64,000 nucleotides of DNA from a virus (Duplodnaviria; Caudoviricetes), in IMG/VR virus record IMGVR_UViG_3300012983_000031, positions 32,001-96,000 of that record. One strand, written 5' to 3'. Made by a program: the position numbers and the translations under genes. Each line of letters begins with the position of its first letter. The first letter of the stretch is position 1. Of this stretch, positions 1 through 64,000 are shown in pieces. The notes beneath the pieces are model-generated. The model saw only the letters and a program-made list of their open reading frames with translations, ran no database searches and was not told where the DNA came from.

Positions 1-2077
1 TAACAGTAATTTCATAATGTCTGGAATATTTCGACACTAAGGTATCCATTTCTTCAGTAACCTCCTTTAAATACATATCGCTGTAATCATTATAAATTAC
101 ATAAAGCATATGCTCAAGGGTATTCTTGCCAAGTTTATTAGCAAAAGGTTTAATGTTACCAGAATACTCCATACCAGAAACATCTGTAATAATTATAATT
201 GCATTGATATCATATCTTAAATCATCATCTTCAACATAATTTTCAACAATATGCTTATATACATCATGAATATTTGTTCCACCGCCTGTAGATGCACCTT
301 CTATACCCCATTCTTCATCGCTCACAACATAAGAATCAACATCAAAATGTTCATTATATACACCATCATCGAACAAATGTATATCAACGGTGTTAAAATG
401 ACAATCTTGCATGATTTTTTCTATTTCTCCAATCATTATTGGAATAAGTTGTGTCTGTGAATTATTTATAGAGCCAGAAGTATCAATATAAACAACGCAT
501 TTATTATAATCACTATATGATCTAACCCTATGCTTCAATCCTATTCCAGTTCTTTGATAAACATTCTTTCTAAGAGGACCCTTTTCATATGTATGAGATC
601 TCTCTGAAATAAATTCCTGAAGAGCTTTCTTCCAATCTATAATACCTTCACGGCTCCTTCTAATACGACCTTGTATTTTATCCCTCATTGTATTAGCGGA
701 AGACACAAGTTCTTTATCATCTTGCGGAGATGGCTTAAATATATCATTAATTATTGGAAATGCCTCTCTTATCATTGCATCCTCACTTTCACTCATACCC
801 CAATCTGGATCTTTTGGATTGATTCCACGTTCTTTACGAATTTCATCACCAACATTTTGATCAATAACATGGGCACCTGTAAATAATTCATCCGTATCTA
901 TAGATCCATTACGCATAATAATTACATCATCTGGAACATAAACATCTTTTACACTATCTTGCTTGTCTGTTAATTGATCAGTTGATGTACCAAAAAACAA
1001 ATCATGAATTTTATTTACACGCTTATCATCATCCAACGAAACATCATCAATAATATTAGCAATATCATCATCAAGAGATTCATTGACACTTTCAATTATT
1101 TTCATAACATCAAGATTATCAGGAAGTTCAACTTGATCTCTCATAATTGGGGCTAAACCACCATGATCGTACATTTCTTGTGCATATTTTTTTCCAAGAA
1201 TATATCCGATAGAATATTCATCAAGTTGAGGCATATTAGCATTCTGACCCTGCTGACCCTGCTGACCCTGCTGACCCTGCTGACCCTGCTGTCCTTGCTG
1301 TCCTTGCTGTCCTTGCTGACCCTGCTGACCCTGCTGACCCTGCTGTCCCTGCTGACCCTGCTGTCCTTGCTGACCCTGCTGTCCTTGCTGACCCTGCTGA
1401 CCTTGCTGACCCTGCTGTCCTTGCTGTCCTTGCTGTCCTTGCTGACCCTGCTGACCTTGCTGACCCTGCTGACCCTGCTGACCCTGCTGTCCCTGCTGTC
1501 CTTGCTGACCCTGCTGACCCTGCTGTCCCTGCTGTCCTTGCTGACCCTGCTGACCCTGCTGTCCTTGCTGACCCTGCTGTCCTTGCTGACCCTGCTGACC
1601 CTGCTGTCCTTGCTGACCCTGCTGTCCTTGCTGACCCTGCTGTCCTTGCTGACCCTGCTGACCTTGCTGACCCTGCTGACCCTGCTGACCCTGCTGACCC
1701 TGCTGTCCTTGCTGACCCTGCTGTCCTTGCTGACCCTGCTGACCATGCTGTCCTTGCTGACCTTGCTGACCCTGCTGATTTTTTAAATCATTATGCTTCG
1801 CGCTATGAACATTTTGTCCACTAGCATTTTGATCTAACTCACCTTGCTGGTTAGTTTGTCCTTGATGATTTCCAGAACCACCATCTAAATTATCATCACC
1901 ATCAGATGATGAACCATAAACTCCGTTTCCAGCACCACCAGCATCTTTCTTCTCAGAATCTGTTATACCAGAATTTGTAGAGTTATAAAGATCCTTAATC
2001 TTTTTAATTTTCTCTTGTTTTGTAAGAGTTTTATCTTTTAACAACCGATTTATCTCAGTCTTTACATCATAACGCAT
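1..2077 (-). CDS. vWA-domain protein (C-terminal half of DUF2201-type) with a (QQG)59 linker; 3' end runs off the window
   Basis: Absent from the ORF track because there is no stop in the window. Hand translation from ATG 2077 gives MRYDVKTEINRLLKD...KNQQGQQG...IIDWKKALQEFIS...CVVYIDTSGSI...GGGTNI...IIITD. It has the MIDAS DxSxS, GGGT and ITD motifs of a vWA domain and lies directly behind the metallopeptidase and AAA genes. Confidence 0.9.
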   Translation of the reverse strand, partial: MRYDVKTEINRLLKDKTLTKQEKIKKIKDLYNSTNSGITDSEKKDAGGAGNGVYGSSSDGDDNLDGGSGNHQGQTNQQGELDQNASGQNVHSAKHNDLKNQQGQQGQQGQHGQQGQQGQQGQQGQQGQQGQQGQQGQQGQQGQQGQQGQQGQQGQQGQQGQQGQQGQQGQQGQQGQQGQQGQQGQQGQQGQQGQQGQQGQQGQQGQQGQQGQQGQQGQQGQQGQQGQQGQQGQQGQQGQQGQQGQQGQQGQQGQQGQQGQQGQQGQQGQQGQQGQQGQNANMPQLDEYSIGYILGKKYAQEMYDHGGLAPIMRDQVELPDNLDVMKIIESVNESLDDDIANIIDDVSLDDDKRVNKIHDLFFGTSTDQLTDKQDSVKDVYVPDDVIIMRNGSIDTDELFTGAHVIDQNVGDEIRKERGINPKDPDWGMSESEDAMIREAFPIINDIFKPSPQDDKELVSSANTMRDKIQGRIRRSREGIIDWKKALQEFISERSHTYEKGPLRKNVYQRTGIGLKHRVRSYSDYNKCVVYIDTSGSINNSQTQLIPIMIGEIEKIMQDCHFNTVDIHLFDDGVYNEHFDVDSYVVSDEEWGIEGASTGGGTNIHDVYKHIVENYVEDDDLRYDINAIIIITDVSGMEYSGNIKPFANKLGKNTLEHMLYVIYNDYSDMYLKEVTEEMDTLVSKYSRHYEITV
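1244..1777 (-). repeat. 9-bp tandem repeat CAG-CA(G/A)-GG(T/A), 59 units, encoding QQG (one QHG)
   Basis: 1247-1777 is 531 nt = 59 units, in frame with the vWA ORF. Variation is almost entirely at synonymous third positions of that frame. Confidence 0.95.
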
Positions 2078-2763
2078 TTTTCAACAAGACTTTCTTTTCG
2101 TAATTGATTAATAACTTCTGCAAAACCATCTGAAAAACCACGTTTCCATTCATCTGATGTCTTTGCAAGCTTTTTCTTGCGAACGATTTTTGGAATCTTA
2201 TCGTATATTTCTTCCCATGTCAACCCTTTTTTTCCATAATCATCATTATAACATCCATCGATAGCATTAGTAACACCCTTAAACGGAGAGTTTCCAGGAC
2301 CTTGTCTTAAAAAATTCTCAATTGTATAATTTATTTCATAATCCTGAGCCATATTAACTTTTTCAGAATCAGAATATTTATCAAGGCTTTCAGAATGTTT
2401 ATTACAATGATCAAACAAAATATGAAGTGCCTCATGAATAAGAACAAATTCCAAATATAACGGTCCTTTTTCCTCATCTTTATTGATTAAATATTCAGCA
2501 AACGCTGGATTAATAAAAATAGAAACACCATCAGTTGCCATTGTTGGAACATATGGACTATCTGTGTACACAATATCTTTATGCTTCATTATTCTTTCAA
2601 CGCTTGGAAAATATTGAGCAAGATCTTGCATAACGGCTTCAACTACCATAACAACAGTATCTATATCAACAACTGTACCGTCACTTTTTACCCAAATAGG
2701 ATTTCCAGTCTGAGATTCATTCAGACTGGAACCACATTTAGATTTATATTTAAGTATTAACAT
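2062..2763 (-). CDS. HEXXH metallopeptidase-like protein (DUF2201 N-terminal-like)
   Basis: Motifs VPTMATDG..IFINP.F, FVLIHEALH..FDH and NMAQDYEIN. Start moved to ATG 2763, just after the AAA stop; the track start at 2823 overlaps the AAA gene. Confidence 0.85.
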   Translation of the reverse strand: MLILKYKSKCGSSLNESQTGNPIWVKSDGTVVDIDTVVMVVEAVMQDLAQYFPSVERIMKHKDIVYTDSPYVPTMATDGVSIFINPAFAEYLINKDEEKGPLYLEFVLIHEALHILFDHCNKHSESLDKYSDSEKVNMAQDYEINYTIENFLRQGPGNSPFKGVTNAIDGCYNDDYGKKGLTWEEIYDKIPKIVRKKKLAKTSDEWKRGFSDGFAEVINQLRKESLVEKCVMM

Positions 2764-2767
2764 GTCA

Positions 2768-4786
2768 TCAAACCAATTCGTTTTTAGCAATAACATCTTC
2801 TTTATAGTTTGCTGCGTCAGCATAAGGTCCAGTTGTTGACTTCAAATCAACCCCAAACTCAAACCCGAACATTGTGCTTAAGGTTTTAAACCTATTTAAA
2901 TTAAATTGTCCAGAATCATAACAGCAAGCTTCCAAAAATTTCATAAAGTTAACAGCGGCATCTGGTGAAACCTTATCCTTTAACCCACCAGGATAATATT
3001 CCTTTAACAATGGAAATATATGTTTTGTAAAATATTCCTCAATGTTAGACGAATTCAATTTCTGCTGTTTTATAATTTCATATTTTGTATTATCACCCTT
3101 TGTCCATACATTAATTGCATCTTCTGGTTTGAATAAAGCAAATTGCGAAACAAATTGAGCAAAACGTTTTGCAACATCTCCACCAACAATACCAGAAGCA
3201 ATTTCTGCTAATGTCTTTGTTGGCATAGAAGAAATTGTTGAATATTTTTTTCCAAATTCATTTTCAAGACACTGATCAATAAGAGTTTCTGACAAAGCTT
3301 CCCAAGTACGAGGGTTAGCCGTTCCTTTCTCTCCATTTAATTCACCTGTTGGGTGTGTCCACATTTCATAAAAGTCTCCATAATTTTGAGGATCCCTTTT
3401 AATTTCACTTTCAATATAAGAAACTATATCGCTTAAAACATTTTTTCTTCCGCGTCTATGATTTGATTCCTGTCTTGCCCATTCTATCCAATCTTTTGGA
3501 TCTGGAACAAAATTACAATGGTTAAAACGAGTCTTTGATGCACCTTCAAATGACAATGCTTCCGCACCACCTCTACGACTCATATCTGATTTACGGTTTG
3601 CTGCACAAACAATAACCCATCGATCACCAAACTTTAATGTCGAATTTGAGCCAATTTCTCGTGTTGTTGGAGCTTGCATAAGAGCATCCATACCAGCTTG
3701 TGTCATACGAGAATATTCATCGATAAAGAAAATACCACCAGGACCGTTTTCTATAATATCATTTCCATTCTCATCTCTTACAAGTCCACCGCCGTTGGCT
3801 ATAGCATTCAAAAGTGCAGGATCTGCTTCCTCACTCTGCGGATTATAAACAGGCAACCAATTTTTTGGAAGATCCTTTATTGTTGTTTGTGTTGCGCCTT
3901 TAAAATCATCATTATCAGCATCCTCTATATCATTTGCCTTAAGTGTTCTAACAATCGTCGCTGGCATTGTGAAATCATCTGGTCCAACATTTCCTCCATT
4001 AATTGATATAATATTAATTGATTTTCCTGTTGTTTTCTGAACAACGCTTCTCAATGAACGAATAATAGATGTTTTTCCAATACCTGGAGCTCCCCATATA
4101 AACAACGGAAGTCCATTTGGTTTATTACCTTTATATCTACTCATGTATTCATTTCCGAGATAATTAACGATTTGTTCTGTTGTCCAATTGCAAAATGTTC
4201 CTTTTAAACTGATTTTTTCATTCTTTGCAAGGAAAGAATTCTCATCTTCAAATATAGCATCAATCAAGCTTGATGAAGTTTTTTCAGATTCATTTACATC
4301 ATCACCAAACTGAACAGCACCTTCATATGTGCCTGTAAATTCATAATTTTCAACAGCTTCTGGCTCAATTCCCAATTCATTACAAAGTTCTACAGTATCA
4401 CTTCCAGGAACATAATTCACACATGTTGTGTTTTTTGCACCCTCCATTGCATTAATAGGATGACTCGCTTCCAAAACATTTCCATCTTGATTCTTAAAAA
4501 ATACAAAATTTTCTGCTGTAAAAACATCAACAAAAAACTTCTTAACCTTTTCAGCAACATCCTTAACTTTACTTATAAATCTTTGTCCGTACTTGTTAAC
4601 ATTTTTTGCAGCATCCCTAACATAATCCAAAACACCTTCATCAATGTTGTCAAGATTGCTCACACGATTCTTTGGTACATTCTGAATAACACCGTTGTTA
4701 AAACGAACTATATAATCACCAGCGCTTTCGTTAAGAACCTCGCAATTAACTTTGTGATTACTATTTTTTAATTTATATTTTGCCAT
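2768..4786 (-). CDS. MoxR-type AAA+ ATPase with ~200-aa N-terminal extension
   Basis: Walker A GAPGIGKT, Walker B IFFIDE, sensor-1 CAANR, arginine finger KTRF and sensor-2 NPRTWE. Adjacent to the metallopeptidase and vWA genes. Confidence 0.9.
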   Translation of the reverse strand: MAKYKLKNSNHKVNCEVLNESAGDYIVRFNNGVIQNVPKNRVSNLDNIDEGVLDYVRDAAKNVNKYGQRFISKVKDVAEKVKKFFVDVFTAENFVFFKNQDGNVLEASHPINAMEGAKNTTCVNYVPGSDTVELCNELGIEPEAVENYEFTGTYEGAVQFGDDVNESEKTSSSLIDAIFEDENSFLAKNEKISLKGTFCNWTTEQIVNYLGNEYMSRYKGNKPNGLPLFIWGAPGIGKTSIIRSLRSVVQKTTGKSINIISINGGNVGPDDFTMPATIVRTLKANDIEDADNDDFKGATQTTIKDLPKNWLPVYNPQSEEADPALLNAIANGGGLVRDENGNDIIENGPGGIFFIDEYSRMTQAGMDALMQAPTTREIGSNSTLKFGDRWVIVCAANRKSDMSRRGGAEALSFEGASKTRFNHCNFVPDPKDWIEWARQESNHRRGRKNVLSDIVSYIESEIKRDPQNYGDFYEMWTHPTGELNGEKGTANPRTWEALSETLIDQCLENEFGKKYSTISSMPTKTLAEIASGIVGGDVAKRFAQFVSQFALFKPEDAINVWTKGDNTKYEIIKQQKLNSSNIEEYFTKHIFPLLKEYYPGGLKDKVSPDAAVNFMKFLEACCYDSGQFNLNRFKTLSTMFGFEFGVDLKSTTGPYADAANYKEDVIAKNELV

Positions 4787-4816
4787 TTTTATATATTTTA
4801 GTTTTATTTTTCAATT

Positions 4817-5641
4817 TTATGCGAACACCCACTTGAACAAGGCGTTACTTTTCATTAAACCTACAAGATTATCAATAAACATATCTTTTTCCTTTAATGA
4901 AAGTGACAGATGGCTCGCCGTAAGCAAATTGTAAACAAACGTCTTAAATTCATTTTCTTTATTGCCGCTATCCCATCCAATCTTATTCAAGTAAGCAACA
5001 ATGTTTCTTGCGAACGTCCTGCATCGCGTGTTATCAGGTGTATATGATAGATCATCAATCTGTTCAAAAGCAAGACATATTTCAGCGAACATCTCATCGG
5101 TCTTGTTGAGTACAGATTCAAACAGCTTCTTACTGAACCTTGCATTAATCTTTACCTGTTCATCTATACAATTAGGTGATATGTTTCCTCCGTTCGCCGC
5201 AATTTTCTGATTAATTCCCATAAGTTTTTGATCCAAGTTCTTTATATTCATCTGATATGTATTTTTTAACATAAGTTTTTTATTCAACAATGTGTTTATA
5301 AGCACATTGGACTGAATAATCTTATTCTTTGTTATATCAGCCTGTTCATCATTTTCTGGTGCGATGTCCTCCAAATCATTTCTTTGCTTTATAATTGCAG
5401 ACGTTTGATCGTTGACATATTTTAGATTTGTTTGATACTGTGTCTTCAGTTGCGTCTTTTTTGTCATAATATCAGATGCATCCTGTTGTAAATCTGTTAC
5501 ATCAGAACTATATGATCCAGATTGATCGCCATCTTCCTTATTTTGGATATCAGTCTTTATTTCCTGGCTTGCATTGGTATCTCCGTTGCCATCCTGGATT
5601 TCATCAGCTTCTTCTATTTTATCAATAAACTTAATTTTCAT
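4817..5641 (-). CDS. Hypothetical coiled-coil protein, first gene of the late AAA/vWA operon
   Basis: Start revised to ATG 5641 because the late promoter motif at 5668-5676 lies inside the longer track ORF. Central part has heptad-like periodicity. Confidence 0.7.
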   Translation of the reverse strand: MKIKFIDKIEEADEIQDGNGDTNASQEIKTDIQNKEDGDQSGSYSSDVTDLQQDASDIMTKKTQLKTQYQTNLKYVNDQTSAIIKQRNDLEDIAPENDEQADITKNKIIQSNVLINTLLNKKLMLKNTYQMNIKNLDQKLMGINQKIAANGGNISPNCIDEQVKINARFSKKLFESVLNKTDEMFAEICLAFEQIDDLSYTPDNTRCRTFARNIVAYLNKIGWDSGNKENEFKTFVYNLLTASHLSLSLKEKDMFIDNLVGLMKSNALFKWVFA

Positions 5642-5667
5642 ACAATATTCAAACAAACGCGTTTTCT

Positions 5668-5688
5668 TATTTATCTGAAAAATAAATA
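5668..5688. promoter_or_regulatory. Back-to-back late promoter motifs: AGATAAATA (- strand, 5668-5676) and AATAAATA (+ strand, 5681-5688)
   Basis: Match to the recurring late motif, each 20-30 nt upstream of divergent starts at 5641 and 5709. Confidence 0.65.
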
Positions 5689-5708
5689 AAAGAAAAAGAG
5701 CAATTATC

Positions 5709-5849
5709 ATGCGAAAATGCCCGAACTGCCCAAAAAAGAAAGCTCCAGCTTCATCAAATTACAATTTAATCAATGAAAGCAGAAGCACGAAGATTACCTC
5801 AATATTGAACAATCCTAAAATGTCAGGTTCCAAATCAATCACATTATAA
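5709..5849 (+). CDS. Small 46-aa CxxC protein (MRKCPNCPKKK...LINESRS...)
   Basis: Hand-translated and below the track cut-off. It fills the space between a late-type promoter and a terminator hairpin. Confidence 0.6.
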   Translation: MRKCPNCPKKKAPASSNYNLINESRSTKITSILNNPKMSGSKSITL

Positions 5850-5850
5850 T

Positions 5851-5890
5851 AATAAACGCCGCATATTTTGCGGCGATTATTGTCTTTTTT
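5851..5890. terminator. Probable bidirectional intrinsic terminator
   Basis: CGCCGCA-tattt-TGCGGCG stem extended by AATAA/TTATT with a T-run, located between convergent genes. Confidence 0.75.
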
Positions 5891-5899
5891 CACCGCACA

Positions 5900-6259
5900 T
5901 CATGCGGTTACCTGTATGTCAGAAAGAAGAAACGATTTAAGTTGTCCGCTTGGTTCAAGCTTAAACACAAACTTATTTGAGTTTATCTCCAGCATAGGAA
6001 CCCCTTCATAAGTTTCCCCGTCCTTCTTAAATGTCAAGGAACCTCTGTCAACTTCCTTCACCTTAAGTTCATCTCGTAACGCCTTCAACAACGTTTGTGG
6101 TTTAACAGTTGATTCAACATTGTCGATTTCATCAAATTCAAAATCATCTGGATCGTCCAAATCGATGGTATGATTGTCTGGTTCCAAATCATCCATCATA
6201 TCCTCGTCTGTAATTTCATCTTCCTTATCGAAGTAATCATAGTCATACAAATTTCTCAT
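5900..6259 (-). CDS. Hypothetical late protein with acidic N-terminus and small beta-rich C-terminal domain
   Basis: 119-aa ORF with AAATAAATAG late-type motif at ~6286-6295. Confidence 0.7.
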   Translation of the reverse strand: MRNLYDYDYFDKEDEITDEDMMDDLEPDNHTIDLDDPDDFEFDEIDNVESTVKPQTLLKALRDELKVKEVDRGSLTFKKDGETYEGVPMLEINSNKFVFKLEPSGQLKSFLLSDIQVTA

Positions 6260-6299
6260 TATGAACGTGAAAGCGTTTCTTTGGACTATTTATTTTCAA

Positions 6300-6695
6300 T
6301 CAATCGTTCAATTTTTTGAAATTTTTCTTTGACTCCTCCTGCGAAATGCCATAAATCTGTTCACTGAACAGTTTCTTATACTTTCCTTTCTTTGCGTTTC
6401 TATAGAATTCCTTGTATATTTCACGTCTTCTTTGACGATTAACAAGGATGTCCTGACTCTTGATATAATTCTGAAGAAGTATTTCAGCCTGATTTTTAGG
6501 ATCTGAAAAATATTTCTTTCTGTATTCAATATCATCCTCTGACATCACATCATTGTTTATTTCAACAAACGACATGTTGTCACTTTCGTCAAGAAGCGAT
6601 GGCGAGTCAATAAGAGAAGATGCAACTTCTTCATTAAACAATGTTTCATTTTTGTTTACTTCTTCCATCAATGATGGAATACCCATCTCTTGCAT
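6300..6695 (-). CDS. Hypothetical protein
   Basis: 131-aa ORF co-oriented directly behind the late sigma gene. Confidence 0.65.
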   Translation of the reverse strand: MQEMGIPSLMEEVNKNETLFNEEVASSLIDSPSLLDESDNMSFVEINNDVMSEDDIEYRKKYFSDPKNQAEILLQNYIKSQDILVNRQRRREIYKEFYRNAKKGKYKKLFSEQIYGISQEESKKNFKKLND

Positions 6696-6717
6696 AATTG
6701 TAATTGGTTTATTTTTA

Positions 6718-7164
6718 TTAAATGTTGTAAATATTATCTGACAAGGAAACCCTCATGCTTTGAGGAAGTTTCATATAACCTAGATTTCGCCATCCTTTCG
6801 CAAATCCGTTTCTGCATATTGAAGTTATATATGCAAATGCGTTCTGGGTAACATTCTCGTTAAAGTCTTTAAAATACTTAATACAATCCCCGACAGCTGT
6901 ATAAATACAATCTATTTTATCCTCTTCATTTGTGTATTTTAATTTGTTTGATAGTTTCGTTGCAATCTGAACAAACATTTTAGCGAGTTCATCGCTTGCC
7001 TTTCCGTCGTTTTCCCTTTTGCATCTCAATATTTCAGCAAGAAGAACCGAATTTTTTACATAATGCTGTTCTTCTGGAGTTCTTCCTACACTACTAAGTG
7101 TTTCATCTACAAATTCTTCCCCACGCTTCTGGCAGCGAAGCTTTTCCTGTAATTTTGTTGACAT
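6718..7164 (-). CDS. gp55: T4 gp55-like late-transcription sigma factor
   Basis: HYVKNSVLLAEI...LAKMFVQIATKLS...CIKYFKDFNE...NAFAYITSICRNGF follows the gp55 pattern (YVNNKELL...IAEGLS...NPHAYITQACFNAF). Confidence 0.85.
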   Translation of the reverse strand: MSTKLQEKLRCQKRGEEFVDETLSSVGRTPEEQHYVKNSVLLAEILRCKRENDGKASDELAKMFVQIATKLSNKLKYTNEEDKIDCIYTAVGDCIKYFKDFNENVTQNAFAYITSICRNGFAKGWRNLGYMKLPQSMRVSLSDNIYNI

Positions 7165-7187
7165 CGTAAAAGATCATTCCTTTACAT

Positions 7188-7219
7188 TATTATACTGAAA
7201 AAAATATAAAAAGATTAAA
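7188..7219 (-). promoter_or_regulatory. Middle-type promoter TTTAATCTTTTT-N12-GTATAATA upstream of gp55
   Basis: One mismatch to the six-copy motif, same 12-nt spacer. Confidence 0.75.
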
Positions 7220-7249
7220 AAAGAAGGTGGAAATTTTAATTCCACCTTC
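7217..7249 (-). terminator. Intrinsic terminator
   Basis: GAAGGTGGAA/TTCCACCTTC 10-bp perfect stem followed by a T-run on the - strand. Confidence 0.8.
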
Positions 7250-7256
7250 AAATTTC

Positions 7257-7691
7257 TTATGATTCATCTTCAAATACCGCCAATTCTGGATGTTCATCCT
7301 TATACGCTCTATATCCGCCATTAAGATATTGAACGATACCAGTAACCTCTGTTTTAACACTTACAAGATCATCATGAATTCTATCCATCTTGACCTTCAC
7401 GTTCTCCCAAACATCCATGCGTTCAGTTCTCGTGTCTTCGGTTAAAGCGATGTTCTTGTTTGATGCCTCTTGTATTTTTTCAAGCATTGACAACATCTGA
7501 TTAACATACTTATCGCCTAAGTCTATTCTCTCAGACTGTTCCTGATTAGCGGCAGAATTCGCCTCTGTCTTAGCTTTGTTCTTGGTGTACTTAAGCGTTG
7601 CCAAAATTCCAAGTCCACCGCTAGTAATGACACTAATCAACGTTACGATGATTGTTGTCCAATCAATTCCTGCTGCTGGTTCCATAATCAA
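7257..7691 (-). CDS. Holin-like membrane protein (N-terminal TM segment plus coiled coil)
   Basis: Hydrophobic DWTTIIVTLISVITSGGLGILATL followed by a basic patch and coiled coil. Confidence 0.5.
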   Translation of the reverse strand: MIMEPAAGIDWTTIIVTLISVITSGGLGILATLKYTKNKAKTEANSAANQEQSERIDLGDKYVNQMLSMLEKIQEASNKNIALTEDTRTERMDVWENVKVKMDRIHDDLVSVKTEVTGIVQYLNGGYRAYKDEHPELAVFEDES

Positions 7692-7704
7692 ACTTGGTTA
7701 CTTT

Positions 7705-10700
7705 TTAAGAAAGTGCTGCAATAGCACTCTCCATTAAACGTTCTGTTTCTGGCTTAAAGAAATCTTCAGATTCATTAATCATCAAATTTCCACCATTGAT
7801 ATAGCTTAAATGAGTTTCACCGTTGTCAGCAAAGATAAGTGTACGAACTGGAATTGTGGATTCATTCATCATCACATAATTCGAAAAGTCGCGAACGTTA
7901 ACAAGAACATCTGTTTTCTGAACAACACCTTCAACAACGAACGTCATTGTACCAGGAGAATAGTTAGCAAGATCCATAACATCGTTCAAATCTTCATTAA
8001 TTCTAACATACTTCTTCGCAACCTTTGTTTTCTCCCCTTCTATAATAATATTAATTTCTGTATTGTCAGATGCTTTCATGTATTCAAGAAGTTGCACTTT
8101 GCAGTCATTTGGAGTCACCTGTGTATTATTAACATACATTCCACAGTTCACATAACTCTCATAAATTCCGCGAAGAGTTGCCTCATCATACTTGAAAGGT
8201 GTGTCGACGAGATCTGGTCTTGCATATATCACCTCTACTTCATTCTTTGGGTATATTCTGGTATGACCCTGCACATTCACTATAAAATCACCATCAGCTT
8301 GCTTGCTAATAATCTGACCTTTAAGCCCGTCCTTACATTTAACGTAGTCAAGAACATTTGGTTCAGCGATACCGATACCTGCATTTGATTCATTCAACGC
8401 ATTTCCATCTTTGTCGGCAACAGATTCGTTTGATGCTTTTTTAGATTTAACCTTAAACTTAAACTTCTTCTTTGGTTTTTCTTCACTTTTCTCATTATCA
8501 GCATCGCCTTTATCCTTCTCGTCACCAGTTTCCTCACCATTTTCATCTTCATCATCATTATCTTCCTCACCAGCAGCTTCATCGGAGATAGCAGCGTCAC
8601 CCTTTTCCTCGTTCTTCTTCTGATCCTCTTCTTCCTTCTTCTTATCCTCGTCTTTCTTTTCATCCTTATCATCATCGGCAGAATCTTCATCATCCTTAAA
8701 TGCAAGACTTTCCTCTGGATTAAATGTCACGTTCTTGAACGAATCCTCAAAATCTGGTGTAACAGCTTCATCTTCGCCGCCTCCTGCACTCTTTCCGTTA
8801 AGTTCATCAGTATTGATTGTCACAGTTTTACCAGTTGAATCATCTTTTACAGTGATGGTAACATTTTCATTCACATGCTTGAAAAAATCCCTTGCTTCAA
8901 TTGGTGCAGAATCGCCGTAGAAAGATTCAAGAATCTTTTTAACGTTGTTGAAATCATCCTTAACAATATCAAGGTTCATGTTTTCATTCACAACATTAAC
9001 ATCAAACCCTTTAGACGTAAGCTTTTGTTTTAGAAAATTATTATAAGGAACACTCAAATTATAACAGCATGCACTTTCAGCAAGCTTTCCATATTTCTTT
9101 CCATATGCATCAAGAACATCAACAACATCTTGCTCTACGTTGCCATTGTTCTTCCTTGCATACATATAAAGAGATTCATAAATCTTATAAGCTTCCTGCT
9201 CATTCTCCGCAACAACACTGAATTGTTCATAATTTCCATGATTCTTTATATTGAAAATCTTCGCAATAGATTCATTACATGGAAGAATTATACGAAAGGA
9301 AGAATCGCTAATAGGCTTAACACCTTTAATTTGAACACCTTCATTAGCAGACATCACATTGATATGAGCTGGCTTATTATCAAAGCACTTTCTTAATTCT
9401 GGGAAATCATCACTGAACTGATCATCTGTATAAGAGAACCATTTCTTGTAATACTTTCTCAAAGCATTAGCCTGTGCTCTATTTGTAATCTTCAAAATAA
9501 CTTCTGTTTCATTACTCTCGCTCTTTGAATGCTCGATCTTAAGTTCGTCATCAAGATCCTTTTCAAAATCCTCCATATCCATTGGTGCTATCTCATCTGG
9601 AAGAAGACCTACAGAAATAGGATAGTTTGGAGTTTCATCCTCTGCATCCTTTGTTTCTGCTGGAGATTCTTTTGCAGCGGCATCATCGGATTCAAGATCT
9701 TCCTTTTTAACTGGAACTTCATCCTTTGTTTCAGTTTCCTTGAAATCTGGTGTTTCTACTGTAACGGATGTTTCTTTTTCATCTCCAAACATTGCTGGAA
9801 ACTCATCAGACGTTTCTTCTCCTGGTGCTTTCAATTCATTGTTTTCAGGTTCAACAACTGTATCGCCGCCAACAACAGAATCTGGCTTATTAGGGTCATT
9901 TTCAATAGCATCAACGATTTCAGTATACATATCAAGAGGCATGTACTCGTTATTGATGATAGGTTTCTTATCAGCATCAAGATAGAAGCTAACCTTACGA
10001 GTGTCATCATGAACATCGCCATTAGCATCAACAGATGGAATTAAAAGAAGAACTTCACCCTTGCCATTTGTCTTTCCGCTCTTAACATTCTTATTATACG
10101 AAACCTTCACAATCTGGAATCTTCCATAACCGATATCCTTTGTTGATTGACCTTCTTCTGGTGTGTCACTAACAGTAACAGATGTAGGAACATCAAAATC
10201 TGGATCATATTCAGCAACATCATCAAACTCTGATGGGAAATCCATATCTGAATCATCTTCAATATCTACTTCCTCTTCTCCACCTTCTGCACCTGTTATC
10301 GGATTTTCCATATCTTCCTTTGATTCCTTGTCTGGATCAAGTTCATCACCCTTCTTGTCATCATCTTCGCCATTCTCTCCATCTTCTCCATCACCGCCGT
10401 CAACATCATCATTCTTGTCACCATCTTCATCTCCAGTATCTGGAAGATCGTCCTTAAGACTATCATCCTCATCATCCTCATCACCGTTCAAATACTTATC
10501 AGCATCATCCTGATATTTCTTAAAGTCTTTCTTGGTGTCCTCAAGTTCTTTATCGATCATATCAATGGCATCATCAATATCCTTTGTGTCTGCAGCTTCA
10601 TCCTTCATACTCATGAGTGTCTTCTTCTTCTCTTCAAGTGAATCGATATAATCCTGATATTCCTTCTTCTTAGTCTCAATATCATGCTCAATCTTCTCCT

Positions 10701-12417
10701 GTTCTGGTAATTCATCCTCGAACAATGGAGAGCAATTGATTTCCATATGCTCATTTATATAATTGCGGCATTGTATCGGATTCACATTACGATAGAACGT
10801 AGAACGTCCAAGATTGCTGTTCGTTGTGTTTACGAAAATACTTTCTTTAAGCTTAAACACATCGCAAGATTTTCCGCTATTATCCTTTGATTCAATTCTC
10901 TTAACGAAATCAATATAAGCAATATCGTTATAATGTTCATTAAGAGCAACAGACATAGCATAGAACTCTGCATCATTACTTCTCATATTAATTGCAGATT
11001 CCATAAGTGACTTAAGCTCGTCAGTCGTAACCTCCTTATCATTAAGCAAAATTTCAGATTCATTGATGACACACTTGTTCTCATTTCCGTAAATTGTGAC
11101 AGAATTAAATTCTTGAGAGAAGCGAACGTTATCATTGTTGACAATATTGCAAAGAGCCTTGAACGATTCGCTCAAAGATGCCACCTCATTCTTTGTCAGC
11201 TTGGAAATTTCATTATTCTTTCTTGCGAAGTAAGCACCCTTTACATTGAACACACATTCGTTCTCCTTGATGTACTTAACTGGAGAAAACACCAATTCTG
11301 TCTTAACTTTATTGTTGAGGTATTCAACAGATTCACCGAGATAAACAGTATTTTCAATAGAAAGATCTCTTGTAATCAAGCATTCCATATCACGAACGAA
11401 CGGATCATACTCGAATGCCTCAAGTCTTTGAAGAAGAATGGTTCGCGTTGCCATGTTCTTATTATCCACATAATCGGCAACAACATCTTCAATAAGAGGA
11501 ACGATGTAATAAGATCCAGTCTGAGACATAGTTTCAAGAATCTTCTTAAGACTAATGTCTTGCTTATAACGGTTAACCCTGTCATTCAGAGCTGACAGTT
11601 CAGTATCAACAGCACTAAGATAATTCCAATTGGATATACCAGATATGAATGACTCATAAAGAAGTTCATCTGGCTTTCCGTTATTAAGGGCGTTAATGTA
11701 TTGCTCACAGAACACCTTAAGCTTCTCATTCTTATTGTTCTTGAGTATTGCTGCGATTGACTCACTTAACTTGATGTGATTAGGAATGGAATTCTTTGTC
11801 TTCTTTACGGCATTCTGTTTCTCAGTTTCCATTTCATTCATCTTGTTTGCCAAAATCTTGTCAACCTCATCCTGTGTGTATGTTTTAACTGGTTCAGCCT
11901 TAAACTCTTCCTTGAGAATAACATTTTGAAGAGTCTTTCCAGATTTCTCCTCATATTGCTCGAACTGAAGAGCCTCAAGAATTTGCTGAACAAGCGAATC
12001 GCTCTCGAACAAAGAAAGGTTCAGCTTGACATTATCACGCGTCGTCGAGTTCTTGTCAATCATATAATCAACAACTGCGGACTCAATCATTGGAGCGACA
12101 AACATGCATGAGCTGTTGTCAAGATTATAAACGCAATTAGCCAACTTGATGTTGGTCTCATTCATTTTGACGGATTCGTTGACTTCCTTAAGAACAGCCT
12201 TTGCTGATTCTGTATTGGCAATCTTTGCCAAATCATTCACAAAAGCCTCGCATATCTGCTCCTCTTTCATTCCGTCATTCAATTTCTTACTGTACTCGTT
12301 GCAGAAATTCTGCACTGCAATAGATTCAGACTCAGAAACTTTAAGTTTCTCGATTGATGAACGAATCGGCACGATGTTCACCATTGCAAGAGTCTTTTTA
12401 GTATTTGACATTTCCAT
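7705..12417 (-). CDS. 1570-aa putative prohead core/scaffold or internal head protein
   Basis: Helical and coiled-coil regions, long acidic low-complexity tracts, at least 15 [ILVM]xE-S motifs resembling T4 gp21 cleavage sites, and a late-type AAATAAATA motif at 12460-12468. Confidence 0.55.
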   Translation of the reverse strand: MEMSNTKKTLAMVNIVPIRSSIEKLKVSESESIAVQNFCNEYSKKLNDGMKEEQICEAFVNDLAKIANTESAKAVLKEVNESVKMNETNIKLANCVYNLDNSSCMFVAPMIESAVVDYMIDKNSTTRDNVKLNLSLFESDSLVQQILEALQFEQYEEKSGKTLQNVILKEEFKAEPVKTYTQDEVDKILANKMNEMETEKQNAVKKTKNSIPNHIKLSESIAAILKNNKNEKLKVFCEQYINALNNGKPDELLYESFISGISNWNYLSAVDTELSALNDRVNRYKQDISLKKILETMSQTGSYYIVPLIEDVVADYVDNKNMATRTILLQRLEAFEYDPFVRDMECLITRDLSIENTVYLGESVEYLNNKVKTELVFSPVKYIKENECVFNVKGAYFARKNNEISKLTKNEVASLSESFKALCNIVNNDNVRFSQEFNSVTIYGNENKCVINESEILLNDKEVTTDELKSLMESAINMRSNDAEFYAMSVALNEHYNDIAYIDFVKRIESKDNSGKSCDVFKLKESIFVNTTNSNLGRSTFYRNVNPIQCRNYINEHMEINCSPLFEDELPEQEKIEHDIETKKKEYQDYIDSLEEKKKTLMSMKDEAADTKDIDDAIDMIDKELEDTKKDFKKYQDDADKYLNGDEDDEDDSLKDDLPDTGDEDGDKNDDVDGGDGEDGENGEDDDKKGDELDPDKESKEDMENPITGAEGGEEEVDIEDDSDMDFPSEFDDVAEYDPDFDVPTSVTVSDTPEEGQSTKDIGYGRFQIVKVSYNKNVKSGKTNGKGEVLLLIPSVDANGDVHDDTRKVSFYLDADKKPIINNEYMPLDMYTEIVDAIENDPNKPDSVVGGDTVVEPENNELKAPGEETSDEFPAMFGDEKETSVTVETPDFKETETKDEVPVKKEDLESDDAAAKESPAETKDAEDETPNYPISVGLLPDEIAPMDMEDFEKDLDDELKIEHSKSESNETEVILKITNRAQANALRKYYKKWFSYTDDQFSDDFPELRKCFDNKPAHINVMSANEGVQIKGVKPISDSSFRIILPCNESIAKIFNIKNHGNYEQFSVVAENEQEAYKIYESLYMYARKNNGNVEQDVVDVLDAYGKKYGKLAESACCYNLSVPYNNFLKQKLTSKGFDVNVVNENMNLDIVKDDFNNVKKILESFYGDSAPIEARDFFKHVNENVTITVKDDSTGKTVTINTDELNGKSAGGGEDEAVTPDFEDSFKNVTFNPEESLAFKDDEDSADDDKDEKKDEDKKKEEEDQKKNEEKGDAAISDEAAGEEDNDDEDENGEETGDEKDKGDADNEKSEEKPKKKFKFKVKSKKASNESVADKDGNALNESNAGIGIAEPNVLDYVKCKDGLKGQIISKQADGDFIVNVQGHTRIYPKNEVEVIYARPDLVDTPFKYDEATLRGIYESYVNCGMYVNNTQVTPNDCKVQLLEYMKASDNTEINIIIEGEKTKVAKKYVRINEDLNDVMDLANYSPGTMTFVVEGVVQKTDVLVNVRDFSNYVMMNESTIPVRTLIFADNGETHLSYINGGNLMINESEDFFKPETERLMESAIAALS

Positions 12418-12511
12418 TGAAAATATTATATAATTATTGTTTAAAATCGATGCTTTTATTATTTATTTCAAATTCGGAAAAAATTTTTGCAAAAATAGAA
12501 CAAGCTAACTA

Positions 12512-13882
12512 TCAGATAATCAATATGTTATGAATTTCATCATTAATTGTTGTATCTTGAGGATACGCAATTCCAAGCGTAATTGGCACACCAAACTCGC
12601 CTTTTTTGTATTTTAAACGACGGGTGTTAGTGATGTCAAAATGAGCATCTGGGCAATCTTTGTAATAATAAATGTTGCTAACGCCTCCACTCTTTGTAAC
12701 TTCAGCAACATAGCAATCATGAATCTTCAAATTGGAAGAAGAATCATAAAATTCCAAAGAAACCTGAACATATCCATCACCAGAAAAAGATCCTGGATCC
12801 GATATAAAGAAACATCCAGTGTCAACATATCCAGTGGATTCTGGTATAACAGTGACATAAGGTTTCTTGACAACGCTTATTTCATCATCAATGAACACAA
12901 CGTTCGGCTGCTTGAAGTTCGATATAGTTTCTGGTATTGTCCAATCATACATATTATGCTGACGCATCGGACAATCTATAATATGCTTATCGCCGTCTGG
13001 TGTGATGTAATATAAAAGAATTGAATAAACATCCGATGAAAGCGAAGACACCTCCCATGTAATCGAAATAACCTGACCAACCGCATAATATGTGTCGGTT
13101 GGAATAGGATTAAGCTTCAATTCAATTCGCTGATTCATAGGTGTAACATTAGCATTGTAAACATTAGGATCAAATGCAAAATGTTCAATTGTCTTATCAG
13201 AAGGAACTGAAAGCGATTCATCAAAACATGGCTGATAAGTTTCAACGGAAAGTGTGAAATTCATCTTTATAAGCTGAGATTCCTGTTCAAACCCATACGT
13301 GACTGTTTTTTCACCTGTTCCATATTGTTCTGGAAAACCTGCACGGCAACCAATCTTCATACCCTTGTATAAAACATTATATGTCTGATTCTTATAAAAA
13401 GTGTCACGAATTTCCTGTTCAATCTTAAATGCTGTCTCCAAATGATCAATCCATCCCTCAAAATCAAAATTCAATGTCAATGGAATAGAATACATGAAAG
13501 CTGTGTAAGAGGTCAAAACACCATTTTCATCCTTCATGTAATTTCCTTTTACAAAACGATTTGTAATGTTCGCCGCATCAATAGTGGATCCAGTATAACT
13601 AACGGCGAAACGTGGACACATATCAAACTTTCCGTCAATCATCTTATCGGAAAAACACTCTCTCCCAAAAAATGTATAATTATCCTGAGCAAAACGCTGA
13701 TCCCTGGATTGCGCAAAATTATACGCGAACGGCACGGTTACATTTTCAACAGTGTTATCATCCCACACTTGTTGATATGTCAATTTATGATTAAGCAGAT
13801 AAAGAAGACCAGCTATGACGGATCTGTTGAACACGTTATCATAATTGTAACGCTGATATAAAGGTGATGTATTTTCTTCCAT
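12512..13882 (-). CDS. gp15: gp15-like tail sheath terminator with C-terminal Ig-like extension
   Basis: RSVIAGLL.LLN...VPFAY...PRFAVSYTG...IPLTLNFDF...AFKIEQEI..FY pattern resembles T4 gp15. Confidence 0.7.
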   Translation of the reverse strand: MEENTSPLYQRYNYDNVFNRSVIAGLLYLLNHKLTYQQVWDDNTVENVTVPFAYNFAQSRDQRFAQDNYTFFGRECFSDKMIDGKFDMCPRFAVSYTGSTIDAANITNRFVKGNYMKDENGVLTSYTAFMYSIPLTLNFDFEGWIDHLETAFKIEQEIRDTFYKNQTYNVLYKGMKIGCRAGFPEQYGTGEKTVTYGFEQESQLIKMNFTLSVETYQPCFDESLSVPSDKTIEHFAFDPNVYNANVTPMNQRIELKLNPIPTDTYYAVGQVISITWEVSSLSSDVYSILLYYITPDGDKHIIDCPMRQHNMYDWTIPETISNFKQPNVVFIDDEISVVKKPYVTVIPESTGYVDTGCFFISDPGSFSGDGYVQVSLEFYDSSSNLKIHDCYVAEVTKSGGVSNIYYYKDCPDAHFDITNTRRLKYKKGEFGVPITLGIAYPQDTTINDEIHNILII

Positions 13883-14097
13883 TAATTTCTTTTCTTCCTT
13901 TTAACTCTATAACGTCTCTTTGGTCGAAGGGAATTATTGTATCCAACAAATCCAGCACCAAGAACATTATCCCAACGATCTCCAGACATGCACGGAACAG
14001 CATCTCCCATTCCAACCGACAACGCGCCATCAACTGGAGCCGCGCACCCGTCACACTCATTGGTCTTTTTATTTAATCTGACATGAAAACGAACCAT
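13882..14097 (-). CDS. Small 71-aa late protein with CxxC motif and basic tail
   Basis: Directly behind the late promoter at 14124-14132; stop/start overlap with the gp15-like gene. Confidence 0.65.
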   Translation of the reverse strand: MVRFHVRLNKKTNECDGCAAPVDGALSVGMGDAVPCMSGDRWDNVLGAGFVGYNNSLRPKRRYRVKRKKRN

Positions 14098-14115
14098 CTT
14101 ATTTTAACGCAAAAG

Positions 14116-14179
14116 ATTTTCACTATTTATCTGTCACAAAGACAACTACACATCCAAAATACAGATAAATAGTGAAAAT
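14116..14179. promoter_or_regulatory. Divergent twin late promoters forming a perfect 19-bp inverted repeat
   Basis: ATTTTCACTATTTATCTGT (14116-14134) and ACAGATAAATAGTGAAAAT (14161-14179), 26 nt apart, each containing AGATAAATAG. Confidence 0.85.
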
Positions 14180-14192
14180 ACATTTTTTGATA

Positions 14193-14741
14193 ATGGTACT
14201 TAACAACCTTCCTCAGATGTTCACTTTTTATTTCCCGTCAAACTTCTGGTATGACGAGGTTATCAACACGTGGACACCTATGGTTCAAAAGATGAGGCTT
14301 CCATATGAAACTGTTAGCGATTTCATGAATTCACAGGTTCAGGCTGTCACGTTCCCAGCAATGAACATTGATTTGTCAACTCAACAGAGAGGACAATATG
14401 AAGTTGCATACTACGGCGGAAAAGAACTTGAACCGATCATCGACAAGAATCTTAGATTGACGATGAAGCTTACAGAAAGCTATCTTTCATACTGGATATT
14501 TTGGCACCAGATTGATGTGTTCCTTCACTATGTGGACAATTACAAAAACAAGCAACCGTGCTGGATGGAACCAGTAAAATTAGGATTCCTCACAGACTCT
14601 GGCATGCAACTGCTTGAATTCACATTCTGGGAAATAACACCGACAGCAACAAGTGAACTGAACTTAAGCTATGCGGCAACAGTAGCATCATACAACACAT
14701 TTAATATCAATCTTAGATACAATCGTTTCGATATCAATTAA
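14193..14741 (+). CDS. gp3/gp19-fold tail tube terminator-like protein
   Basis: VQAVTFP..NI...LRLTMKLTE..LSY...FTFWEITPT..SELNLSY....TFNINLRY tube-fold pattern. Start revised to ATG 14193 because the GTG at 14172 abuts the promoter. Confidence 0.65.
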   Translation: MVLNNLPQMFTFYFPSNFWYDEVINTWTPMVQKMRLPYETVSDFMNSQVQAVTFPAMNIDLSTQQRGQYEVAYYGGKELEPIIDKNLRLTMKLTESYLSYWIFWHQIDVFLHYVDNYKNKQPCWMEPVKLGFLTDSGMQLLEFTFWEITPTATSELNLSYAATVASYNTFNINLRYNRFDIN

Positions 14742-14768
14742 TTGTGAAATAAAACAAAATACAACATA

Positions 14769-16208
14769 ATGGCAACTGATTTATTTAACCAATATTATAA
14801 CAATCCGACAAAATCTTACATTTATGCCGACATCATCTGCAGCAACGCAAGTTCTGCCGACGAAATCTCGTTTGACATCAATGATTCTGCTGGACAAATC
14901 ACATCAAATGATGACATACTTTCATCAATAGACCTGTCAGAGATACATGTTCCAGCATCACAGTATATGTCAGATGTAAGGACAATCGATCCAAACGGAT
15001 ATTGCTATATCAAAGGATTCCTGTATGGGGACGCTTATTGCCAGAAAGCATACGGAAGGATAATTGGAGAAATCACCGAAGATGAAGACTGGATGTTATA
15101 CGGCATGATATTCTTTGCAATAAGATACCTTGACAGAAAAACTGGAAACATCAAGACTGAGTTCATCAAGGCGCAAGGAAATCCAGACGAGGAAAAGACA
15201 TTCATCGATGTCATAAACGAATATTTCGAGAAACAGGAAATACCTATTGTCGTATCATTCGATGACGGATACGTTATATTCACTGCAACAATCCTTGCAT
15301 ATGAATTCTGGATCGATCATGTGCTGTTCTGGAAATCGGAAGAAGGAATGGACATATTCTATTATGTTAACCAGTGGATGATCGAAAACGGCAAATCTTA
15401 TGAATACGGATGGGATGACGGATTTGTAACAGGTAACAACATGGACAGTTCTTCACTTGGCGCTGTGAACCTGTACTCAAGCATACTGAAAAGAAGCGAC
15501 TATTCACGCCTTTACAACCTGTTCACTTGTCTCGAAAAGGACTTCAACGACATATTGATGGAAAACGATGTGCATAAAATATATCTGTATGAAGATTTCA
15601 CAAAATATGTTCCATCAAAACTCTACAGAAACGGAGCAATGAAAGGAATCATCATGTCGGTTATTTATCCACAATACAACGCGGACAGCATAACAGAATT
15701 ACAGAAGGCTGTCAAGGTTGCTCACCTTGTTGACAGGGTGCAGGAATTCTATGCAATACCAGAAAGCCTTGTCGAAGGAACGTTCACTGGAGTTCGCAAG
15801 CTTATAGACGTAAACGATATGTTCCATTGCGAATACGACCACGAACTCTACAACAAATGGATGGGATTCTATTCACACCATAATGTTAATGACGACTGGA
15901 TTTATGCAGATGAAATACCACAGGTAATCCCTAAGATGCTTGAAGACTGGGAAGAGTCCGCTGTATCGTTCACAGAACAGGGAAAATCAATATACAAGGA
16001 CATAGAGCACAGAGAAACAATGGGACTTGAAGGATATTGCGCATACCTTTCACATACAAAGCAATGGATGACGGTTGGACAGTTCTACGCAAGAACAACA
16101 ATATCTGATGATCCAGAACACCCAGAAACAAGAAACCTAATCCCAAGTGTAATAATATATAATCCGAACAATTTCCCAGTTCAAGTAAAATATATGGCGT
16201 TCGCATAA
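14769..16208 (+). CDS. Hypothetical, probably virion structural protein
   Basis: 479-aa ORF in a late operon. Confidence 0.6.
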   Translation: MATDLFNQYYNNPTKSYIYADIICSNASSADEISFDINDSAGQITSNDDILSSIDLSEIHVPASQYMSDVRTIDPNGYCYIKGFLYGDAYCQKAYGRIIGEITEDEDWMLYGMIFFAIRYLDRKTGNIKTEFIKAQGNPDEEKTFIDVINEYFEKQEIPIVVSFDDGYVIFTATILAYEFWIDHVLFWKSEEGMDIFYYVNQWMIENGKSYEYGWDDGFVTGNNMDSSSLGAVNLYSSILKRSDYSRLYNLFTCLEKDFNDILMENDVHKIYLYEDFTKYVPSKLYRNGAMKGIIMSVIYPQYNADSITELQKAVKVAHLVDRVQEFYAIPESLVEGTFTGVRKLIDVNDMFHCEYDHELYNKWMGFYSHHNVNDDWIYADEIPQVIPKMLEDWEESAVSFTEQGKSIYKDIEHRETMGLEGYCAYLSHTKQWMTVGQFYARTTISDDPEHPETRNLIPSVIIYNPNNFPVQVKYMAFA

Positions 16209-16210
16209 TC

Positions 16211-16675
16211 ATGAAAAAAAGAAGAAGCATCAACGAAAGCACACTTATAAGTGGCGGATACGGATTTGTTGGAGGAGGAGGCTATGACAACACGCTTTCC
16301 CCAGCATCATACAACGTGCAAGGAAGACAACCTGGATATGTGTACCAAGTTCTTCCTATGACAGACGAACTCCAGCAGAAGCCTACACCGATGAACCATG
16401 AGTATTACATACATCCTGGATCAACGGTAAAAGGAAGAGGTTTCAACAACCCCCAAAAGACTTACACTGGAATCGTAAACAGAATAGTCAAGGATGAAAG
16501 CGGAAAAGTTGTTTGCCTTTATGTCCAAGCGTTCAAGACGGCAAAACTTGTAGCTGTGAGAGCAGATGAAGATCTTGAACTCATCCTACCAAAGGGAGTA
16601 GACCAGTACGGCGGTCACCGATTAGCTACATCAGATAACCTCGAAATAGCAAACAAGAGCCTTGTCAGTCAATGA
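16211..16675 (+). CDS. Hypothetical late protein with N-terminal INES motif and SH3/KOW-like C-terminal barrel
   Basis: MKKRRSINEST..., then IHPGSTVKG...YTGIVNRIV...LYVQ. Confidence 0.6.
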   Translation: MKKRRSINESTLISGGYGFVGGGGYDNTLSPASYNVQGRQPGYVYQVLPMTDELQQKPTPMNHEYYIHPGSTVKGRGFNNPQKTYTGIVNRIVKDESGKVVCLYVQAFKTAKLVAVRADEDLELILPKGVDQYGGHRLATSDNLEIANKSLVSQ

Positions 16676-16690
16676 CGAGGCTCTTTCTTT
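16655..16690. terminator. Bidirectional terminator between convergent genes
   Basis: AAGAGCCTTGTCA-gtcaa-TGACGAGGCTCTT hairpin. Confidence 0.75.
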
Positions 16691-17295
16691 TATGACGGAT
16701 AAATCTTTTTCGCAATCCTGCTGTCAACTTCATCAACACCGCCGCGAACTACACTATTAACACGCTCCTTCTTCGGTTCATCGTTGGATGTTTCAGCCGA
16801 TTGCGCATCATTTTCATCAATAACGACTGAATTTTCCACAAGATTCTCTTCCTTTATTCCGTTAGCAACCATTTCAGTCATCAAAAGCGCAACAATCGGC
16901 AATATCGCTCCAATAATCCAAGAAACAATTATCTGTACAGTTTCTTCACTGATGTCCTGAACGAAAAACAATAGCGGTTTCGCAAGATAGCTGTAGTAAT
17001 TTTGCTCGGATTCGGATATGAACTTAAAAACAGAGTAAGTGTTTCCTATCACCTGAACGATGACAAGAATTGTCAAAAGCACCCAAGCCATATTGTTCCT
17101 CTTGTTTGTTCCTATCAGAATTGAAGCAAGACAGACGGCAAGACCAAGCTCAAACGCTAACGCCAGAATAACGGACATCCAGCTGACGTTACCTATATCA
17201 AAAAACTCTATTGCATGACAGAACGATATAAAGGCTACAAGTGCATAAAGGAACAGAAACACATATATGAATATCTTATTGATATATTTCTTCAT
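16690..17295 (-). CDS. Multi-pass membrane protein (~4 TM), possibly lysis-related
   Basis: Four hydrophobic segments and a charged C-terminal tail. Confidence 0.65.
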   Translation of the reverse strand: MKKYINKIFIYVFLFLYALVAFISFCHAIEFFDIGNVSWMSVILALAFELGLAVCLASILIGTNKRNNMAWVLLTILVIVQVIGNTYSVFKFISESEQNYYSYLAKPLLFFVQDISEETVQIIVSWIIGAILPIVALLMTEMVANGIKEENLVENSVVIDENDAQSAETSNDEPKKERVNSVVRGGVDEVDSRIAKKIYPS

Positions 17296-17296
17296 G

Positions 17297-17605
17297 TCAT
17301 TTCTTGCTTACCTTTACAACAACTGGCTTGTTCGCCAGCTTATCATTTTGATCCTGGTATATCCTTATCTCGTTTTCAAGTGATTCTATCTTTGCGTCAC
17401 GCATCTTTATTGCGTTCTTGAGGCTATCTATTGTCTTTACAGAATTTGCAAAAACATCATTAATGGAATCAATCTCAGCCTTGTGCTCAATCTCAAGGCG
17501 TGCGCATTTGCGCTGGAAGTTTCCCTTACTCGTGCAGTTCGCTATAAAAAAGAGCGAAAGCAGAAACATTGTTATTTCTTTCCAGTATTTCTTTATTGTA
17601 TCCAT
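17297..17605 (-). CDS. Putative lipoprotein/coiled-coil protein, spanin-like
   Basis: Signal-like ITMFLLSLFFIANC followed by a long coiled coil. Late promoter GGATAAATA at 17631-17639. Confidence 0.5.
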   Translation of the reverse strand: MDTIKKYWKEITMFLLSLFFIANCTSKGNFQRKCARLEIEHKAEIDSINDVFANSVKTIDSLKNAIKMRDAKIESLENEIRIYQDQNDKLANKPVVVKVSKK

Positions 17606-17630
17606 CAGTCATCATGTTATTTTTCAGAAA

Positions 17631-17676
17631 TATTTATCCAAAAAAGTTCGATCCTGTCATCACGACAGGACCGAAC
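17631..17676 (-). terminator. Terminator hairpin immediately followed by a late promoter
   Basis: On the - strand: GTTCGGTCCTGTC-gtgat-GACAGGATCGAAC-TTTTTT-GGATAAATA. Confidence 0.75.
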
Positions 17677-17717
17677 GGCAATGAAGAAATTTAAAATATA
17701 CGTGAATATTATTATCT

Positions 17718-17984
17718 TCATATCTTAGGGAAATTGAAGCCGCTTGTTAGGCTTGACGGGGTCATTGAACCCATTCCCCTTGTTATATTCGCCATTTGAG
17801 ACGATATGTTGGAGTACTTTGAATTGTATTCCTCTTGCTGTGCCTCGTACTGCTTCTGCTGCTCCTTCTGGCTTTCCTGTTCATCCTGTACATACTGGTC
17901 GTACCTGTTGTACAACATCATTATGTCATAGAAATACATTTTTCCAAGAACATCTGGAGTGATGTGAAGCTTCATCGCGAACAC
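17718..17984 (-). CDS. gp51-like baseplate hub assembly protein; possibly translated as a +1 frameshift extension of the upstream gene
   Basis: LHITPDVLGKMYFYDIMMLY..Y..YVQDEQE resembles gp51-type chaperone ends. Its frame is open upstream to 18056. Confidence 0.6.
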   Translation of the reverse strand: MFAMKLHITPDVLGKMYFYDIMMLYNRYDQYVQDEQESQKEQQKQYEAQQEEYNSKYSNISSQMANITRGMGSMTPSSLTSGFNFPKI

Positions 17985-17994
17985 AAGCTCAAGA

Positions 17995-19047
17995 TCAACA
18001 TATTGACTGTAACGGATTTGAAAGGATGAAAATATTGCGCATTCCGCCTCGAAATGTCAACGGGATTTCAACCTCTGCCCCGTCCTCATTCACATACTTG
18101 ATTTTTGGTTCACTTGCATTTCCCAACAGCGTTGTCACATGAGACACGACTGACCATTCCTTTACGCCCCACAGACGCGAAGAAGCGACAAGCTCCTCAT
18201 ATGAACTCTGTGTAAGTCCACGGAAATCACGTATCAACATAGGTGCATATGTGAGGAAGTCCTCGTCATACCCCTCCTTAGCGTTGATCTTCTGTGCTGC
18301 ATATTTCTTCAGCCATTCATTGACACCAAGCGACGGGATATGGATCTTCATAAGCGTTCCGTTGACATTGAAATGGAAACACTTGTCATCACTGTTGTAG
18401 AATTTCATGACTTCATCAGGAATCTTAATGAAGTTAATCATTTCCTTGACAACAGGTATCTCCTTTCCTTCAGAAATAGGAACCATTAACTCATTTTCTC
18501 CGTTCAAGAATGTAAACTCTTTGATTGCCAACAAGATATAAAATCTGTCAACATTCTTCAAATCTTTCCAGCAGTTACCAGGGTACTGTGGATTCTTCAC
18601 TGAACAACATTTTTCGATCATATAGTTGAGAATATCATCCACTCTGGAAAGCTGATTGATATCCTGATCGTTCATTGTAGACCAGTGCTTGATTTCCTCA
18701 CCACGAGCTGCACGAATGCTTATCTCAAATCCGTCTGGATAAAACATTCCTCCAGTAGGAAGCGAATCAATTGGAATCTTAAGCCAACCGATGTTATCTC
18801 TATAATGCAAGCCAGAGCCGTCTTCCCTTGTCACAGGAATGTCATCTCTTCCATGTGTCCTGTTTTCACGGGCAATTTCAGCCATAGTCTTCTGTGGCTG
18901 AACATTTTCCTGACTTGGTTGTTCACTAACTGTCTGCATACCTGCAGTCTTGAATGGATTTTGCGTTACTGCGCCGTCCTGAAAATCATTTTCTTCTTGA
19001 GCAACATAAGCGCTCATGAGATCTTCTTCTCTTGTTTTCTTAGCCAT
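17995..19047 (-). CDS. gp26: gp26-like baseplate hub assembly chaperone
   Basis: LPTGGMFYP...ISIRAARGEEIK...DLKNVDRFYILLAIKEFTF pattern. Confidence 0.65.
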   Translation of the reverse strand: MAKKTREEDLMSAYVAQEENDFQDGAVTQNPFKTAGMQTVSEQPSQENVQPQKTMAEIARENRTHGRDDIPVTREDGSGLHYRDNIGWLKIPIDSLPTGGMFYPDGFEISIRAARGEEIKHWSTMNDQDINQLSRVDDILNYMIEKCCSVKNPQYPGNCWKDLKNVDRFYILLAIKEFTFLNGENELMVPISEGKEIPVVKEMINFIKIPDEVMKFYNSDDKCFHFNVNGTLMKIHIPSLGVNEWLKKYAAQKINAKEGYDEDFLTYAPMLIRDFRGLTQSSYEELVASSRLWGVKEWSVVSHVTTLLGNASEPKIKYVNEDGAEVEIPLTFRGGMRNIFILSNPLQSIC

Positions 19048-19070
19048 TGCCTTTGAATGTTCTTTTATAT

Positions 19071-19102
19071 TATTATACTTGAAAGTTGAAAAAACGATTA
19101 AA
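19071..19102 (-). promoter_or_regulatory. Middle-type promoter TTTAATCGTTTT-N12-GTATAATA
   Basis: Exact motif ~24 nt upstream of ATG 19047. Confidence 0.8.
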
Positions 19103-19117
19103 ATCTAAAGAATTATT

Positions 19118-21040
19118 TTATATTTCGTACATAAAATCAAACATTGAACTGACAGATCCGTCCTCATTCTGTACAACAATTGACATTTTTCTGTCAGTGT
19201 CCTGCACACCCATAAGCTTAGTGATCATGACTGAACTTATATTGAATTCAAGCTCACCTACATACAGGTTCATGTTCTGTGTGTATGTAGGCTCTATGAC
19301 AACATCTATGCCATCAGAACCCTTGAACATTAACTTATAATAACCGTTTGAAAGATCCAGATACGTATACGTTCCGTTCGTTCCTGTCTTCTTAAACGTA
19401 AACTTATAGCTCTTCGGTGCAGAACTCATCGAAAGCACGTATGAGTAATTACCCTGAACTGGATCGCCATGATCGTCAAGAACTATATCCGTTGAATTGT
19501 AGAACATCTTCACGTATTTCGTTCGCTGAAGCTGATTACCGTTGCCGACAAACTCATGCTTGTTCTCTATAATCTTATTGAATATCTTATAAGGTTTGAG
19601 CTGGTTCATCTTCAGTGTCGTCCCCTTTGCATAATATTTCTGAAGATCATCATACAGCGACAACGTCGCCACCTTCACGAACTGAACCTTGTCATGTGAA
19701 TTGATGAACCTCATCGTGTACACAATCTGTACATTGTTTATGTACATTCCAAGTTCCTGATCAAATATTGTCGGTCTGTAATAGAATATGTGAGGGTCTG
19801 TCTCGTTGACGAAAATCTGCGTCATCGAATACGTCTCTTCCTTCGCTACATGATCACCCATGCAGAACGATGTCTTAATCTCATGAAGACATATCCATTT
19901 CTTCATGTCATACTCAACCTTATAGTCATCATCAATCTCATAATCGTAATGATCCCTTATCAAGCTGGTGTCATAAAGACGTATCGTCTTGTTGAACTGC
20001 CAAACTATTTCACTTGTAAGCGGGTTGTCCATCCATGTAGCATAGAACATCAGATAAGGAACATCTGTACATTCAGATATATACGCTCCCAGATTATCAG
20101 AATTGAGGAAAGATGTAGGAAGGCTTCCGTTGAGAACAGACGAACGCGTGAAATTCAGGTTAACCATGTCGTTCGTCACGACATTAGGATTGGCGAGCTC
20201 GGATATGCTATAGTCTATTCTGTTTATTTCCTTGTCGTCATCAAATATGTACGCAAAGTTCAGATTAAGCATCGTCCAGTTCTTTATGTTAACATCCTGT
20301 ATGAACTGGCTGACCGAAGATGAGCTGTCATTCACCCTCATCAGGTCATAAAGGCACGGAACTTTGACCTCTATGTACCTGTCATATATGTTGTTTCCGA
20401 AAATTATAGGTGTAGGAAGGAACTCGACAAGCTTGAAGAACGTTGACTTATTCAGGAAGAAATTGCAAAGATCAATTTCCCTTTCAATGATCCTTCCCTG
20501 AGCATCCTTCTGGTCATTTCCGTCAGCGCAAAGCCTCATCATGATTCCATATACGTTGCTAAAGTCATATCCGTTGACAAAATACAGTCTCATTGAGTCA
20601 AACCGTATATCTGGAACCTTATAGTAATATCTGCAATAAGGGTTAGATGAGTTTTCACCCATCGGATCTGAAAGATATTTCGCGTATTCCCTTGCTTTTA
20701 TTTGATCTGGATCAATTGAGTTCATAATGGAATCATCAATGTACTCATAATCTGGATCAAGAAACGAATACCACTCCGACAGGTTCACATCCTTCGGGAC
20801 TGAAAGGTGATTCAGCGTATTTATTGAAACAGGTTTTCTGATCTTCTTGTATGAGTCAGACTCAACATCCTTCTCGCACTCATATGAAATTGGAGAAAGA
20901 ATCAGGTAGCGCCCGTCCACCTGTTTTGTATATATGAACGAAATCGATTCGAGATTTTCATAGTCGGCTCCTTCGCCGAGCATGTCCATCTCGAACATCA
21001 TTATGTCACTAATCTGCAAATATCTCTTCTTGTTAGCCAT
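19118..21040 (-). CDS. Hypothetical virion structural protein
   Basis: 640-aa beta-rich ORF. A perfect late motif CAGATAAATAGT (core 21273-21281) lies inside the upstream gene. Confidence 0.6.
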   Translation of the reverse strand: MANKKRYLQISDIMMFEMDMLGEGADYENLESISFIYTKQVDGRYLILSPISYECEKDVESDSYKKIRKPVSINTLNHLSVPKDVNLSEWYSFLDPDYEYIDDSIMNSIDPDQIKAREYAKYLSDPMGENSSNPYCRYYYKVPDIRFDSMRLYFVNGYDFSNVYGIMMRLCADGNDQKDAQGRIIEREIDLCNFFLNKSTFFKLVEFLPTPIIFGNNIYDRYIEVKVPCLYDLMRVNDSSSSVSQFIQDVNIKNWTMLNLNFAYIFDDDKEINRIDYSISELANPNVVTNDMVNLNFTRSSVLNGSLPTSFLNSDNLGAYISECTDVPYLMFYATWMDNPLTSEIVWQFNKTIRLYDTSLIRDHYDYEIDDDYKVEYDMKKWICLHEIKTSFCMGDHVAKEETYSMTQIFVNETDPHIFYYRPTIFDQELGMYINNVQIVYTMRFINSHDKVQFVKVATLSLYDDLQKYYAKGTTLKMNQLKPYKIFNKIIENKHEFVGNGNQLQRTKYVKMFYNSTDIVLDDHGDPVQGNYSYVLSMSSAPKSYKFTFKKTGTNGTYTYLDLSNGYYKLMFKGSDGIDVVIEPTYTQNMNLYVGELEFNISSVMITKLMGVQDTDRKMSIVVQNEDGSVSSMFDFMYEI

Positions 21041-21852
21041 CAGAAAGCAAAAAGTTTTCTACCGAACGTCACCTGAACCCCTGGAACAAGAATAACCTTG
21101 TTGTTGTATATCGTTCCAGACGCTCCAACTCCATAAATGAAATACCAGTTCTTTTCAAACCTTCTTTTCAGGACTTTGGACTTTTCTGGGGAAAGGATTG
21201 TTCCGTTTAGACTATTTATCTGACAATATGGATTGTCCGTCTTTGCGAGGAACGACAGCTTGTCTCCCTTCTCTATGATGTCTACTGTTATGTTGTTCGG
21301 AACCGAAATGGAATCGAACTTCACTGTCCCCAGCATCTTGCTGACATCGAACGAAGACTTTCCATTTATGGAGATCCATTGATCGTTATGATTCACTGGA
21401 AAGAAATAGTTTCCCTGTGGATCTATTTTAACGGTATCATGGACTTCTATATCCTTGTATTTGATCTCCGTCTTTATCTTTGTCACGACAATCGGGTTTT
21501 CCTTTAGATTCTTCACCTCGTTATACAGTTCCTCATTCTTCAGTTTCAGATTTTTTATATCCGTGATCGCTGAAGCTCGTTCCTTGTATATTTCCCCAAT
21601 CTTGTTCTTATACACCTTTATCGTGTCTTCTGTGCTGTCCACAAGATTATAATATTTGTCTTTCATGTATGTGTATTTGAATTGCAATATGCATACACAT
21701 ACGCACGCGAGCACGAGCAACGCATGTGTGAAATCTGAGAAGATCCACTTAAATGCTTTGACGAAAAAATTTTTTATAGCTTTCCAGACATTTTCCATTT
21801 TATTTTTGGTTGAATTTTTTGCGCGTAGATTTGAGTCTTCATTTTGACTCAT
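21040..21852 (-). CDS. Membrane-anchored coiled-coil protein with C-terminal amphipathic beta-hairpin (spanin-like)
   Basis: TM ALLVLACVCVCIL, coiled coil, and C-terminus YGVGASGTIY...PGVQVTFGRKLFAF. Confidence 0.5.
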   Translation of the reverse strand: MSQNEDSNLRAKNSTKNKMENVWKAIKNFFVKAFKWIFSDFTHALLVLACVCVCILQFKYTYMKDKYYNLVDSTEDTIKVYKNKIGEIYKERASAITDIKNLKLKNEELYNEVKNLKENPIVVTKIKTEIKYKDIEVHDTVKIDPQGNYFFPVNHNDQWISINGKSSFDVSKMLGTVKFDSISVPNNITVDIIEKGDKLSFLAKTDNPYCQINSLNGTILSPEKSKVLKRRFEKNWYFIYGVGASGTIYNNKVILVPGVQVTFGRKLFAF

Positions 21853-22226
21853 TTCCTTTTTTCTTTCTTTTTTTGCTTTTTTCTTTTTATTTTCTTTTTC
21901 AGGGGACCATTTTCGGGGGCCTATTTAAGAATTTACCTTTTTACTTATTTTTTGTTCTTTTTCGAGGGCCACCCCAATAATATAATAATACTAATAATAT
22001 CTTCTTAATATATTTTTAAATTTAAAATAACTTTCCTTTTCCAAAAGCCCTCACTTTATTATACTACCGCCACGGCCAAAACGATTAAAATTTTTACAAC
22101 TTTTTTTCGAGAATTTTTTGATTAAACTTGTAACTTGTTGATTTTCATTTAAATAAAAATGTAATTTATACAATGTTTAAATAAGGAAATTATAGTAAAT
22201 CATTTAACTATTTATTAATCAGATAA
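21853..22226. other. 374-bp AT-rich, strand-skewed non-coding region; candidate replication origin
   Basis: Largest intergenic gap in the window. Contains three TTTTC(G/A)(G/A)GGG(A)CC-like repeats, an AT-rich tract, a middle promoter (22057-22089, - strand) and a WATCAAnnnnTTR match (22131-22143). Confidence 0.4.
22057..22089 (-). promoter_or_regulatory. Middle-type promoter TTTAATCGTTTT-N13-GTATAATA
   Basis: Same motif with a 13-nt GC-rich spacer, ~200 nt from the next ATG. Confidence 0.7.
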
Positions 22227-22964
22227 TTAGATTAAAGTTACGTTGTTTGATAGAATTTCCTCAAATGTCTTTCCAGTTAAAGGTGAAGGTTCTTGAGGAT
22301 CCTTTGTATCAATAACTTCTGACATTGTTTGAAGAACTTCTATTAGTTTGTCACCATTAACTGCCTTTGCTGTCGCATTTTCGCCCAACGCTATGGAATT
22401 TGCATTCACATTAACTGTTTCGGCGGTAAGGTTAACTGTTGCCCCACTTGAGATGTTCACTGCACCTCCACCGCTTGCGATTATGTTTACGTCGCTGTCA
22501 TTCACTTCAATTACGTTGCTATTGTTTCTGTGGTGAAGCCTGATTGATCCGTCAGCGTCAATTATTATCATAGACCCAGCGAGATACATTTTGTATCCTG
22601 TCATTGGCTGATATATGACAAGAAGCTCCTTTTCTGAATCGTAGAGAACAACATGTGTGTTTTGATAATCTGACTTTATTTCGTCAATAAGCGCTGGATC
22701 GATTGTCTGTATGTTTGAATATTCTCCAGAATATAAGTCACCAAAAGGAAATCGAACACGGACAATTGTTCCTATTTTTGGAACAGACAACGAACCACCA
22801 CCATGTTCGCTGCTGAACATTGTTGATGATTGTGGTGTAAACCACGGAATTTGTTCTGTAGAAAATTCTTCGAATAAACCGAATACGTTTATTTTACACC
22901 TGCCAGAAAATGTAGGGTCTTCGTTGAATACGACTCTTCCAATAAAGTCTTTACTTAAATCCAT
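22227..22964 (-). CDS. gp5: gp5-like baseplate central spike (OB-fold plus beta-helix, no lysozyme domain)
   Basis: FIGRVVFNEDPTFSGRCKINVFG...IPW...VPKIGTIVRVRF..GD is the Gp5/VgrG OB-fold pattern, followed by beta-strand repeats. Confidence 0.8.
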   Translation of the reverse strand: MDLSKDFIGRVVFNEDPTFSGRCKINVFGLFEEFSTEQIPWFTPQSSTMFSSEHGGGSLSVPKIGTIVRVRFPFGDLYSGEYSNIQTIDPALIDEIKSDYQNTHVVLYDSEKELLVIYQPMTGYKMYLAGSMIIIDADGSIRLHHRNNSNVIEVNDSDVNIIASGGGAVNISSGATVNLTAETVNVNANSIALGENATAKAVNGDKLIEVLQTMSEVIDTKDPQEPSPLTGKTFEEILSNNVTLI

Positions 22965-24907
22965 TATGTGTTCTCCTCGTTTCTTATTGTTTTGTAATTT
23001 TGTATGAATGCGTGCAGAACAGGGTTTTCTGTTGCTGTTGATTTTTCCAGTTCATCAATATATGCCCTGAATGTGTTGTTAGCTATAGCCGCTCTTTGTT
23101 CATCGGAAACACCCTGCACTGCCATTGATTTCATTTCAGGTCCGTTGTATATCCTGTCCGCTGCGGCGTTCATTGTCTCCCCGATGCTGATCATTGCATT
23201 AACAAGTTCAGATCTTTGGTGTGTTGCCCTGCTGCTTCGTTCAACTATGTTTCCGTTAACTCCCAAATCAGTGGCGATGCTGACAGCTTCTCTCATTGCC
23301 GTTGTAAAGAGTGATGCGGATGCGGCGGACTGTGGAGCGTCGTCTGGACTGTAATTCATCGTTGTCATATGGTTCTGCATCATCTTTGACATCCTTGATA
23401 TAGATATAGTGTTCGCGTCGGCTACGCCTATTCCATACTTAAGGTTCTCGTTGTACTCTATAAGTCGTGAAGGCATTTTGTTGTTCAAATATCTTTTGTT
23501 CAGAACGTCATCATATATGAAATTACCTTGCTCTGGAACCTTTTCTCTTCTTGTTTCCTGAATTTCTTGCCTGCTGTCTGTGTTGCTGAACGCCGTTGCA
23601 TTGCTTCCGTAATCACTCAATGTTTTTGCATACCCGCTTCCATATTCTACTGGATGGAGAGCCTTGTTCAATGGAAACGCTTGTTTTTCACGAACTTGAC
23701 CAACCTTTATTCTGAGTCTTGGCTCCGCTGCAGTTGACGCACTGTTTGATGCACTCAAACTGCTGATGTGTTCAAGAGTGTTTTCAATGTCAAACTCACA
23801 CATATGACACTCGAAACAAAGAGTTGGCATAACTTCATTTATAGCGTTGTTGCAATACTCCCTCATATCGAGTGCCCCTGTTATTGAGTTTATTGCACTT
23901 TGTGCTGTCTGCAATGCGCCTGCCGTGAAATTCAATGCTTTTGATATGACGCTTTTTGTTCCAAGAAAAGCCTGTGATACGGCTGTTGCAGTTGAAATCG
24001 TGTTTGTGATCGTTCCAAGAAGATCCTTTTGTGGCTTTGCATATGTCATGTTGCGAACTTCAGCGTTTCTGAAATCATATAGTGTTCCGTTTTGTCCGCT
24101 TTCATTCTTTACGTCACTGAATAGTCTTATTTCAGATACATATATTCTCATTCCGAAATATCTCATCATGTCTGGTAGAACCCATCTTTGGTACACGTCA
24201 TCCCACACTATCTTTCTGTACAGTTGGAGGAGCTGTGTTATTTTAAGGTCTATACCTTCAAGACATGTAAGTTCTATGGCTACATCCTTTCCAAGACGCA
24301 TACCTCTTTCCGTGTTGACTTCTGCCAATTTATCCAAGCCATTAATTGACTGGAAATAAAACGGGAAGTTTTCCTGTATGTCTTTCAGTGCCATCTTGAA
24401 TGTTGCCAGAAGAGCTGCGCGACCGTGATCGCCAAGATTCATGTCAAGATAGTCTTCCGTTGAATATCTTTTACCTGTACTAACGTCATTCGACGTTGCA
24501 CTTCCAGCAAAGGTGATAGCAGCATCATCAAGGAAAGGTTCTGGCATGTAATCATACATAACTGAGTAATCGGCGGTTGCGACGGCGCTGTGTAATACAC
24601 TTTCGTTATTGTACGCCGTGTTTCTTGATCTGTTGTCTGGATCGTTGAACATGAATTCTATTCTGAATGATAGATATGTCGGTTCGTCGAACATTCTGGC
24701 GAAGAAGTTCGGTCTGAACATACTTTCCTGTGCAGCAAAACCGTTTGTGTGATAATCTCTCACAGTACCTGGTGACACATTGTCCTTGGTGAGGCTTTTC
24801 ACCTTCTTGATGATGCTGCCAGCTGATTGAGCGAGACCTCCAACGTTATTGATAAGTCCGCTTACGCCTCCTCCGCCTATGTTTAATATTTTATCATGAA
24901 TTGCCAT
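22964..24907 (-). CDS. Baseplate/tail-tube junction-like protein (gp54-like)
   Basis: Baseplate cluster context; YFQSINGLDKL...IELTCLEGIDLKIT..LQLYRKIVWD resembles a tube-fold segment. Confidence 0.45.
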   Translation of the reverse strand: MAIHDKILNIGGGGVSGLINNVGGLAQSAGSIIKKVKSLTKDNVSPGTVRDYHTNGFAAQESMFRPNFFARMFDEPTYLSFRIEFMFNDPDNRSRNTAYNNESVLHSAVATADYSVMYDYMPEPFLDDAAITFAGSATSNDVSTGKRYSTEDYLDMNLGDHGRAALLATFKMALKDIQENFPFYFQSINGLDKLAEVNTERGMRLGKDVAIELTCLEGIDLKITQLLQLYRKIVWDDVYQRWVLPDMMRYFGMRIYVSEIRLFSDVKNESGQNGTLYDFRNAEVRNMTYAKPQKDLLGTITNTISTATAVSQAFLGTKSVISKALNFTAGALQTAQSAINSITGALDMREYCNNAINEVMPTLCFECHMCEFDIENTLEHISSLSASNSASTAAEPRLRIKVGQVREKQAFPLNKALHPVEYGSGYAKTLSDYGSNATAFSNTDSRQEIQETRREKVPEQGNFIYDDVLNKRYLNNKMPSRLIEYNENLKYGIGVADANTISISRMSKMMQNHMTTMNYSPDDAPQSAASASLFTTAMREAVSIATDLGVNGNIVERSSRATHQRSELVNAMISIGETMNAAADRIYNGPEMKSMAVQGVSDEQRAAIANNTFRAYIDELEKSTATENPVLHAFIQNYKTIRNEENT

Positions 24908-26540
24908 TTTGCTCAGTTGTATCTTTTGCTATTATTTCAGGTGTAGGCCATTCTCTGCGCTTTAGCCTAAACATCGTTGTGTATGGTGACATTCCTGTTT
25001 CGCCACCCGTCATTGGTTTGTATGAATATTCCACGCTGTCCACATAATAATACCCAGAATATAATCTGTTGTATTCTCTTGGCATGTCTGTTTCTGTCGA
25101 GTTGTACATTTCTTGTTCTATTGTGTTGTTAAAAACGAGCAGGACAGGTATTCGTTCACCTCTCAATATCTGCATATTCAGTCCAGAGCAATACACGTCG
25201 ATGTACATTTTATTGAATTCGCTCATGTTTTGAGAATTATGAATTGGTGCCCTGTTGTAGTTTTTATGCACATTGCCAGACCACTTGTTAGGATGCTTAT
25301 TTCTTTCATCATCACTCAAGACATATTCAACACCTGTCCATTCTACCCTGTTATACAGACCAATGTAATCATAGTTAACACGAGCCTGTTCGGTTTCTGG
25401 ATTTTTGTCGCGATTATATTTTGTTCTGCCTCTCAAAATAGTGAAGGAATCAGTTTTGTTTTGATCATATGAAGGTATGTTTGTGAGAGTCTCGAAACAA
25501 TTCCAATCACCTTGATTTATCATATTCTGATTATGAAGAAATGTATATGTTGTTGTTGCATAACCTTTTGATAATGAAACCTTTGTAGATTTATTTAATG
25601 GATCCCATTTTTTGATGTAGAATGGTGTCTGCATAAATTCCTCTATATTTGATAATATCTTTGCAGCCATCATCGCATTTCCAACAGAAGAATCCACAGT
25701 TAACTGGTTGTACATGTTAAGCACATTTGTTGCGAACGTCACATCAACTTCCTCATCGTTTTCAGTTGAAAGCATGAACTTATTTATATTTACGAAACAG
25801 AGATTGTAATACAAGTCTATCCATGATTTGAAGAATGATGTTTCGTTTTTCCACGCATGTTCTGTGACAGAATTTAGAAATGAATCTGTTCTTTCCCTGC
25901 ATTGAATCCATGTCATGAAATCGTCTGTGTCATCTGAATCGTTGTACGCAAATCCGATTCCGTATGTTTTCGCCACTTCTCTCATCACGTTTTTAGATGT
26001 TCCTGTTATGGCATGAACAGCAGCCTTTGATTCGAATCCAGGGATAAACAGTCTTCCGCTTAGTGATACGCCGTTTCCCATTTTTCCATAACTTCTGTTA
26101 GACACAGAACATCGTGTTATCAAAAATTCACATCTTATGAATGTGATCGCATTTGTATCTGTTCTTATGTACAAAGAAATGATGTCACCATCCTTCGGCA
26201 TGTTTTTGCTCACGAAGTTTGTATCTTCAAAAACGAGCACAAGATCAATGGTTGGTATGAAACCAGTTTGTCTTATGCTCATTGACATGATGTTTTGTCG
26301 CGACAATATCATGTCGTTGATCCTTATCATTGGAAACGCCAAACCCAATTCAGATGTTTTAATGTTACCGCCTTGCGTCGTTGTCGGATCTGGTGTGTCA
26401 GGAACGGAAATCTCATCAAACTGTATGGTTTTAATAACCGTAGGGTCTTCCACGAGTCTGATGATGTTCGCTGGCTGTGACTCCATTACTGGGACGTAGC
26501 TTGCAGGTCTGTCTGTTATGTTATTAAGTACGATGCTCAT
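24894..26540 (-). CDS. Baseplate hub protein (gp27/late control D-like)
   Basis: Lies between the gp53-like and gp5-like genes; C-terminal GLNMQILRGERIPV...YSGYYYVDSVEYSY. Confidence 0.65.
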   Translation of the reverse strand: MSIVLNNITDRPASYVPVMESQPANIIRLVEDPTVIKTIQFDEISVPDTPDPTTTQGGNIKTSELGLAFPMIRINDMILSRQNIMSMSIRQTGFIPTIDLVLVFEDTNFVSKNMPKDGDIISLYIRTDTNAITFIRCEFLITRCSVSNRSYGKMGNGVSLSGRLFIPGFESKAAVHAITGTSKNVMREVAKTYGIGFAYNDSDDTDDFMTWIQCRERTDSFLNSVTEHAWKNETSFFKSWIDLYYNLCFVNINKFMLSTENDEEVDVTFATNVLNMYNQLTVDSSVGNAMMAAKILSNIEEFMQTPFYIKKWDPLNKSTKVSLSKGYATTTYTFLHNQNMINQGDWNCFETLTNIPSYDQNKTDSFTILRGRTKYNRDKNPETEQARVNYDYIGLYNRVEWTGVEYVLSDDERNKHPNKWSGNVHKNYNRAPIHNSQNMSEFNKMYIDVYCSGLNMQILRGERIPVLLVFNNTIEQEMYNSTETDMPREYNRLYSGYYYVDSVEYSYKPMTGGETGMSPYTTMFRLKRREWPTPEIIAKDTTEQNGNS

Positions 26541-27118
26541 TTACTTTGTTCTATTGCGGCGTTTAAGAATTCTCCTATTGATGTGCCGTTTGTCGCACAG
26601 TTAACTATTGTTGTGTCAAGGTTTCCGAAATAAATCTTTCCATCTTTGATTGTTATTCCAGAATCACCCTTCTTCGATATGTTAGGTTCGATTGGTTCTC
26701 CGTTTCCAGGTATAGGTGTTGTGTTGACATCTGATCCTGATTTATCTGGAACCTTCGATTTATCTATATATTTGTGATAATTCTTCACAGCGTCAAACAC
26801 ACCAGTTGTATCAGTAACGTTCTCCTTAATCGGGTTGTAAATTTCTGAAAGCGACACACCGTATATCAAATCATCTTTTTCTATAGCGAACGGATTATTC
26901 ATGAGGGAATATTTCATAACCATTTCTGCATAATCGGATGTTCCATACAATGATGTTGAAATAAGATCTGGTCTCATTTCATATTCTTTTCTGACTTTGT
27001 ATACACTTCCTATCCTGGACATTGATTTTCCTGGATCGAAAATTCCTTCTGACAAGTCAACGACTTCATTGCCGTCAACCATATATGTGCCTTTTGCATC
27101 TAAACTTCTTGAAAACAT
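26537..27118 (-). CDS. gp53: gp53-like baseplate wedge protein (LysM-like)
   Basis: YKVRKEYEMRPDLISTSLYGTSDYAEMVMKYSLMNNPF matches the RPDLIS..LYG motif. Confidence 0.75.
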   Translation of the reverse strand: MFSRSLDAKGTYMVDGNEVVDLSEGIFDPGKSMSRIGSVYKVRKEYEMRPDLISTSLYGTSDYAEMVMKYSLMNNPFAIEKDDLIYGVSLSEIYNPIKENVTDTTGVFDAVKNYHKYIDKSKVPDKSGSDVNTTPIPGNGEPIEPNISKKGDSGITIKDGKIYFGNLDTTIVNCATNGTSIGEFLNAAIEQSK

Positions 27119-27136
27119 AATATATAAATATTTGAT

Positions 27137-29461
27137 TTACAGTGTGTATCCCATTTGCCATGCGTTTACATAATAAGATGAGACTTCGTGTGTTGTCTTT
27201 AATGAAAGCGCGTTTGTTGGTTTTAAAGAAGCATAATTCATTGTTCCGCCGTTATACAATGTTCCTGTATTTGCGAGTGTCGTATGCTGTATGTTAGCTA
27301 TGAATCTTGTACCTCCGCCATAATATGTGTTTCTTGTTTCATCATAGTGAACTCGCCCTTCTGTCGAATTTACTCCACCTGTATATTTGTCAACTTTGGT
27401 TTCACCGTCTGCAGAAGATCTGAATTCTTTTGATAATGTGTATATTCTTCCAAATCCTCTATTGAACATAGATTCAATAGCGTCCCTATCACGACCAAGA
27501 CCATGATCAAGTGTAACAATGGCTTTAAATCCTATAGGAAAGTCATCAGGACCTAATTCGTCAGAAAATTCTATCTTAACGTCTTTGACAATTAAATTTC
27601 CTATCATTGCAATTGGATTAAGAGGGTTTCCTATTGTCAAATGCCAATCACCTACAGGTTCACCAGTTAACAATGCTCGTTGATCTTCTATATAAGGTAC
27701 AGTTGTTCCTTTTAAGGCTTTCGCCGCGATGACTTTTTGAATAGCTCTTGATGTTCCTGTTTGAAGTGCTCCTTCAAATTCAGCGTTGAGTGATGGTTTT
27801 TCTCCTTTTAATATGCTCGTTATGCTGTTCACCGCCCCCTTAAAAAGACCAGCAATAAAATTAGCGGCATCTGGTAAGAACATCGCAAGATATCCTACAC
27901 CGTCTCTGAAAATGTTTTTTGTTATAGATTGTGTAAATCCATCTTTGCCAAAAAGTTGTCCTCTATGCAGTTTATTCATTGAATCACCATATTTCCATGG
28001 ATAAACAGCTGGATCAGTGCAGTTGTATCTCCACATTCCACCAAACCATGTACCAGATGAATATGTAAGAACAAGCATATTTGATAGCAAATCAAGAAGA
28101 ACCGCCTTATTGTTAATTCCAGCAATTGGACGTGCAACGTACTCGAACGTCACCTTTAATCCATCTTGCTTGAATTCCAGACCCCGTTCGCGTCTCATTG
28201 TGTTTCTGATTACGTTAACAGGACCGAGAATACGATTTTCATAAGGACCTTTTTTGTAAGGATCTGGCGGAATATTATGAACAGCATCAAGGTTTATTGT
28301 GCTTCCAGGATTATTGACTTCACCAAAGAATCCCATTATTGCAGCAGTCATACTTAGTCCGCTTGATAAAGCCCCACCTAAGCCACCTAATGATGTATTG
28401 TTTATCAGACCAGAACCCATATCATTTTGCTTCGATGAAATGTCGATTGGATCATCTTCTGCGATTTTCTCCTTCCATCTGTAATTGGCACTGAATGTTA
28501 ATAAATCTGACAATTTGTTTCCAGTTTCTTCTCCAAAATATGTGACAGCTGTTGCCAGAGGTGTCCATGGATCATCACTGTTGCGCCCTTGATATGTTTG
28601 AACTTTTCCGCTTTGATCAACAGTTTCGAATGCCACGCTTTCTGTTGTATTGTTAGGAGTAATTGGTTCAATAACATAGTCTCTGAATTCTATGTTATCT
28701 GTTACAGGAGCAGCATAGCGGCGAAGTGTTATAAGTCTGTTGTTTTCTATTTTGTTCCACCATTTACAAAATACGAAGTCCTGGAATGAATACGGAGTTC
28801 TTCCTCTTGGTGATTCATTTCCCCATCGTATGAGTGTTGTCGTTGTTGGCGTTTTTGAATAATGTCCGCTATATTGCTGTTCACCATCAACCTCGTAGAA
28901 TCGTCTTTTATTATACTGATCATATGTAAGGAATTGACCAACAGCATCAGCGCTACCAGATGCACCAGCAAGCTTAACAAGAGCATATGGGTGAATCATT
29001 GATCTTGCCGTCATATACTCTCGATAGTTCTTGCGCATGAAGTCGTCAATATATTTCTTCCTCTTCTCAAGAGCTTCTATGACTTTTGGATCATAGTTTC
29101 CTTCACCGTTGCTTTTGTATTCTTCTATTTGCTGTTGAACCTCCGTCGGCGTTTCGTGTAAGTCGGCAATATAAGAACCATAATCGAAATGAGGATAGAA
29201 CGTCTGTTTACCGTTTTGTCCTTGCCCGCCAACGTTATATAGAAAGAGATTTCTGTATAGCCTTGTGTCAAAGAAAGCCATACGTTTATTGTCATAGAAA
29301 TCCTTAATTGAATGTTCTATGTCTGGATCTGAATATCCATCATCACCACTAGAACGTTCAGCCGATGTCGATGTTTCTGTCATATTCACAGCAGTTGGCG
29401 CAGAGTTATTTGCCGCGTTGACTTTTTCCAAATATGCTAATTTATCTTCCGCAAATCCCAT
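27137..29461 (-). CDS. Baseplate tail-tube initiator-like protein (gp48-like)
   Basis: Context, plus C-terminal NLIVKDVKIEFSDELGPDDFPIGFKAIVTL tube-cap-type motif. Confidence 0.45.
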   Translation of the reverse strand: MGFAEDKLAYLEKVNAANNSAPTAVNMTETSTSAERSSGDDGYSDPDIEHSIKDFYDNKRMAFFDTRLYRNLFLYNVGGQGQNGKQTFYPHFDYGSYIADLHETPTEVQQQIEEYKSNGEGNYDPKVIEALEKRKKYIDDFMRKNYREYMTARSMIHPYALVKLAGASGSADAVGQFLTYDQYNKRRFYEVDGEQQYSGHYSKTPTTTTLIRWGNESPRGRTPYSFQDFVFCKWWNKIENNRLITLRRYAAPVTDNIEFRDYVIEPITPNNTTESVAFETVDQSGKVQTYQGRNSDDPWTPLATAVTYFGEETGNKLSDLLTFSANYRWKEKIAEDDPIDISSKQNDMGSGLINNTSLGGLGGALSSGLSMTAAIMGFFGEVNNPGSTINLDAVHNIPPDPYKKGPYENRILGPVNVIRNTMRRERGLEFKQDGLKVTFEYVARPIAGINNKAVLLDLLSNMLVLTYSSGTWFGGMWRYNCTDPAVYPWKYGDSMNKLHRGQLFGKDGFTQSITKNIFRDGVGYLAMFLPDAANFIAGLFKGAVNSITSILKGEKPSLNAEFEGALQTGTSRAIQKVIAAKALKGTTVPYIEDQRALLTGEPVGDWHLTIGNPLNPIAMIGNLIVKDVKIEFSDELGPDDFPIGFKAIVTLDHGLGRDRDAIESMFNRGFGRIYTLSKEFRSSADGETKVDKYTGGVNSTEGRVHYDETRNTYYGGGTRFIANIQHTTLANTGTLYNGGTMNYASLKPTNALSLKTTHEVSSYYVNAWQMGYTL

Positions 29462-30993
29462 TATCTTTGTCTTCCTATATACTTTTGGTTGAGGTATGTA
29501 TCTGCGCTGTCATTGATGATAGCATGATGATCATTCCTTATGTTATATGAAACAAGTTCAGTAAGTTGTTTGTCTATGTTGTCGTTGATGCAGTCGTACA
29601 GTCTGATGTTTGTCATGTAAGCATTTGACGGAATGATGTAGTATTTCTCAACATCAATCTCATCATAAATCTCATTTTCAACAGATGATGATGACATTTG
29701 TGTGAGTTTTCCGTTCACTTGGGTAAACAGGTTAACTTCAAATTTGTCAGACATGTTAATAATGATTCCGTACCATTTGTCTGTTTGTATTTCTTCAGTT
29801 AACTGAACAAGCGTTTCTTCATCAGTTGTTGATATTGATACAAGTGACATTCCCTTTATTGATAGAGATAACGAATTAGATGTTAATAAGTTAAGTATAT
29901 TGTCAGATGTAATCGTGTATCCTGGTAGGTTATTCCATCCTTTGACGGTTTTATTAAGTTTGACTATTTGATCACCGTTTACGTGTATTCTGTTTTTGTT
30001 CACCACCGTACCTGGTATCGTTATGGAACCACGTTGAAGCTTTATTGGTTCATTCTCTTTGAATTTGCTACCAACTGAAACATCAAGATAATATTCGCCG
30101 CTTTCCTTATAAACGGATATACCTTTTTTGATGTTCTTGATATAGTTGTTCTTTGGTTCGTGTATGTTGAACCAGCAGGTGAAGCAACGTTCATCTTCAG
30201 GTGTTATGTGATCATTTTTCTTATATTCTACAATCTTCTTTACTTTCTTATTGAGGTTATAGTAATTTCTCGCAACAGTGTGTCCATCAATTATAAGATC
30301 GAACATCTCTATTGATTTGACATTGAGCATGATAGATTCATCAGATCTTTCTGGTGTCACTTTCTTCTGTTTATCCTGTGATGTAGAAGAATATTTTGAA
30401 AGCTGGTTATCATCAACAATATCTTCAATATTTTCGTGTATGTCTTCACCGAAGCTGTCCATGAGATTTGTTGTGTTGTTCTCGATGCTTTCTTTGAGCT
30501 GTTCTCCGACAATCCTGCTTCTTGTTGGCGTGTATATAGAAAGATTCACTTTATATGATGTCAATTGACCCCCAAGCTGTTTAACTGGTTGCATGCTTAC
30601 TACCTCCATAAGTTTCTTTGTCATTGGTATGTATACGATGTCACCCTTTTGTGGAATCGTTCCATCGTTTCCAGTTGCTGTTTTCCATGTGTCGACGGCA
30701 ATGTCCATTGTCATTGGGACAGCAAAGTTAATTCCCATGATGTTGTATGTGATAGCCGCGTCATCATATCCAGAGTCCGAATACATGGCTTTGAAGCTTA
30801 ACGGGCAGTCTTCTACACCAAAAAGTGTATATGATTGAAATATAACATCTTGTGATCTTTTATCTGGTACTAATCTAAACCACATGACATCAACGCCAGC
30901 GATTTCTGTCGCCGCCGAATTGAGTCCTCCAAGTATTTCGTTAACGAATTTTGTAGCAGCCTCTTGTATCGATGTTGGTGTTACTGTTGCCAT
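29461..30993 (-). CDS. gp14: gp14-like neck protein with C-terminal beta-sandwich extension
   Basis: GVDVMWF...DVIF...IPQKGDIVYIPMTKKLMEVVSMQP...SYKVNLSIY. Confidence 0.7.
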   Translation of the reverse strand: MATVTPTSIQEAATKFVNEILGGLNSAATEIAGVDVMWFRLVPDKRSQDVIFQSYTLFGVEDCPLSFKAMYSDSGYDDAAITYNIMGINFAVPMTMDIAVDTWKTATGNDGTIPQKGDIVYIPMTKKLMEVVSMQPVKQLGGQLTSYKVNLSIYTPTRSRIVGEQLKESIENNTTNLMDSFGEDIHENIEDIVDDNQLSKYSSTSQDKQKKVTPERSDESIMLNVKSIEMFDLIIDGHTVARNYYNLNKKVKKIVEYKKNDHITPEDERCFTCWFNIHEPKNNYIKNIKKGISVYKESGEYYLDVSVGSKFKENEPIKLQRGSITIPGTVVNKNRIHVNGDQIVKLNKTVKGWNNLPGYTITSDNILNLLTSNSLSLSIKGMSLVSISTTDEETLVQLTEEIQTDKWYGIIINMSDKFEVNLFTQVNGKLTQMSSSSVENEIYDEIDVEKYYIIPSNAYMTNIRLYDCINDNIDKQLTELVSYNIRNDHHAIINDSADTYLNQKYIGRQR

Positions 30994-31013
30994 TGTAGCA
31001 AGTTTCTTTGGAC

Positions 31014-31090
31014 TATTTATCTGATTTTTGCATATTTAACAATTTTTAACACCCGATTTTTAATCGTTTTTATGTTTTCTCCGTATAATA
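31014..31090. promoter_or_regulatory. Divergent late (- strand, 31014-31022) and middle (+ strand, 31059-31090) promoters
   Basis: AGATAAATAG leftwards; TTTAATCGTTTT-N12-GTATAATA rightwards. Confidence 0.8.
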
Positions 31091-31125
31091 GTGTAGAGAG
31101 CACCTTTTTGTGGTGCCGTTTGCAC

Positions 31126-32694
31126 ATGCTACAAGCACAATTATTAGATAACGGAAAATGGGTTCTTGTAGAGGGTGATGCTTTAGAGATGCAGCAGTTA
31201 AAGCTGAGTTTCACCAAAAAGATCAATTCTTGGTTCATAATCAAGAACAAGAACCCTAATGCACAAGTCGAGGAGAAGTTCATGAACAATTTTGGACTTA
31301 TGCCTGTTGGGTTGTGGATAGAATTGATCCGTGTCTGTGAGAAATTCAACTATAATATTCAGTTCATTGGGGATTTCGAAAATAAAATCAAGAATAGTGC
31401 TGTATCATATGATACGTTTGCCGAGTACATTTCTGGTTTGTTCAAAAATTCAACAATGAGTCCGAGGGATTATCAGATGGAAGGTGTGTTCAAGATGATT
31501 GAATACAAGAAGTGTTGTGTTGAGGTGTCTACATCTGGAGGAAAAACGTTAATGGCATATATGCTGTTCCGTTTTATGAAAGATTTTCTTCACTTCAATC
31601 ACATCTTGTTCATCACTCCAAAGACAAATCTAACAACTCAATCAGCAGATAAATTCCTTCAATACGATTCAACGAACCAACTTATTACTGACTGGACTTA
31701 TAGCGAAGTTCACGCAAAGGCTAAAAAGAAGGAACTTTATGATGAAAACATCGTTTTCGGAAACTATCAGTCATTGTGCAGAAAACCAGATGCGTTCTTC
31801 GAGAAGTTTGATGCAGTTATCATTGATGAGTGTCACCATGCTACGTCTCCAAGTATCAGAAAGATTGTTAGTAAATGCGTCAATGCTGAATATAAGATTG
31901 GAATGACTGGAACATTTCCAGAGGAAGGTTCATATGATAACTTTGTATTGTCATCATATGTTGGCCCTGTTGTGTTCCGTTTGCCAAGTTATGAACTAAT
32001 CGAAAATAAAAAATCCGCAACACCTGTATACATTAATTCATTCTTTATCAAATATTTGGATCAAGAAAGTTTGTATGATTTATATAGAATGCGTTCTGTA
32101 AGCAAAGCTGATGATCCAACTCTTGGTAACAGAATACTTGCCCGCGAACGAGAAGTTGCGAGGGATAGTGCTCTTAGGCTTAGTTTCATATGCAATATGA
32201 TTGCTAAGACAACTAAGAATACTCTTGTCATTTTCTCAGATGTCGAGAATGGATATGGAAAGAAAATCTATGACAGGTTAAGGGAAACAACAGACAAAAC
32301 ATGTTTTTATATTGATGGAAACACGAATACGAACGTTCGTGATGAAATGAAACAGTCTATGGAGGACGATTTGACAGGAAACACAATAATCGTTGCATCT
32401 ATGGGTTGTTTCTCTGAAGGTATTGATATATGCAACATGTGGAACATTTTCCTTGTCGAAACAACAAAATCAGACACGATACTTGCACAGATACTTGGAC
32501 GTGGTATGCGAAAGTTTGAGGGAAAGGATAGAACAATTATGATAGACTTTGTTGATGATTACAGATATGGAGGCGGTTACTATGAGGAAAACTATCTGTA
32601 TAGGCATGGGTGTGAACGTATGGAAATCTATAAAAAAAGAGGTTTCCCGTGCAGCAGATTCGATATAGACTTGCGAGAAAAAAGCTTATTTTGA
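31126..32694 (+). CDS. uvsW: UvsW-like SF2 DNA helicase
   Basis: PRDYQ, STSGGKT (motif I), IIDECHH (II), GMTGT (III), QILGRGMR (VI). Start revised to ATG 31126, downstream of the promoter. Confidence 0.92.
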   Translation: MLQAQLLDNGKWVLVEGDALEMQQLKLSFTKKINSWFIIKNKNPNAQVEEKFMNNFGLMPVGLWIELIRVCEKFNYNIQFIGDFENKIKNSAVSYDTFAEYISGLFKNSTMSPRDYQMEGVFKMIEYKKCCVEVSTSGGKTLMAYMLFRFMKDFLHFNHILFITPKTNLTTQSADKFLQYDSTNQLITDWTYSEVHAKAKKKELYDENIVFGNYQSLCRKPDAFFEKFDAVIIDECHHATSPSIRKIVSKCVNAEYKIGMTGTFPEEGSYDNFVLSSYVGPVVFRLPSYELIENKKSATPVYINSFFIKYLDQESLYDLYRMRSVSKADDPTLGNRILAREREVARDSALRLSFICNMIAKTTKNTLVIFSDVENGYGKKIYDRLRETTDKTCFYIDGNTNTNVRDEMKQSMEDDLTGNTIIVASMGCFSEGIDICNMWNIFLVETTKSDTILAQILGRGMRKFEGKDRTIMIDFVDDYRYGGGYYEENYLYRHGCERMEIYKKRGFPCSRFDIDLREKSLF

Positions 32695-32727
32695 TTTTCA
32701 GATAAATAATAAAATATTATTTTCAAA

Positions 32728-33243
32728 ATGGCAAGACTTTATCGAAGAGATCGTGTGTTACTTGAAGATCTCGAACAAAAATATGGAATCGATGCGTTAT
32801 CATCAGCTATTATTGCCATCGCTAATCAGCAAAATGGTGTAGAGGAACGCGCAGGTTCAACATCTCCGACAGAGGCGGTGCTTGATTTCATCAAGTACAT
32901 TGAGGGAGTTCGTATTCGTTTAAGAGAAATGCATTGGGCGACAGAAGTACATGCACAGCACACTTTAACTGATAGCATTATATCCACACTTGAAGATACA
33001 GAGGATAATATTGCTGAGGATTTAATGGGCGTATGCGGTTTTCGCATAAAGGTTGGTGCTGTTGTCCCATTGATGACAAACCAGGTTGAGCTTGAGTCTC
33101 TTCTTGACGAACTACACGAAAAAGTTTCTCAGCTTACGGCTGCGCTTGAGAATGGAGGAGATACTTATGGCGGAATTGTAAACGTGCTTGAGGATCTCAT
33201 GCACCAGATAGGAAAATGGAGATATTTGGCAACGTTCAAATAA
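32728..33243 (+). CDS. Dps/ferritin-like protein (DUF5856-like), late promoter
   Basis: LREMHW...AQHTLTD...DNIAE..MG and C-terminal KWRYL. AGATAAATA at 32700-32708. Confidence 0.75.
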   Translation: MARLYRRDRVLLEDLEQKYGIDALSSAIIAIANQQNGVEERAGSTSPTEAVLDFIKYIEGVRIRLREMHWATEVHAQHTLTDSIISTLEDTEDNIAEDLMGVCGFRIKVGAVVPLMTNQVELESLLDELHEKVSQLTAALENGGDTYGGIVNVLEDLMHQIGKWRYLATFK

Positions 33244-33272
33244 GTTTCTTCGATAATTTGCAAATTTTTTAG

Positions 33273-33303
33273 AGGGATGTACAAAATTGTGCATCCTTTT
33301 TTT
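33273..33303 (+). terminator. Intrinsic terminator
   Basis: GGATGTACA-aaat-TGTGCATCC followed by T7. Confidence 0.75.
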
Positions 33304-33332
33304 AATCGTTTTTTTATTTTTACCGTATAATA
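33301..33332 (+). promoter_or_regulatory. Middle-type promoter TTTAATCGTTTT-N12-GTATAATA
   Basis: Exact motif 25 nt upstream of ATG 33358. Confidence 0.8.
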
Positions 33333-33357
33333 ATGTAAAGAGAAGATTTTTAATCAG

Positions 33358-33534
33358 ATGGATATCAAAATTCTATATGCTGATGTTGAGGTTGATAGCA
33401 ATGATTTCTTTGTGGTAACACCAGAGGGAAATTATTTCAACTTTCCAGCAGATAAGTTTAACGAGAGCAGTGAAGATTTTACGATTATAGACACACGTTC
33501 ACATAAACCATACCTCGTTAAATTTCATGAGTAA
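33358..33534 (+). CDS. Small 58-aa hypothetical protein (MDIKILYADVEV...)
   Basis: Hand-translated; first ORF after the middle promoter and overlapping the next start. Confidence 0.7.
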   Translation: MDIKILYADVEVDSNDFFVVTPEGNYFNFPADKFNESSEDFTIIDTRSHKPYLVKFHE

Positions 33535-34390
33535 TCAGACAAATAAAATTGAAAAGTTAGGATACGGTGTTATCGTATTTGATGATGTTGCTCATTTGAG
33601 AAACATGTTGACAGAAGTAAGACCAAGCTGCGATCTTATTGTTCTGTGCCTGCAGAATGAATCATATTATGGCGTTCCGATTAACCAGAACGTTGTGAAG
33701 CACGTTAAAACGTTAATTGACGAAGGTCTTGCTGATGATGCTATATGGTTCAATCCTACTAATTTTCATAAGGAAGAAGGAAATAGTGCTCCACGTTTCG
33801 TTGAAACAGACAAGAGAAATTATATCCTTGATTATCTTGAGAATCAGGGATGTACATATAGTATGGTTGTTGATAGCGATGAATATTATGACGGTGAGGA
33901 TTTTGCGAACGCCAAACGTTTGGTTGAGAACACAGATAAATTGAAGATTACTTACTGTCAGTATGTGAATTATTACAGGGATTATCGTCATGTGATGATT
34001 TGGCCGTTCTATTGCTATGTTCCATTTATAACGCAGAGCAAATATCGCTTTGACTTCAAGAACGGAAGTTTCGACAAGCCATCTGATCCAACAAGAAGAT
34101 ATACGATAAATGAGCCAAACACATTCTATTGCATAATGAATTACCATGTTGTGAAGATGCATCATCTATCATGGATACGCCAGGATATCGCTCAAAAGAT
34201 TGATAACTGGTCATCAAAGAAATATTTTGAGCATGCAATAGGTTTAAGGGACAGAATTATAGATAGATATAATAATTATAAAGAGGGTCAGAACGCTATA
34301 ATAATGTTTAACACCCCTAATTATGAAGTAGTTGTTGACACTCTCCAAAAACAATACATTAACCCAAAATACGGTTTAACAATTATTTGA
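33527..34390 (+). CDS. GT-A fold (GT2-like) glycosyltransferase
   Basis: ETDKRN..LD.L...YSMVVDSDEYY (DxD) ...MHHLSW.R. Confidence 0.7.
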   Translation: MSNQTNKIEKLGYGVIVFDDVAHLRNMLTEVRPSCDLIVLCLQNESYYGVPINQNVVKHVKTLIDEGLADDAIWFNPTNFHKEEGNSAPRFVETDKRNYILDYLENQGCTYSMVVDSDEYYDGEDFANAKRLVENTDKLKITYCQYVNYYRDYRHVMIWPFYCYVPFITQSKYRFDFKNGSFDKPSDPTRRYTINEPNTFYCIMNYHVVKMHHLSWIRQDIAQKIDNWSSKKYFEHAIGLRDRIIDRYNNYKEGQNAIIMFNTPNYEVVVDTLQKQYINPKYGLTII

Positions 34391-34392
34391 TT

Positions 34393-35361
34393 ATGGAAAA
34401 GATTGCTATCATGGTAATGGCGGCGAACGCCGAACCTTCAACGCGTAATCTCGAAGCTATTGGGGATACGTTGATTAAGTATTATAACGATAATAAAGAT
34501 CGATTCAAACATGAATATGATTTTTACTTCTACTGGTGCGAACCTCTTATAGATGAAGAAGTTGAGATGGAAGATTCAGATGTTTATCAGAATCTTAAGC
34601 TTATTAAAGTGAAGGAAGAGGAAAGCGTGTACAGAACATTCGAGAAGACAATCAAGGCTTTTGATTTAATTGAGAAGAACAAGTATGATTGGTACGTTCG
34701 AATGAACATTTCAATGTGGCTTAATATTGATCTTCTTGATGCTGTCATTGATCAGTTTAATCATAATTGCATATACGGAAACGCATTGAACAGTTTTGTC
34801 AATCTTAACAGCTCATATGTGGATGACTTGTACGTTCGCGGGGATTTGATGATTTTTGATTCTACCGCTATGACAGGTATGTTGAGCCAAGCGTTAAAAT
34901 ACATGTATTCTGATATAAACATGAAGGTTCGTGATGGAATTGATCATGTCGATGATTGCTTGTTGGGTGCTTGTTTCATCGATTACGCTGGTGCCAATTA
35001 TTATGAGAATCTTTACATGTTGTCATATACATATCTTCCAGATTTCAACGTTGATGAAAATCTGAAACCACGTATGTATCATATTGGTACACGAGTTAAG
35101 ACTGTTCCTCCTAATGAGACATATTCAGGTTATTCGTGGGATGATAATGAATGGAGAAAGAAAGATGTGGAAAAGATGCATAAGCTAACGAACTACATCA
35201 TTGAACATCCGTTTGATTACAAGTCTATTAAGATGAAGGATGTTCTTATTGATAAGGCAAAAGCCAGACAAACGTTGTTCATCACAGCAAGTTCACAAGA
35301 TGTCTTCAAATGTTTTCATAAATTTCTGTCAGAAAAGAGAAAGGTTTGGCAAAATGCCTAA
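34393..35361 (+). CDS. Glycosyltransferase-like protein
   Basis: KIAIMVMA...EKTIKAF....YDWYVRMNIS...GDLMIF...DDCLLG resembles GT-A (galactosyltransferase-like) enzymes. Confidence 0.55.
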   Translation: MEKIAIMVMAANAEPSTRNLEAIGDTLIKYYNDNKDRFKHEYDFYFYWCEPLIDEEVEMEDSDVYQNLKLIKVKEEESVYRTFEKTIKAFDLIEKNKYDWYVRMNISMWLNIDLLDAVIDQFNHNCIYGNALNSFVNLNSSYVDDLYVRGDLMIFDSTAMTGMLSQALKYMYSDINMKVRDGIDHVDDCLLGACFIDYAGANYYENLYMLSYTYLPDFNVDENLKPRMYHIGTRVKTVPPNETYSGYSWDDNEWRKKDVEKMHKLTNYIIEHPFDYKSIKMKDVLIDKAKARQTLFITASSQDVFKCFHKFLSEKRKVWQNA

Positions 35362-35367
35362 CCTTTC

Positions 35368-36372
35368 TTATTCGTTTATAACGTCGCTTATATCTTGTAT
35401 TAATATTTTCTTTGTTGTCCCATTGAGTTGATCAATATATATATAAGCATAGCATTTATATGGAAATCCTTTTTCTGCAGCATCTTCGATCACCTGTTTA
35501 GGAATATACAGATCTTTTGTCAACATGTTTCTGTCTGTTCCTTCAGAATAATCTTTTATTGTTATCACAAAGTTATCAAGTTTCTCTGCGTCAAAGTTTT
35601 GAAATTTACCGACTTGTACGTTTCCAATCGTTTCCGTTGTTCCTCCATAATTGCCGATATATCCTCTTAATGTGAGCTTCTCATTATATTTGTCATAATA
35701 TGTTGGCTTCTTGAACTTTTCAGCGATTATTCCGTCCATTCTTGGCGATGATAAGTCTGTGACGAATTCAAGTTCAATCCTATAGTGTCCAAGGTGTTTT
35801 GTCAAATTTTGCTCATTCACAGTTATTCCAAGACAATATGAATTTGTTGTGATATAATTTTCTGGAGACGTTTCATCAAGTATTTTCGCATATTGTGATA
35901 AGTTTTCATTTATATGCCTTGGTGTTTCGAATCCATATTCATGGGCGCTTAATGCTGTTTTGAATATTAATGCTTTTGATGCAACTCTTGTTTTCACGCT
36001 TTTTGGTATTGCTGTGAACGTAAGATTTACTGATTCAACATCTTCTTGATCCTCGTCATATTTTGTATTCCACGTTGCAAGTATATCAGCATCAACATCA
36101 TATACGGTTGATGTTTCAATGACATTGTTGATTATAAGAATATATGAGACATTTGGCTTTGAGTATATGATGTAATCATATTTTATTGGTGCTACTTTAT
36201 AATCGTTTGGTATTGTTACCGATTCTTCTAAAATATTGACCATTAAAGGTTTGAATGTTGACGGTGCAGACATGTATGTTCCAACATATGTCAATGTTGC
36301 ACGCGCACCTTGATCGCCTGTTGATCCAGGAATAAAAGATGATGTTGATCCGTTTATTTGTTTTGTTTCCAT
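35368..36372 (-). CDS. Virion structural/fibre-associated protein with N-terminal GxxGxxG
   Basis: PGSTGDQGA near the N-terminus; last gene of a late structural operon. Confidence 0.55.
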   Translation of the reverse strand: METKQINGSTSSFIPGSTGDQGARATLTYVGTYMSAPSTFKPLMVNILEESVTIPNDYKVAPIKYDYIIYSKPNVSYILIINNVIETSTVYDVDADILATWNTKYDEDQEDVESVNLTFTAIPKSVKTRVASKALIFKTALSAHEYGFETPRHINENLSQYAKILDETSPENYITTNSYCLGITVNEQNLTKHLGHYRIELEFVTDLSSPRMDGIIAEKFKKPTYYDKYNEKLTLRGYIGNYGGTTETIGNVQVGKFQNFDAEKLDNFVITIKDYSEGTDRNMLTKDLYIPKQVIEDAAEKGFPYKCYAYIYIDQLNGTTKKILIQDISDVINE

Positions 36373-37280
36373 TATGATGCGCGTTTTATTTTAAGTGATT
36401 TTATATATTGATTATTGTCAAAATAATATTCGATGTATGCAGAACATAAACATTTTGTGTTTCTGTTGTCTGATGAATCCGTTTCGTTTGTGAAGAAATT
36501 GATGCTTGTGTCAAATTTTTCCTCAGTGCTTCCGTTTCCTTTGTATTTGTCAATATATCCAGATACTGACCAATATGGACTGAATCCATTACCAAATGGG
36601 TAAAAATAACGATTGTCTATAAATATTTTTAAGTTGTTTCCGTTAAAATCATCATGTTTTATGATTTTTTCAAATCGTAATCCAGATGCAAAATTCAATA
36701 TAAGTTTTACAGATTTTTCTTTAAAAGTATTTACCTTATTGAGAAAATAAGTTTTTTCGTCGTCGTTTCCGAATCCGAACTTCAGGTATCTGCCATAGCA
36801 TGATGAGTCTTTTGTGTCTCTGTGCCTATATAAGGGTGAGTCGTTGTTCCCAACATAATTATACACGTTTTGGCTATAAATTCCAGAAGCTGTATCAATA
36901 TAAAGAAAAACATCACAAAACTCATCCTCAATGGTTCCATCATCTGGTTTATCCTCTGTATAAACAAGAGACCCAATATTACGGAGGGTTACAATCGGCA
37001 GATATGATTCAGGATCAAGATTTGTAGAAACATCTATCATGTACATGGATGCATCATTTGCAAGTATCATGTCCCCAGTGACATAATTAACGTTTTCATA
37101 ATCGAGCGCATCATTATCACTAAGCGGAAAATTGTGTTGAATTTTGTCGATCATTTTTGCAGTCTGGTTACTGCCATATGCAGAATAATAGATATGAAAT
37201 CCATCTCCTCCACCTTTTCCCTGAGATCCTTGCGGTGAATATCCGCATATTCCGTTTTTATAAATGTTTACCGAATCCAT
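36372..37280 (-). CDS. Virion structural/fibre-associated protein with N-terminal GxxGxxG
   Basis: QGSQGKGGGDG..IYY...GDMIL; TAATG-coupled to its neighbours. Confidence 0.55.
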   Translation of the reverse strand: MDSVNIYKNGICGYSPQGSQGKGGGDGFHIYYSAYGSNQTAKMIDKIQHNFPLSDNDALDYENVNYVTGDMILANDASMYMIDVSTNLDPESYLPIVTLRNIGSLVYTEDKPDDGTIEDEFCDVFLYIDTASGIYSQNVYNYVGNNDSPLYRHRDTKDSSCYGRYLKFGFGNDDEKTYFLNKVNTFKEKSVKLILNFASGLRFEKIIKHDDFNGNNLKIFIDNRYFYPFGNGFSPYWSVSGYIDKYKGNGSTEEKFDTSINFFTNETDSSDNRNTKCLCSAYIEYYFDNNQYIKSLKIKRAS

Positions 37281-38926
37281 TATCCTATATCATTTGGTTT
37301 TACATTTTGGATGATTGTAACTCTTCCGCTTTTTTTGTTTACACATATCAATTCATATTTGTTTTCATCACTAAATATGAATTCTTTGATTTTTTTACAT
37401 ATATATTGTTTAGCTACATCAACTCTGTTTGACCAATGTTTTGCTCTGTCGCCTTCATTGTCATATGAATTATTTGTATATTCACTAAGTGATCTCTGGA
37501 ATCCAACATATTCATCAAATGTGTTATTAGCAAAACATCCTGGTTGCGATAAACCTTTGTTGATGTTGCTGTAATACTTACCATGTATTGTTGGATCAAA
37601 CATTGAATCGTTCACCATACTGGAAAAATATGCAGATTCTCCACCCATGAAATCGATTATACATGGGTATAATGTGTTTAAATCTTCTGGATGAATTACA
37701 GTTATCTTTGGATATGTAATTAGTGTATGATTTCCAAGATCTCCATATCGTAAATCATAAGCTATTTTAACAATGTCTTGATCGAGCAAATCTTTTCTGT
37801 ACTTTCCATCCTCAAGTGTTTGAAAATACTCAGCTAGACCAATCGCTTCATAAAATATGTTAGCATACGATGTTCCAAGTTTTTGACGGAATCTGAATCC
37901 GTATACATACATTCTTGCACTCTCCATAGGATAACGAAGCATTACATATTGAGATCTTGCATCGGTTTCTATTCCATATTCATTTTCGTATAATGGATTT
38001 ATAAACGGCGCAGTTATGTTGTTTCCAGATGGGTGCAATTTATCAGCAGACATATCTGAGACATATGCAATTTGTTTTGTTATGCGTGTTTTGCCGTTAA
38101 CTTTTGCTGTAAGAGGAAACTCCATTACTTTTCCAAATGTAAATGTTGGGTGAATTGTAGGATCAGCAACAGGCTCTTCTGTTATAGTTCTTCCAGAAAA
38201 TATATTGCTGACTTCAAAATGAATGGGAAAATTGTTTTTTCCAAGTATCATTTTAGTGTTTTTTAAAGTAATGCGAAGATAATAATCATAGTTATCTGCA
38301 TATTCATTTTTTGATGTGTTTATTGTCGGTGTCAATTCAAATCCGAATAAAAGATGATTTGCAAGATGATAAGTCGTTGATGCGTTTTGTATGTATCTTG
38401 TTGACGCGTCCTCTCCAAGATGATTTTTATACTGGAAGTTCGATGATGTTAAGCCAGAGCTGTCAAAGTCATAAGATCTTGTGACTGGAACTTTGCTGTC
38501 TGATAATGTTTCTTTTGGGTATAGCGAAACGTTTACAATTCCGTTAATTATATTGTCTTTTTTGATGACATTTCTTGGTGCATTTATCTTTCCGACCAGT
38601 GTTATGTCAAATATATTATTCTTGTTCGTTATTTGATATACGTAGTTTGTTGTTCCAACCATTCTCTCACACAATATTAGATCACCGTCATGATAACCAT
38701 TCGCGAGTTGTTTTGATCCGTCAAGTGAAATTGAATTGTTGATATATGAAAGAAGTGCCGACTTGTTTATAGAAGTGATGACATCAGCGTCCAGATAAAA
38801 TAAAGTTGAACCGTATCTACCTATTATTCCTGGTCTGCCTTTTTCTCCTATAACAGAATCGCCGTCTGGTTGTAAATTTTGGAGTGCTCCTGAAGGTCTG
38901 TAGTTGAAATTAAATGCTGTTGCCAT
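37280..38926 (-). CDS. Virion structural/fibre-associated protein with N-terminal GxxGxxG
   Basis: GEKGRPGIIGRYG..LFY...GDLIL. Confidence 0.55.
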   Translation of the reverse strand: MATAFNFNYRPSGALQNLQPDGDSVIGEKGRPGIIGRYGSTLFYLDADVITSINKSALLSYINNSISLDGSKQLANGYHDGDLILCERMVGTTNYVYQITNKNNIFDITLVGKINAPRNVIKKDNIINGIVNVSLYPKETLSDSKVPVTRSYDFDSSGLTSSNFQYKNHLGEDASTRYIQNASTTYHLANHLLFGFELTPTINTSKNEYADNYDYYLRITLKNTKMILGKNNFPIHFEVSNIFSGRTITEEPVADPTIHPTFTFGKVMEFPLTAKVNGKTRITKQIAYVSDMSADKLHPSGNNITAPFINPLYENEYGIETDARSQYVMLRYPMESARMYVYGFRFRQKLGTSYANIFYEAIGLAEYFQTLEDGKYRKDLLDQDIVKIAYDLRYGDLGNHTLITYPKITVIHPEDLNTLYPCIIDFMGGESAYFSSMVNDSMFDPTIHGKYYSNINKGLSQPGCFANNTFDEYVGFQRSLSEYTNNSYDNEGDRAKHWSNRVDVAKQYICKKIKEFIFSDENKYELICVNKKSGRVTIIQNVKPNDIG

Positions 38927-38927
38927 C

Positions 38928-41900
38928 TTACAAATTTATTATCATTTTAGCATAATATCTATGTCTGTCTAAACCTGTTATGTCCATGTAATATTTGTTA
39001 TTCTTATATGTCAATGAATTCTTGAAGTTCGGAACAACTGTAAATTTATCAAAGTCGTTTGGTTCGTTATCCAAGAAGGAAAAACTTATAGAACTTTCAT
39101 CTACATAAAGAATAAATTTATTGTTGTTGTTTATTTCTATTTTTGGGAGTATTGCATTTTCTATGTACTTTTGTTCAAAATTTGTATAACGAATATCTTG
39201 ATCTATTCCTATTGTTGAATTCGAGAAACCATGTGATGTTTTTATTAAACTAGCAAGTGTGTTTGTAACATTTAGCGTTACGTTTCTGTTTATTGTGTCA
39301 TGAATGCTATCACTCCATGATGAAAGCGTAACTGATTGCACAGGTGTTCCATCCTTATATATTCCTTTCAAATTTAATCCAGAAGATGCAAAGTAGCAAT
39401 TCTTGTCATATCCAGAATATGTTCCAAAATATTCACTATATTGATCACTCTTTGTGAATAATCTGCATAATTTTGAATACCAATAACTTACAAATGGATT
39501 CTGATGTTTAAATAATGTTACAGAGTTTGTTGTTACATTATATTTCATTGCACTTTTGAAGCAAACGACAAAGACTCCATCGTCTGCATCGATTGGTTTC
39601 ATTTTTGGAATCAATATACCTTTTTCTGGAAGATATGCAGAAGCATTTTCAGAATACATAGAAAATGATTCATCATCGAAGTTTTCATACAGATAGAATG
39701 TATACACTTCTCCGTTTTCAGCTGTGTAGTCATATGGTATTCCAGGATATGGAACTTCACAATCACCATACCAATGTTGATGTTTTTCTGGATCATAATA
39801 GTTAAGAGAATCTACTTCCATCATATACATGTTAAGATAACTATGTTGTTCCAAAATCTTTTTCAGCCATGTTTGGTTGATTGTGCTTGATTCATTTGGT
39901 ATAATGTTTGTGAACAAGAAATCTGTGTCAAACGCATTGTTCAACATAGATATATTTTCATAACTATCATCAAATGAAATTATATTATTCATCACAGGAA
40001 CAGCATAACAAGGGTGAACATTTCCAGATTCAACGATTTTATAATCTACATTTTCTTTTTGGAATAATACAGAATCAATGAATTTAATGTTCAAAATGCT
40101 TTTTCCGCTGTCTGTTATGGTTTTTATATCATTTGCAACCTTTCTCTTTATTGTAAAGCTGCATGTGTCATTTTCCTTTAATTGCTGTAATGATAGCGGT
40201 GTAATTGTTATAAGTCTTTGTTCAGCAGTTCTACCAGCTATTGATGAATCAATGTAACAATCAACATTGTTTGTATATGTTGTTAAGTCTGATATTTCTA
40301 TGTTTCGCCATTCTCCATTCAATAACATTTCTTTTACTTGAACTGAAATTTCAGTATCATATACTTTTTCGATTCTACCATATATGATTGCACAATTATC
40401 TGTTGCTATTGTTTCGCTTGATCTAATTGGCTTTGATATTAAATATATACTTGAGTCCTCAGCGCTTGTTGGAATTTGTGTAAGCGTGTTAACCATTACA
40501 TAAATCGAGCTAGGGTAATCTGGATCTCTTTTTAATTCATTTAACGGAGTTGTTGTTATGATTCTGTTGTAATCAGACGGATTATCGTTCATTTTGTCGC
40601 TATCTTTTCCGTTATATACGAAAATAGCAAGTTGTTCCTTGATTTCATCAACAAACAATTCATACAATCCGCTGTTTCTCGGATTATTTCCACTCATACA
40701 AACAATAACACCAGAATATCCTATATATTTTGAAAGATTAAGAACGGTTTTGTTTGTTGATTCTAATCTGATTTTTGCTCCACTTGAAACTAATTCAATT
40801 GAATTTTCTCCATATGCATAAACCTTTGAAAATCTGTTGTTTGTAATTTTTGTATCACCATCATAATAATACATTAGATCATCAATGTTTCCATTGTTAT
40901 TATAGATATAATCGTAAAATGCATAAGTTTCATCCTTATCATAGTAATTTTTTATGTGCTTATCACTGTTTGGTTGGGATGACGATATGAAACCGATCAG
41001 AATTGATGAATCATTTGCTATGTTATATGATGATGAATTTTCTGGCACAAGTTGATACATAACTCTTAATCTGTGACCTTCCCAGTCTGTTGCAAGTTTT
41101 CTCCATTTGCAACAATAAGGTGCAATGAGCTCAACATCAAATTTTGTGTGACCTCCGTTGTTTATTGCGTTAATATACCGAGCGTAATTCCAACTGCTTG
41201 TTAATGAAATGTTTCCGCTTGCATCAAGTGGCATATTTGCAAATTTCTTTGTAATCTGAAGCTTGTCTACATAGTCTGTTATATCCTCTTCTTTTGTTGT
41301 TCTTATCCCCATATCATAATACTCACCAAAAGATGAATCTATTGATGAATCGTGCGTTGGTATATAGAAATCAGTTGAATTGCCATTTTTAAATACACTT
41401 TGCGGATCTATTACATCTTTCATGAAATCTTTTATAGGAATAATCGAACAAACTCCTGAATTAATTTGATAATTTTTATATATGTGAAAATTACCATTGC
41501 TGTATATCTCAGGGGTTGTTGCAAACTGTACCAGATTGTTATATTCGTATCCAAATCCAGTTATGCTAAAGACAGGATCACAATAATATTCTGTATTGCT
41601 GTTGATACTATCATATGTTTTTACTTTTATTAACTTTTCAAACACATGATAGTTGTCTTTTCCTTTTTCTTTGTATATAACAGTTTTATGCTTTCCAGAA
41701 GTTACCTCAACATCATCCTTTACCAAAATCATGTGTTTTTCATCTTCTGTTGTTATTCCAATAAATGCAGCACAATAACATGCACGCAACCCAAGTCCCT
41801 CAAAACCATATGGATAAAGAAGTTGACCGATTGGTGATGTTGTGTCATTATCAACTATTAATTTAGGAAGGTCTTTTATTCCAAATATGTATGAATATTC

Positions 41901-43802
41901 ATCATTGTATATTCTGTTAATAATTTCATGATTGTTTTCATCATATCCACATATGGAACTTACCTTTTCAAACAAAAGATCCATTCCGTTTGTATATCTG
42001 TTATATACAATTGAGAACTGATCAACGCCATTTGTATATGCAGTTATATCTGATTCATTAAAATGATCAAAAGCTTTTACGATAAGCGATAACTGGTCTT
42101 TTAAAATTTCAGACTTGTCACCAGTGACGTTTGATCTGTATATTGAATTCAACATTGCAATTGACTGAATTTCATATTCTTCGTTGTCAATTGTAACGTA
42201 ATGTATAGACACTTCTGAAAGTTCATCATCTTTAATGAAATTTGATGCAAATACTTCATATATTTTTTTCTTTTGTGTGTCTATAATTCTATAATGTTCG
42301 CCTATTTCAATCACATCATTAAATTTTACCGATGCAAACGACACTCGTTTGTTAAATTCGGTAATGTATGATGCTTTTGTTGAAATAAGAGTATTTCCAG
42401 GTCTCAGTTTATATTGTGTAACAAGGTCAGATGTGTTCACGTTATTATCAAGTCTTGTAAACCCATCAGGTGTAGAAAATCCATATATAACATGCGGATG
42501 TTCGCTTGGGTCAAAGTCTCCGCCGTGTACATTTGTGTCAAAGTAATTTACACCATTTATACAATCTATACAGCTATATGTTTCATCTTCACCATTCATC
42601 TTGACATATATTCCAAAATATGTATGAATAGAGAATAGATCCTGACTTGTGTCATCAAACATAAACTCAAAGTTTATAATGTCTTTGCTAACAAGTCTAT
42701 TTCTTTGAAAACCAAGTGTATACCAGTCATTTAATGATACTTGGTTATTAACCAGCCTTTCTTGTGTTGTGTCTTCGTATGCACTTGTAACGATACCTCT
42801 ATCGATCGATATTCCGTTGAATATGTTTGCATGATCATAGTCGTACCCAGTGAACATATCTCCAACTATATTGGAACGGTGCTTATATATGTTTCTAATA
42901 TATTTTCCAATTGGAGATCCTTCGCGCATATCATAGCATTTGATCATCTGACAATTGTTCATGTTGATGAATTTTCTGAAATCACATTCATACAATTCAG
43001 TGTCTGTCTCTTTCGATACCAATAAATCATAATCGTTTATTCTAAACACAAGGAAAAAATCAGGAAGATGCTTGCTGATCTTTAATGGTGCAAGAAGAGC
43101 AAAATTTTCATTGTACATTTTGTCTGTGTTTGTGCGAACGCCGTAATTATACACATCATAGTATTGTTCATTGAAATCATTTGCTGTGTCAAATAGTTGA
43201 TAGCATGCATCTTCTATCTTGTAGAAATCGTTTGATGTCAATGATTTCATTTTTGACATCAGTGTTCTTCCATAATATTCATCAGGATTAAGCGGTATGT
43301 GCCTGTACTTATATTGTGAAAGCGCAAGTGATATTTTGAACGTATCAAGGTACATTTGTTCATTGCTTCCTACAACTACCTTCACATTTCCTGTTAGTTT
43401 TGGATTTGCACGAAGAAGCATATAAGACGTATCATCATCAAGCATTTTGTCGATGCGCTTAAGTGTAGATGTTTCATCTGTGTTTTGTGCGGTATAAGTT
43501 ATTGTATGTAAAATTGTTACTCCTCCAGGGTTTGTCACAGTTAATGTACATTGTTCCTGTGCATCAAAATAAATCAGATAAACGCTGTCTCCTGTACTTT
43601 CTCCAGCATCTTTATCATATAACGGCTCGATTGCCATTTTTTCTGTAACAAGTTTAGAATTAACATACACTCTGCTGACCTGTGGTGTTATTCCATTTTC
43701 AGCAGAACGTGTGGAGATTACCTCAAAATTAGGAAATCTTCCTCCAGATATGTTTTCTCCGTATTTGTACAGATACGTCTTTTTGCTTGTTGTAAAATTC
43801 AT
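38928..43802 (-). CDS. Large (1624-aa) virion structural protein, probably baseplate periphery
   Basis: Long intact beta-rich ORF in the late operon next to the fibre genes. Confidence 0.55.
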   Translation of the reverse strand: MNFTTSKKTYLYKYGENISGGRFPNFEVISTRSAENGITPQVSRVYVNSKLVTEKMAIEPLYDKDAGESTGDSVYLIYFDAQEQCTLTVTNPGGVTILHTITYTAQNTDETSTLKRIDKMLDDDTSYMLLRANPKLTGNVKVVVGSNEQMYLDTFKISLALSQYKYRHIPLNPDEYYGRTLMSKMKSLTSNDFYKIEDACYQLFDTANDFNEQYYDVYNYGVRTNTDKMYNENFALLAPLKISKHLPDFFLVFRINDYDLLVSKETDTELYECDFRKFINMNNCQMIKCYDMREGSPIGKYIRNIYKHRSNIVGDMFTGYDYDHANIFNGISIDRGIVTSAYEDTTQERLVNNQVSLNDWYTLGFQRNRLVSKDIINFEFMFDDTSQDLFSIHTYFGIYVKMNGEDETYSCIDCINGVNYFDTNVHGGDFDPSEHPHVIYGFSTPDGFTRLDNNVNTSDLVTQYKLRPGNTLISTKASYITEFNKRVSFASVKFNDVIEIGEHYRIIDTQKKKIYEVFASNFIKDDELSEVSIHYVTIDNEEYEIQSIAMLNSIYRSNVTGDKSEILKDQLSLIVKAFDHFNESDITAYTNGVDQFSIVYNRYTNGMDLLFEKVSSICGYDENNHEIINRIYNDEYSYIFGIKDLPKLIVDNDTTSPIGQLLYPYGFEGLGLRACYCAAFIGITTEDEKHMILVKDDVEVTSGKHKTVIYKEKGKDNYHVFEKLIKVKTYDSINSNTEYYCDPVFSITGFGYEYNNLVQFATTPEIYSNGNFHIYKNYQINSGVCSIIPIKDFMKDVIDPQSVFKNGNSTDFYIPTHDSSIDSSFGEYYDMGIRTTKEEDITDYVDKLQITKKFANMPLDASGNISLTSSWNYARYINAINNGGHTKFDVELIAPYCCKWRKLATDWEGHRLRVMYQLVPENSSSYNIANDSSILIGFISSSQPNSDKHIKNYYDKDETYAFYDYIYNNNGNIDDLMYYYDGDTKITNNRFSKVYAYGENSIELVSSGAKIRLESTNKTVLNLSKYIGYSGVIVCMSGNNPRNSGLYELFVDEIKEQLAIFVYNGKDSDKMNDNPSDYNRIITTTPLNELKRDPDYPSSIYVMVNTLTQIPTSAEDSSIYLISKPIRSSETIATDNCAIIYGRIEKVYDTEISVQVKEMLLNGEWRNIEISDLTTYTNNVDCYIDSSIAGRTAEQRLITITPLSLQQLKENDTCSFTIKRKVANDIKTITDSGKSILNIKFIDSVLFQKENVDYKIVESGNVHPCYAVPVMNNIISFDDSYENISMLNNAFDTDFLFTNIIPNESSTINQTWLKKILEQHSYLNMYMMEVDSLNYYDPEKHQHWYGDCEVPYPGIPYDYTAENGEVYTFYLYENFDDESFSMYSENASAYLPEKGILIPKMKPIDADDGVFVVCFKSAMKYNVTTNSVTLFKHQNPFVSYWYSKLCRLFTKSDQYSEYFGTYSGYDKNCYFASSGLNLKGIYKDGTPVQSVTLSSWSDSIHDTINRNVTLNVTNTLASLIKTSHGFSNSTIGIDQDIRYTNFEQKYIENAILPKIEINNNNKFILYVDESSISFSFLDNEPNDFDKFTVVPNFKNSLTYKNNKYYMDITGLDRHRYYAKMIINL

Positions 43803-43838
43803 AATCGATATAATGATTTTAACTATCTATGAATTAAA

Positions 43839-46163
43839 TTACATCCAATTCCAATGATAATTTGAGTGATATTGTGTAATTGCGTCTCCTATTCTTTCAA
43901 ATGTACTTTTTGACCATGTTTTTAGTGAATCTACTCTTGTGTCTGTATAAGAACGGAGAGATGATACAGACGCGTCAACATAACTCCGCAACTCATCCAT
44001 TGATGCATTAAGATCATTAACAGTTTTTATTATATCTTTGAGAGCAACCAACTTATCATAAACCGACATGGTTGTTGTAACCGTGTTTCCAGATGCATCT
44101 AATGTAGTCTCTGTGTATTGAATGTTGGCAGAATCATGCTTATACTTTGAGTTACTGTCAGACATGTGCGCATACACACCAGCGGCGGACATTGTTTCCT
44201 GAAGTGTTACAGCGGTTAAATCGCTTTTTACACTTTCAAGTATTGCTGTAACAGAATCATCAGTTGTGAAATTCTCAGGGAATGCTATGATTATTGAATT
44301 GCTCCAATCAGATTTCAATGGAGAATAAGGATAACCAGCTTCAGATACGGATCTGATTTTCAATTCAACTTTTTCACCAGAACGTATTGGTATATCTACT
44401 TGATTTATAGTAACATGTGTACCATCAAGAGTTTCATCTTTCCATTCAAACTTATCAGTTTCACTGTTATATATCTTTTCAAGAACAGGAGAATTTGTTA
44501 CACACCAATCGGTGAACACGCCGCTTTCTGTAACATTGTTTGAAGAATCTGTATAATTGAATGTATTGAGTGTTGCTCCAGTTTCATCTGTGTGCAGATA
44601 TCTGTACATTGTTTCAAACCCTATAATTCTCTGCTCGCCAGTTTTTTCATCATCTATGGTATATTGTGAGTCTGGTATAGCGAAAAATCCCCTGACGTGA
44701 TATTTGGGGGAATATCCTATGGCTCCAGCATCATTTAACAGCGTGTTAAGCTCATTTACAAGAGAACTGAACTGTGTTGTTAAGTTATTGAGTTTGTCGG
44801 TATCCGACGTAATTGAATTCTGAATGATTGTTCGCTTATCCTGATTGTATTCTGTTATTAGCTTACTTTTGTTTGCGGCTATTGTGTTTCTTGTTGCGTT
44901 GATGTTAGATTTGGTTGATGCAATCTCAGATGTTATCGCATTATAACGTTCACTGTCAAGTGTTGCGTTTAACTGTGTGTTTATTTGAACAACACGTAAA
45001 TCATCCTCATTAAGAATAGGTGCGTTAGGCTTCTTGCTTCCATATGCTGGAACACGACCTTCCTTTATCTGAGAAATCCACACACGACCGAAATCAGCAA
45101 CGTTTTCTGTATAATATGATTTGAAATTTTTTGTGTCGTCTTCAGAATAAAGGAGATCGTTTGTGTGGAACGCAACAGGATTAGACCATTCTCTGGAAAG
45201 AATGTTGAACTTTTCATTAACACCCTTGAAATAAACAACATCTATTTCATCGATTCCTATACCGACACTAACAACTTTTTCCTTAAATGGATCATTATAG
45301 AATTCTAATGTATCATAAACGCCAACTGTGTCATAACCAACATTGTAGGAAAGGCGAACACGCATTTCTGACTGGTTAACTTCCTGAATTGTGAACAATG
45401 TATTGTTGAAACGAAGATTGTCACCGTTCTTCAATATGTAACCGTTGTCAATAGCGTCCCCATTGTCGTCCACAGTTGAATAGTTGATACCATCAAGATA
45501 ATACCATGTTTGGTTTAATCCAGTTTCTGTATTCTTGACAAGATTGATTCCTGTAACTTGAAATGAACCATTAAATTTTTCATATGTGAGAGGAAGTGCA
45601 ACATTATCTTTGTCTTCTTTGTAACGGATGTAGTTCGCTTCAAGATACTTTATAAATTCACCATAAGCTAACGTTGTGTTTAGTATATCTTCTTGTAAAT
45701 CAGGAGTCAAGCGTTCTTGATCCGTGTCAATTATGACACGATTCACATATACACGGTCAGAATCCTCCTCTATTTTTCCAGCGAGATCAAACTTCACGAC
45801 ACAACGGGGATACTGAAGAGCCTCAAAAAACCAGTTAGGATCGATGTCGAACTTGTCAATTGGATCAACGTTAACGATGTCGTTCGCTGGTCTTGATATT
45901 GTTTCTACACGTATTTTTCTATATGTTCCGTCATCTGTTTCAACCACACCTTTACCTTCTGTGAATCTTGATATTGTGCGTTCAGCTCTTTCCACTCTGT
46001 TCACGATATTCTGATATGAAGGTAGCGTGATGCCGTCGCCCATTACAACTTCAGCATCATTTCCGATTATTGTGTCGTTCATTGTTTTTGCGAACTCCAT
46101 TACCTCGTTCGCTGCTTCTGTGAGAAGCGCCATGTTTTGTGCGTAACTGTTAACGTTAGACAT
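43839..46163 (-). CDS. Virion structural protein with coiled coils and an FnIII-like segment
   Basis: Late promoter at 46189-46197; EKVELKIRSVSEAGYP...SDWSNSIII. Start taken at ATG 46163. Confidence 0.55.
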   Translation of the reverse strand: MSNVNSYAQNMALLTEAANEVMEFAKTMNDTIIGNDAEVVMGDGITLPSYQNIVNRVERAERTISRFTEGKGVVETDDGTYRKIRVETISRPANDIVNVDPIDKFDIDPNWFFEALQYPRCVVKFDLAGKIEEDSDRVYVNRVIIDTDQERLTPDLQEDILNTTLAYGEFIKYLEANYIRYKEDKDNVALPLTYEKFNGSFQVTGINLVKNTETGLNQTWYYLDGINYSTVDDNGDAIDNGYILKNGDNLRFNNTLFTIQEVNQSEMRVRLSYNVGYDTVGVYDTLEFYNDPFKEKVVSVGIGIDEIDVVYFKGVNEKFNILSREWSNPVAFHTNDLLYSEDDTKNFKSYYTENVADFGRVWISQIKEGRVPAYGSKKPNAPILNEDDLRVVQINTQLNATLDSERYNAITSEIASTKSNINATRNTIAANKSKLITEYNQDKRTIIQNSITSDTDKLNNLTTQFSSLVNELNTLLNDAGAIGYSPKYHVRGFFAIPDSQYTIDDEKTGEQRIIGFETMYRYLHTDETGATLNTFNYTDSSNNVTESGVFTDWCVTNSPVLEKIYNSETDKFEWKDETLDGTHVTINQVDIPIRSGEKVELKIRSVSEAGYPYSPLKSDWSNSIIIAFPENFTTDDSVTAILESVKSDLTAVTLQETMSAAGVYAHMSDSNSKYKHDSANIQYTETTLDASGNTVTTTMSVYDKLVALKDIIKTVNDLNASMDELRSYVDASVSSLRSYTDTRVDSLKTWSKSTFERIGDAITQYHSNYHWNWM

Positions 46164-46177
46164 TATGTTCAAAGATT

Positions 46178-46253
46178 TGAATTTGTACTATTTATCTAAA
46201 ATTGTTGATTATGTGAAAAATATAAAAAGGAGGAATTTGTTTTCCTCCTTTTT
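46178..46253 (-). promoter_or_regulatory. Terminator (46224-46253) followed by late promoter (46189-46197)
   Basis: AAAAAGGAGGAA/TTCCTCCTTTTT stem. The 36-nt promoter block is 32/36 identical to 52965-53000. Confidence 0.8.
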
Positions 46254-46254
46254 G

Positions 46255-49200
46255 CTATGTCCAATCGGTGTCTATTGAATCATCTTGACCGACTGAACTG
46301 TCTAATCCATTTTGACCTACCCATACATATCCATACCCTTGTGTTACGAATCCTTCCGATGCTGGTTGATCTGGTTTAACCCATGTAACATGTCTACATT
46401 CAAGTTCTACTACTTGTGGTAATAATGGTATAGTATAAAATAAAATGTTTCGAGTTGCAAACCCTTCATTATCGCGTGGGTCATCATAATAATATTTTCC
46501 TTGTGATATATAATTTACATCATTTAGACATAAATGATTAAGTTCAATCAAAACAGGACCAGTTATTTTGTTATAATATATATTATAATGATCAGTCATA
46601 TCACCTATTTTTATGATTATTCTTCGTCCTATAAGTTGTCTCATTTCATCTGCGGTCATAGGATGTGGTTCTCCAGTGTTAAATCTTGTGTGCCCCCTTT
46701 CATATGCTTTAGGACATACATAATAAGGTAATCTGTAATTTACCTCTGTTCCTAAGCCACCAGATAAATCTGGTAATGATTTTATGTATATAAAATCTCC
46801 ACACCTGAGAATATCAATATGATATTCTTTATCATAATCTTCTGGATCATCTCCAGGATCTAATTGATATTTTTCCTGCAACGAAGGATCTGACACACGA
46901 GGTATATATCGTGTTATAATTAATTCTCTATGTTGTTGATGTGGATCTGGATTATCCCAATCAATTATTGTTATAAGATTATTTTGGACACCAGTTATTG
47001 TAAAGTTACCGTATGCGTCCAACCATGCTGTTTTTTGTCCAGAGGTGTTTTGACATTCCCATGTATCTGCTGTATTGACTATTTTGTTGCTATATATGTC
47101 TATACCAGTATCAAGTAATCCTTGGCGTATTTCACCTAAGTTTGCATCAATCTCATCTATGTCTCCGCTTAAACCATCAATGTCATCACTTAGTAATCCG
47201 AGACTACCGTCAGTTATCAATCTGCTAGATTTTGCACCATCAAGACGTGTTGCGATTTCACCCATTTCAAGTTTAGCTCCAGCGTATGTGATATAGAAAT
47301 TTTTCTTTCCAGCTTTTATGACAATTTTAGGTTCCCATGAGAACCATATATATGGAGATGAAACTGTAAACGTCACAGCATATTGTGTATATGATCCAGC
47401 TACGCCCCTTTTTGTATCATTGTTTGCATAAAGAGGAATTTCTGCAGCATGTGTGTTTCCAGATGCTGTTTCATACATAATTACAGTAGCAATGAGGTAA
47501 GGACTTACAAGATTATCCGTAAGATTTATTCCAGCTATCCATACAGAGAACGTGTATTTCTTTCCAGCTGTTAATAATAATCTTGGCATGTTTGTTATAT
47601 TTGCAGGACAATTCTTTGTTACATTGGATGAAGACGTGTTTGCACTTATGTCAAATTTTATAAGTTGTCCTCCGTCTCCTTCCCATGGGGAATGATAATC
47701 CGTTGTTCCTCCAGAACTTGTAACTCTTGTGACTGCCGCTGTTACGCCAGATCCAGATGTTGGTTGGTTAAATGGTAGATTTGTTGCAAATATAGGATCT
47801 CTTAATATGTTTGCCGAGTCTGATGTCCCAACCTTCAATGATATTTGTGAAGACGTTTGTTCTACGTATGACACACGTTCGGATAATCCATTAGAGCCAT
47901 CTATTTCTGTTTTTAATTCCGCATAGTTGCGATTAGAAGATTGAATGTATGTACCAAGATTATCATGAACCGTATAATTTACACCATCAACTGTATATGT
48001 TGTTGATTCTGCAACAATTGTACGAACGTCACCGATGATATCTTCTTTCCATGTTCCCAAGAGGTTGCATGCGAAAGAGAACATAAAATCATATTGCACC
48101 GTAGCTATCGTCACTCTGAATGAAACATAACCGTTGTCATAATATGTACTGCCGTCGGCTTGTTTGTTGACGCTTGTTATCTTAATCGTGTTTCCGCCTT
48201 CTTTAACAGCTGTACAGTTATACTGTGAAAGTATACCTATTGTTGCTTCACTTGTTTTATCTTGTGTTCCTTTTACAACCTTTACTGTTGTTGTGTTGTT
48301 AGTGAGATTCAGAGGATAATTTCCGCCTGCGTCTGGAACTGTAGACTGTGTGAATATTGTTGCATATCTTGACACTATCACAGTGTATGCGTCTTCACCA
48401 GAACCACCCCAAAGCTCGACAGAATATTCATCTGTTCCATCTGAGTATCGTGTCCATGTCCAAAGATACCATCCAGGTGTTACTGTTGGCATAGTTGTAC
48501 TCCATTCTCCTGTTGGCGGTGTACTTGAGTTTACGCTAGTTTTTTGATATTTTATAAATGTTATGCTTAATGCAGCGCCTCCATTTGTTCCCCATTTTGA
48601 AACAGAGTATGAAATATTTCCATCTGAATATTCTACACGCGTCCATAGATACCATCCATCTGTTGCTGTTGGTATCGTGGTGCTCCATGTTCCTGTTGGT
48701 GGGGTGCTGGAATTTGAACTTGTCTTCTGATATGTTATTGATACAATCGTTACAGATGTTCCTGGGTTTCCAGTTTGACCATCGAATAAAATTGGAATTG
48801 TCTCAGTATCAAGAAGTATTGGTGTTTCGCTTTTATCGTATAATGAGAATACAATATTTGTTGACACATCTCTTACAAGTGGTGGTACAGATGAATTAAA
48901 TATTACTTCAGGTTCACCATTAAGAGAATATTTTAATGTATATTCAGATGGATCTGGTGTGATATTTTCACCTCCATTGTTTTTATAGACTTCACATGTT
49001 ATTGGAGTAAATGCAGATGGATAATATGTTCCATCCGTAGATCTTTTTATAGAAGATGTTGTCGGAATTAAACCATATACGCATGAATTTTTCACACAAT
49101 TTACAGTTAAATAAAGAAGTCTAGATACTGATGTACCAGTTTCTGTTGACGTTATTCTAATACAGAAAATTTGTTTAGTTTTTGTAAACGTATATGAACC

Positions 49201-52200
49201 AAATCTAATACGTATTGATCCCTTTTCAATCCCAGATATAGTTCTGTTGTCATCATACCAAAACGCACGGAGACCGTCTGCTGATAATGATCCATTTGGA
49301 TATTGATAACCACCAAGGCTTGTGTCAAAAATTTCAATTATAAAATCGTTTATTTGTCGGTTACCTTCCCATAATGATGCTTTTGTACTTATAAGTACAT
49401 CTCCTATTGGTTTTCCGTTGTTATCACACAATAAAGAATCCATTTCGTTGTCAAGGTCAGCAATATATGGAGATGTTCCAGGCATTCCTTGTTCACCTTG
49501 TTCACCATCGTATACAATAGGAATCGTTTCCTTATCCATTAATATTGGTGTTGAGCTCTTATCGTATAAAAGGTACACTATATTACTTGTAACTTGCGAA
49601 ACAAGTGGTGGGCTTGATGGATTGAATTCAGTTTCAGCACCGCCATTGAGAGAATATTTTAATGTATATTCTGATGATGATGCGAAAGACTGTATTCCTC
49701 CATCATTTTTAACCACATCACATGTCACTGGAGTACTTTCTGGTGGATAATATGTTAATCCAGATTTCTTTATTGACGATGTGCTCGGAACAAGACTGAA
49801 AATACATGAAGATCGAACCCCGTTAATTGTAAAATAAAGATATTGCTCTATTAGAACACCAGAGATTGTCTTTGACACTTTAATGCATAATACTCTTGAA
49901 CCTTCAATGACAAGATTTCTTGTTGCGCCGATTAAAACTCTTGTAGAAAGCCATGCAACTCTAAGCCCTCTGATTGTTTCACCGTTTGTATAAGGTTGAC
50001 CGCCAGTACTTGTATCATAAACATTAATTGTGTATCCAGTTATGGCTTCGCTTCCTTTCCAAAATGATATATTTGTGGAAAATGATTTATATGACATGTT
50101 TTTTCCATTATGATCACATTCCAGTGATTCCATTTCGTTGTCAAGGTCAGCAAAGTACGGTGATGTTCCTGGTTCTCCCTTTGAACCATCAAGACCATCA
50201 TATATTACTGGAACATTTTCTTTATCAACCACCGTTCCAGATAAATCAGTACGTATTTCAAATCTAAATTCACGACTTGCCGCACTTATCAATGGTGGAT
50301 ACAAATAATTATATGTAGCAAAAGATGATATATCATCTCTTGTGTAATATAATGTCATTCCATCAAAAGATCCTGTTGGCTCAAAGTATGAAACTGTTCC
50401 ACCATCATTTTTTTTGATTCTGCATCTCATTGGTTCACTATTTGATGGATAGTATGTTCCATCTGAAAGTCTTTTGATTGATGACATGCTTGGTGCTATG
50501 TTGTATGTTGCAGTTGATTGTATTGCATTCACTGTAAAATACAGGTAGCGAACTACACTTGTTCCATTATCGTTGCATGTAATTTTTATGCAGAATATTT
50601 GTTTTTCAATTACAGTTGCATTTGTAAGGAAATTGCAACTTATGTTTGCATTGTTTGATGTGATTGTCCATGAAACAATTATACCATTTACGTTTGTGCC
50701 GTTTGGATAAACTGTTCCTCCTGCGCTTGTGTCCCTTATTTCAACAGACGATATTGGCAAATCATTGCTTCCTTTCCATGCAGAAGCAACGGTTGTAACA
50801 ATATTTTCAGGCTGGAATGGATGTCCTTCGCTGTTGCATGAAACAGAATCAATTTCATTGTCAAGGTCAGCAAAGTACGGTGATGCTCCTGGATCTCCCT
50901 TTAAACCATCGCGAATTCCGTTAACAATAAAATACAGTTCTCTTGTTATTGCTGTTCCTCCATCATTTATTGTTGCGACGATGCAGAATGTTTTCTTTCC
51001 GTCTATAACTGCAGTTGGCTGGAACACTACACGAATTTCTCCAGAAGCAGAGTTCCAATAAACCGTGATGTTATGTGACGCTTTACCATTTCTATATTCG
51101 TAACCTTGTGATGAATCGTTAAATATCCTTATACTCGATATTGCTATCTTTTCGCTTCCTCTCCAGAATGAAAGTGTTGTTTTAACTGGTTCGGTGCTCT
51201 TTGGGTGACCGTCAGATGTACATGCTATTGAATCCATCTCATTGTCAAGATAGGCAACGTAGTTCGAATCTCCGCTATCACCAGAACGAATAGCATTAAG
51301 CACATAATGAAGCGATTTTTCGCCGCTGTCACCACCTTTAAGAGTAATTCCTATATCGTTTACTTCTTCAAGTGTTGTTCCATCATCTACCTGAACGCGT
51401 ACAGTTTTTGCGAATCTGTTTGTTGTTACTTGTATTCCAGGGACATTTGTTGCTGTCAATTCGCTGATTTCTACATCTTTATCTCCTTGTGTTAAACTTA
51501 CTGAAAGTGTTTTATCAAATGATGTTTTTGTCACACCAGATGAATTACAAGCTACACTTCCCATTTCGTTTTCAATGCTTGCTGTATAAGCTCCGCCTCC
51601 TATCTTGATGTTGTTTATTTCTTCCATTGCGTTAATCGCCATCTGCTTAATCTCAGCATTTTCACGAACAACCTCATAGAGGGTTTTTGTATTTGACTTC
51701 ATTACTGTCACAGCATTTGACAGGTTTCTGATGACATCGGTAAAATCAACACTCATTTCGTGTGCAGGTGTTGAATTATCTTGAACAGTTATAGTTCCTG
51801 TGTATGCAGATGATGGCTTGATGTTAAGTCTGAAAGAATAAGATGTTCCGTCTTTGCTATCGCTTGTCTTCAGCTTGCGCAAAGATGGGAAATAATACTT
51901 TGTTGTATCATTTGAATTGTTATCTTCAGAAACAGCGTTATCTATAATGTAAATACCATATGCGTTTGTAGCGAGACATTTAGATTTGCTTGGATCATAT
52001 ATAGAATAGTACACAAGGATTGCGTTAAATGTATAATCACCAAGATCCTCGCTTTCGGCGAACTTTCCGATTGCAAGATCATCAAACGTAAGTGTATTGT
52101 TATTGTATTTGTTTCTGTATGTGTTGATGTCAAAGTCTATTACTATAGAATCCCAGTTTCTTGATTCTGTCTCTGTGTCGCTGCTCTTTCTGTTTATGAT

Positions 52201-52938
52201 GTTATACACGCCATATCTGTCTGTTCTTACAACATATTCATCAGCGTTCACGTTTGCGGCTATCCCAGTCGCCTTCACTACACCGTTTCCGTATTGATCT
52301 GTTTCTATTTCATCATCTGGAATGTTCTCTATCCAGTTTGGTGTTGTTGTCATATATGCACCAGGCATATAGTTCTCGTCAACATCCATTTTGTAGAAGA
52401 CTTTCATTTGACCGAATGACGATGGAATCTGCACAAATGTTTCGTTGTATATTCCGCTGTCATCGGTTCTTTGTGAACCTGCTGAAATCAAACCTACTCC
52501 TTTCACGACACTTGTGCTAGCATCCTCATAGTATCTGTTAACGACACTATCATAACGTAATTTCTTTGTCTGTATATGACTAAATAGCCATTTCCAGAAT
52601 ATTCTTTCTGAAACTGTCTTGTTTGATGAGAAATTGTAGCTTGAAAGATTTCTTAGAACAGTCTCAAAGTTAAGAATATAGTTCTGTATATTCTCAGCCA
52701 TGATCTTGTCACCAGCATTGCCAGTATAGTTGATGTTTTTTGTTACCAATAATTCTCCTGGCAAAGCCTCGCTGTATGCAAACTTAGGTATTTCTAACAA
52801 TGCATAATGCGAGAGCTCAATGATGTTATTGCTTTCATTTACATTCAAGCCAATATCTTCCATTGCTGATGCAAATGTATAGAATGTTCCACCCTGCTTT
52901 CTTGGTGCTATAAATGGAGTACGCAATTTCTTTGACAT
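46255..52938 (-). CDS. Long modular tail fibre/receptor-binding protein (2227 aa)
   Basis: ~445-aa N-terminal anchor shared with the neighbouring gene, five (L/I)(D/E)NEM.S..C...G modules, collagen-like linkers, two PPTG.WSTT.PT...GWYLWT repeats, and a CBM-like domain (LTAGKKYTFSVW...AKLEMGEIAT). Confidence 0.8.
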   Translation of the reverse strand: MSKKLRTPFIAPRKQGGTFYTFASAMEDIGLNVNESNNIIELSHYALLEIPKFAYSEALPGELLVTKNINYTGNAGDKIMAENIQNYILNFETVLRNLSSYNFSSNKTVSERIFWKWLFSHIQTKKLRYDSVVNRYYEDASTSVVKGVGLISAGSQRTDDSGIYNETFVQIPSSFGQMKVFYKMDVDENYMPGAYMTTTPNWIENIPDDEIETDQYGNGVVKATGIAANVNADEYVVRTDRYGVYNIINRKSSDTETESRNWDSIVIDFDINTYRNKYNNNTLTFDDLAIGKFAESEDLGDYTFNAILVYYSIYDPSKSKCLATNAYGIYIIDNAVSEDNNSNDTTKYYFPSLRKLKTSDSKDGTSYSFRLNIKPSSAYTGTITVQDNSTPAHEMSVDFTDVIRNLSNAVTVMKSNTKTLYEVVRENAEIKQMAINAMEEINNIKIGGGAYTASIENEMGSVACNSSGVTKTSFDKTLSVSLTQGDKDVEISELTATNVPGIQVTTNRFAKTVRVQVDDGTTLEEVNDIGITLKGGDSGEKSLHYVLNAIRSGDSGDSNYVAYLDNEMDSIACTSDGHPKSTEPVKTTLSFWRGSEKIAISSIRIFNDSSQGYEYRNGKASHNITVYWNSASGEIRVVFQPTAVIDGKKTFCIVATINDGGTAITRELYFIVNGIRDGLKGDPGASPYFADLDNEIDSVSCNSEGHPFQPENIVTTVASAWKGSNDLPISSVEIRDTSAGGTVYPNGTNVNGIIVSWTITSNNANISCNFLTNATVIEKQIFCIKITCNDNGTSVVRYLYFTVNAIQSTATYNIAPSMSSIKRLSDGTYYPSNSEPMRCRIKKNDGGTVSYFEPTGSFDGMTLYYTRDDISSFATYNYLYPPLISAASREFRFEIRTDLSGTVVDKENVPVIYDGLDGSKGEPGTSPYFADLDNEMESLECDHNGKNMSYKSFSTNISFWKGSEAITGYTINVYDTSTGGQPYTNGETIRGLRVAWLSTRVLIGATRNLVIEGSRVLCIKVSKTISGVLIEQYLYFTINGVRSSCIFSLVPSTSSIKKSGLTYYPPESTPVTCDVVKNDGGIQSFASSSEYTLKYSLNGGAETEFNPSSPPLVSQVTSNIVYLLYDKSSTPILMDKETIPIVYDGEQGEQGMPGTSPYIADLDNEMDSLLCDNNGKPIGDVLISTKASLWEGNRQINDFIIEIFDTSLGGYQYPNGSLSADGLRAFWYDDNRTISGIEKGSIRIRFGSYTFTKTKQIFCIRITSTETGTSVSRLLYLTVNCVKNSCVYGLIPTTSSIKRSTDGTYYPSAFTPITCEVYKNNGGENITPDPSEYTLKYSLNGEPEVIFNSSVPPLVRDVSTNIVFSLYDKSETPILLDTETIPILFDGQTGNPGTSVTIVSITYQKTSSNSSTPPTGTWSTTIPTATDGWYLWTRVEYSDGNISYSVSKWGTNGGAALSITFIKYQKTSVNSSTPPTGEWSTTMPTVTPGWYLWTWTRYSDGTDEYSVELWGGSGEDAYTVIVSRYATIFTQSTVPDAGGNYPLNLTNNTTTVKVVKGTQDKTSEATIGILSQYNCTAVKEGGNTIKITSVNKQADGSTYYDNGYVSFRVTIATVQYDFMFSFACNLLGTWKEDIIGDVRTIVAESTTYTVDGVNYTVHDNLGTYIQSSNRNYAELKTEIDGSNGLSERVSYVEQTSSQISLKVGTSDSANILRDPIFATNLPFNQPTSGSGVTAAVTRVTSSGGTTDYHSPWEGDGGQLIKFDISANTSSSNVTKNCPANITNMPRLLLTAGKKYTFSVWIAGINLTDNLVSPYLIATVIMYETASGNTHAAEIPLYANNDTKRGVAGSYTQYAVTFTVSSPYIWFSWEPKIVIKAGKKNFYITYAGAKLEMGEIATRLDGAKSSRLITDGSLGLLSDDIDGLSGDIDEIDANLGEIRQGLLDTGIDIYSNKIVNTADTWECQNTSGQKTAWLDAYGNFTITGVQNNLITIIDWDNPDPHQQHRELIITRYIPRVSDPSLQEKYQLDPGDDPEDYDKEYHIDILRCGDFIYIKSLPDLSGGLGTEVNYRLPYYVCPKAYERGHTRFNTGEPHPMTADEMRQLIGRRIIIKIGDMTDHYNIYYNKITGPVLIELNHLCLNDVNYISQGKYYYDDPRDNEGFATRNILFYTIPLLPQVVELECRHVTWVKPDQPASEGFVTQGYGYVWVGQNGLDSSVGQDDSIDTDWT

Positions 52939-52964
52939 AATTTTTACGTTAACGACGTTTTCAA

Positions 52965-53047
52965 TGAATTTGTACTATTTATCTGAAACTGTTGTTAATG
53001 GAGAAATCCAATAAAAAAAGAACAAGAGTGCCACCCTTGTCCTTTTT
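52965..53047 (-). promoter_or_regulatory. Terminator (~53013-53047) followed by late promoter (52976-52984)
   Basis: On the - strand AAAGGACAAGGGTGGCACTCTTGTTCTTTTTTT, then CAGATAAATAGT. Confidence 0.75.
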
Positions 53048-53063
53048 GTTGTATGTTAATATG

Positions 53064-56000
53064 TTATGTTTCAACTGCTGTTGCTGTTATGGTAAGCGTA
53101 TCTGTCACGCCGCCAGTTCCACCTGTTCCGAGTACAGATAATGTCATATCCTCGTTGTTGTATGTATAATCCGTTCCAGCTGTGAGTGTGGATGATCCCA
53201 TGTTGACAGTTATTGTCGCGGGTAATGAATATCCACTAGCTGGGGTAAGAAGTATTGTGTATTGCTCGCCAAATAATGGTTGCTTTGTTGATGATGATGT
53301 GATATTTGTTAAATTGTATACAACTTCACATGTTATCATTGTTCCCATCGCGTCAACCCAGCAATGCCCGTTCCATGATAAAGCTTTGTTTAAATCAGTT
53401 GCAAAGAATCTACAGCCAACATAATACCTGTCTCCTGATGCTAGTGTTGGAAGATCCGCTGTCGTTCCAGATGTTCTAACTTTTGGTATAATTGTAAAAT
53501 CTCCACTTGGAACAAGTCTATTGGTTGCATGACCATTTGGCAAATTTATTTCATTTCCGCTGATTATACAATTTTTAACAGGATAAAATACATATTGGAT
53601 CCTTGAACCAGATGTTATGCTGTTATTTATAATGCTCTTTGATGTTCTGACTATATATATGTTTTTGTCTTCTGGATTGTTTCCGTTATATATTACTGTG
53701 TTGTTTGTAAATTCCGTGTCTGCCACATTTAATAATACACCCACTTGCGAGAAATGTGAGTTATAAGTAAATCTATTGTTACAAATGGATCCTTCTGACA
53801 TCTTGATTGAAACGTTAATCAACGTGTTGTCTTCCAGCATAACTCTGCGACTAAATGTTACAGGTTCATTATTTTCTTCAGGATGAGAAATATAGTTTCC
53901 GCGAATAATGCTTCCTGCCTCACTGTCTACTTCCGTACTTTTCAAGAATCCGTTTATTGTGTTATTTTCAAGCTTTGTGTATATACCTGGAAGTGTGACA
54001 TTTCCATTTATTCTGTTTTTGCTTATTATAACATGATTTACACTATAATTATAAAATAATGTTGAGCATTCAATGTCATTATCTTCTATGTATTTTCGAC
54101 CGCTTCCGAATCTAAAAATTGGATATGATCCGATTATTGAATTATGTTTGAAACAATAATCGCCTTTAATCGCGTATATTACACAACCTCGTGCATCTGA
54201 AGATGGATCATCTCCTTCTTCAAATTGCTGTTTAATTATATTATTCTCAAATAAAATGACATTATCTTGAGCTCCATCTATCGTATTTGCATCAACTGCA
54301 TGAAACCTTGTATATACTTCACAGTTTGTTATGTTGACAACTGTGCTTATTCCATTTACAGCAAATGCTCTATATTGGCATTTTATATAGCAATTGTTGA
54401 TTGAAATACAAGATTTTGAGTAATGACTTCTTCCGTATATCACTATACCAATCTTACAATCATCTATTCTGCAGTTTTCAATATATACATTATAAGCATA
54501 ATTTTCGCTATTTGGTTCAATATCGATACCAGCTTGAGGATTGTGTCCTCCTATGTTTGTGATGTAGCAGTTTCGAATAATGATATTTTCTCCGTGCGTT
54601 ATTGATAAACCTTGTCTTCTTCCGTTATCCAATTTGCAGTTGTCAACGATGATTTGTTTAATATCGAACTCCTGGGTTGTGCTTTTCCCGATACATATAC
54701 AATCTCCCCAACAATCTTTTACAAATATATCTTTTATTGTTATAAATTGACCTATTACATATATTCCATGACCCCATTGACCTTCTGTTCCTGTGTGTGT
54801 ATCTTTATCTCCAACGATTGTTCCAGAACCAGAAATGTTGATGTGATGTTTATTATATACATAGACTATATAACATGACTGAAATCCATTTGGCTGGAGT
54901 CTAATTGTTCCGTTTAGTATTAAATCTGTGTTCGATGTTAAATTTATTACACTTTCTTTTTCTTTTGATGCTGACACTAAATATCCACCAGGTTCAATTA
55001 CGATCCTGTTAAAAACATCATCGTTTTGAAGCGCGAATACGTTTTTGATTCCATTGTTTGAAGTGACATCATAAAACCATTCTGATGTTATTTCTGGAAC
55101 ATTCCATGTGCCATGTATTGTTATTAATCTGAATATGAATGATTTAGAAGCAACAATTTGCGTATTGGATCCAATTAATGTTCCGTTTTGTAAACTTCCA
55201 CCTTCAAACAACAGTATACACTTTTCTGGAATTGTTATGCTTTCTTGCTGTAAATCAAAATCATATCTAATTACATATATTGAATTAGATTTATTCAGCA
55301 TGTTTTGTGTCAGCTTACTAATGACTCCATTTTTTTCAAGAACTATAATTCTTGTTTCGTCGTCTGTTTGCTCAGAACCGCTTTTTTTATCATTAAGCTC
55401 CTCCATCATCATCATAGCCATGGTGTTAATTCTTTCGTTCTCTCTTGCCATGGAATATAATGTTTTTGAATTTGATTGCAATGTGGTGACAGCGGTTGAT
55501 AAATTCTTAAGCATATCTGTGAAATCCGTACTCATCTCATAACTTGGAGTTGAGTTGTCGTTGAGTGAGATTTCATTTGTATATGTTGCTGTCGGCTTGA
55601 TGTTCAGTCTGAACGAATATGATGTTCCGTCTCTATGTTCGCTTGACTTTAATTTTCTTAGCGACGGAAAATAATATTTCTCATATGTATCACCATCGGA
55701 ACTATAACTTTCAGATATAGCATTATCTATGATATAAATTCCATATGCATTTGTTGCAAGACATTTTGCTTCGCTTGAATCATATATTGAATAATAAACG
55801 AGGATAGCGTTGAATGTATAATCACCAACTTCATTGTCGCCGTTGAAATGCCCTATAGCGAGATCATCAAACGTCAATGTTGCGTTATTGTATTTTTCTC
55901 TATACGTGTTGATGTCAAAGTCTATTGATATCGCGTCCCAGTTTGTTGATTCTTCCGCATCGCTAGATTTTCTGTTTGTTATGTTATATTTTCCATAAAC

Positions 56001-56711
56001 ACCATTGTCTCGATAAATTAATTCATCAGCATCTATCATTGAGTAAATTCCTGTAGCCAACGCTACACCGTTATCGTCAAATTCATCATTTGGGATGTTC
56101 TCTATGTGATTTGATGAATCGGTAAAATAAGATCCATAGTTGTAGTTTTCATCGATGTCAACTTTATAGAACACCCTCATTTGACCGAATGATGATGGAA
56201 TTTGAACAAACGTTTCATTATAAATTCCACTTTCATCTGTTCGATGAGATCCAGCTGAAATCAATCCCAACCCTTTAACGATACTTGTGCTCGCATCCTC
56301 ATAGTAGCGATTTATTTCAGGATCATATTTTAACTTCTTGTTCTGGATATGTTTAAATAACCATTTCCAAAATATTCTTTCAGAAATAGTTTTCGCAGAT
56401 GTATAGTTATATTGACTTAAATTTCTTATAACTGTTTCAAAATTAAGAACATAGTCTTGAATGTGTTCAGCTATTAATTTATCTCCAACATTTCCATCAT
56501 AATCATATCTTTTTTCAAGGAAAATTTCATTGCTTTCCTGATGTGTATATGCAATTTTAGGGAGTTCAAGTAAAACGTAATGAGAAATTTTTATTTTCTT
56601 ATTACTGTCATTTACATTCAAACCAATATCTTCCATTGCGGAAGAGAATGTATAAAATGTACTGCCTTGCTTTCTTGGAGCAATTAATGGAGTTCTTAAC
56701 TTCTTTGACAT
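53064..56711 (-). CDS. Tailspike with right-handed beta-helix (putative polysaccharide depolymerase)
   Basis: Shared anchor; LTQNMLNKSNSIYVIRYDFDL...EGGSL.NGT linker; beta-helix motifs GQWGHGI, CWGDCI, NGRRQGLSI and PQAGIDIEPN. Confidence 0.85.
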   Translation of the reverse strand: MSKKLRTPLIAPRKQGSTFYTFSSAMEDIGLNVNDSNKKIKISHYVLLELPKIAYTHQESNEIFLEKRYDYDGNVGDKLIAEHIQDYVLNFETVIRNLSQYNYTSAKTISERIFWKWLFKHIQNKKLKYDPEINRYYEDASTSIVKGLGLISAGSHRTDESGIYNETFVQIPSSFGQMRVFYKVDIDENYNYGSYFTDSSNHIENIPNDEFDDNGVALATGIYSMIDADELIYRDNGVYGKYNITNRKSSDAEESTNWDAISIDFDINTYREKYNNATLTFDDLAIGHFNGDNEVGDYTFNAILVYYSIYDSSEAKCLATNAYGIYIIDNAISESYSSDGDTYEKYYFPSLRKLKSSEHRDGTSYSFRLNIKPTATYTNEISLNDNSTPSYEMSTDFTDMLKNLSTAVTTLQSNSKTLYSMARENERINTMAMMMMEELNDKKSGSEQTDDETRIIVLEKNGVISKLTQNMLNKSNSIYVIRYDFDLQQESITIPEKCILLFEGGSLQNGTLIGSNTQIVASKSFIFRLITIHGTWNVPEITSEWFYDVTSNNGIKNVFALQNDDVFNRIVIEPGGYLVSASKEKESVINLTSNTDLILNGTIRLQPNGFQSCYIVYVYNKHHINISGSGTIVGDKDTHTGTEGQWGHGIYVIGQFITIKDIFVKDCWGDCICIGKSTTQEFDIKQIIVDNCKLDNGRRQGLSITHGENIIIRNCYITNIGGHNPQAGIDIEPNSENYAYNVYIENCRIDDCKIGIVIYGRSHYSKSCISINNCYIKCQYRAFAVNGISTVVNITNCEVYTRFHAVDANTIDGAQDNVILFENNIIKQQFEEGDDPSSDARGCVIYAIKGDYCFKHNSIIGSYPIFRFGSGRKYIEDNDIECSTLFYNYSVNHVIISKNRINGNVTLPGIYTKLENNTINGFLKSTEVDSEAGSIIRGNYISHPEENNEPVTFSRRVMLEDNTLINVSIKMSEGSICNNRFTYNSHFSQVGVLLNVADTEFTNNTVIYNGNNPEDKNIYIVRTSKSIINNSITSGSRIQYVFYPVKNCIISGNEINLPNGHATNRLVPSGDFTIIPKVRTSGTTADLPTLASGDRYYVGCRFFATDLNKALSWNGHCWVDAMGTMITCEVVYNLTNITSSSTKQPLFGEQYTILLTPASGYSLPATITVNMGSSTLTAGTDYTYNNEDMTLSVLGTGGTGGVTDTLTITATAVET

Positions 56712-56733
56712 ACTGTGCTTAATTGTTCAAATT

Positions 56734-57078
56734 TTATTCAAGAGAATCAATTTGCTCTTTGGTGATGTTATGAATGCTATCAATCTTGTTTTGAAGCTCA
56801 GATATAATTGTCGAAATGTCCTTTAGGTCATAGATTGTACCATCCGAACCCTTGAATCTGAAGTTCTGGGCAACAAGAGTTGTTGTCTCGATGTAAGTCG
56901 AATCAAGTGTATCTATTTTAATTGTTTTTGTGTCTGGATTATAGAAACTTGTGAACGCATCATATATTGTCGTTAATGCGTCATTGAGCATACGAGGAAG
57001 GTCTGCGACGAAATTGTTGATTGAAAATTTCGAGCAGAGTTCCTGTAATCTGGCAAGTGTAATGTTGGAGTTCGCCAT
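56734..57078 (-). CDS. Small fibre-associated protein
   Basis: 114-aa first gene after the late promoter at 57102-57110. Confidence 0.6.
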   Translation of the reverse strand: MANSNITLARLQELCSKFSINNFVADLPRMLNDALTTIYDAFTSFYNPDTKTIKIDTLDSTYIETTTLVAQNFRFKGSDGTIYDLKDISTIISELQNKIDSIHNITKEQIDSLE

Positions 57079-57101
57079 TATTCTAAATTTTTGCGTTTCA
57101 C

Positions 57102-57163
57102 TATTTATCTAAAATAAATAATATGACAAAATTTAATCGTTTTGATAAAAAAGCAGTATAATA
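57102..57163. promoter_or_regulatory. Divergent late (- strand, 57102-57110) and middle (+ strand, 57132-57163) promoters
   Basis: Same architecture as 31014-31090. Confidence 0.8.
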
Positions 57164-57173
57164 ATGTAAAGGG

Positions 57174-57446
57174 ATGGCTGATAAAAAGAAGGATAACAGC
57201 GATTTGGTCGCAAAATTAAAGCGGATGTTAAGGGACGGTGTCGTTGAATTTAAGTACGAAAAGGTTGATGGCAGCATTCGTAAGGCTCGTGGTACTCTTA
57301 AACCAAGTTTGCTTCCAGAAGAAGACAAGGAGGATAAGCGAAAAAGAAAGACAAGTGATATGTGTGTCGTCTATTATGATTTAGATAAAGATGATTGGAG
57401 ACAGTGCAGGAAAGAAAACATCATATCGGTCAAAGACAAGAAATAG
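57174..57446 (+). CDS. SH3/Sm-like beta-barrel protein (WYL_2/DUF2693-like)
   Basis: GVVEFKYEKVDGSIRKARGTL...YYDLDKDDWRQCR. Confidence 0.8.
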   Translation: MADKKKDNSDLVAKLKRMLRDGVVEFKYEKVDGSIRKARGTLKPSLLPEEDKEDKRKRKTSDMCVVYYDLDKDDWRQCRKENIISVKDKK

Positions 57447-57473
57447 TATTAACGTTAATAATATCCAAAAACA

Positions 57474-58691
57474 ATGGCAAAAAAAGCAACAATTAAAGCT
57501 GGTTCGATATTTGATATCGTTCGGAATATTGACAATACTGCAGAAGTTTTGTCAGAGAGTGCAACCGCTGTGATTGATGATTACATCAGCACAGGAAATT
57601 TTATACTCAATGCGTGTATGACTGGTAGTTTGTTCAAGGGTGCCCCAACAGGACGTGTTTTGTGCCTTGCTGGAGATCCAGGAACAGGAAAGTCTTATCT
57701 CGCATTATCTATTTGTCGCGAAGGACAAAAGAAGGGGTACACTCCAATTTATATGGATTCTGAGGCAAGCATTGATATTAAAACCGTTGAGAAGATTGGT
57801 TGCGATCCTTCAAACATGATTATAAAGCAGGTGTCCACCATATCAGAAGTGAGTACATTTATGGTCAATATCCTTAATGATGTAAACGAGAAGCCAAAAG
57901 AGGAAAGACCAAAGATTATATTTGTACTTGATTCTTTGGGAAACTTATCTTCGACAAAGGAAATGAACGATGTGGCTGAAGGTAACGGAAAGACTGACAT
58001 GACAAAGCAACGAGAAGCAAAGGCTTTGTTCAGAACAACAGCTATAGCGTTAGCAAAGGCACAGGCTTTGTTCATTGTTAATACACATATATATGATACG
58101 CAGGAGTTTATTTCGCGTAAGGTTGTAACTGGCGGAAAGGGTCTTGGATTCAATGCTTCCATTACATTAATGCTTTCAACTGCAAAGCTTGACGACAAAC
58201 AATCTGATAAAATTGCTGAAAAGAAAATCGGTGAGTTTACAAAGACAGGTGTACTTGTTACGGCAACGCCATATAAATCAAGATTTACAATTCCACAGAA
58301 AGTCAAATTCCAGATACCGTTCTTCAAGGCACCTAATCCGTATGTTGGTCTTGAACAATATATTACATGGGAAAATTCAGGAATCCTTAGAGGAAAGATG
58401 ATTACAGAAAAGGAATATTCTAAACTTTCTGATAATGATAAGGCGAACTGCCATGAGATGACGGACAAAGATGGTAAAACGTGTTACGCTTTTCCAAAGG
58501 ACACATCAAAGAATATTGTCGTTAAACATTTATGCTCTGAAGTTCCAGCCGTTGAAATGTTTACATCAAAGGTGTTGACATATGATGTGTTAGTTAACCT
58601 TGATGAAAAAATAATAAAACCAAGCTTTGAACTTCCAGAGAATACAGGTAATGATGACATAGAAGAATTATTGGAACTCAATGGAGATTGA
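57474..58691 (+). CDS. uvsX: UvsX/RecA-like recombinase
   Basis: ISTGNFILN, Walker A GDPGTGKS, YMDSE, VLDSLGNL, NTHIY and GG.GL. Confidence 0.92.
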   Translation: MAKKATIKAGSIFDIVRNIDNTAEVLSESATAVIDDYISTGNFILNACMTGSLFKGAPTGRVLCLAGDPGTGKSYLALSICREGQKKGYTPIYMDSEASIDIKTVEKIGCDPSNMIIKQVSTISEVSTFMVNILNDVNEKPKEERPKIIFVLDSLGNLSSTKEMNDVAEGNGKTDMTKQREAKALFRTTAIALAKAQALFIVNTHIYDTQEFISRKVVTGGKGLGFNASITLMLSTAKLDDKQSDKIAEKKIGEFTKTGVLVTATPYKSRFTIPQKVKFQIPFFKAPNPYVGLEQYITWENSGILRGKMITEKEYSKLSDNDKANCHEMTDKDGKTCYAFPKDTSKNIVVKHLCSEVPAVEMFTSKVLTYDVLVNLDEKIIKPSFELPENTGNDDIEELLELNGD

Positions 58692-59139
58692 ACAGCTACA
58701 AGAAATAGAGAACAAGTTCTCGCAACGTCGAGAATATTGGATGAAGATTATCGAGGACATGACTGTGAAACTTAAATCAGTCGAGACGGTGATCGAACTC
58801 CAGTCATACGTTTTTGTTAGAAGGCAGGAGGCTGTGGAGAATTATCATTCTCTCGCAGCCACTGTTGCCAAATGGTCAAAGCAATTTAAGGAGCAATCTG
58901 CAAAGATATACAAAGACATACGGCTGATGAGGACAACACCTGGATCCACATCGTTTATGTTCAGCACAGAGGGTGCAATAAGGGAACAGATTGATGCTAC
59001 TCTTTCAAATGATAAATATCTTATCGATATAATGGAGACCCATCTTGGCTATCTTGATAATACAATAAAGACGATAGATGGGATAATATATTCAATAAAT
59101 AATCGTATAAAACTTGAAGAAATCAAACTCGGAAGATGA
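58681..59139 (+). CDS. uvsY: UvsY-like recombination mediator
   Basis: All-helical protein following uvsX, ending YLDNTIKTIDGIIYSINNRIKLEEI. Confidence 0.65.
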   Translation: MEIEQLQEIENKFSQRREYWMKIIEDMTVKLKSVETVIELQSYVFVRRQEAVENYHSLAATVAKWSKQFKEQSAKIYKDIRLMRTTPGSTSFMFSTEGAIREQIDATLSNDKYLIDIMETHLGYLDNTIKTIDGIIYSINNRIKLEEIKLGR

Positions 59140-59192
59140 TGAATGCCTTTGGCGATAATGGTTGCGGTCAATTTAATCTTGATGACGATTGA
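59136..59192 (+). CDS. Possible 18-aa micro-ORF MMNAFGDNGCGQFNLDDD
   Basis: ATGA overlap with the uvsY stop; fills the gap to the gp4-like gene. Confidence 0.3.
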   Translation: MMNAFGDNGCGQFNLDDD

Positions 59193-59205
59193 TAATTAAA
59201 AAATC

Positions 59206-59793
59206 ATGGCAAACGTATCTACATATAAAAAATACCATCCGCCGAAAATGCTGATGGAGAATGAGACTGGAAAGCCTCATCAAGGAGTCTTTATACCTAA
59301 ACATCCAGATAAAGTGATCGGTGGAGAGGTAATATACAGATCTGGGTGGGAACTGGCGTTCGCAAGATGGTGTGATGATAATCCTTCTGTTATAGAATGG
59401 GGATCAGAACCGTGCTGTATTCAATATAGAAATCCAGCTGGTGTTGATTTTGAGGCTTGTAAAAAATGGAGAGCTGATCCTGAGAACCCGTTGAATTGGC
59501 CAGTCGCTAATTATTATCCAGATTTTTATGTTTGTTTGCAGGATGCTGAAGATGAATACGGGACAAATCGCCTTCGCCTTATCATTGAGATAAAGCCTAA
59601 AAATCAAACAGAGAGACCTATTGCTCCAAACCCGAACGCGAAACTTAGACAACAAAAGACGTATATAAATGCTGTGAAGACATATTTACAGAATAAGAAG
59701 AAATGGGAAGCAGCGATTCAATGGTGTAAGGAAAAGGGATTCGAGTTTAAGGTTTATACAGAGGTGACGCTTGAAAAAATGGGAATAATATGA
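59206..59793 (+). CDS. gp4: gp4-like head completion nuclease (TnsA-like PD-(D/E)xK fold)
   Basis: IYRSGWE..F..WCD.NP.V..WGSE...YYPDF...IIEIKP...KWEAA. Confidence 0.9.
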   Translation: MANVSTYKKYHPPKMLMENETGKPHQGVFIPKHPDKVIGGEVIYRSGWELAFARWCDDNPSVIEWGSEPCCIQYRNPAGVDFEACKKWRADPENPLNWPVANYYPDFYVCLQDAEDEYGTNRLRLIIEIKPKNQTERPIAPNPNAKLRQQKTYINAVKTYLQNKKKWEAAIQWCKEKGFEFKVYTEVTLEKMGII

Positions 59794-59794
59794 C

Positions 59795-60472
59795 ATGGAA
59801 AGTAACAAATATTATAAAGCATATAAAGAATGTTCTAACATAAAGGATAAGGAAAAGGAATCATTTGATTATCTTATTACAGATCTTATGGTGAAGGATT
59901 TGTATGGGGCGGATAAATCTCATACAATATCAGCACAAAATATGGAACAAAAAATGCCGACAAACTTTGTGCCGACAATGTTTTACATTTTCATGTATGT
60001 GACACCAGAACAGCAAAATGGTGGTTTTTATGATGTGTGTCCGTTGATACTTTGCCTGTCATGTAACAGAACAACGGTTACAGGTATTAACTTTAATCTA
60101 TTGCCAAATGACTTGCGTGCAAGATTTCTTGACATATTGACAGGAGATTTTCATGAATTCTATGATGATATAGAAAAAACAGCTGATGATAATGATGAAC
60201 CAAAAATTAACAAAATGTTTGGAAATGGTGTTGTGTCACAAAAAGGCGTGAAAGCACTTCTTCAATACATGACGGCAAAGACAAACATAAACATGAGTTC
60301 TTGTGTCAGACAGTATGACAGGAGATTCATATTCAAGACGAGGATGCTCGAATATGATGATTGGGAATATATAACGTTTCTTTCCTTTAAGGATGCTGTT
60401 CGCGGAGCAAGCCTCGCTAAACTGCAAGCTGACTTAATCATTAAAAATCAGATAAATAGTCTAAAACGATAA
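59795..60472 (+). CDS. gp2: gp2-like DNA end protector
   Basis: FYIFMY...FYDVCPLI...GINFNLLP...R..FLD...CVRQY; follows gp4 as in T4. Confidence 0.75.
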   Translation: MESNKYYKAYKECSNIKDKEKESFDYLITDLMVKDLYGADKSHTISAQNMEQKMPTNFVPTMFYIFMYVTPEQQNGGFYDVCPLILCLSCNRTTVTGINFNLLPNDLRARFLDILTGDFHEFYDDIEKTADDNDEPKINKMFGNGVVSQKGVKALLQYMTAKTNINMSSCVRQYDRRFIFKTRMLEYDDWEYITFLSFKDAVRGASLAKLQADLIIKNQINSLKR

Positions 60473-60476
60473 ATAG
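60450..60476 (+). promoter_or_regulatory. Tandem late promoter motifs upstream of the portal gene
   Basis: GATAAATAG occurs twice (60451-60459 and 60468-60476). Confidence 0.7.
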
Positions 60477-60482
60477 CGAATA

Positions 60483-62285
60483 ATGCCACGATATATATTA
60501 AAGTCACTTGGTACAAGCATAGCACAGGCAAATAAAGGAGCAACAAGAGCATTTGAGAAAAACCTTCTCAATCTCAGTGCGTTAGGTATTAAGTGGAATA
60601 GCTCGCTCATTAAGCAAATTAGAACAAATGATGATTTCGATGCCGCGAACGACAATGGTCTGGGAAATGTTAACAGATCTATGTTTAGCGGAGAAGACGC
60701 GTTCACAAGGCAATATGAGAATATTGCAGGTAACAATAAGTTCATTGCTTTTTATGATCAGGCTTATCAGATGAGAAGGGACTTCCTTCGTAAGTTTGCT
60801 TTGCAGGGTGAAATAGATTATGTGCTTGATACGATTGCCGACGAGGTCATCGTTAATGATGATATGCACTATTTCGCTTATCCTAACACGAAACAGCTTA
60901 GAACTATTCTGAAGCCAGAGCATGGAAAGAAAATAGTTGATGAACTTAACGCCGCATATAGAAGAATATATCACATGTTCCATTTCAATGAGTCAAATGA
61001 CGCGTGGCATTATGTGAAGAAATTCCTTGTTGACGGATTCCTGGCGTTCGAAATTATATACTCTGATAAGAAATCGAACAAGAATATTGCATCGGATATT
61101 ATTGGCTTTAAGGAACTTGATCCAATTACACTTCAGCCAGAAATCAGAATTAATAATGATGGACAAGAATATAAGGTGTGGATTATAAACAAAGGCGACA
61201 AGCAAAACGAACGAGAACTTCTTGACACAAATGTTATATATATATCGTGGGCGAAAAGTAATTTTGTGTCACACTTCTCTTATTGCGAACGCCTTATACG
61301 CTCGTTCAACATGCTGAGAACATTGGAGAATAGCCGAATCATATGGAATATACAAAACGCCCAAAAGAGAATAAAGATTGTTGTTCCAGTTGGAACAGAA
61401 TCGGATCAGATTGCGAAGACAAGATTACGACAACTTGAGGCTTATTATAAGGAAGACATCGTTATTGATAACATGTCTGGTGAAATAACCGTTAACGGAC
61501 AGCCTAAGTTTAGTTTCGCGAAAACGATGGTGTTCCCAGCAAAGGATGGTGTGAGCACTGAAATAAGCGAAATAGGAATAGAAGGTCATGACATGAATTC
61601 AACAGAACAGCTTAAATGGTTTTGGCAGAGATTCATGATAGAAAGCAAACTTCCGAAAGACAGGTTCAACATGATCTTTGACGGAAACGAGGCTTCAGCT
61701 ATTCCTGATAATAATAACATGACAAGGGAGGAATACAGATTCTCTCTGTTCATAGGACAAATACGAGATTTGTTCAAGGAGATTCTACTTAAGCCTATGT
61801 GGTTGCAGTTCTGTTTGCATAATACGGCTTTTGCAGGAAATGATGTGCTGAAGAATGCCCTTGGTCTGACGTTCGTCGAGGAAAATATATTCAGGCTCGC
61901 TAAGGAGTCAGCAAATCTGCAGGTTGCGTCACAGATTATTCAAACATTGTCTGGACTACAAGGTGGTGACGGAAAACCTGTGTTTCCGATGAAATATCTT
62001 GTACAGAAATATCTTAGCGTCACTGATGACGAATGGAAGCTCATTGAAAAGCTTAAAGCGGAAGAAGAGGAGAACGCTCAAAACGCTAAAGGTCAAGAAG
62101 GTGGCATGGGTGGTGGCATGGGTGAATTTGGTAATACTGGATTTGGTGAAGGATCTGCTTTCGGCGGCGGAGGTGGTGGCTTCGAAGAAGGAGGCGGTGG
62201 AGGATTTGAATCTCCAGGTGAAGAACCCGCTGCACCAGAACCCGCTGCACCAGAACCCGCAGGAGGTGGCGGAGAGATTATATAA
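60483..62285 (+). CDS. gp20: gp20-like portal protein with Gly/Glu/Pro-rich C-terminal tail
   Basis: EIDYVLDTIADE, KFLVDGFLAFEII, ELDP, LRTLENSRIIW..QNA.KR, TEISEI, SKLPKDRF, MTREEYRFSLFI..IR..F. Confidence 0.92.
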   Translation: MPRYILKSLGTSIAQANKGATRAFEKNLLNLSALGIKWNSSLIKQIRTNDDFDAANDNGLGNVNRSMFSGEDAFTRQYENIAGNNKFIAFYDQAYQMRRDFLRKFALQGEIDYVLDTIADEVIVNDDMHYFAYPNTKQLRTILKPEHGKKIVDELNAAYRRIYHMFHFNESNDAWHYVKKFLVDGFLAFEIIYSDKKSNKNIASDIIGFKELDPITLQPEIRINNDGQEYKVWIINKGDKQNERELLDTNVIYISWAKSNFVSHFSYCERLIRSFNMLRTLENSRIIWNIQNAQKRIKIVVPVGTESDQIAKTRLRQLEAYYKEDIVIDNMSGEITVNGQPKFSFAKTMVFPAKDGVSTEISEIGIEGHDMNSTEQLKWFWQRFMIESKLPKDRFNMIFDGNEASAIPDNNNMTREEYRFSLFIGQIRDLFKEILLKPMWLQFCLHNTAFAGNDVLKNALGLTFVEENIFRLAKESANLQVASQIIQTLSGLQGGDGKPVFPMKYLVQKYLSVTDDEWKLIEKLKAEEEENAQNAKGQEGGMGGGMGEFGNTGFGEGSAFGGGGGGFEEGGGGGFESPGEEPAAPEPAAPEPAGGGGEII

Positions 62286-62290
62286 AACTA

Positions 62291-62324
62291 AAAACGGACT
62301 GATTAATCAGCCCGTTTATTTTTT
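62291..62324. terminator. Bidirectional terminator
   Basis: AAACGGACTGATTAATCAGCCCGTTT hairpin between convergent genes. Confidence 0.7.
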
Positions 62325-62339
62325 GCAATGATTTAATTA

Positions 62340-62564
62340 TTAGAATGTTGCACATCCCCAACAAACATTATTCAATCCTTTGGTTGTGTAACCAGGAGTG
62401 AATCCAGAAGGTGTTGAAGACTTAAAGCATTTGCTTGATGATTGTTTTTGATCAAGCTCATTTCGCATACTTGCAAAACTGCCTGCCTGATTTGGGTTAA
62501 GATTTCCTTGTGGAATCATTCTTCCGCAATTAACATCAACCAATTTCATATCGTTAGCTGCCAT
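62340..62564 (-). CDS. Small 74-aa late protein ending CWGCATF
   Basis: Start revised to ATG 62564, downstream of the late motif GGATAAATA (62587-62595). Confidence 0.65.
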   Translation of the reverse strand: MAANDMKLVDVNCGRMIPQGNLNPNQAGSFASMRNELDQKQSSSKCFKSSTPSGFTPGYTTKGLNNVCWGCATF

Positions 62565-62633
62565 TATATCGTTACGTTCGTTTCTGTATTTATCCGTTTT
62601 TATCGTTTCGAATTGAAAAAATCGCATAATTTT

Positions 62634-62664
62634 TTTGCTATTTGAAAAATAAGTTGTATCTTTG
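62634..62664 (+). promoter_or_regulatory. Bacteroidetes primary-sigma promoter (-33 TTTG, -7 TAnnTTTG)
   Basis: TTTG (62634-62637), 19 nt, then TATCTTTG (62657-62664). Confidence 0.75.
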
Positions 62665-62706
62665 CAACATCAAATAAATATCCTCAAAAACGTACATCAA
62701 ATCAAA

Positions 62707-63888
62707 ATGAAATTTTTAGAGAATAAATGGTTTCGTGCGGCGATACCCGCATTATTAATTCACTCCTGCATAGGTAGCGTATACTGCTGGAGTCTTCTGA
62801 AAAATGAGATTGCGGCAGAAATAGGATGCGATGTGTCATCCATTGAGTTTGCGTTCTCTCTTGCGATATTCTTCTTGGGTATGTCTGCAGCGTTTGGAGG
62901 AAGGTTCGTTGAAAAGAATGTAAAGTATGCTTCAATTACATCACTTGTATTTTTTGTTGCAGGACTTCTGTTGACAGTCTTGTCGATTCATAACCAAAGC
63001 CAACTCGGTGTTATGATTAGTTACGGATGCCTTATGGGTGTCGGTCTTGGTATCGGATATCTCTCTCCTGTTAAAACCTTAATGCTTTGGTTTAGTGAGC
63101 ACAAGGGATTGGCGACAGGTATCGCAATATCAGGGTTTGGATTATCAAAAGTCATGTTTTCTCCGCTAATAACATACTGTAATGATAACTTTGGAGTGTG
63201 CAACACGCTTATGTTGATGTCTGCAATTGCTGTTGTATGTATGTCTGCCGCTGCTATTCTTATTAAGAAACCTGAAGGTTGGATTGAACCAAAAGATAAG
63301 TTTAGCTTATCAGACAGTTGGCATATTATAAAGAATCCTACTTATCTGAAAATATGGTTTATATTCTATATTAATATCACATGCGGACTTGCGCTTATCG
63401 CGTTCGAGAAAAGCATAGCAATGTCTGTTGGCATTACAGCAGTTGGTCTTATTGCCTCGTTGACAGCATTCTTTAACACAATGGGAAGGTTCTGGTATTC
63501 TACAGCGTCCGATAAACTGAAGAGAAAGGAAATAATTTATATAATCATATTCGCATCATCTGTAATAGCAACAGGACTTGGTATGTCTTTGATGTATGCA
63601 ATACCTATCGTAATAATGCTTTGTCTGATAAATGCTGGCTACGGCGGCGGATTTTCAACTCTTCCGACATTGTTGCAAAGCAAATTCGGGATGGATAAAA
63701 TCAGCACAATACATGGGTTCGCATTAAGCGCATGGGCATGGGCTGGTCTTTCTGGCAATCAACTTTCCAATCTGTTAATCAATAAGTTGGAACTTGATTA
63801 CGAGTATTTGTTTGCCGTGCTTTGTATGTTGTATATGATAAGTTTATGTATAACTCTTAGAATAGGAAATGCAAATGAACAAAACTGA
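62707..63888 (+). CDS. MFS transporter, OFA (oxalate:formate antiporter/YhjX-like) family
   Basis: About 12 TM segments; IGSVYCWS, G.GLGIGYLSPV..L..WF...KGLATG.AI.GFG, N..GR.....SD and YGGGF..LP....FG. Start revised to ATG 62707. Confidence 0.88.
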   Translation: MKFLENKWFRAAIPALLIHSCIGSVYCWSLLKNEIAAEIGCDVSSIEFAFSLAIFFLGMSAAFGGRFVEKNVKYASITSLVFFVAGLLLTVLSIHNQSQLGVMISYGCLMGVGLGIGYLSPVKTLMLWFSEHKGLATGIAISGFGLSKVMFSPLITYCNDNFGVCNTLMLMSAIAVVCMSAAAILIKKPEGWIEPKDKFSLSDSWHIIKNPTYLKIWFIFYINITCGLALIAFEKSIAMSVGITAVGLIASLTAFFNTMGRFWYSTASDKLKRKEIIYIIIFASSVIATGLGMSLMYAIPIVIMLCLINAGYGGGFSTLPTLLQSKFGMDKISTIHGFALSAWAWAGLSGNQLSNLLINKLELDYEYLFAVLCMLYMISLCITLRIGNANEQN

Positions 63889-64000
63889 AGGAGAATTGCG
63901 TAAAGCGGCATTTTCGCTTGCGGATAGTTATATTGAGCGTGTAATGACGGATGATTATGTCGTTCGTCAATGCACGTTTGATGATGTTTGGGAAGATTTC
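63875..64000 (+). CDS. Partial hypothetical protein (MNKTEGELRKAAF...)
   Basis: Open to the window end; overlaps the MFS stop. Confidence 0.55.
   Translation, partial: MNKTEGELRKAAFSLADSYIERVMTDDYVVRQCTFDDVWEDF

Follow-up and report, generated by a model that had tools for sequence, protein, structure and literature searches.

A late-type MoxR ATPase–peptidase–vWA module of a giant rumen phage with leaders that may target it to the prohead

The giant, T4-related rumen phage considered here possesses the known MoxR/peptidase/vWA module in an elaborated and seemingly late-expressed form, the leaders of which, judging from their sequences, rather likely serve for prohead targeting and are trimmed by the head protease. 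The architecture of the module, its late-type promoter, the enrichment of a short motif in its proteins, the class-specific extensions bearing this motif, and the match of the latter to the T4 gp23 site collectively make prohead targeting followed by trimming the best reading. The module itself is already known (Iyer et al. 2021); the split peptidase and vWA genes, the giant vWA protein, the coiled-coil gene, and the leaders distinguish the present form from the published one. The window, i.e., the whole stretch analysed (64,000 nt), spans positions 32,001 to 96,000 of the IMG/VR record IMGVR_UViG_3300012983_000031, a 220-kb fragment estimated by CheckV to be 60% complete.

Operon Layout and the Late-Type Promoter

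The operon comprises four co-oriented minus-strand genes behind one GATAAATA promoter, encoding a coiled-coil protein, the AAA+ ATPase, the zincin, and the vWA giant. All the elements of such a run described in an earlier note on this DNA are present, albeit with corrections. The operon and its landmarks are as follows:

5857..5875, minus strand: intrinsic terminator of the upstream gene (7-bp G+C-rich stem, then a T tract), the 5′ boundary of the operon
5668..5676, minus strand: late-type promoter element AGATAAATA, 26 nt before the ATG of gene 1 (5641)
4817..5641, minus strand: gene 1, coiled-coil protein, 274 aa, leader MKIKFIDKIEE↓A (here and below, the arrow marks the putative cut)
2768..4786, minus strand: MoxR-class AAA+ ATPase, 672 aa (phrog_1297, 3e-25)
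2062..2763, minus strand: stand-alone DUF2201_N zincin, 233 aa, with HEALH (PF13203, 1.7e-7), leader MLILKYKSKCGSSLNE↓S
1..2077, minus strand: 5′ two-fifths of the vWA/DUF2201 giant (whole gene G000:C1:29005-34077, 1690 aa), which exits the window
6718..7164, minus strand: T4 gp55-type late sigma factor (phrog_234, 4.1e-18)
60483..62285, plus strand: T4 gp20-type portal (PF07230, 2.1e-52), with a GATAAATA promoter at 60452

The 220-kb record harbors 43 copies of GATAAATA, 28 of them within the 60 nt preceding a start on the same strand; the consensus of the promoter family is T(T/C)AGATAAATAGT, situated 20–27 nt ahead of the ATG. These copies precede the portal gene as well as the genes for proteins of 2227, 1215, and 1276 aa in the tail-gene region. 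Judging by the occurrence of this promoter family upstream of structural genes and by the gp55 homologue, the operon appears to belong to a T4-type late gene set, so the late promoter postulated in the earlier note is retained. The genes downstream of the operon include those of replication and nucleotide metabolism (NrdDG, DnaB, SbcCD), not head genes. The vWA/DUF2201 gene shares the operon with the AAA+ gene, a pairing found in approximately 70 related loci. A megablast search of the module region against phage records returned no match, and Pfam and PHROGs yielded nothing useful for the neighboring motif-rich proteins.

Module Proteins and Their Conserved Sites

The sites and segments discussed below are located in the window as follows:

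4724..4738, minus strand: VLNES, AAA+ residues 17–21, inside a predicted β-strand (L18 nearly invariant, E20 invariant)
4634-4645, minus strand: IDE↓G, AAA+ residues 48–51, a second conserved phi-x-E↓G, after the barrel
4286..4300, minus strand: DVNES, AAA+ residues 163–167, putative cut site within the disordered linker that precedes the AAA+ core
2713..2727, minus strand: SLNES, end of the peptidase leader, disordered in the predicted model
1243..1777, minus strand: QGQ (Gly-X-Y-like) repeat, about 180 aa, within the giant's pro-region (Pfam Collagen, 1.4e-26)
1076..1099, minus strand: IIESVNES, residues 327–334 of the giant, a boundary site some 200 aa N-terminal to the vWA MIDAS

The motif positions given in the earlier note (VLNES, DVNES, SLNES, IIESVNES, and KLFES) were all located, with caveats for VLNES and KLFES. 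In gene 1, the true start of which is at 5641 (274 aa, vs. 297 aa for the longest ORF), KLFES sits in the conserved C-terminal domain, and the leader MKIKFIDKIEE↓A seems to be the better candidate cut site. The protein has 57 homologues at E ≤ 0.001 and belongs to no Pfam or PHROG family; a leader of 9–21 aa (mode 13) ending with phi-x-E before S/G/A/N/D/E is present in 48 of its 56 Met-starting homologues.

The AAA+ ATPase consists of a β-barrel (residues 1–45), an α/β domain (87–149), a disordered linker (150–182), and the core with a helical domain (183–672); the mean pLDDT of its AlphaFold2 model was 76. The Walker A motif GAPGIGKT, the Walker B DE (D356, E357), R398, and R420 are invariant across 25 homologues. 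At the same time, Pfam AAA families scored below threshold (AAA_5, 17 bits vs. the cut-off of 22), and the matches of the family profile among PDB sequences were confined to the Walker A region of generic AAA+ proteins. The best Foldseek superpositions of the model were those with NorQ (9qh8, 9qh4) and CbbQ2 (6l1q), with target-normalised TM-scores of 0.53–0.57 and E of about 1e-5, whereas MCM chains attained a similar E but TM-scores of only 0.15–0.18. Hence, the predicted fold appears to be nearest to that of the MoxR proteins NorQ/CbbQ. The DVNES column displays residue-E-S or phi-N-E-S in approximately 21 of the 25 homologues, down to about 30% identity, amid an unconserved stretch, and the pLDDT of this region is about 25. 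The strand carrying VLNES belongs to the folded N-terminal barrel of the AlphaFold2 model, so this motif could have a structural role instead of being a cut site.

The peptidase starts at the Met at 2763 and scored 31.6 bits against PF13203 (cut-off 23.2); its HEALH together with the downstream His and Asp/Glu residues is invariant among the homologues. All 47 peptidase homologues possess a leader of the form M-x-[VI]-[IV]-K...phi-x-E↓, and three alignment rows which lost LNE each have a relocated phi-x-E-S. Foldseek revealed no significant match for the peptidase model, only a weak resemblance to selecase-type minimal zincins. The peptidase and vWA genes are two ORFs with a 16-nt overlap, not one polypeptide. 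A programmed −1 frameshift at GAAAAAT might join them. The stand-alone peptidase is conserved in 47 clusters, and a fused peptidase–vWA form of 1602 aa is present in distant relatives (L006/L007).

The giant matched positions 201–357 of phrog_1314 (3.4e-12) and stayed below the cut-off for PF09967 (20.6 vs. 26.4 bits), with an intact DxSGS MIDAS motif (DTSGS at residue 532). Its last 981 aa matched no Pfam family and gave nothing useful in PHROGs. The QGQ repeat varies from 0 to 180 aa across 33 homologues of the giant, and IIESVNES is conserved in the form (L/V)ES(L/M/V)NES to about 44% identity. Outside the window, the giant has two more conserved sites, LNLNE↓A (residue 717) and FINE↓M (around residue 944).

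Enrichment and Class Specificity of the Motif

In the four module proteins, [ILV]xES was observed 8 times vs. 2.2 ± 1.45 in shuffled sequences (0 of 1000 shuffles reached 8), and phi-NE[SGAD] 5 times vs. 0.92 (1 of 1000). Thus, the motif, the frequency of which would have refuted the claim of the earlier note if not elevated, is enriched relative to shuffled proteins. The rest of the genome is devoid of such an excess (16 vs. 14.9 expected); N, E, and S each account for about 7% of residues, and NES is only about 1.8 times more frequent genome-wide than expected. The motif clusters in and around the operon. Its sites reside mostly in disordered leaders and linkers and are conserved amid unconserved surroundings, with the exception of VLNES of the ATPase. 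The operative motif appears to be narrower than the (I/L)xE of T4, comprising phi-N-E followed by S, A, G, or D. Reading N-E-S as an N-glycosylation sequon was dropped because phi and E stay constant while P1′ changes (S/A/G/D/N), and because the cut of T4 gp23 falls at this site in the alignment.

Homologous ATPase loci in IMG/VR were collected by a profile scan; a scan with the single AAA+ protein found nothing. In these loci, the motif occurs within the first 80 aa of 31 of 79 AAA+ and 21 of 72 HExxH proteins vs. 58 of 1113 other ORFs (Fisher p of 3e-17 and 8e-10, respectively). The homologues of the short class (N4-like phages, AR9, PA5oct) lack the motif-bearing extensions. The homologue comparison suggested in the earlier note hence indicates that the xxE extensions are specific to one class, hereafter the extended one.

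Capsid Proteins and Prohead Proteases of the Relatives

Five relatives with the extended module, including Lak-A1, were checked for both genes, and all encode a gp23-type major capsid protein (MCP) and a gp21-type protease. The latter was also found in another 13 records of the extended class and in no short-class record; every protease-bearing record found belonged to the extended class. Proteases of the gp21 family cut after Glu. In the alignment of MCPs, the T4 gp23 site L63-T64-E65↓A66 is matched with ALNE↓E, SLNE↓S, and KLNE↓D of the relatives, L63 and E65 being invariant. The protease ORFs of the relatives have leaders with LTLNE↓A or LRLNE↓S, and the protease domain is immediately followed by RINE↓S, YLNE↓S, or RVNE↓S. 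In some relatives, several unrelated neighboring proteins share the leader of the ATPase, MxKIKNFxDFxxINE↓S, closely resembling the leader of T4 IPII/IPIII, MKTYQEFIAE↓A. The latter represents the T4 capsid-targeting sequence (CTS), the biology of which is reviewed in PMC9026906.

Proposed Mechanism and Alternative Explanations

According to the mechanism proposed, phi-(N)-E before S, A, G, or D would be the cleavage site of the gp21-type prohead protease of this clade. Its specificity is deduced from the relatives only, since searches of the 220-kb record with Pfam gp21, gp23, and Terminase_6C detected no MCP, prohead protease, or terminase. The leaders would act like the T4 CTS, so that the precursors join the prohead core, where the protease would free the intact AAA+ (about S167–672), the intact zincin (about S17–233), and the excised vWA (about S334–E717), plus C-terminal fragments. 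As the conserved leaders end in a likely head-protease cut site, the machine is probably taken up by the nascent capsid. The enzymes would most likely stay in the head, being left whole and not shredded like the scaffold, and retention of the mature proteins in the virion is plausible. Still, prohead targeting does not prove retention, since T4 core proteins are also targeted to the prohead, cut, and then expelled.

The released proteins could assist head maturation by acting on core proteins as a combined chaperone and protease; alternatively, they might be ejected into the next host. The virion-assembly role proposed by Iyer et al. 2021 fits prohead targeting equally well. The scenario in which a MoxR hexamer, a vWA adaptor, and the zincin undergo maturation by the prohead protease, remain in the head until they are ejected with the DNA, and act in the new cell is possible although doubtful. 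If ejected, the machine could refold co-ejected proteins or destroy host defence or housekeeping proteins. It would then be the first cargo of the chaperone/protease kind in a tailed phage and would occur widely among Lak-related and other giants of the T4 type. Accordingly, the claim of the earlier note about a packaged, protease-matured machine is upheld in part: targeting and trimming remain the best reading, whereas retention, injection, and host takeover or anti-defence found no support.

The module might, as has been published for the same module (PMC7824862, section 3.4.5), be a cytoplasmic chaperone or processing enzyme of virion assembly which is never incorporated, its leaders being regulatory or zymogen-like pro-peptides or plain conserved N-termini. 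The short-class homologues function without any leader; those of AR9 are placed behind an annotated early promoter, so the module family is not intrinsically a virion component; the replication and nucleotide metabolism genes downstream of the operon point in the same direction. This explanation seems unlikely, since it does not account for four unrelated proteins sharing the motif of MCP maturation and protease flanks of the relatives, for the restriction of the leaders to the class whose records carry the gp21-type protease, or for the common leader of unrelated neighbors.

It is less probable still that the zincin of the module itself cuts the phi-N-E sites, for self-activation or processing of its partners, in place of the prohead protease. 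[quoted passage not shown] 2021 (PMC7824862). However, the same peptidase family is found in short-class phages, the partners of which lack such motifs, and the motif fits the P3–P1 logic of gp21-family proteases, including the aligned T4 gp23 site; the SPN3US protease gp245 also favours Ser at P1′ (PMC10052503). Compositional chance in proteins rich in N, E, and S, to which the abundance of these residues, the modest genome-wide excess of NES, and the expected counts in the rest of the genome would conform, is largely rejected as very improbable: the observed counts are seldom or never attained when the module proteins are shuffled, and the sites keep their positions within variable regions of the different families.

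If the leaders are capsid-targeting, the heads of a large clade of uncultured giant phages from gut, rumen, and freshwater would be loaded with an ATPase, a zinc protease, and a metal-binding adaptor. This would add to the types of head cargo known in phages and provide a concrete, testable function for a module so far only called a 'chaperone pair'. The putative clade-specific cleavage rule of phi-N-E before S/A/G/D could serve for the prediction of head proteomes of uncultured megaphages from sequence alone, and the leaders might tag foreign proteins for loading into such capsids, as the T4 CTS does.

Comparison with Known Systems

The MoxR AAA+/metallopeptidase/vWA module of group 2.2 jumbo phages (DUF2201_N and DUF2201; PHROGs 1297 and 1314) was described by Iyer et al. 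2021 (PMC7824862), where targeting leaders go unmentioned. It has the same three domains, with the ATPase gene beside the peptidase/vWA gene, and its phages belong to the same group (T4-type portal and gp55, Lak-related); modules of this type also occur in N4-like phages, AR9/PBS1, and PA5oct. Here, unlike in that module, the peptidase and vWA are separate genes (a split kept in the 47 clusters), the vWA protein is a multi-domain giant with the QGQ repeat, a coiled-coil gene is added, and all four proteins possess leaders or pro-regions ending with phi-N-E.

A close counterpart of the leaders is the T4 CTS with gp21 processing of the internal proteins IPI-III and Alt (Mullaney & Black 1996, reviewed in PMC9026906). 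Similar are the short N-terminal leaders ending with phi-x-E, in T4 removed by a gp21-family protease, the same site logic at the boundary of the MCP delta-domain, and cargo proteins which are otherwise mutually unrelated. In contrast to T4, P2 is here almost always Asn, and some of the pro-regions are of a length (166 and 333 aa) known from giant phages; in place of small basic proteins or an ADP-ribosyltransferase, the head would receive an ATP-driven chaperone, a zincin, and a vWA adaptor. In phiKZ-like giant phages, N-terminal propeptides of 20 to >250 aa are likewise removed after Glu by a self-trimming protease, which in SPN3US (gp245) recognizes A-X-E and favours Ser at P1′; the reported head proteins of these phages include no MoxR module (PMC10052503, PMC5694885). 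These phages represent another lineage (no virion RNA polymerase was seen here) with another P3/P2 preference.

A MoxR ATPase with a vWA partner is also known from the Acidianus two-tailed virus (ATV; p618 and p892), where p618 is a major virion component and the proposed role is extracellular tail growth (PMC4124505). Unlike the phage studied here, ATV is an archaeal spindle virus lacking the peptidase, protease-cleaved leaders, and the T4-type head. A homologous ATPase was detected in a virion preparation of the Staphylococcus jumbo phage DC4, with caution urged by the authors (PMC10638138), and that of PA5oct according to a GenBank note ('ESI-MS/MS'); both of these virion-detected ATPases are leaderless homologues.

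Organization of the Operon and Its Enzymes

The phage is a member of the T4 superfamily. Its IMG/VR record (220,295 bp, of which the window covers bases 32001-96000; 60% complete according to CheckV, with heuristic gene calls) encodes, apart from the portal protein and late sigma factor listed below, gp4-like head-closure, gp2-like end-protector and UvsX-like proteins; no gp21, gp23 or terminase was detected in this 220-kb fragment. All four module genes lie on the minus strand.

60483-62285, gp20-type portal (PF07230, 2e-52)
6718-7164, minus strand, gp55-type late sigma factor (phrog_234, 4e-18), ~1 kb upstream of the operon
5857-5875, minus strand, intrinsic terminator closing the upstream gene
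5668-5676, minus strand, promoter element AGATAAATA, 26 nt ahead of the ATG at 5641
4817-5641, minus strand, gene 1, coiled-coil protein, 274 aa
2768-4786, minus strand, gene 2, AAA+ ATPase, 672 aa
start M2763, minus strand, gene 3, DUF2201_N zincin, 233 aa, start set by homologue alignment
start 2077, leaving the window, minus strand, gene 4, vWA/DUF2201 giant, 1690 aa

The longest-ORF start of gene 1, at 5710, was rejected, since it would swallow the promoter; the gene 1 product has no Pfam or PHROG family match. The giant protein comprises a helical N-terminus, a ~180-aa QGQ tract and the vWA/DUF2201 domain with a DTSGS MIDAS at residue 532, followed by ~970 residues without a recognisable domain. 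The family phrog_1314, usually a fused peptidase–vWA protein, is split here across genes 3 and 4, which overlap by 16 nt (2062-2077; GAA AAA TGC GTT ATG ATG TAA with the peptidase stop, ATG CGT TAT GAT G with the vWA start). This overlap could mediate translational coupling or occasional frameshift fusion; a −1 slip on the A5 run would give ...LVEK-MRYDVK, joining peptidase to vWA, and the distant relatives at loci L006 and L007 possess a fused protein of 1602 aa. A perfect 11-bp mRNA stem (TTCCAGTCTGA...TCAGACTGGAA, loop 7; 2703-2731, minus strand) lies exactly over the peptidase-leader codons SSLNESQTGN.

The catalytic residues of the AAA+ protein are invariant in 25 homologues. The best superpositions of its AlphaFold2 model (mean pLDDT 76) are with two MoxR ATPases, CbbQ and NorQ, the latter from a structure that also contains the vWA partner NorD (target-normalised TM-score 0.53–0.57); sequence profiles by themselves are insufficient to assign it to the MoxR proteins. 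In the zincin, HEALH is invariant and the match to PF13203 exceeds the Pfam cut-off. Judging by this fold and the zincin family, the module is the MoxR and metallopeptidase–vWA set already known from group 2.2 jumbo phages, for which a role in virion assembly and peptidolytic processing was proposed (Iyer et al. 2021, PMC7824862, section 3.4.5). The nearest named phages of the AAA protein, Prevotella Lak megaphages (~26% identity), were assigned to that group in the same work. The closest public homologue (P0003, 84% identity) is filed at NCBI under the rumen Firmicute Sharpea azabuensis; this either reflects mis-binning of a phage contig or hints at the host.

Probable Late Promoter Family

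The record harbors 43 copies of GATAAATA. Of these, 28 precede a same-strand start by no more than 60 nt, mostly standing 20–27 nt ahead of the ATG and with the longer consensus T(T/C)AGATAAATAGT. The genes with a copy in front include that of the portal and the tail-region genes of 2227, 1215 and 1276 aa, and a further copy is located ahead of the tail sheath gene; none of those listed stands before identified replication genes, and for NrdD there is just a weaker TAATAAATA. The element is one base off T4's TATAAATA. This gene distribution, the one-base difference and the gp55 homologue make it well founded to regard the module promoter as late, in support of the earlier note, which had placed a late promoter at the head of a co-oriented run.

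Conserved Candidate Cleavage Sites

The earlier note had also pointed to recurrent [ILV]xE-S motifs. They do exceed expectation when residues are shuffled within each of the four module proteins (1000 rounds): [ILV]xES occurs 8 times vs 2.2 ± 1.45 expected (never reached), and the narrower hydrophobic-Asn-Glu form, phi-NE[SGAD], 5 times vs 0.92 (reached once). Within the record, only a 44-kb stretch surrounding the operon shows the excess (21 vs 5.1 expected, a descriptive comparison, the stretch having been bounded after the hits were seen; elsewhere, 16 vs 14.9).

Positional conservation is the stronger argument. Among 98 AAA homologues (84–27% identity), the VNES at residues 164–167 lies in an otherwise unalignable linker (pLDDT ~25), where a residue-E-S or phi-N-E-S form recurs in ~21 of 25 sequences; an additional VLNES/ILNEG insertion has arisen in three relatives. 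All 47 peptidase homologues start with M-x-[VI]-[IV]-K and, after a variable stretch, present phi-x-E before S/A/N/G/D; in the three alignment rows where LNE has been lost, a phi-x-E-S has appeared a few residues before its position, and the leader is disordered in the structure model. The coiled-coil family has a leader of 9–21 residues (mode 13) ending in phi-x-E in 48 of 56 Met-starting homologues (e.g., MIIIKKYKKVDE|D; MKIKFIDKIEE|A in this phage, "|" marking the putative cut). In the giant, three domain-boundary sites are kept down to 35–45% identity:

Site 1, before the vWA domain, (L/V)ES(L/M/V)NE|S
Site 2, after the vWA domain, R(L/M)N(L/M/V)NE|A
Site 3, ~230 aa past site 2, Y(L/I)NE|A (FINE|M in this phage)

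Two of the sites originally singled out look weaker: VLNES of the AAA protein forms part of a beta-strand predicted for a small barrel at the N-terminus, and KLFES belongs to the C-terminal domain of gene 1, which is conserved.

Head Protease in Relatives

All five extended-module relatives considered (two 94%-complete contigs of 345–364 kb, two others and Lak-A1) encode a gp23-type capsid protein and a gp21-type protease. T4 gp23 is cleaved after Glu65. This site, L63-T64-E65|A66, aligns with ALNE|E, SLNE|S and KLNE|D of the relatives' capsid proteins, L63 and E65 being among only 14 invariant columns. The protease ORFs (584–589 aa) have leaders ending in LTLNE|A or LRLNE|S and, directly after the protease domain, RINE|S, YLNE|S or RVNE|S, mirroring the self-trimming of gp21 and SPN3US gp245 (PMC9026906, PMC10052503). 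Based on the capsid-site alignment and these flanking motifs, the gp21-type protease of the clade most likely cuts after phi-N-E, a specificity deduced from the relatives.

Two Classes of the Module and Shared Leaders

A profile scan of IMG/VR returned 80 loci in two classes. The short class combines an AAA protein of 330–376 aa with a fused peptidase–vWA protein of ~410–425 aa, with neither leader nor motif; the AR9 and PA5oct forms are likewise leaderless, and N4-like phages also have homologues. The extended class has AAA proteins of at least 500 aa and HExxH proteins with leaders. The leader-bearing extensions are lineage-specific, a point that the earlier note had suggested checking. The motif occurs within the first 80 residues of 31/79 AAA and 21/72 HExxH proteins vs 58/1113 other ORFs (p = 3e-17 and 8e-10, respectively). 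A gp21-type protease was found in 13 extended-class and 0 short-class records (including a complete one of 107 kb), many records being fragments.

In some extended-class phages, the AAA leader is common to several unrelated neighbour proteins (e.g., MQKIKNFKDFCQINE|S, MKHIKLFENFLNE|D, MKKIYNFKEFVNE|S). These leaders strongly resemble MKTYQEFIAE|A of IPII/IPIII, read from the T4 record, which functions as a capsid-targeting sequence (PMC9026906).

Possible Role of the Module

In this purely in silico analysis, the best-supported reading is that the four proteins would be made late as precursors, directed by T4-type leaders to the prohead core and trimmed by a gp21-type protease, with ATPase, zincin and vWA domain each remaining whole. 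A literature search found no published description of targeting leaders on a MoxR–peptidase–vWA module. Once in the core, the proteins could work on core or scaffold as the head matures, in line with Iyer et al., or be kept as head cargo, or be ejected into the host.

Virion detections of such ATPases offer weak experimental precedents. In Staphylococcus jumbo phage DC4, a homologous AAA ATPase, with a metallopeptidase gene adjacent, was detected in virions by LC-MS, although the authors urge confirmation (PMC10638138); its close relative LY01 has the same gene pair. The PA5oct homologue (BLASTP 7e-10) is annotated "ESI-MS/MS", and virions of the archaeal virus ATV contain the MoxR protein p618, which has a vWA partner, as a major component (PMC4124505). 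Against these precedents counts the short-class ATPase–DUF2201 pair gp028/gp029 of AR9 (L085, AR9 21869-24586), annotated with an early promoter; hence, the expression timing of the module differs between phage lineages. AR9 gp029 (DUF2201) is mis-annotated as an HNH endonuclease.

Other Phage Proteins, Including Putative Members of the Processed Set

In a 1570-aa protein without a family match (7705-12417, minus strand), helical, acidic-disordered and beta segments are separated by seven phi-NE[SGAD] sites (Poisson p near 0), and a AATAAATA element of its own stands 42 nt ahead of the gene. The protein resembles a polyprotein, of the scaffold or internal-protein kind, that would belong with the putatively processed proteins. 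Further members are probably encoded 22.5–27.6 kb before the window (4414-9455 of the whole phage record, G000:C1), where a late-promoter run comprises proteins of 1235, 265 (SET-like, PF00856 sub-threshold) and 162 aa, each with phi-NE[SA] sites (AINES, FLNES, KVNES, DVNES). Two giant paralogues on the minus strand, 46255-52938 (2227 aa) and 53064-56711 (1215 aa), each preceded by a TT(T/C)AGATAAATAGTACAAAT promoter, are almost identical over their first ~50 aa, MSKKLRTP(F/L)IAPRKQG...IGLNVNES or ...VNDS.
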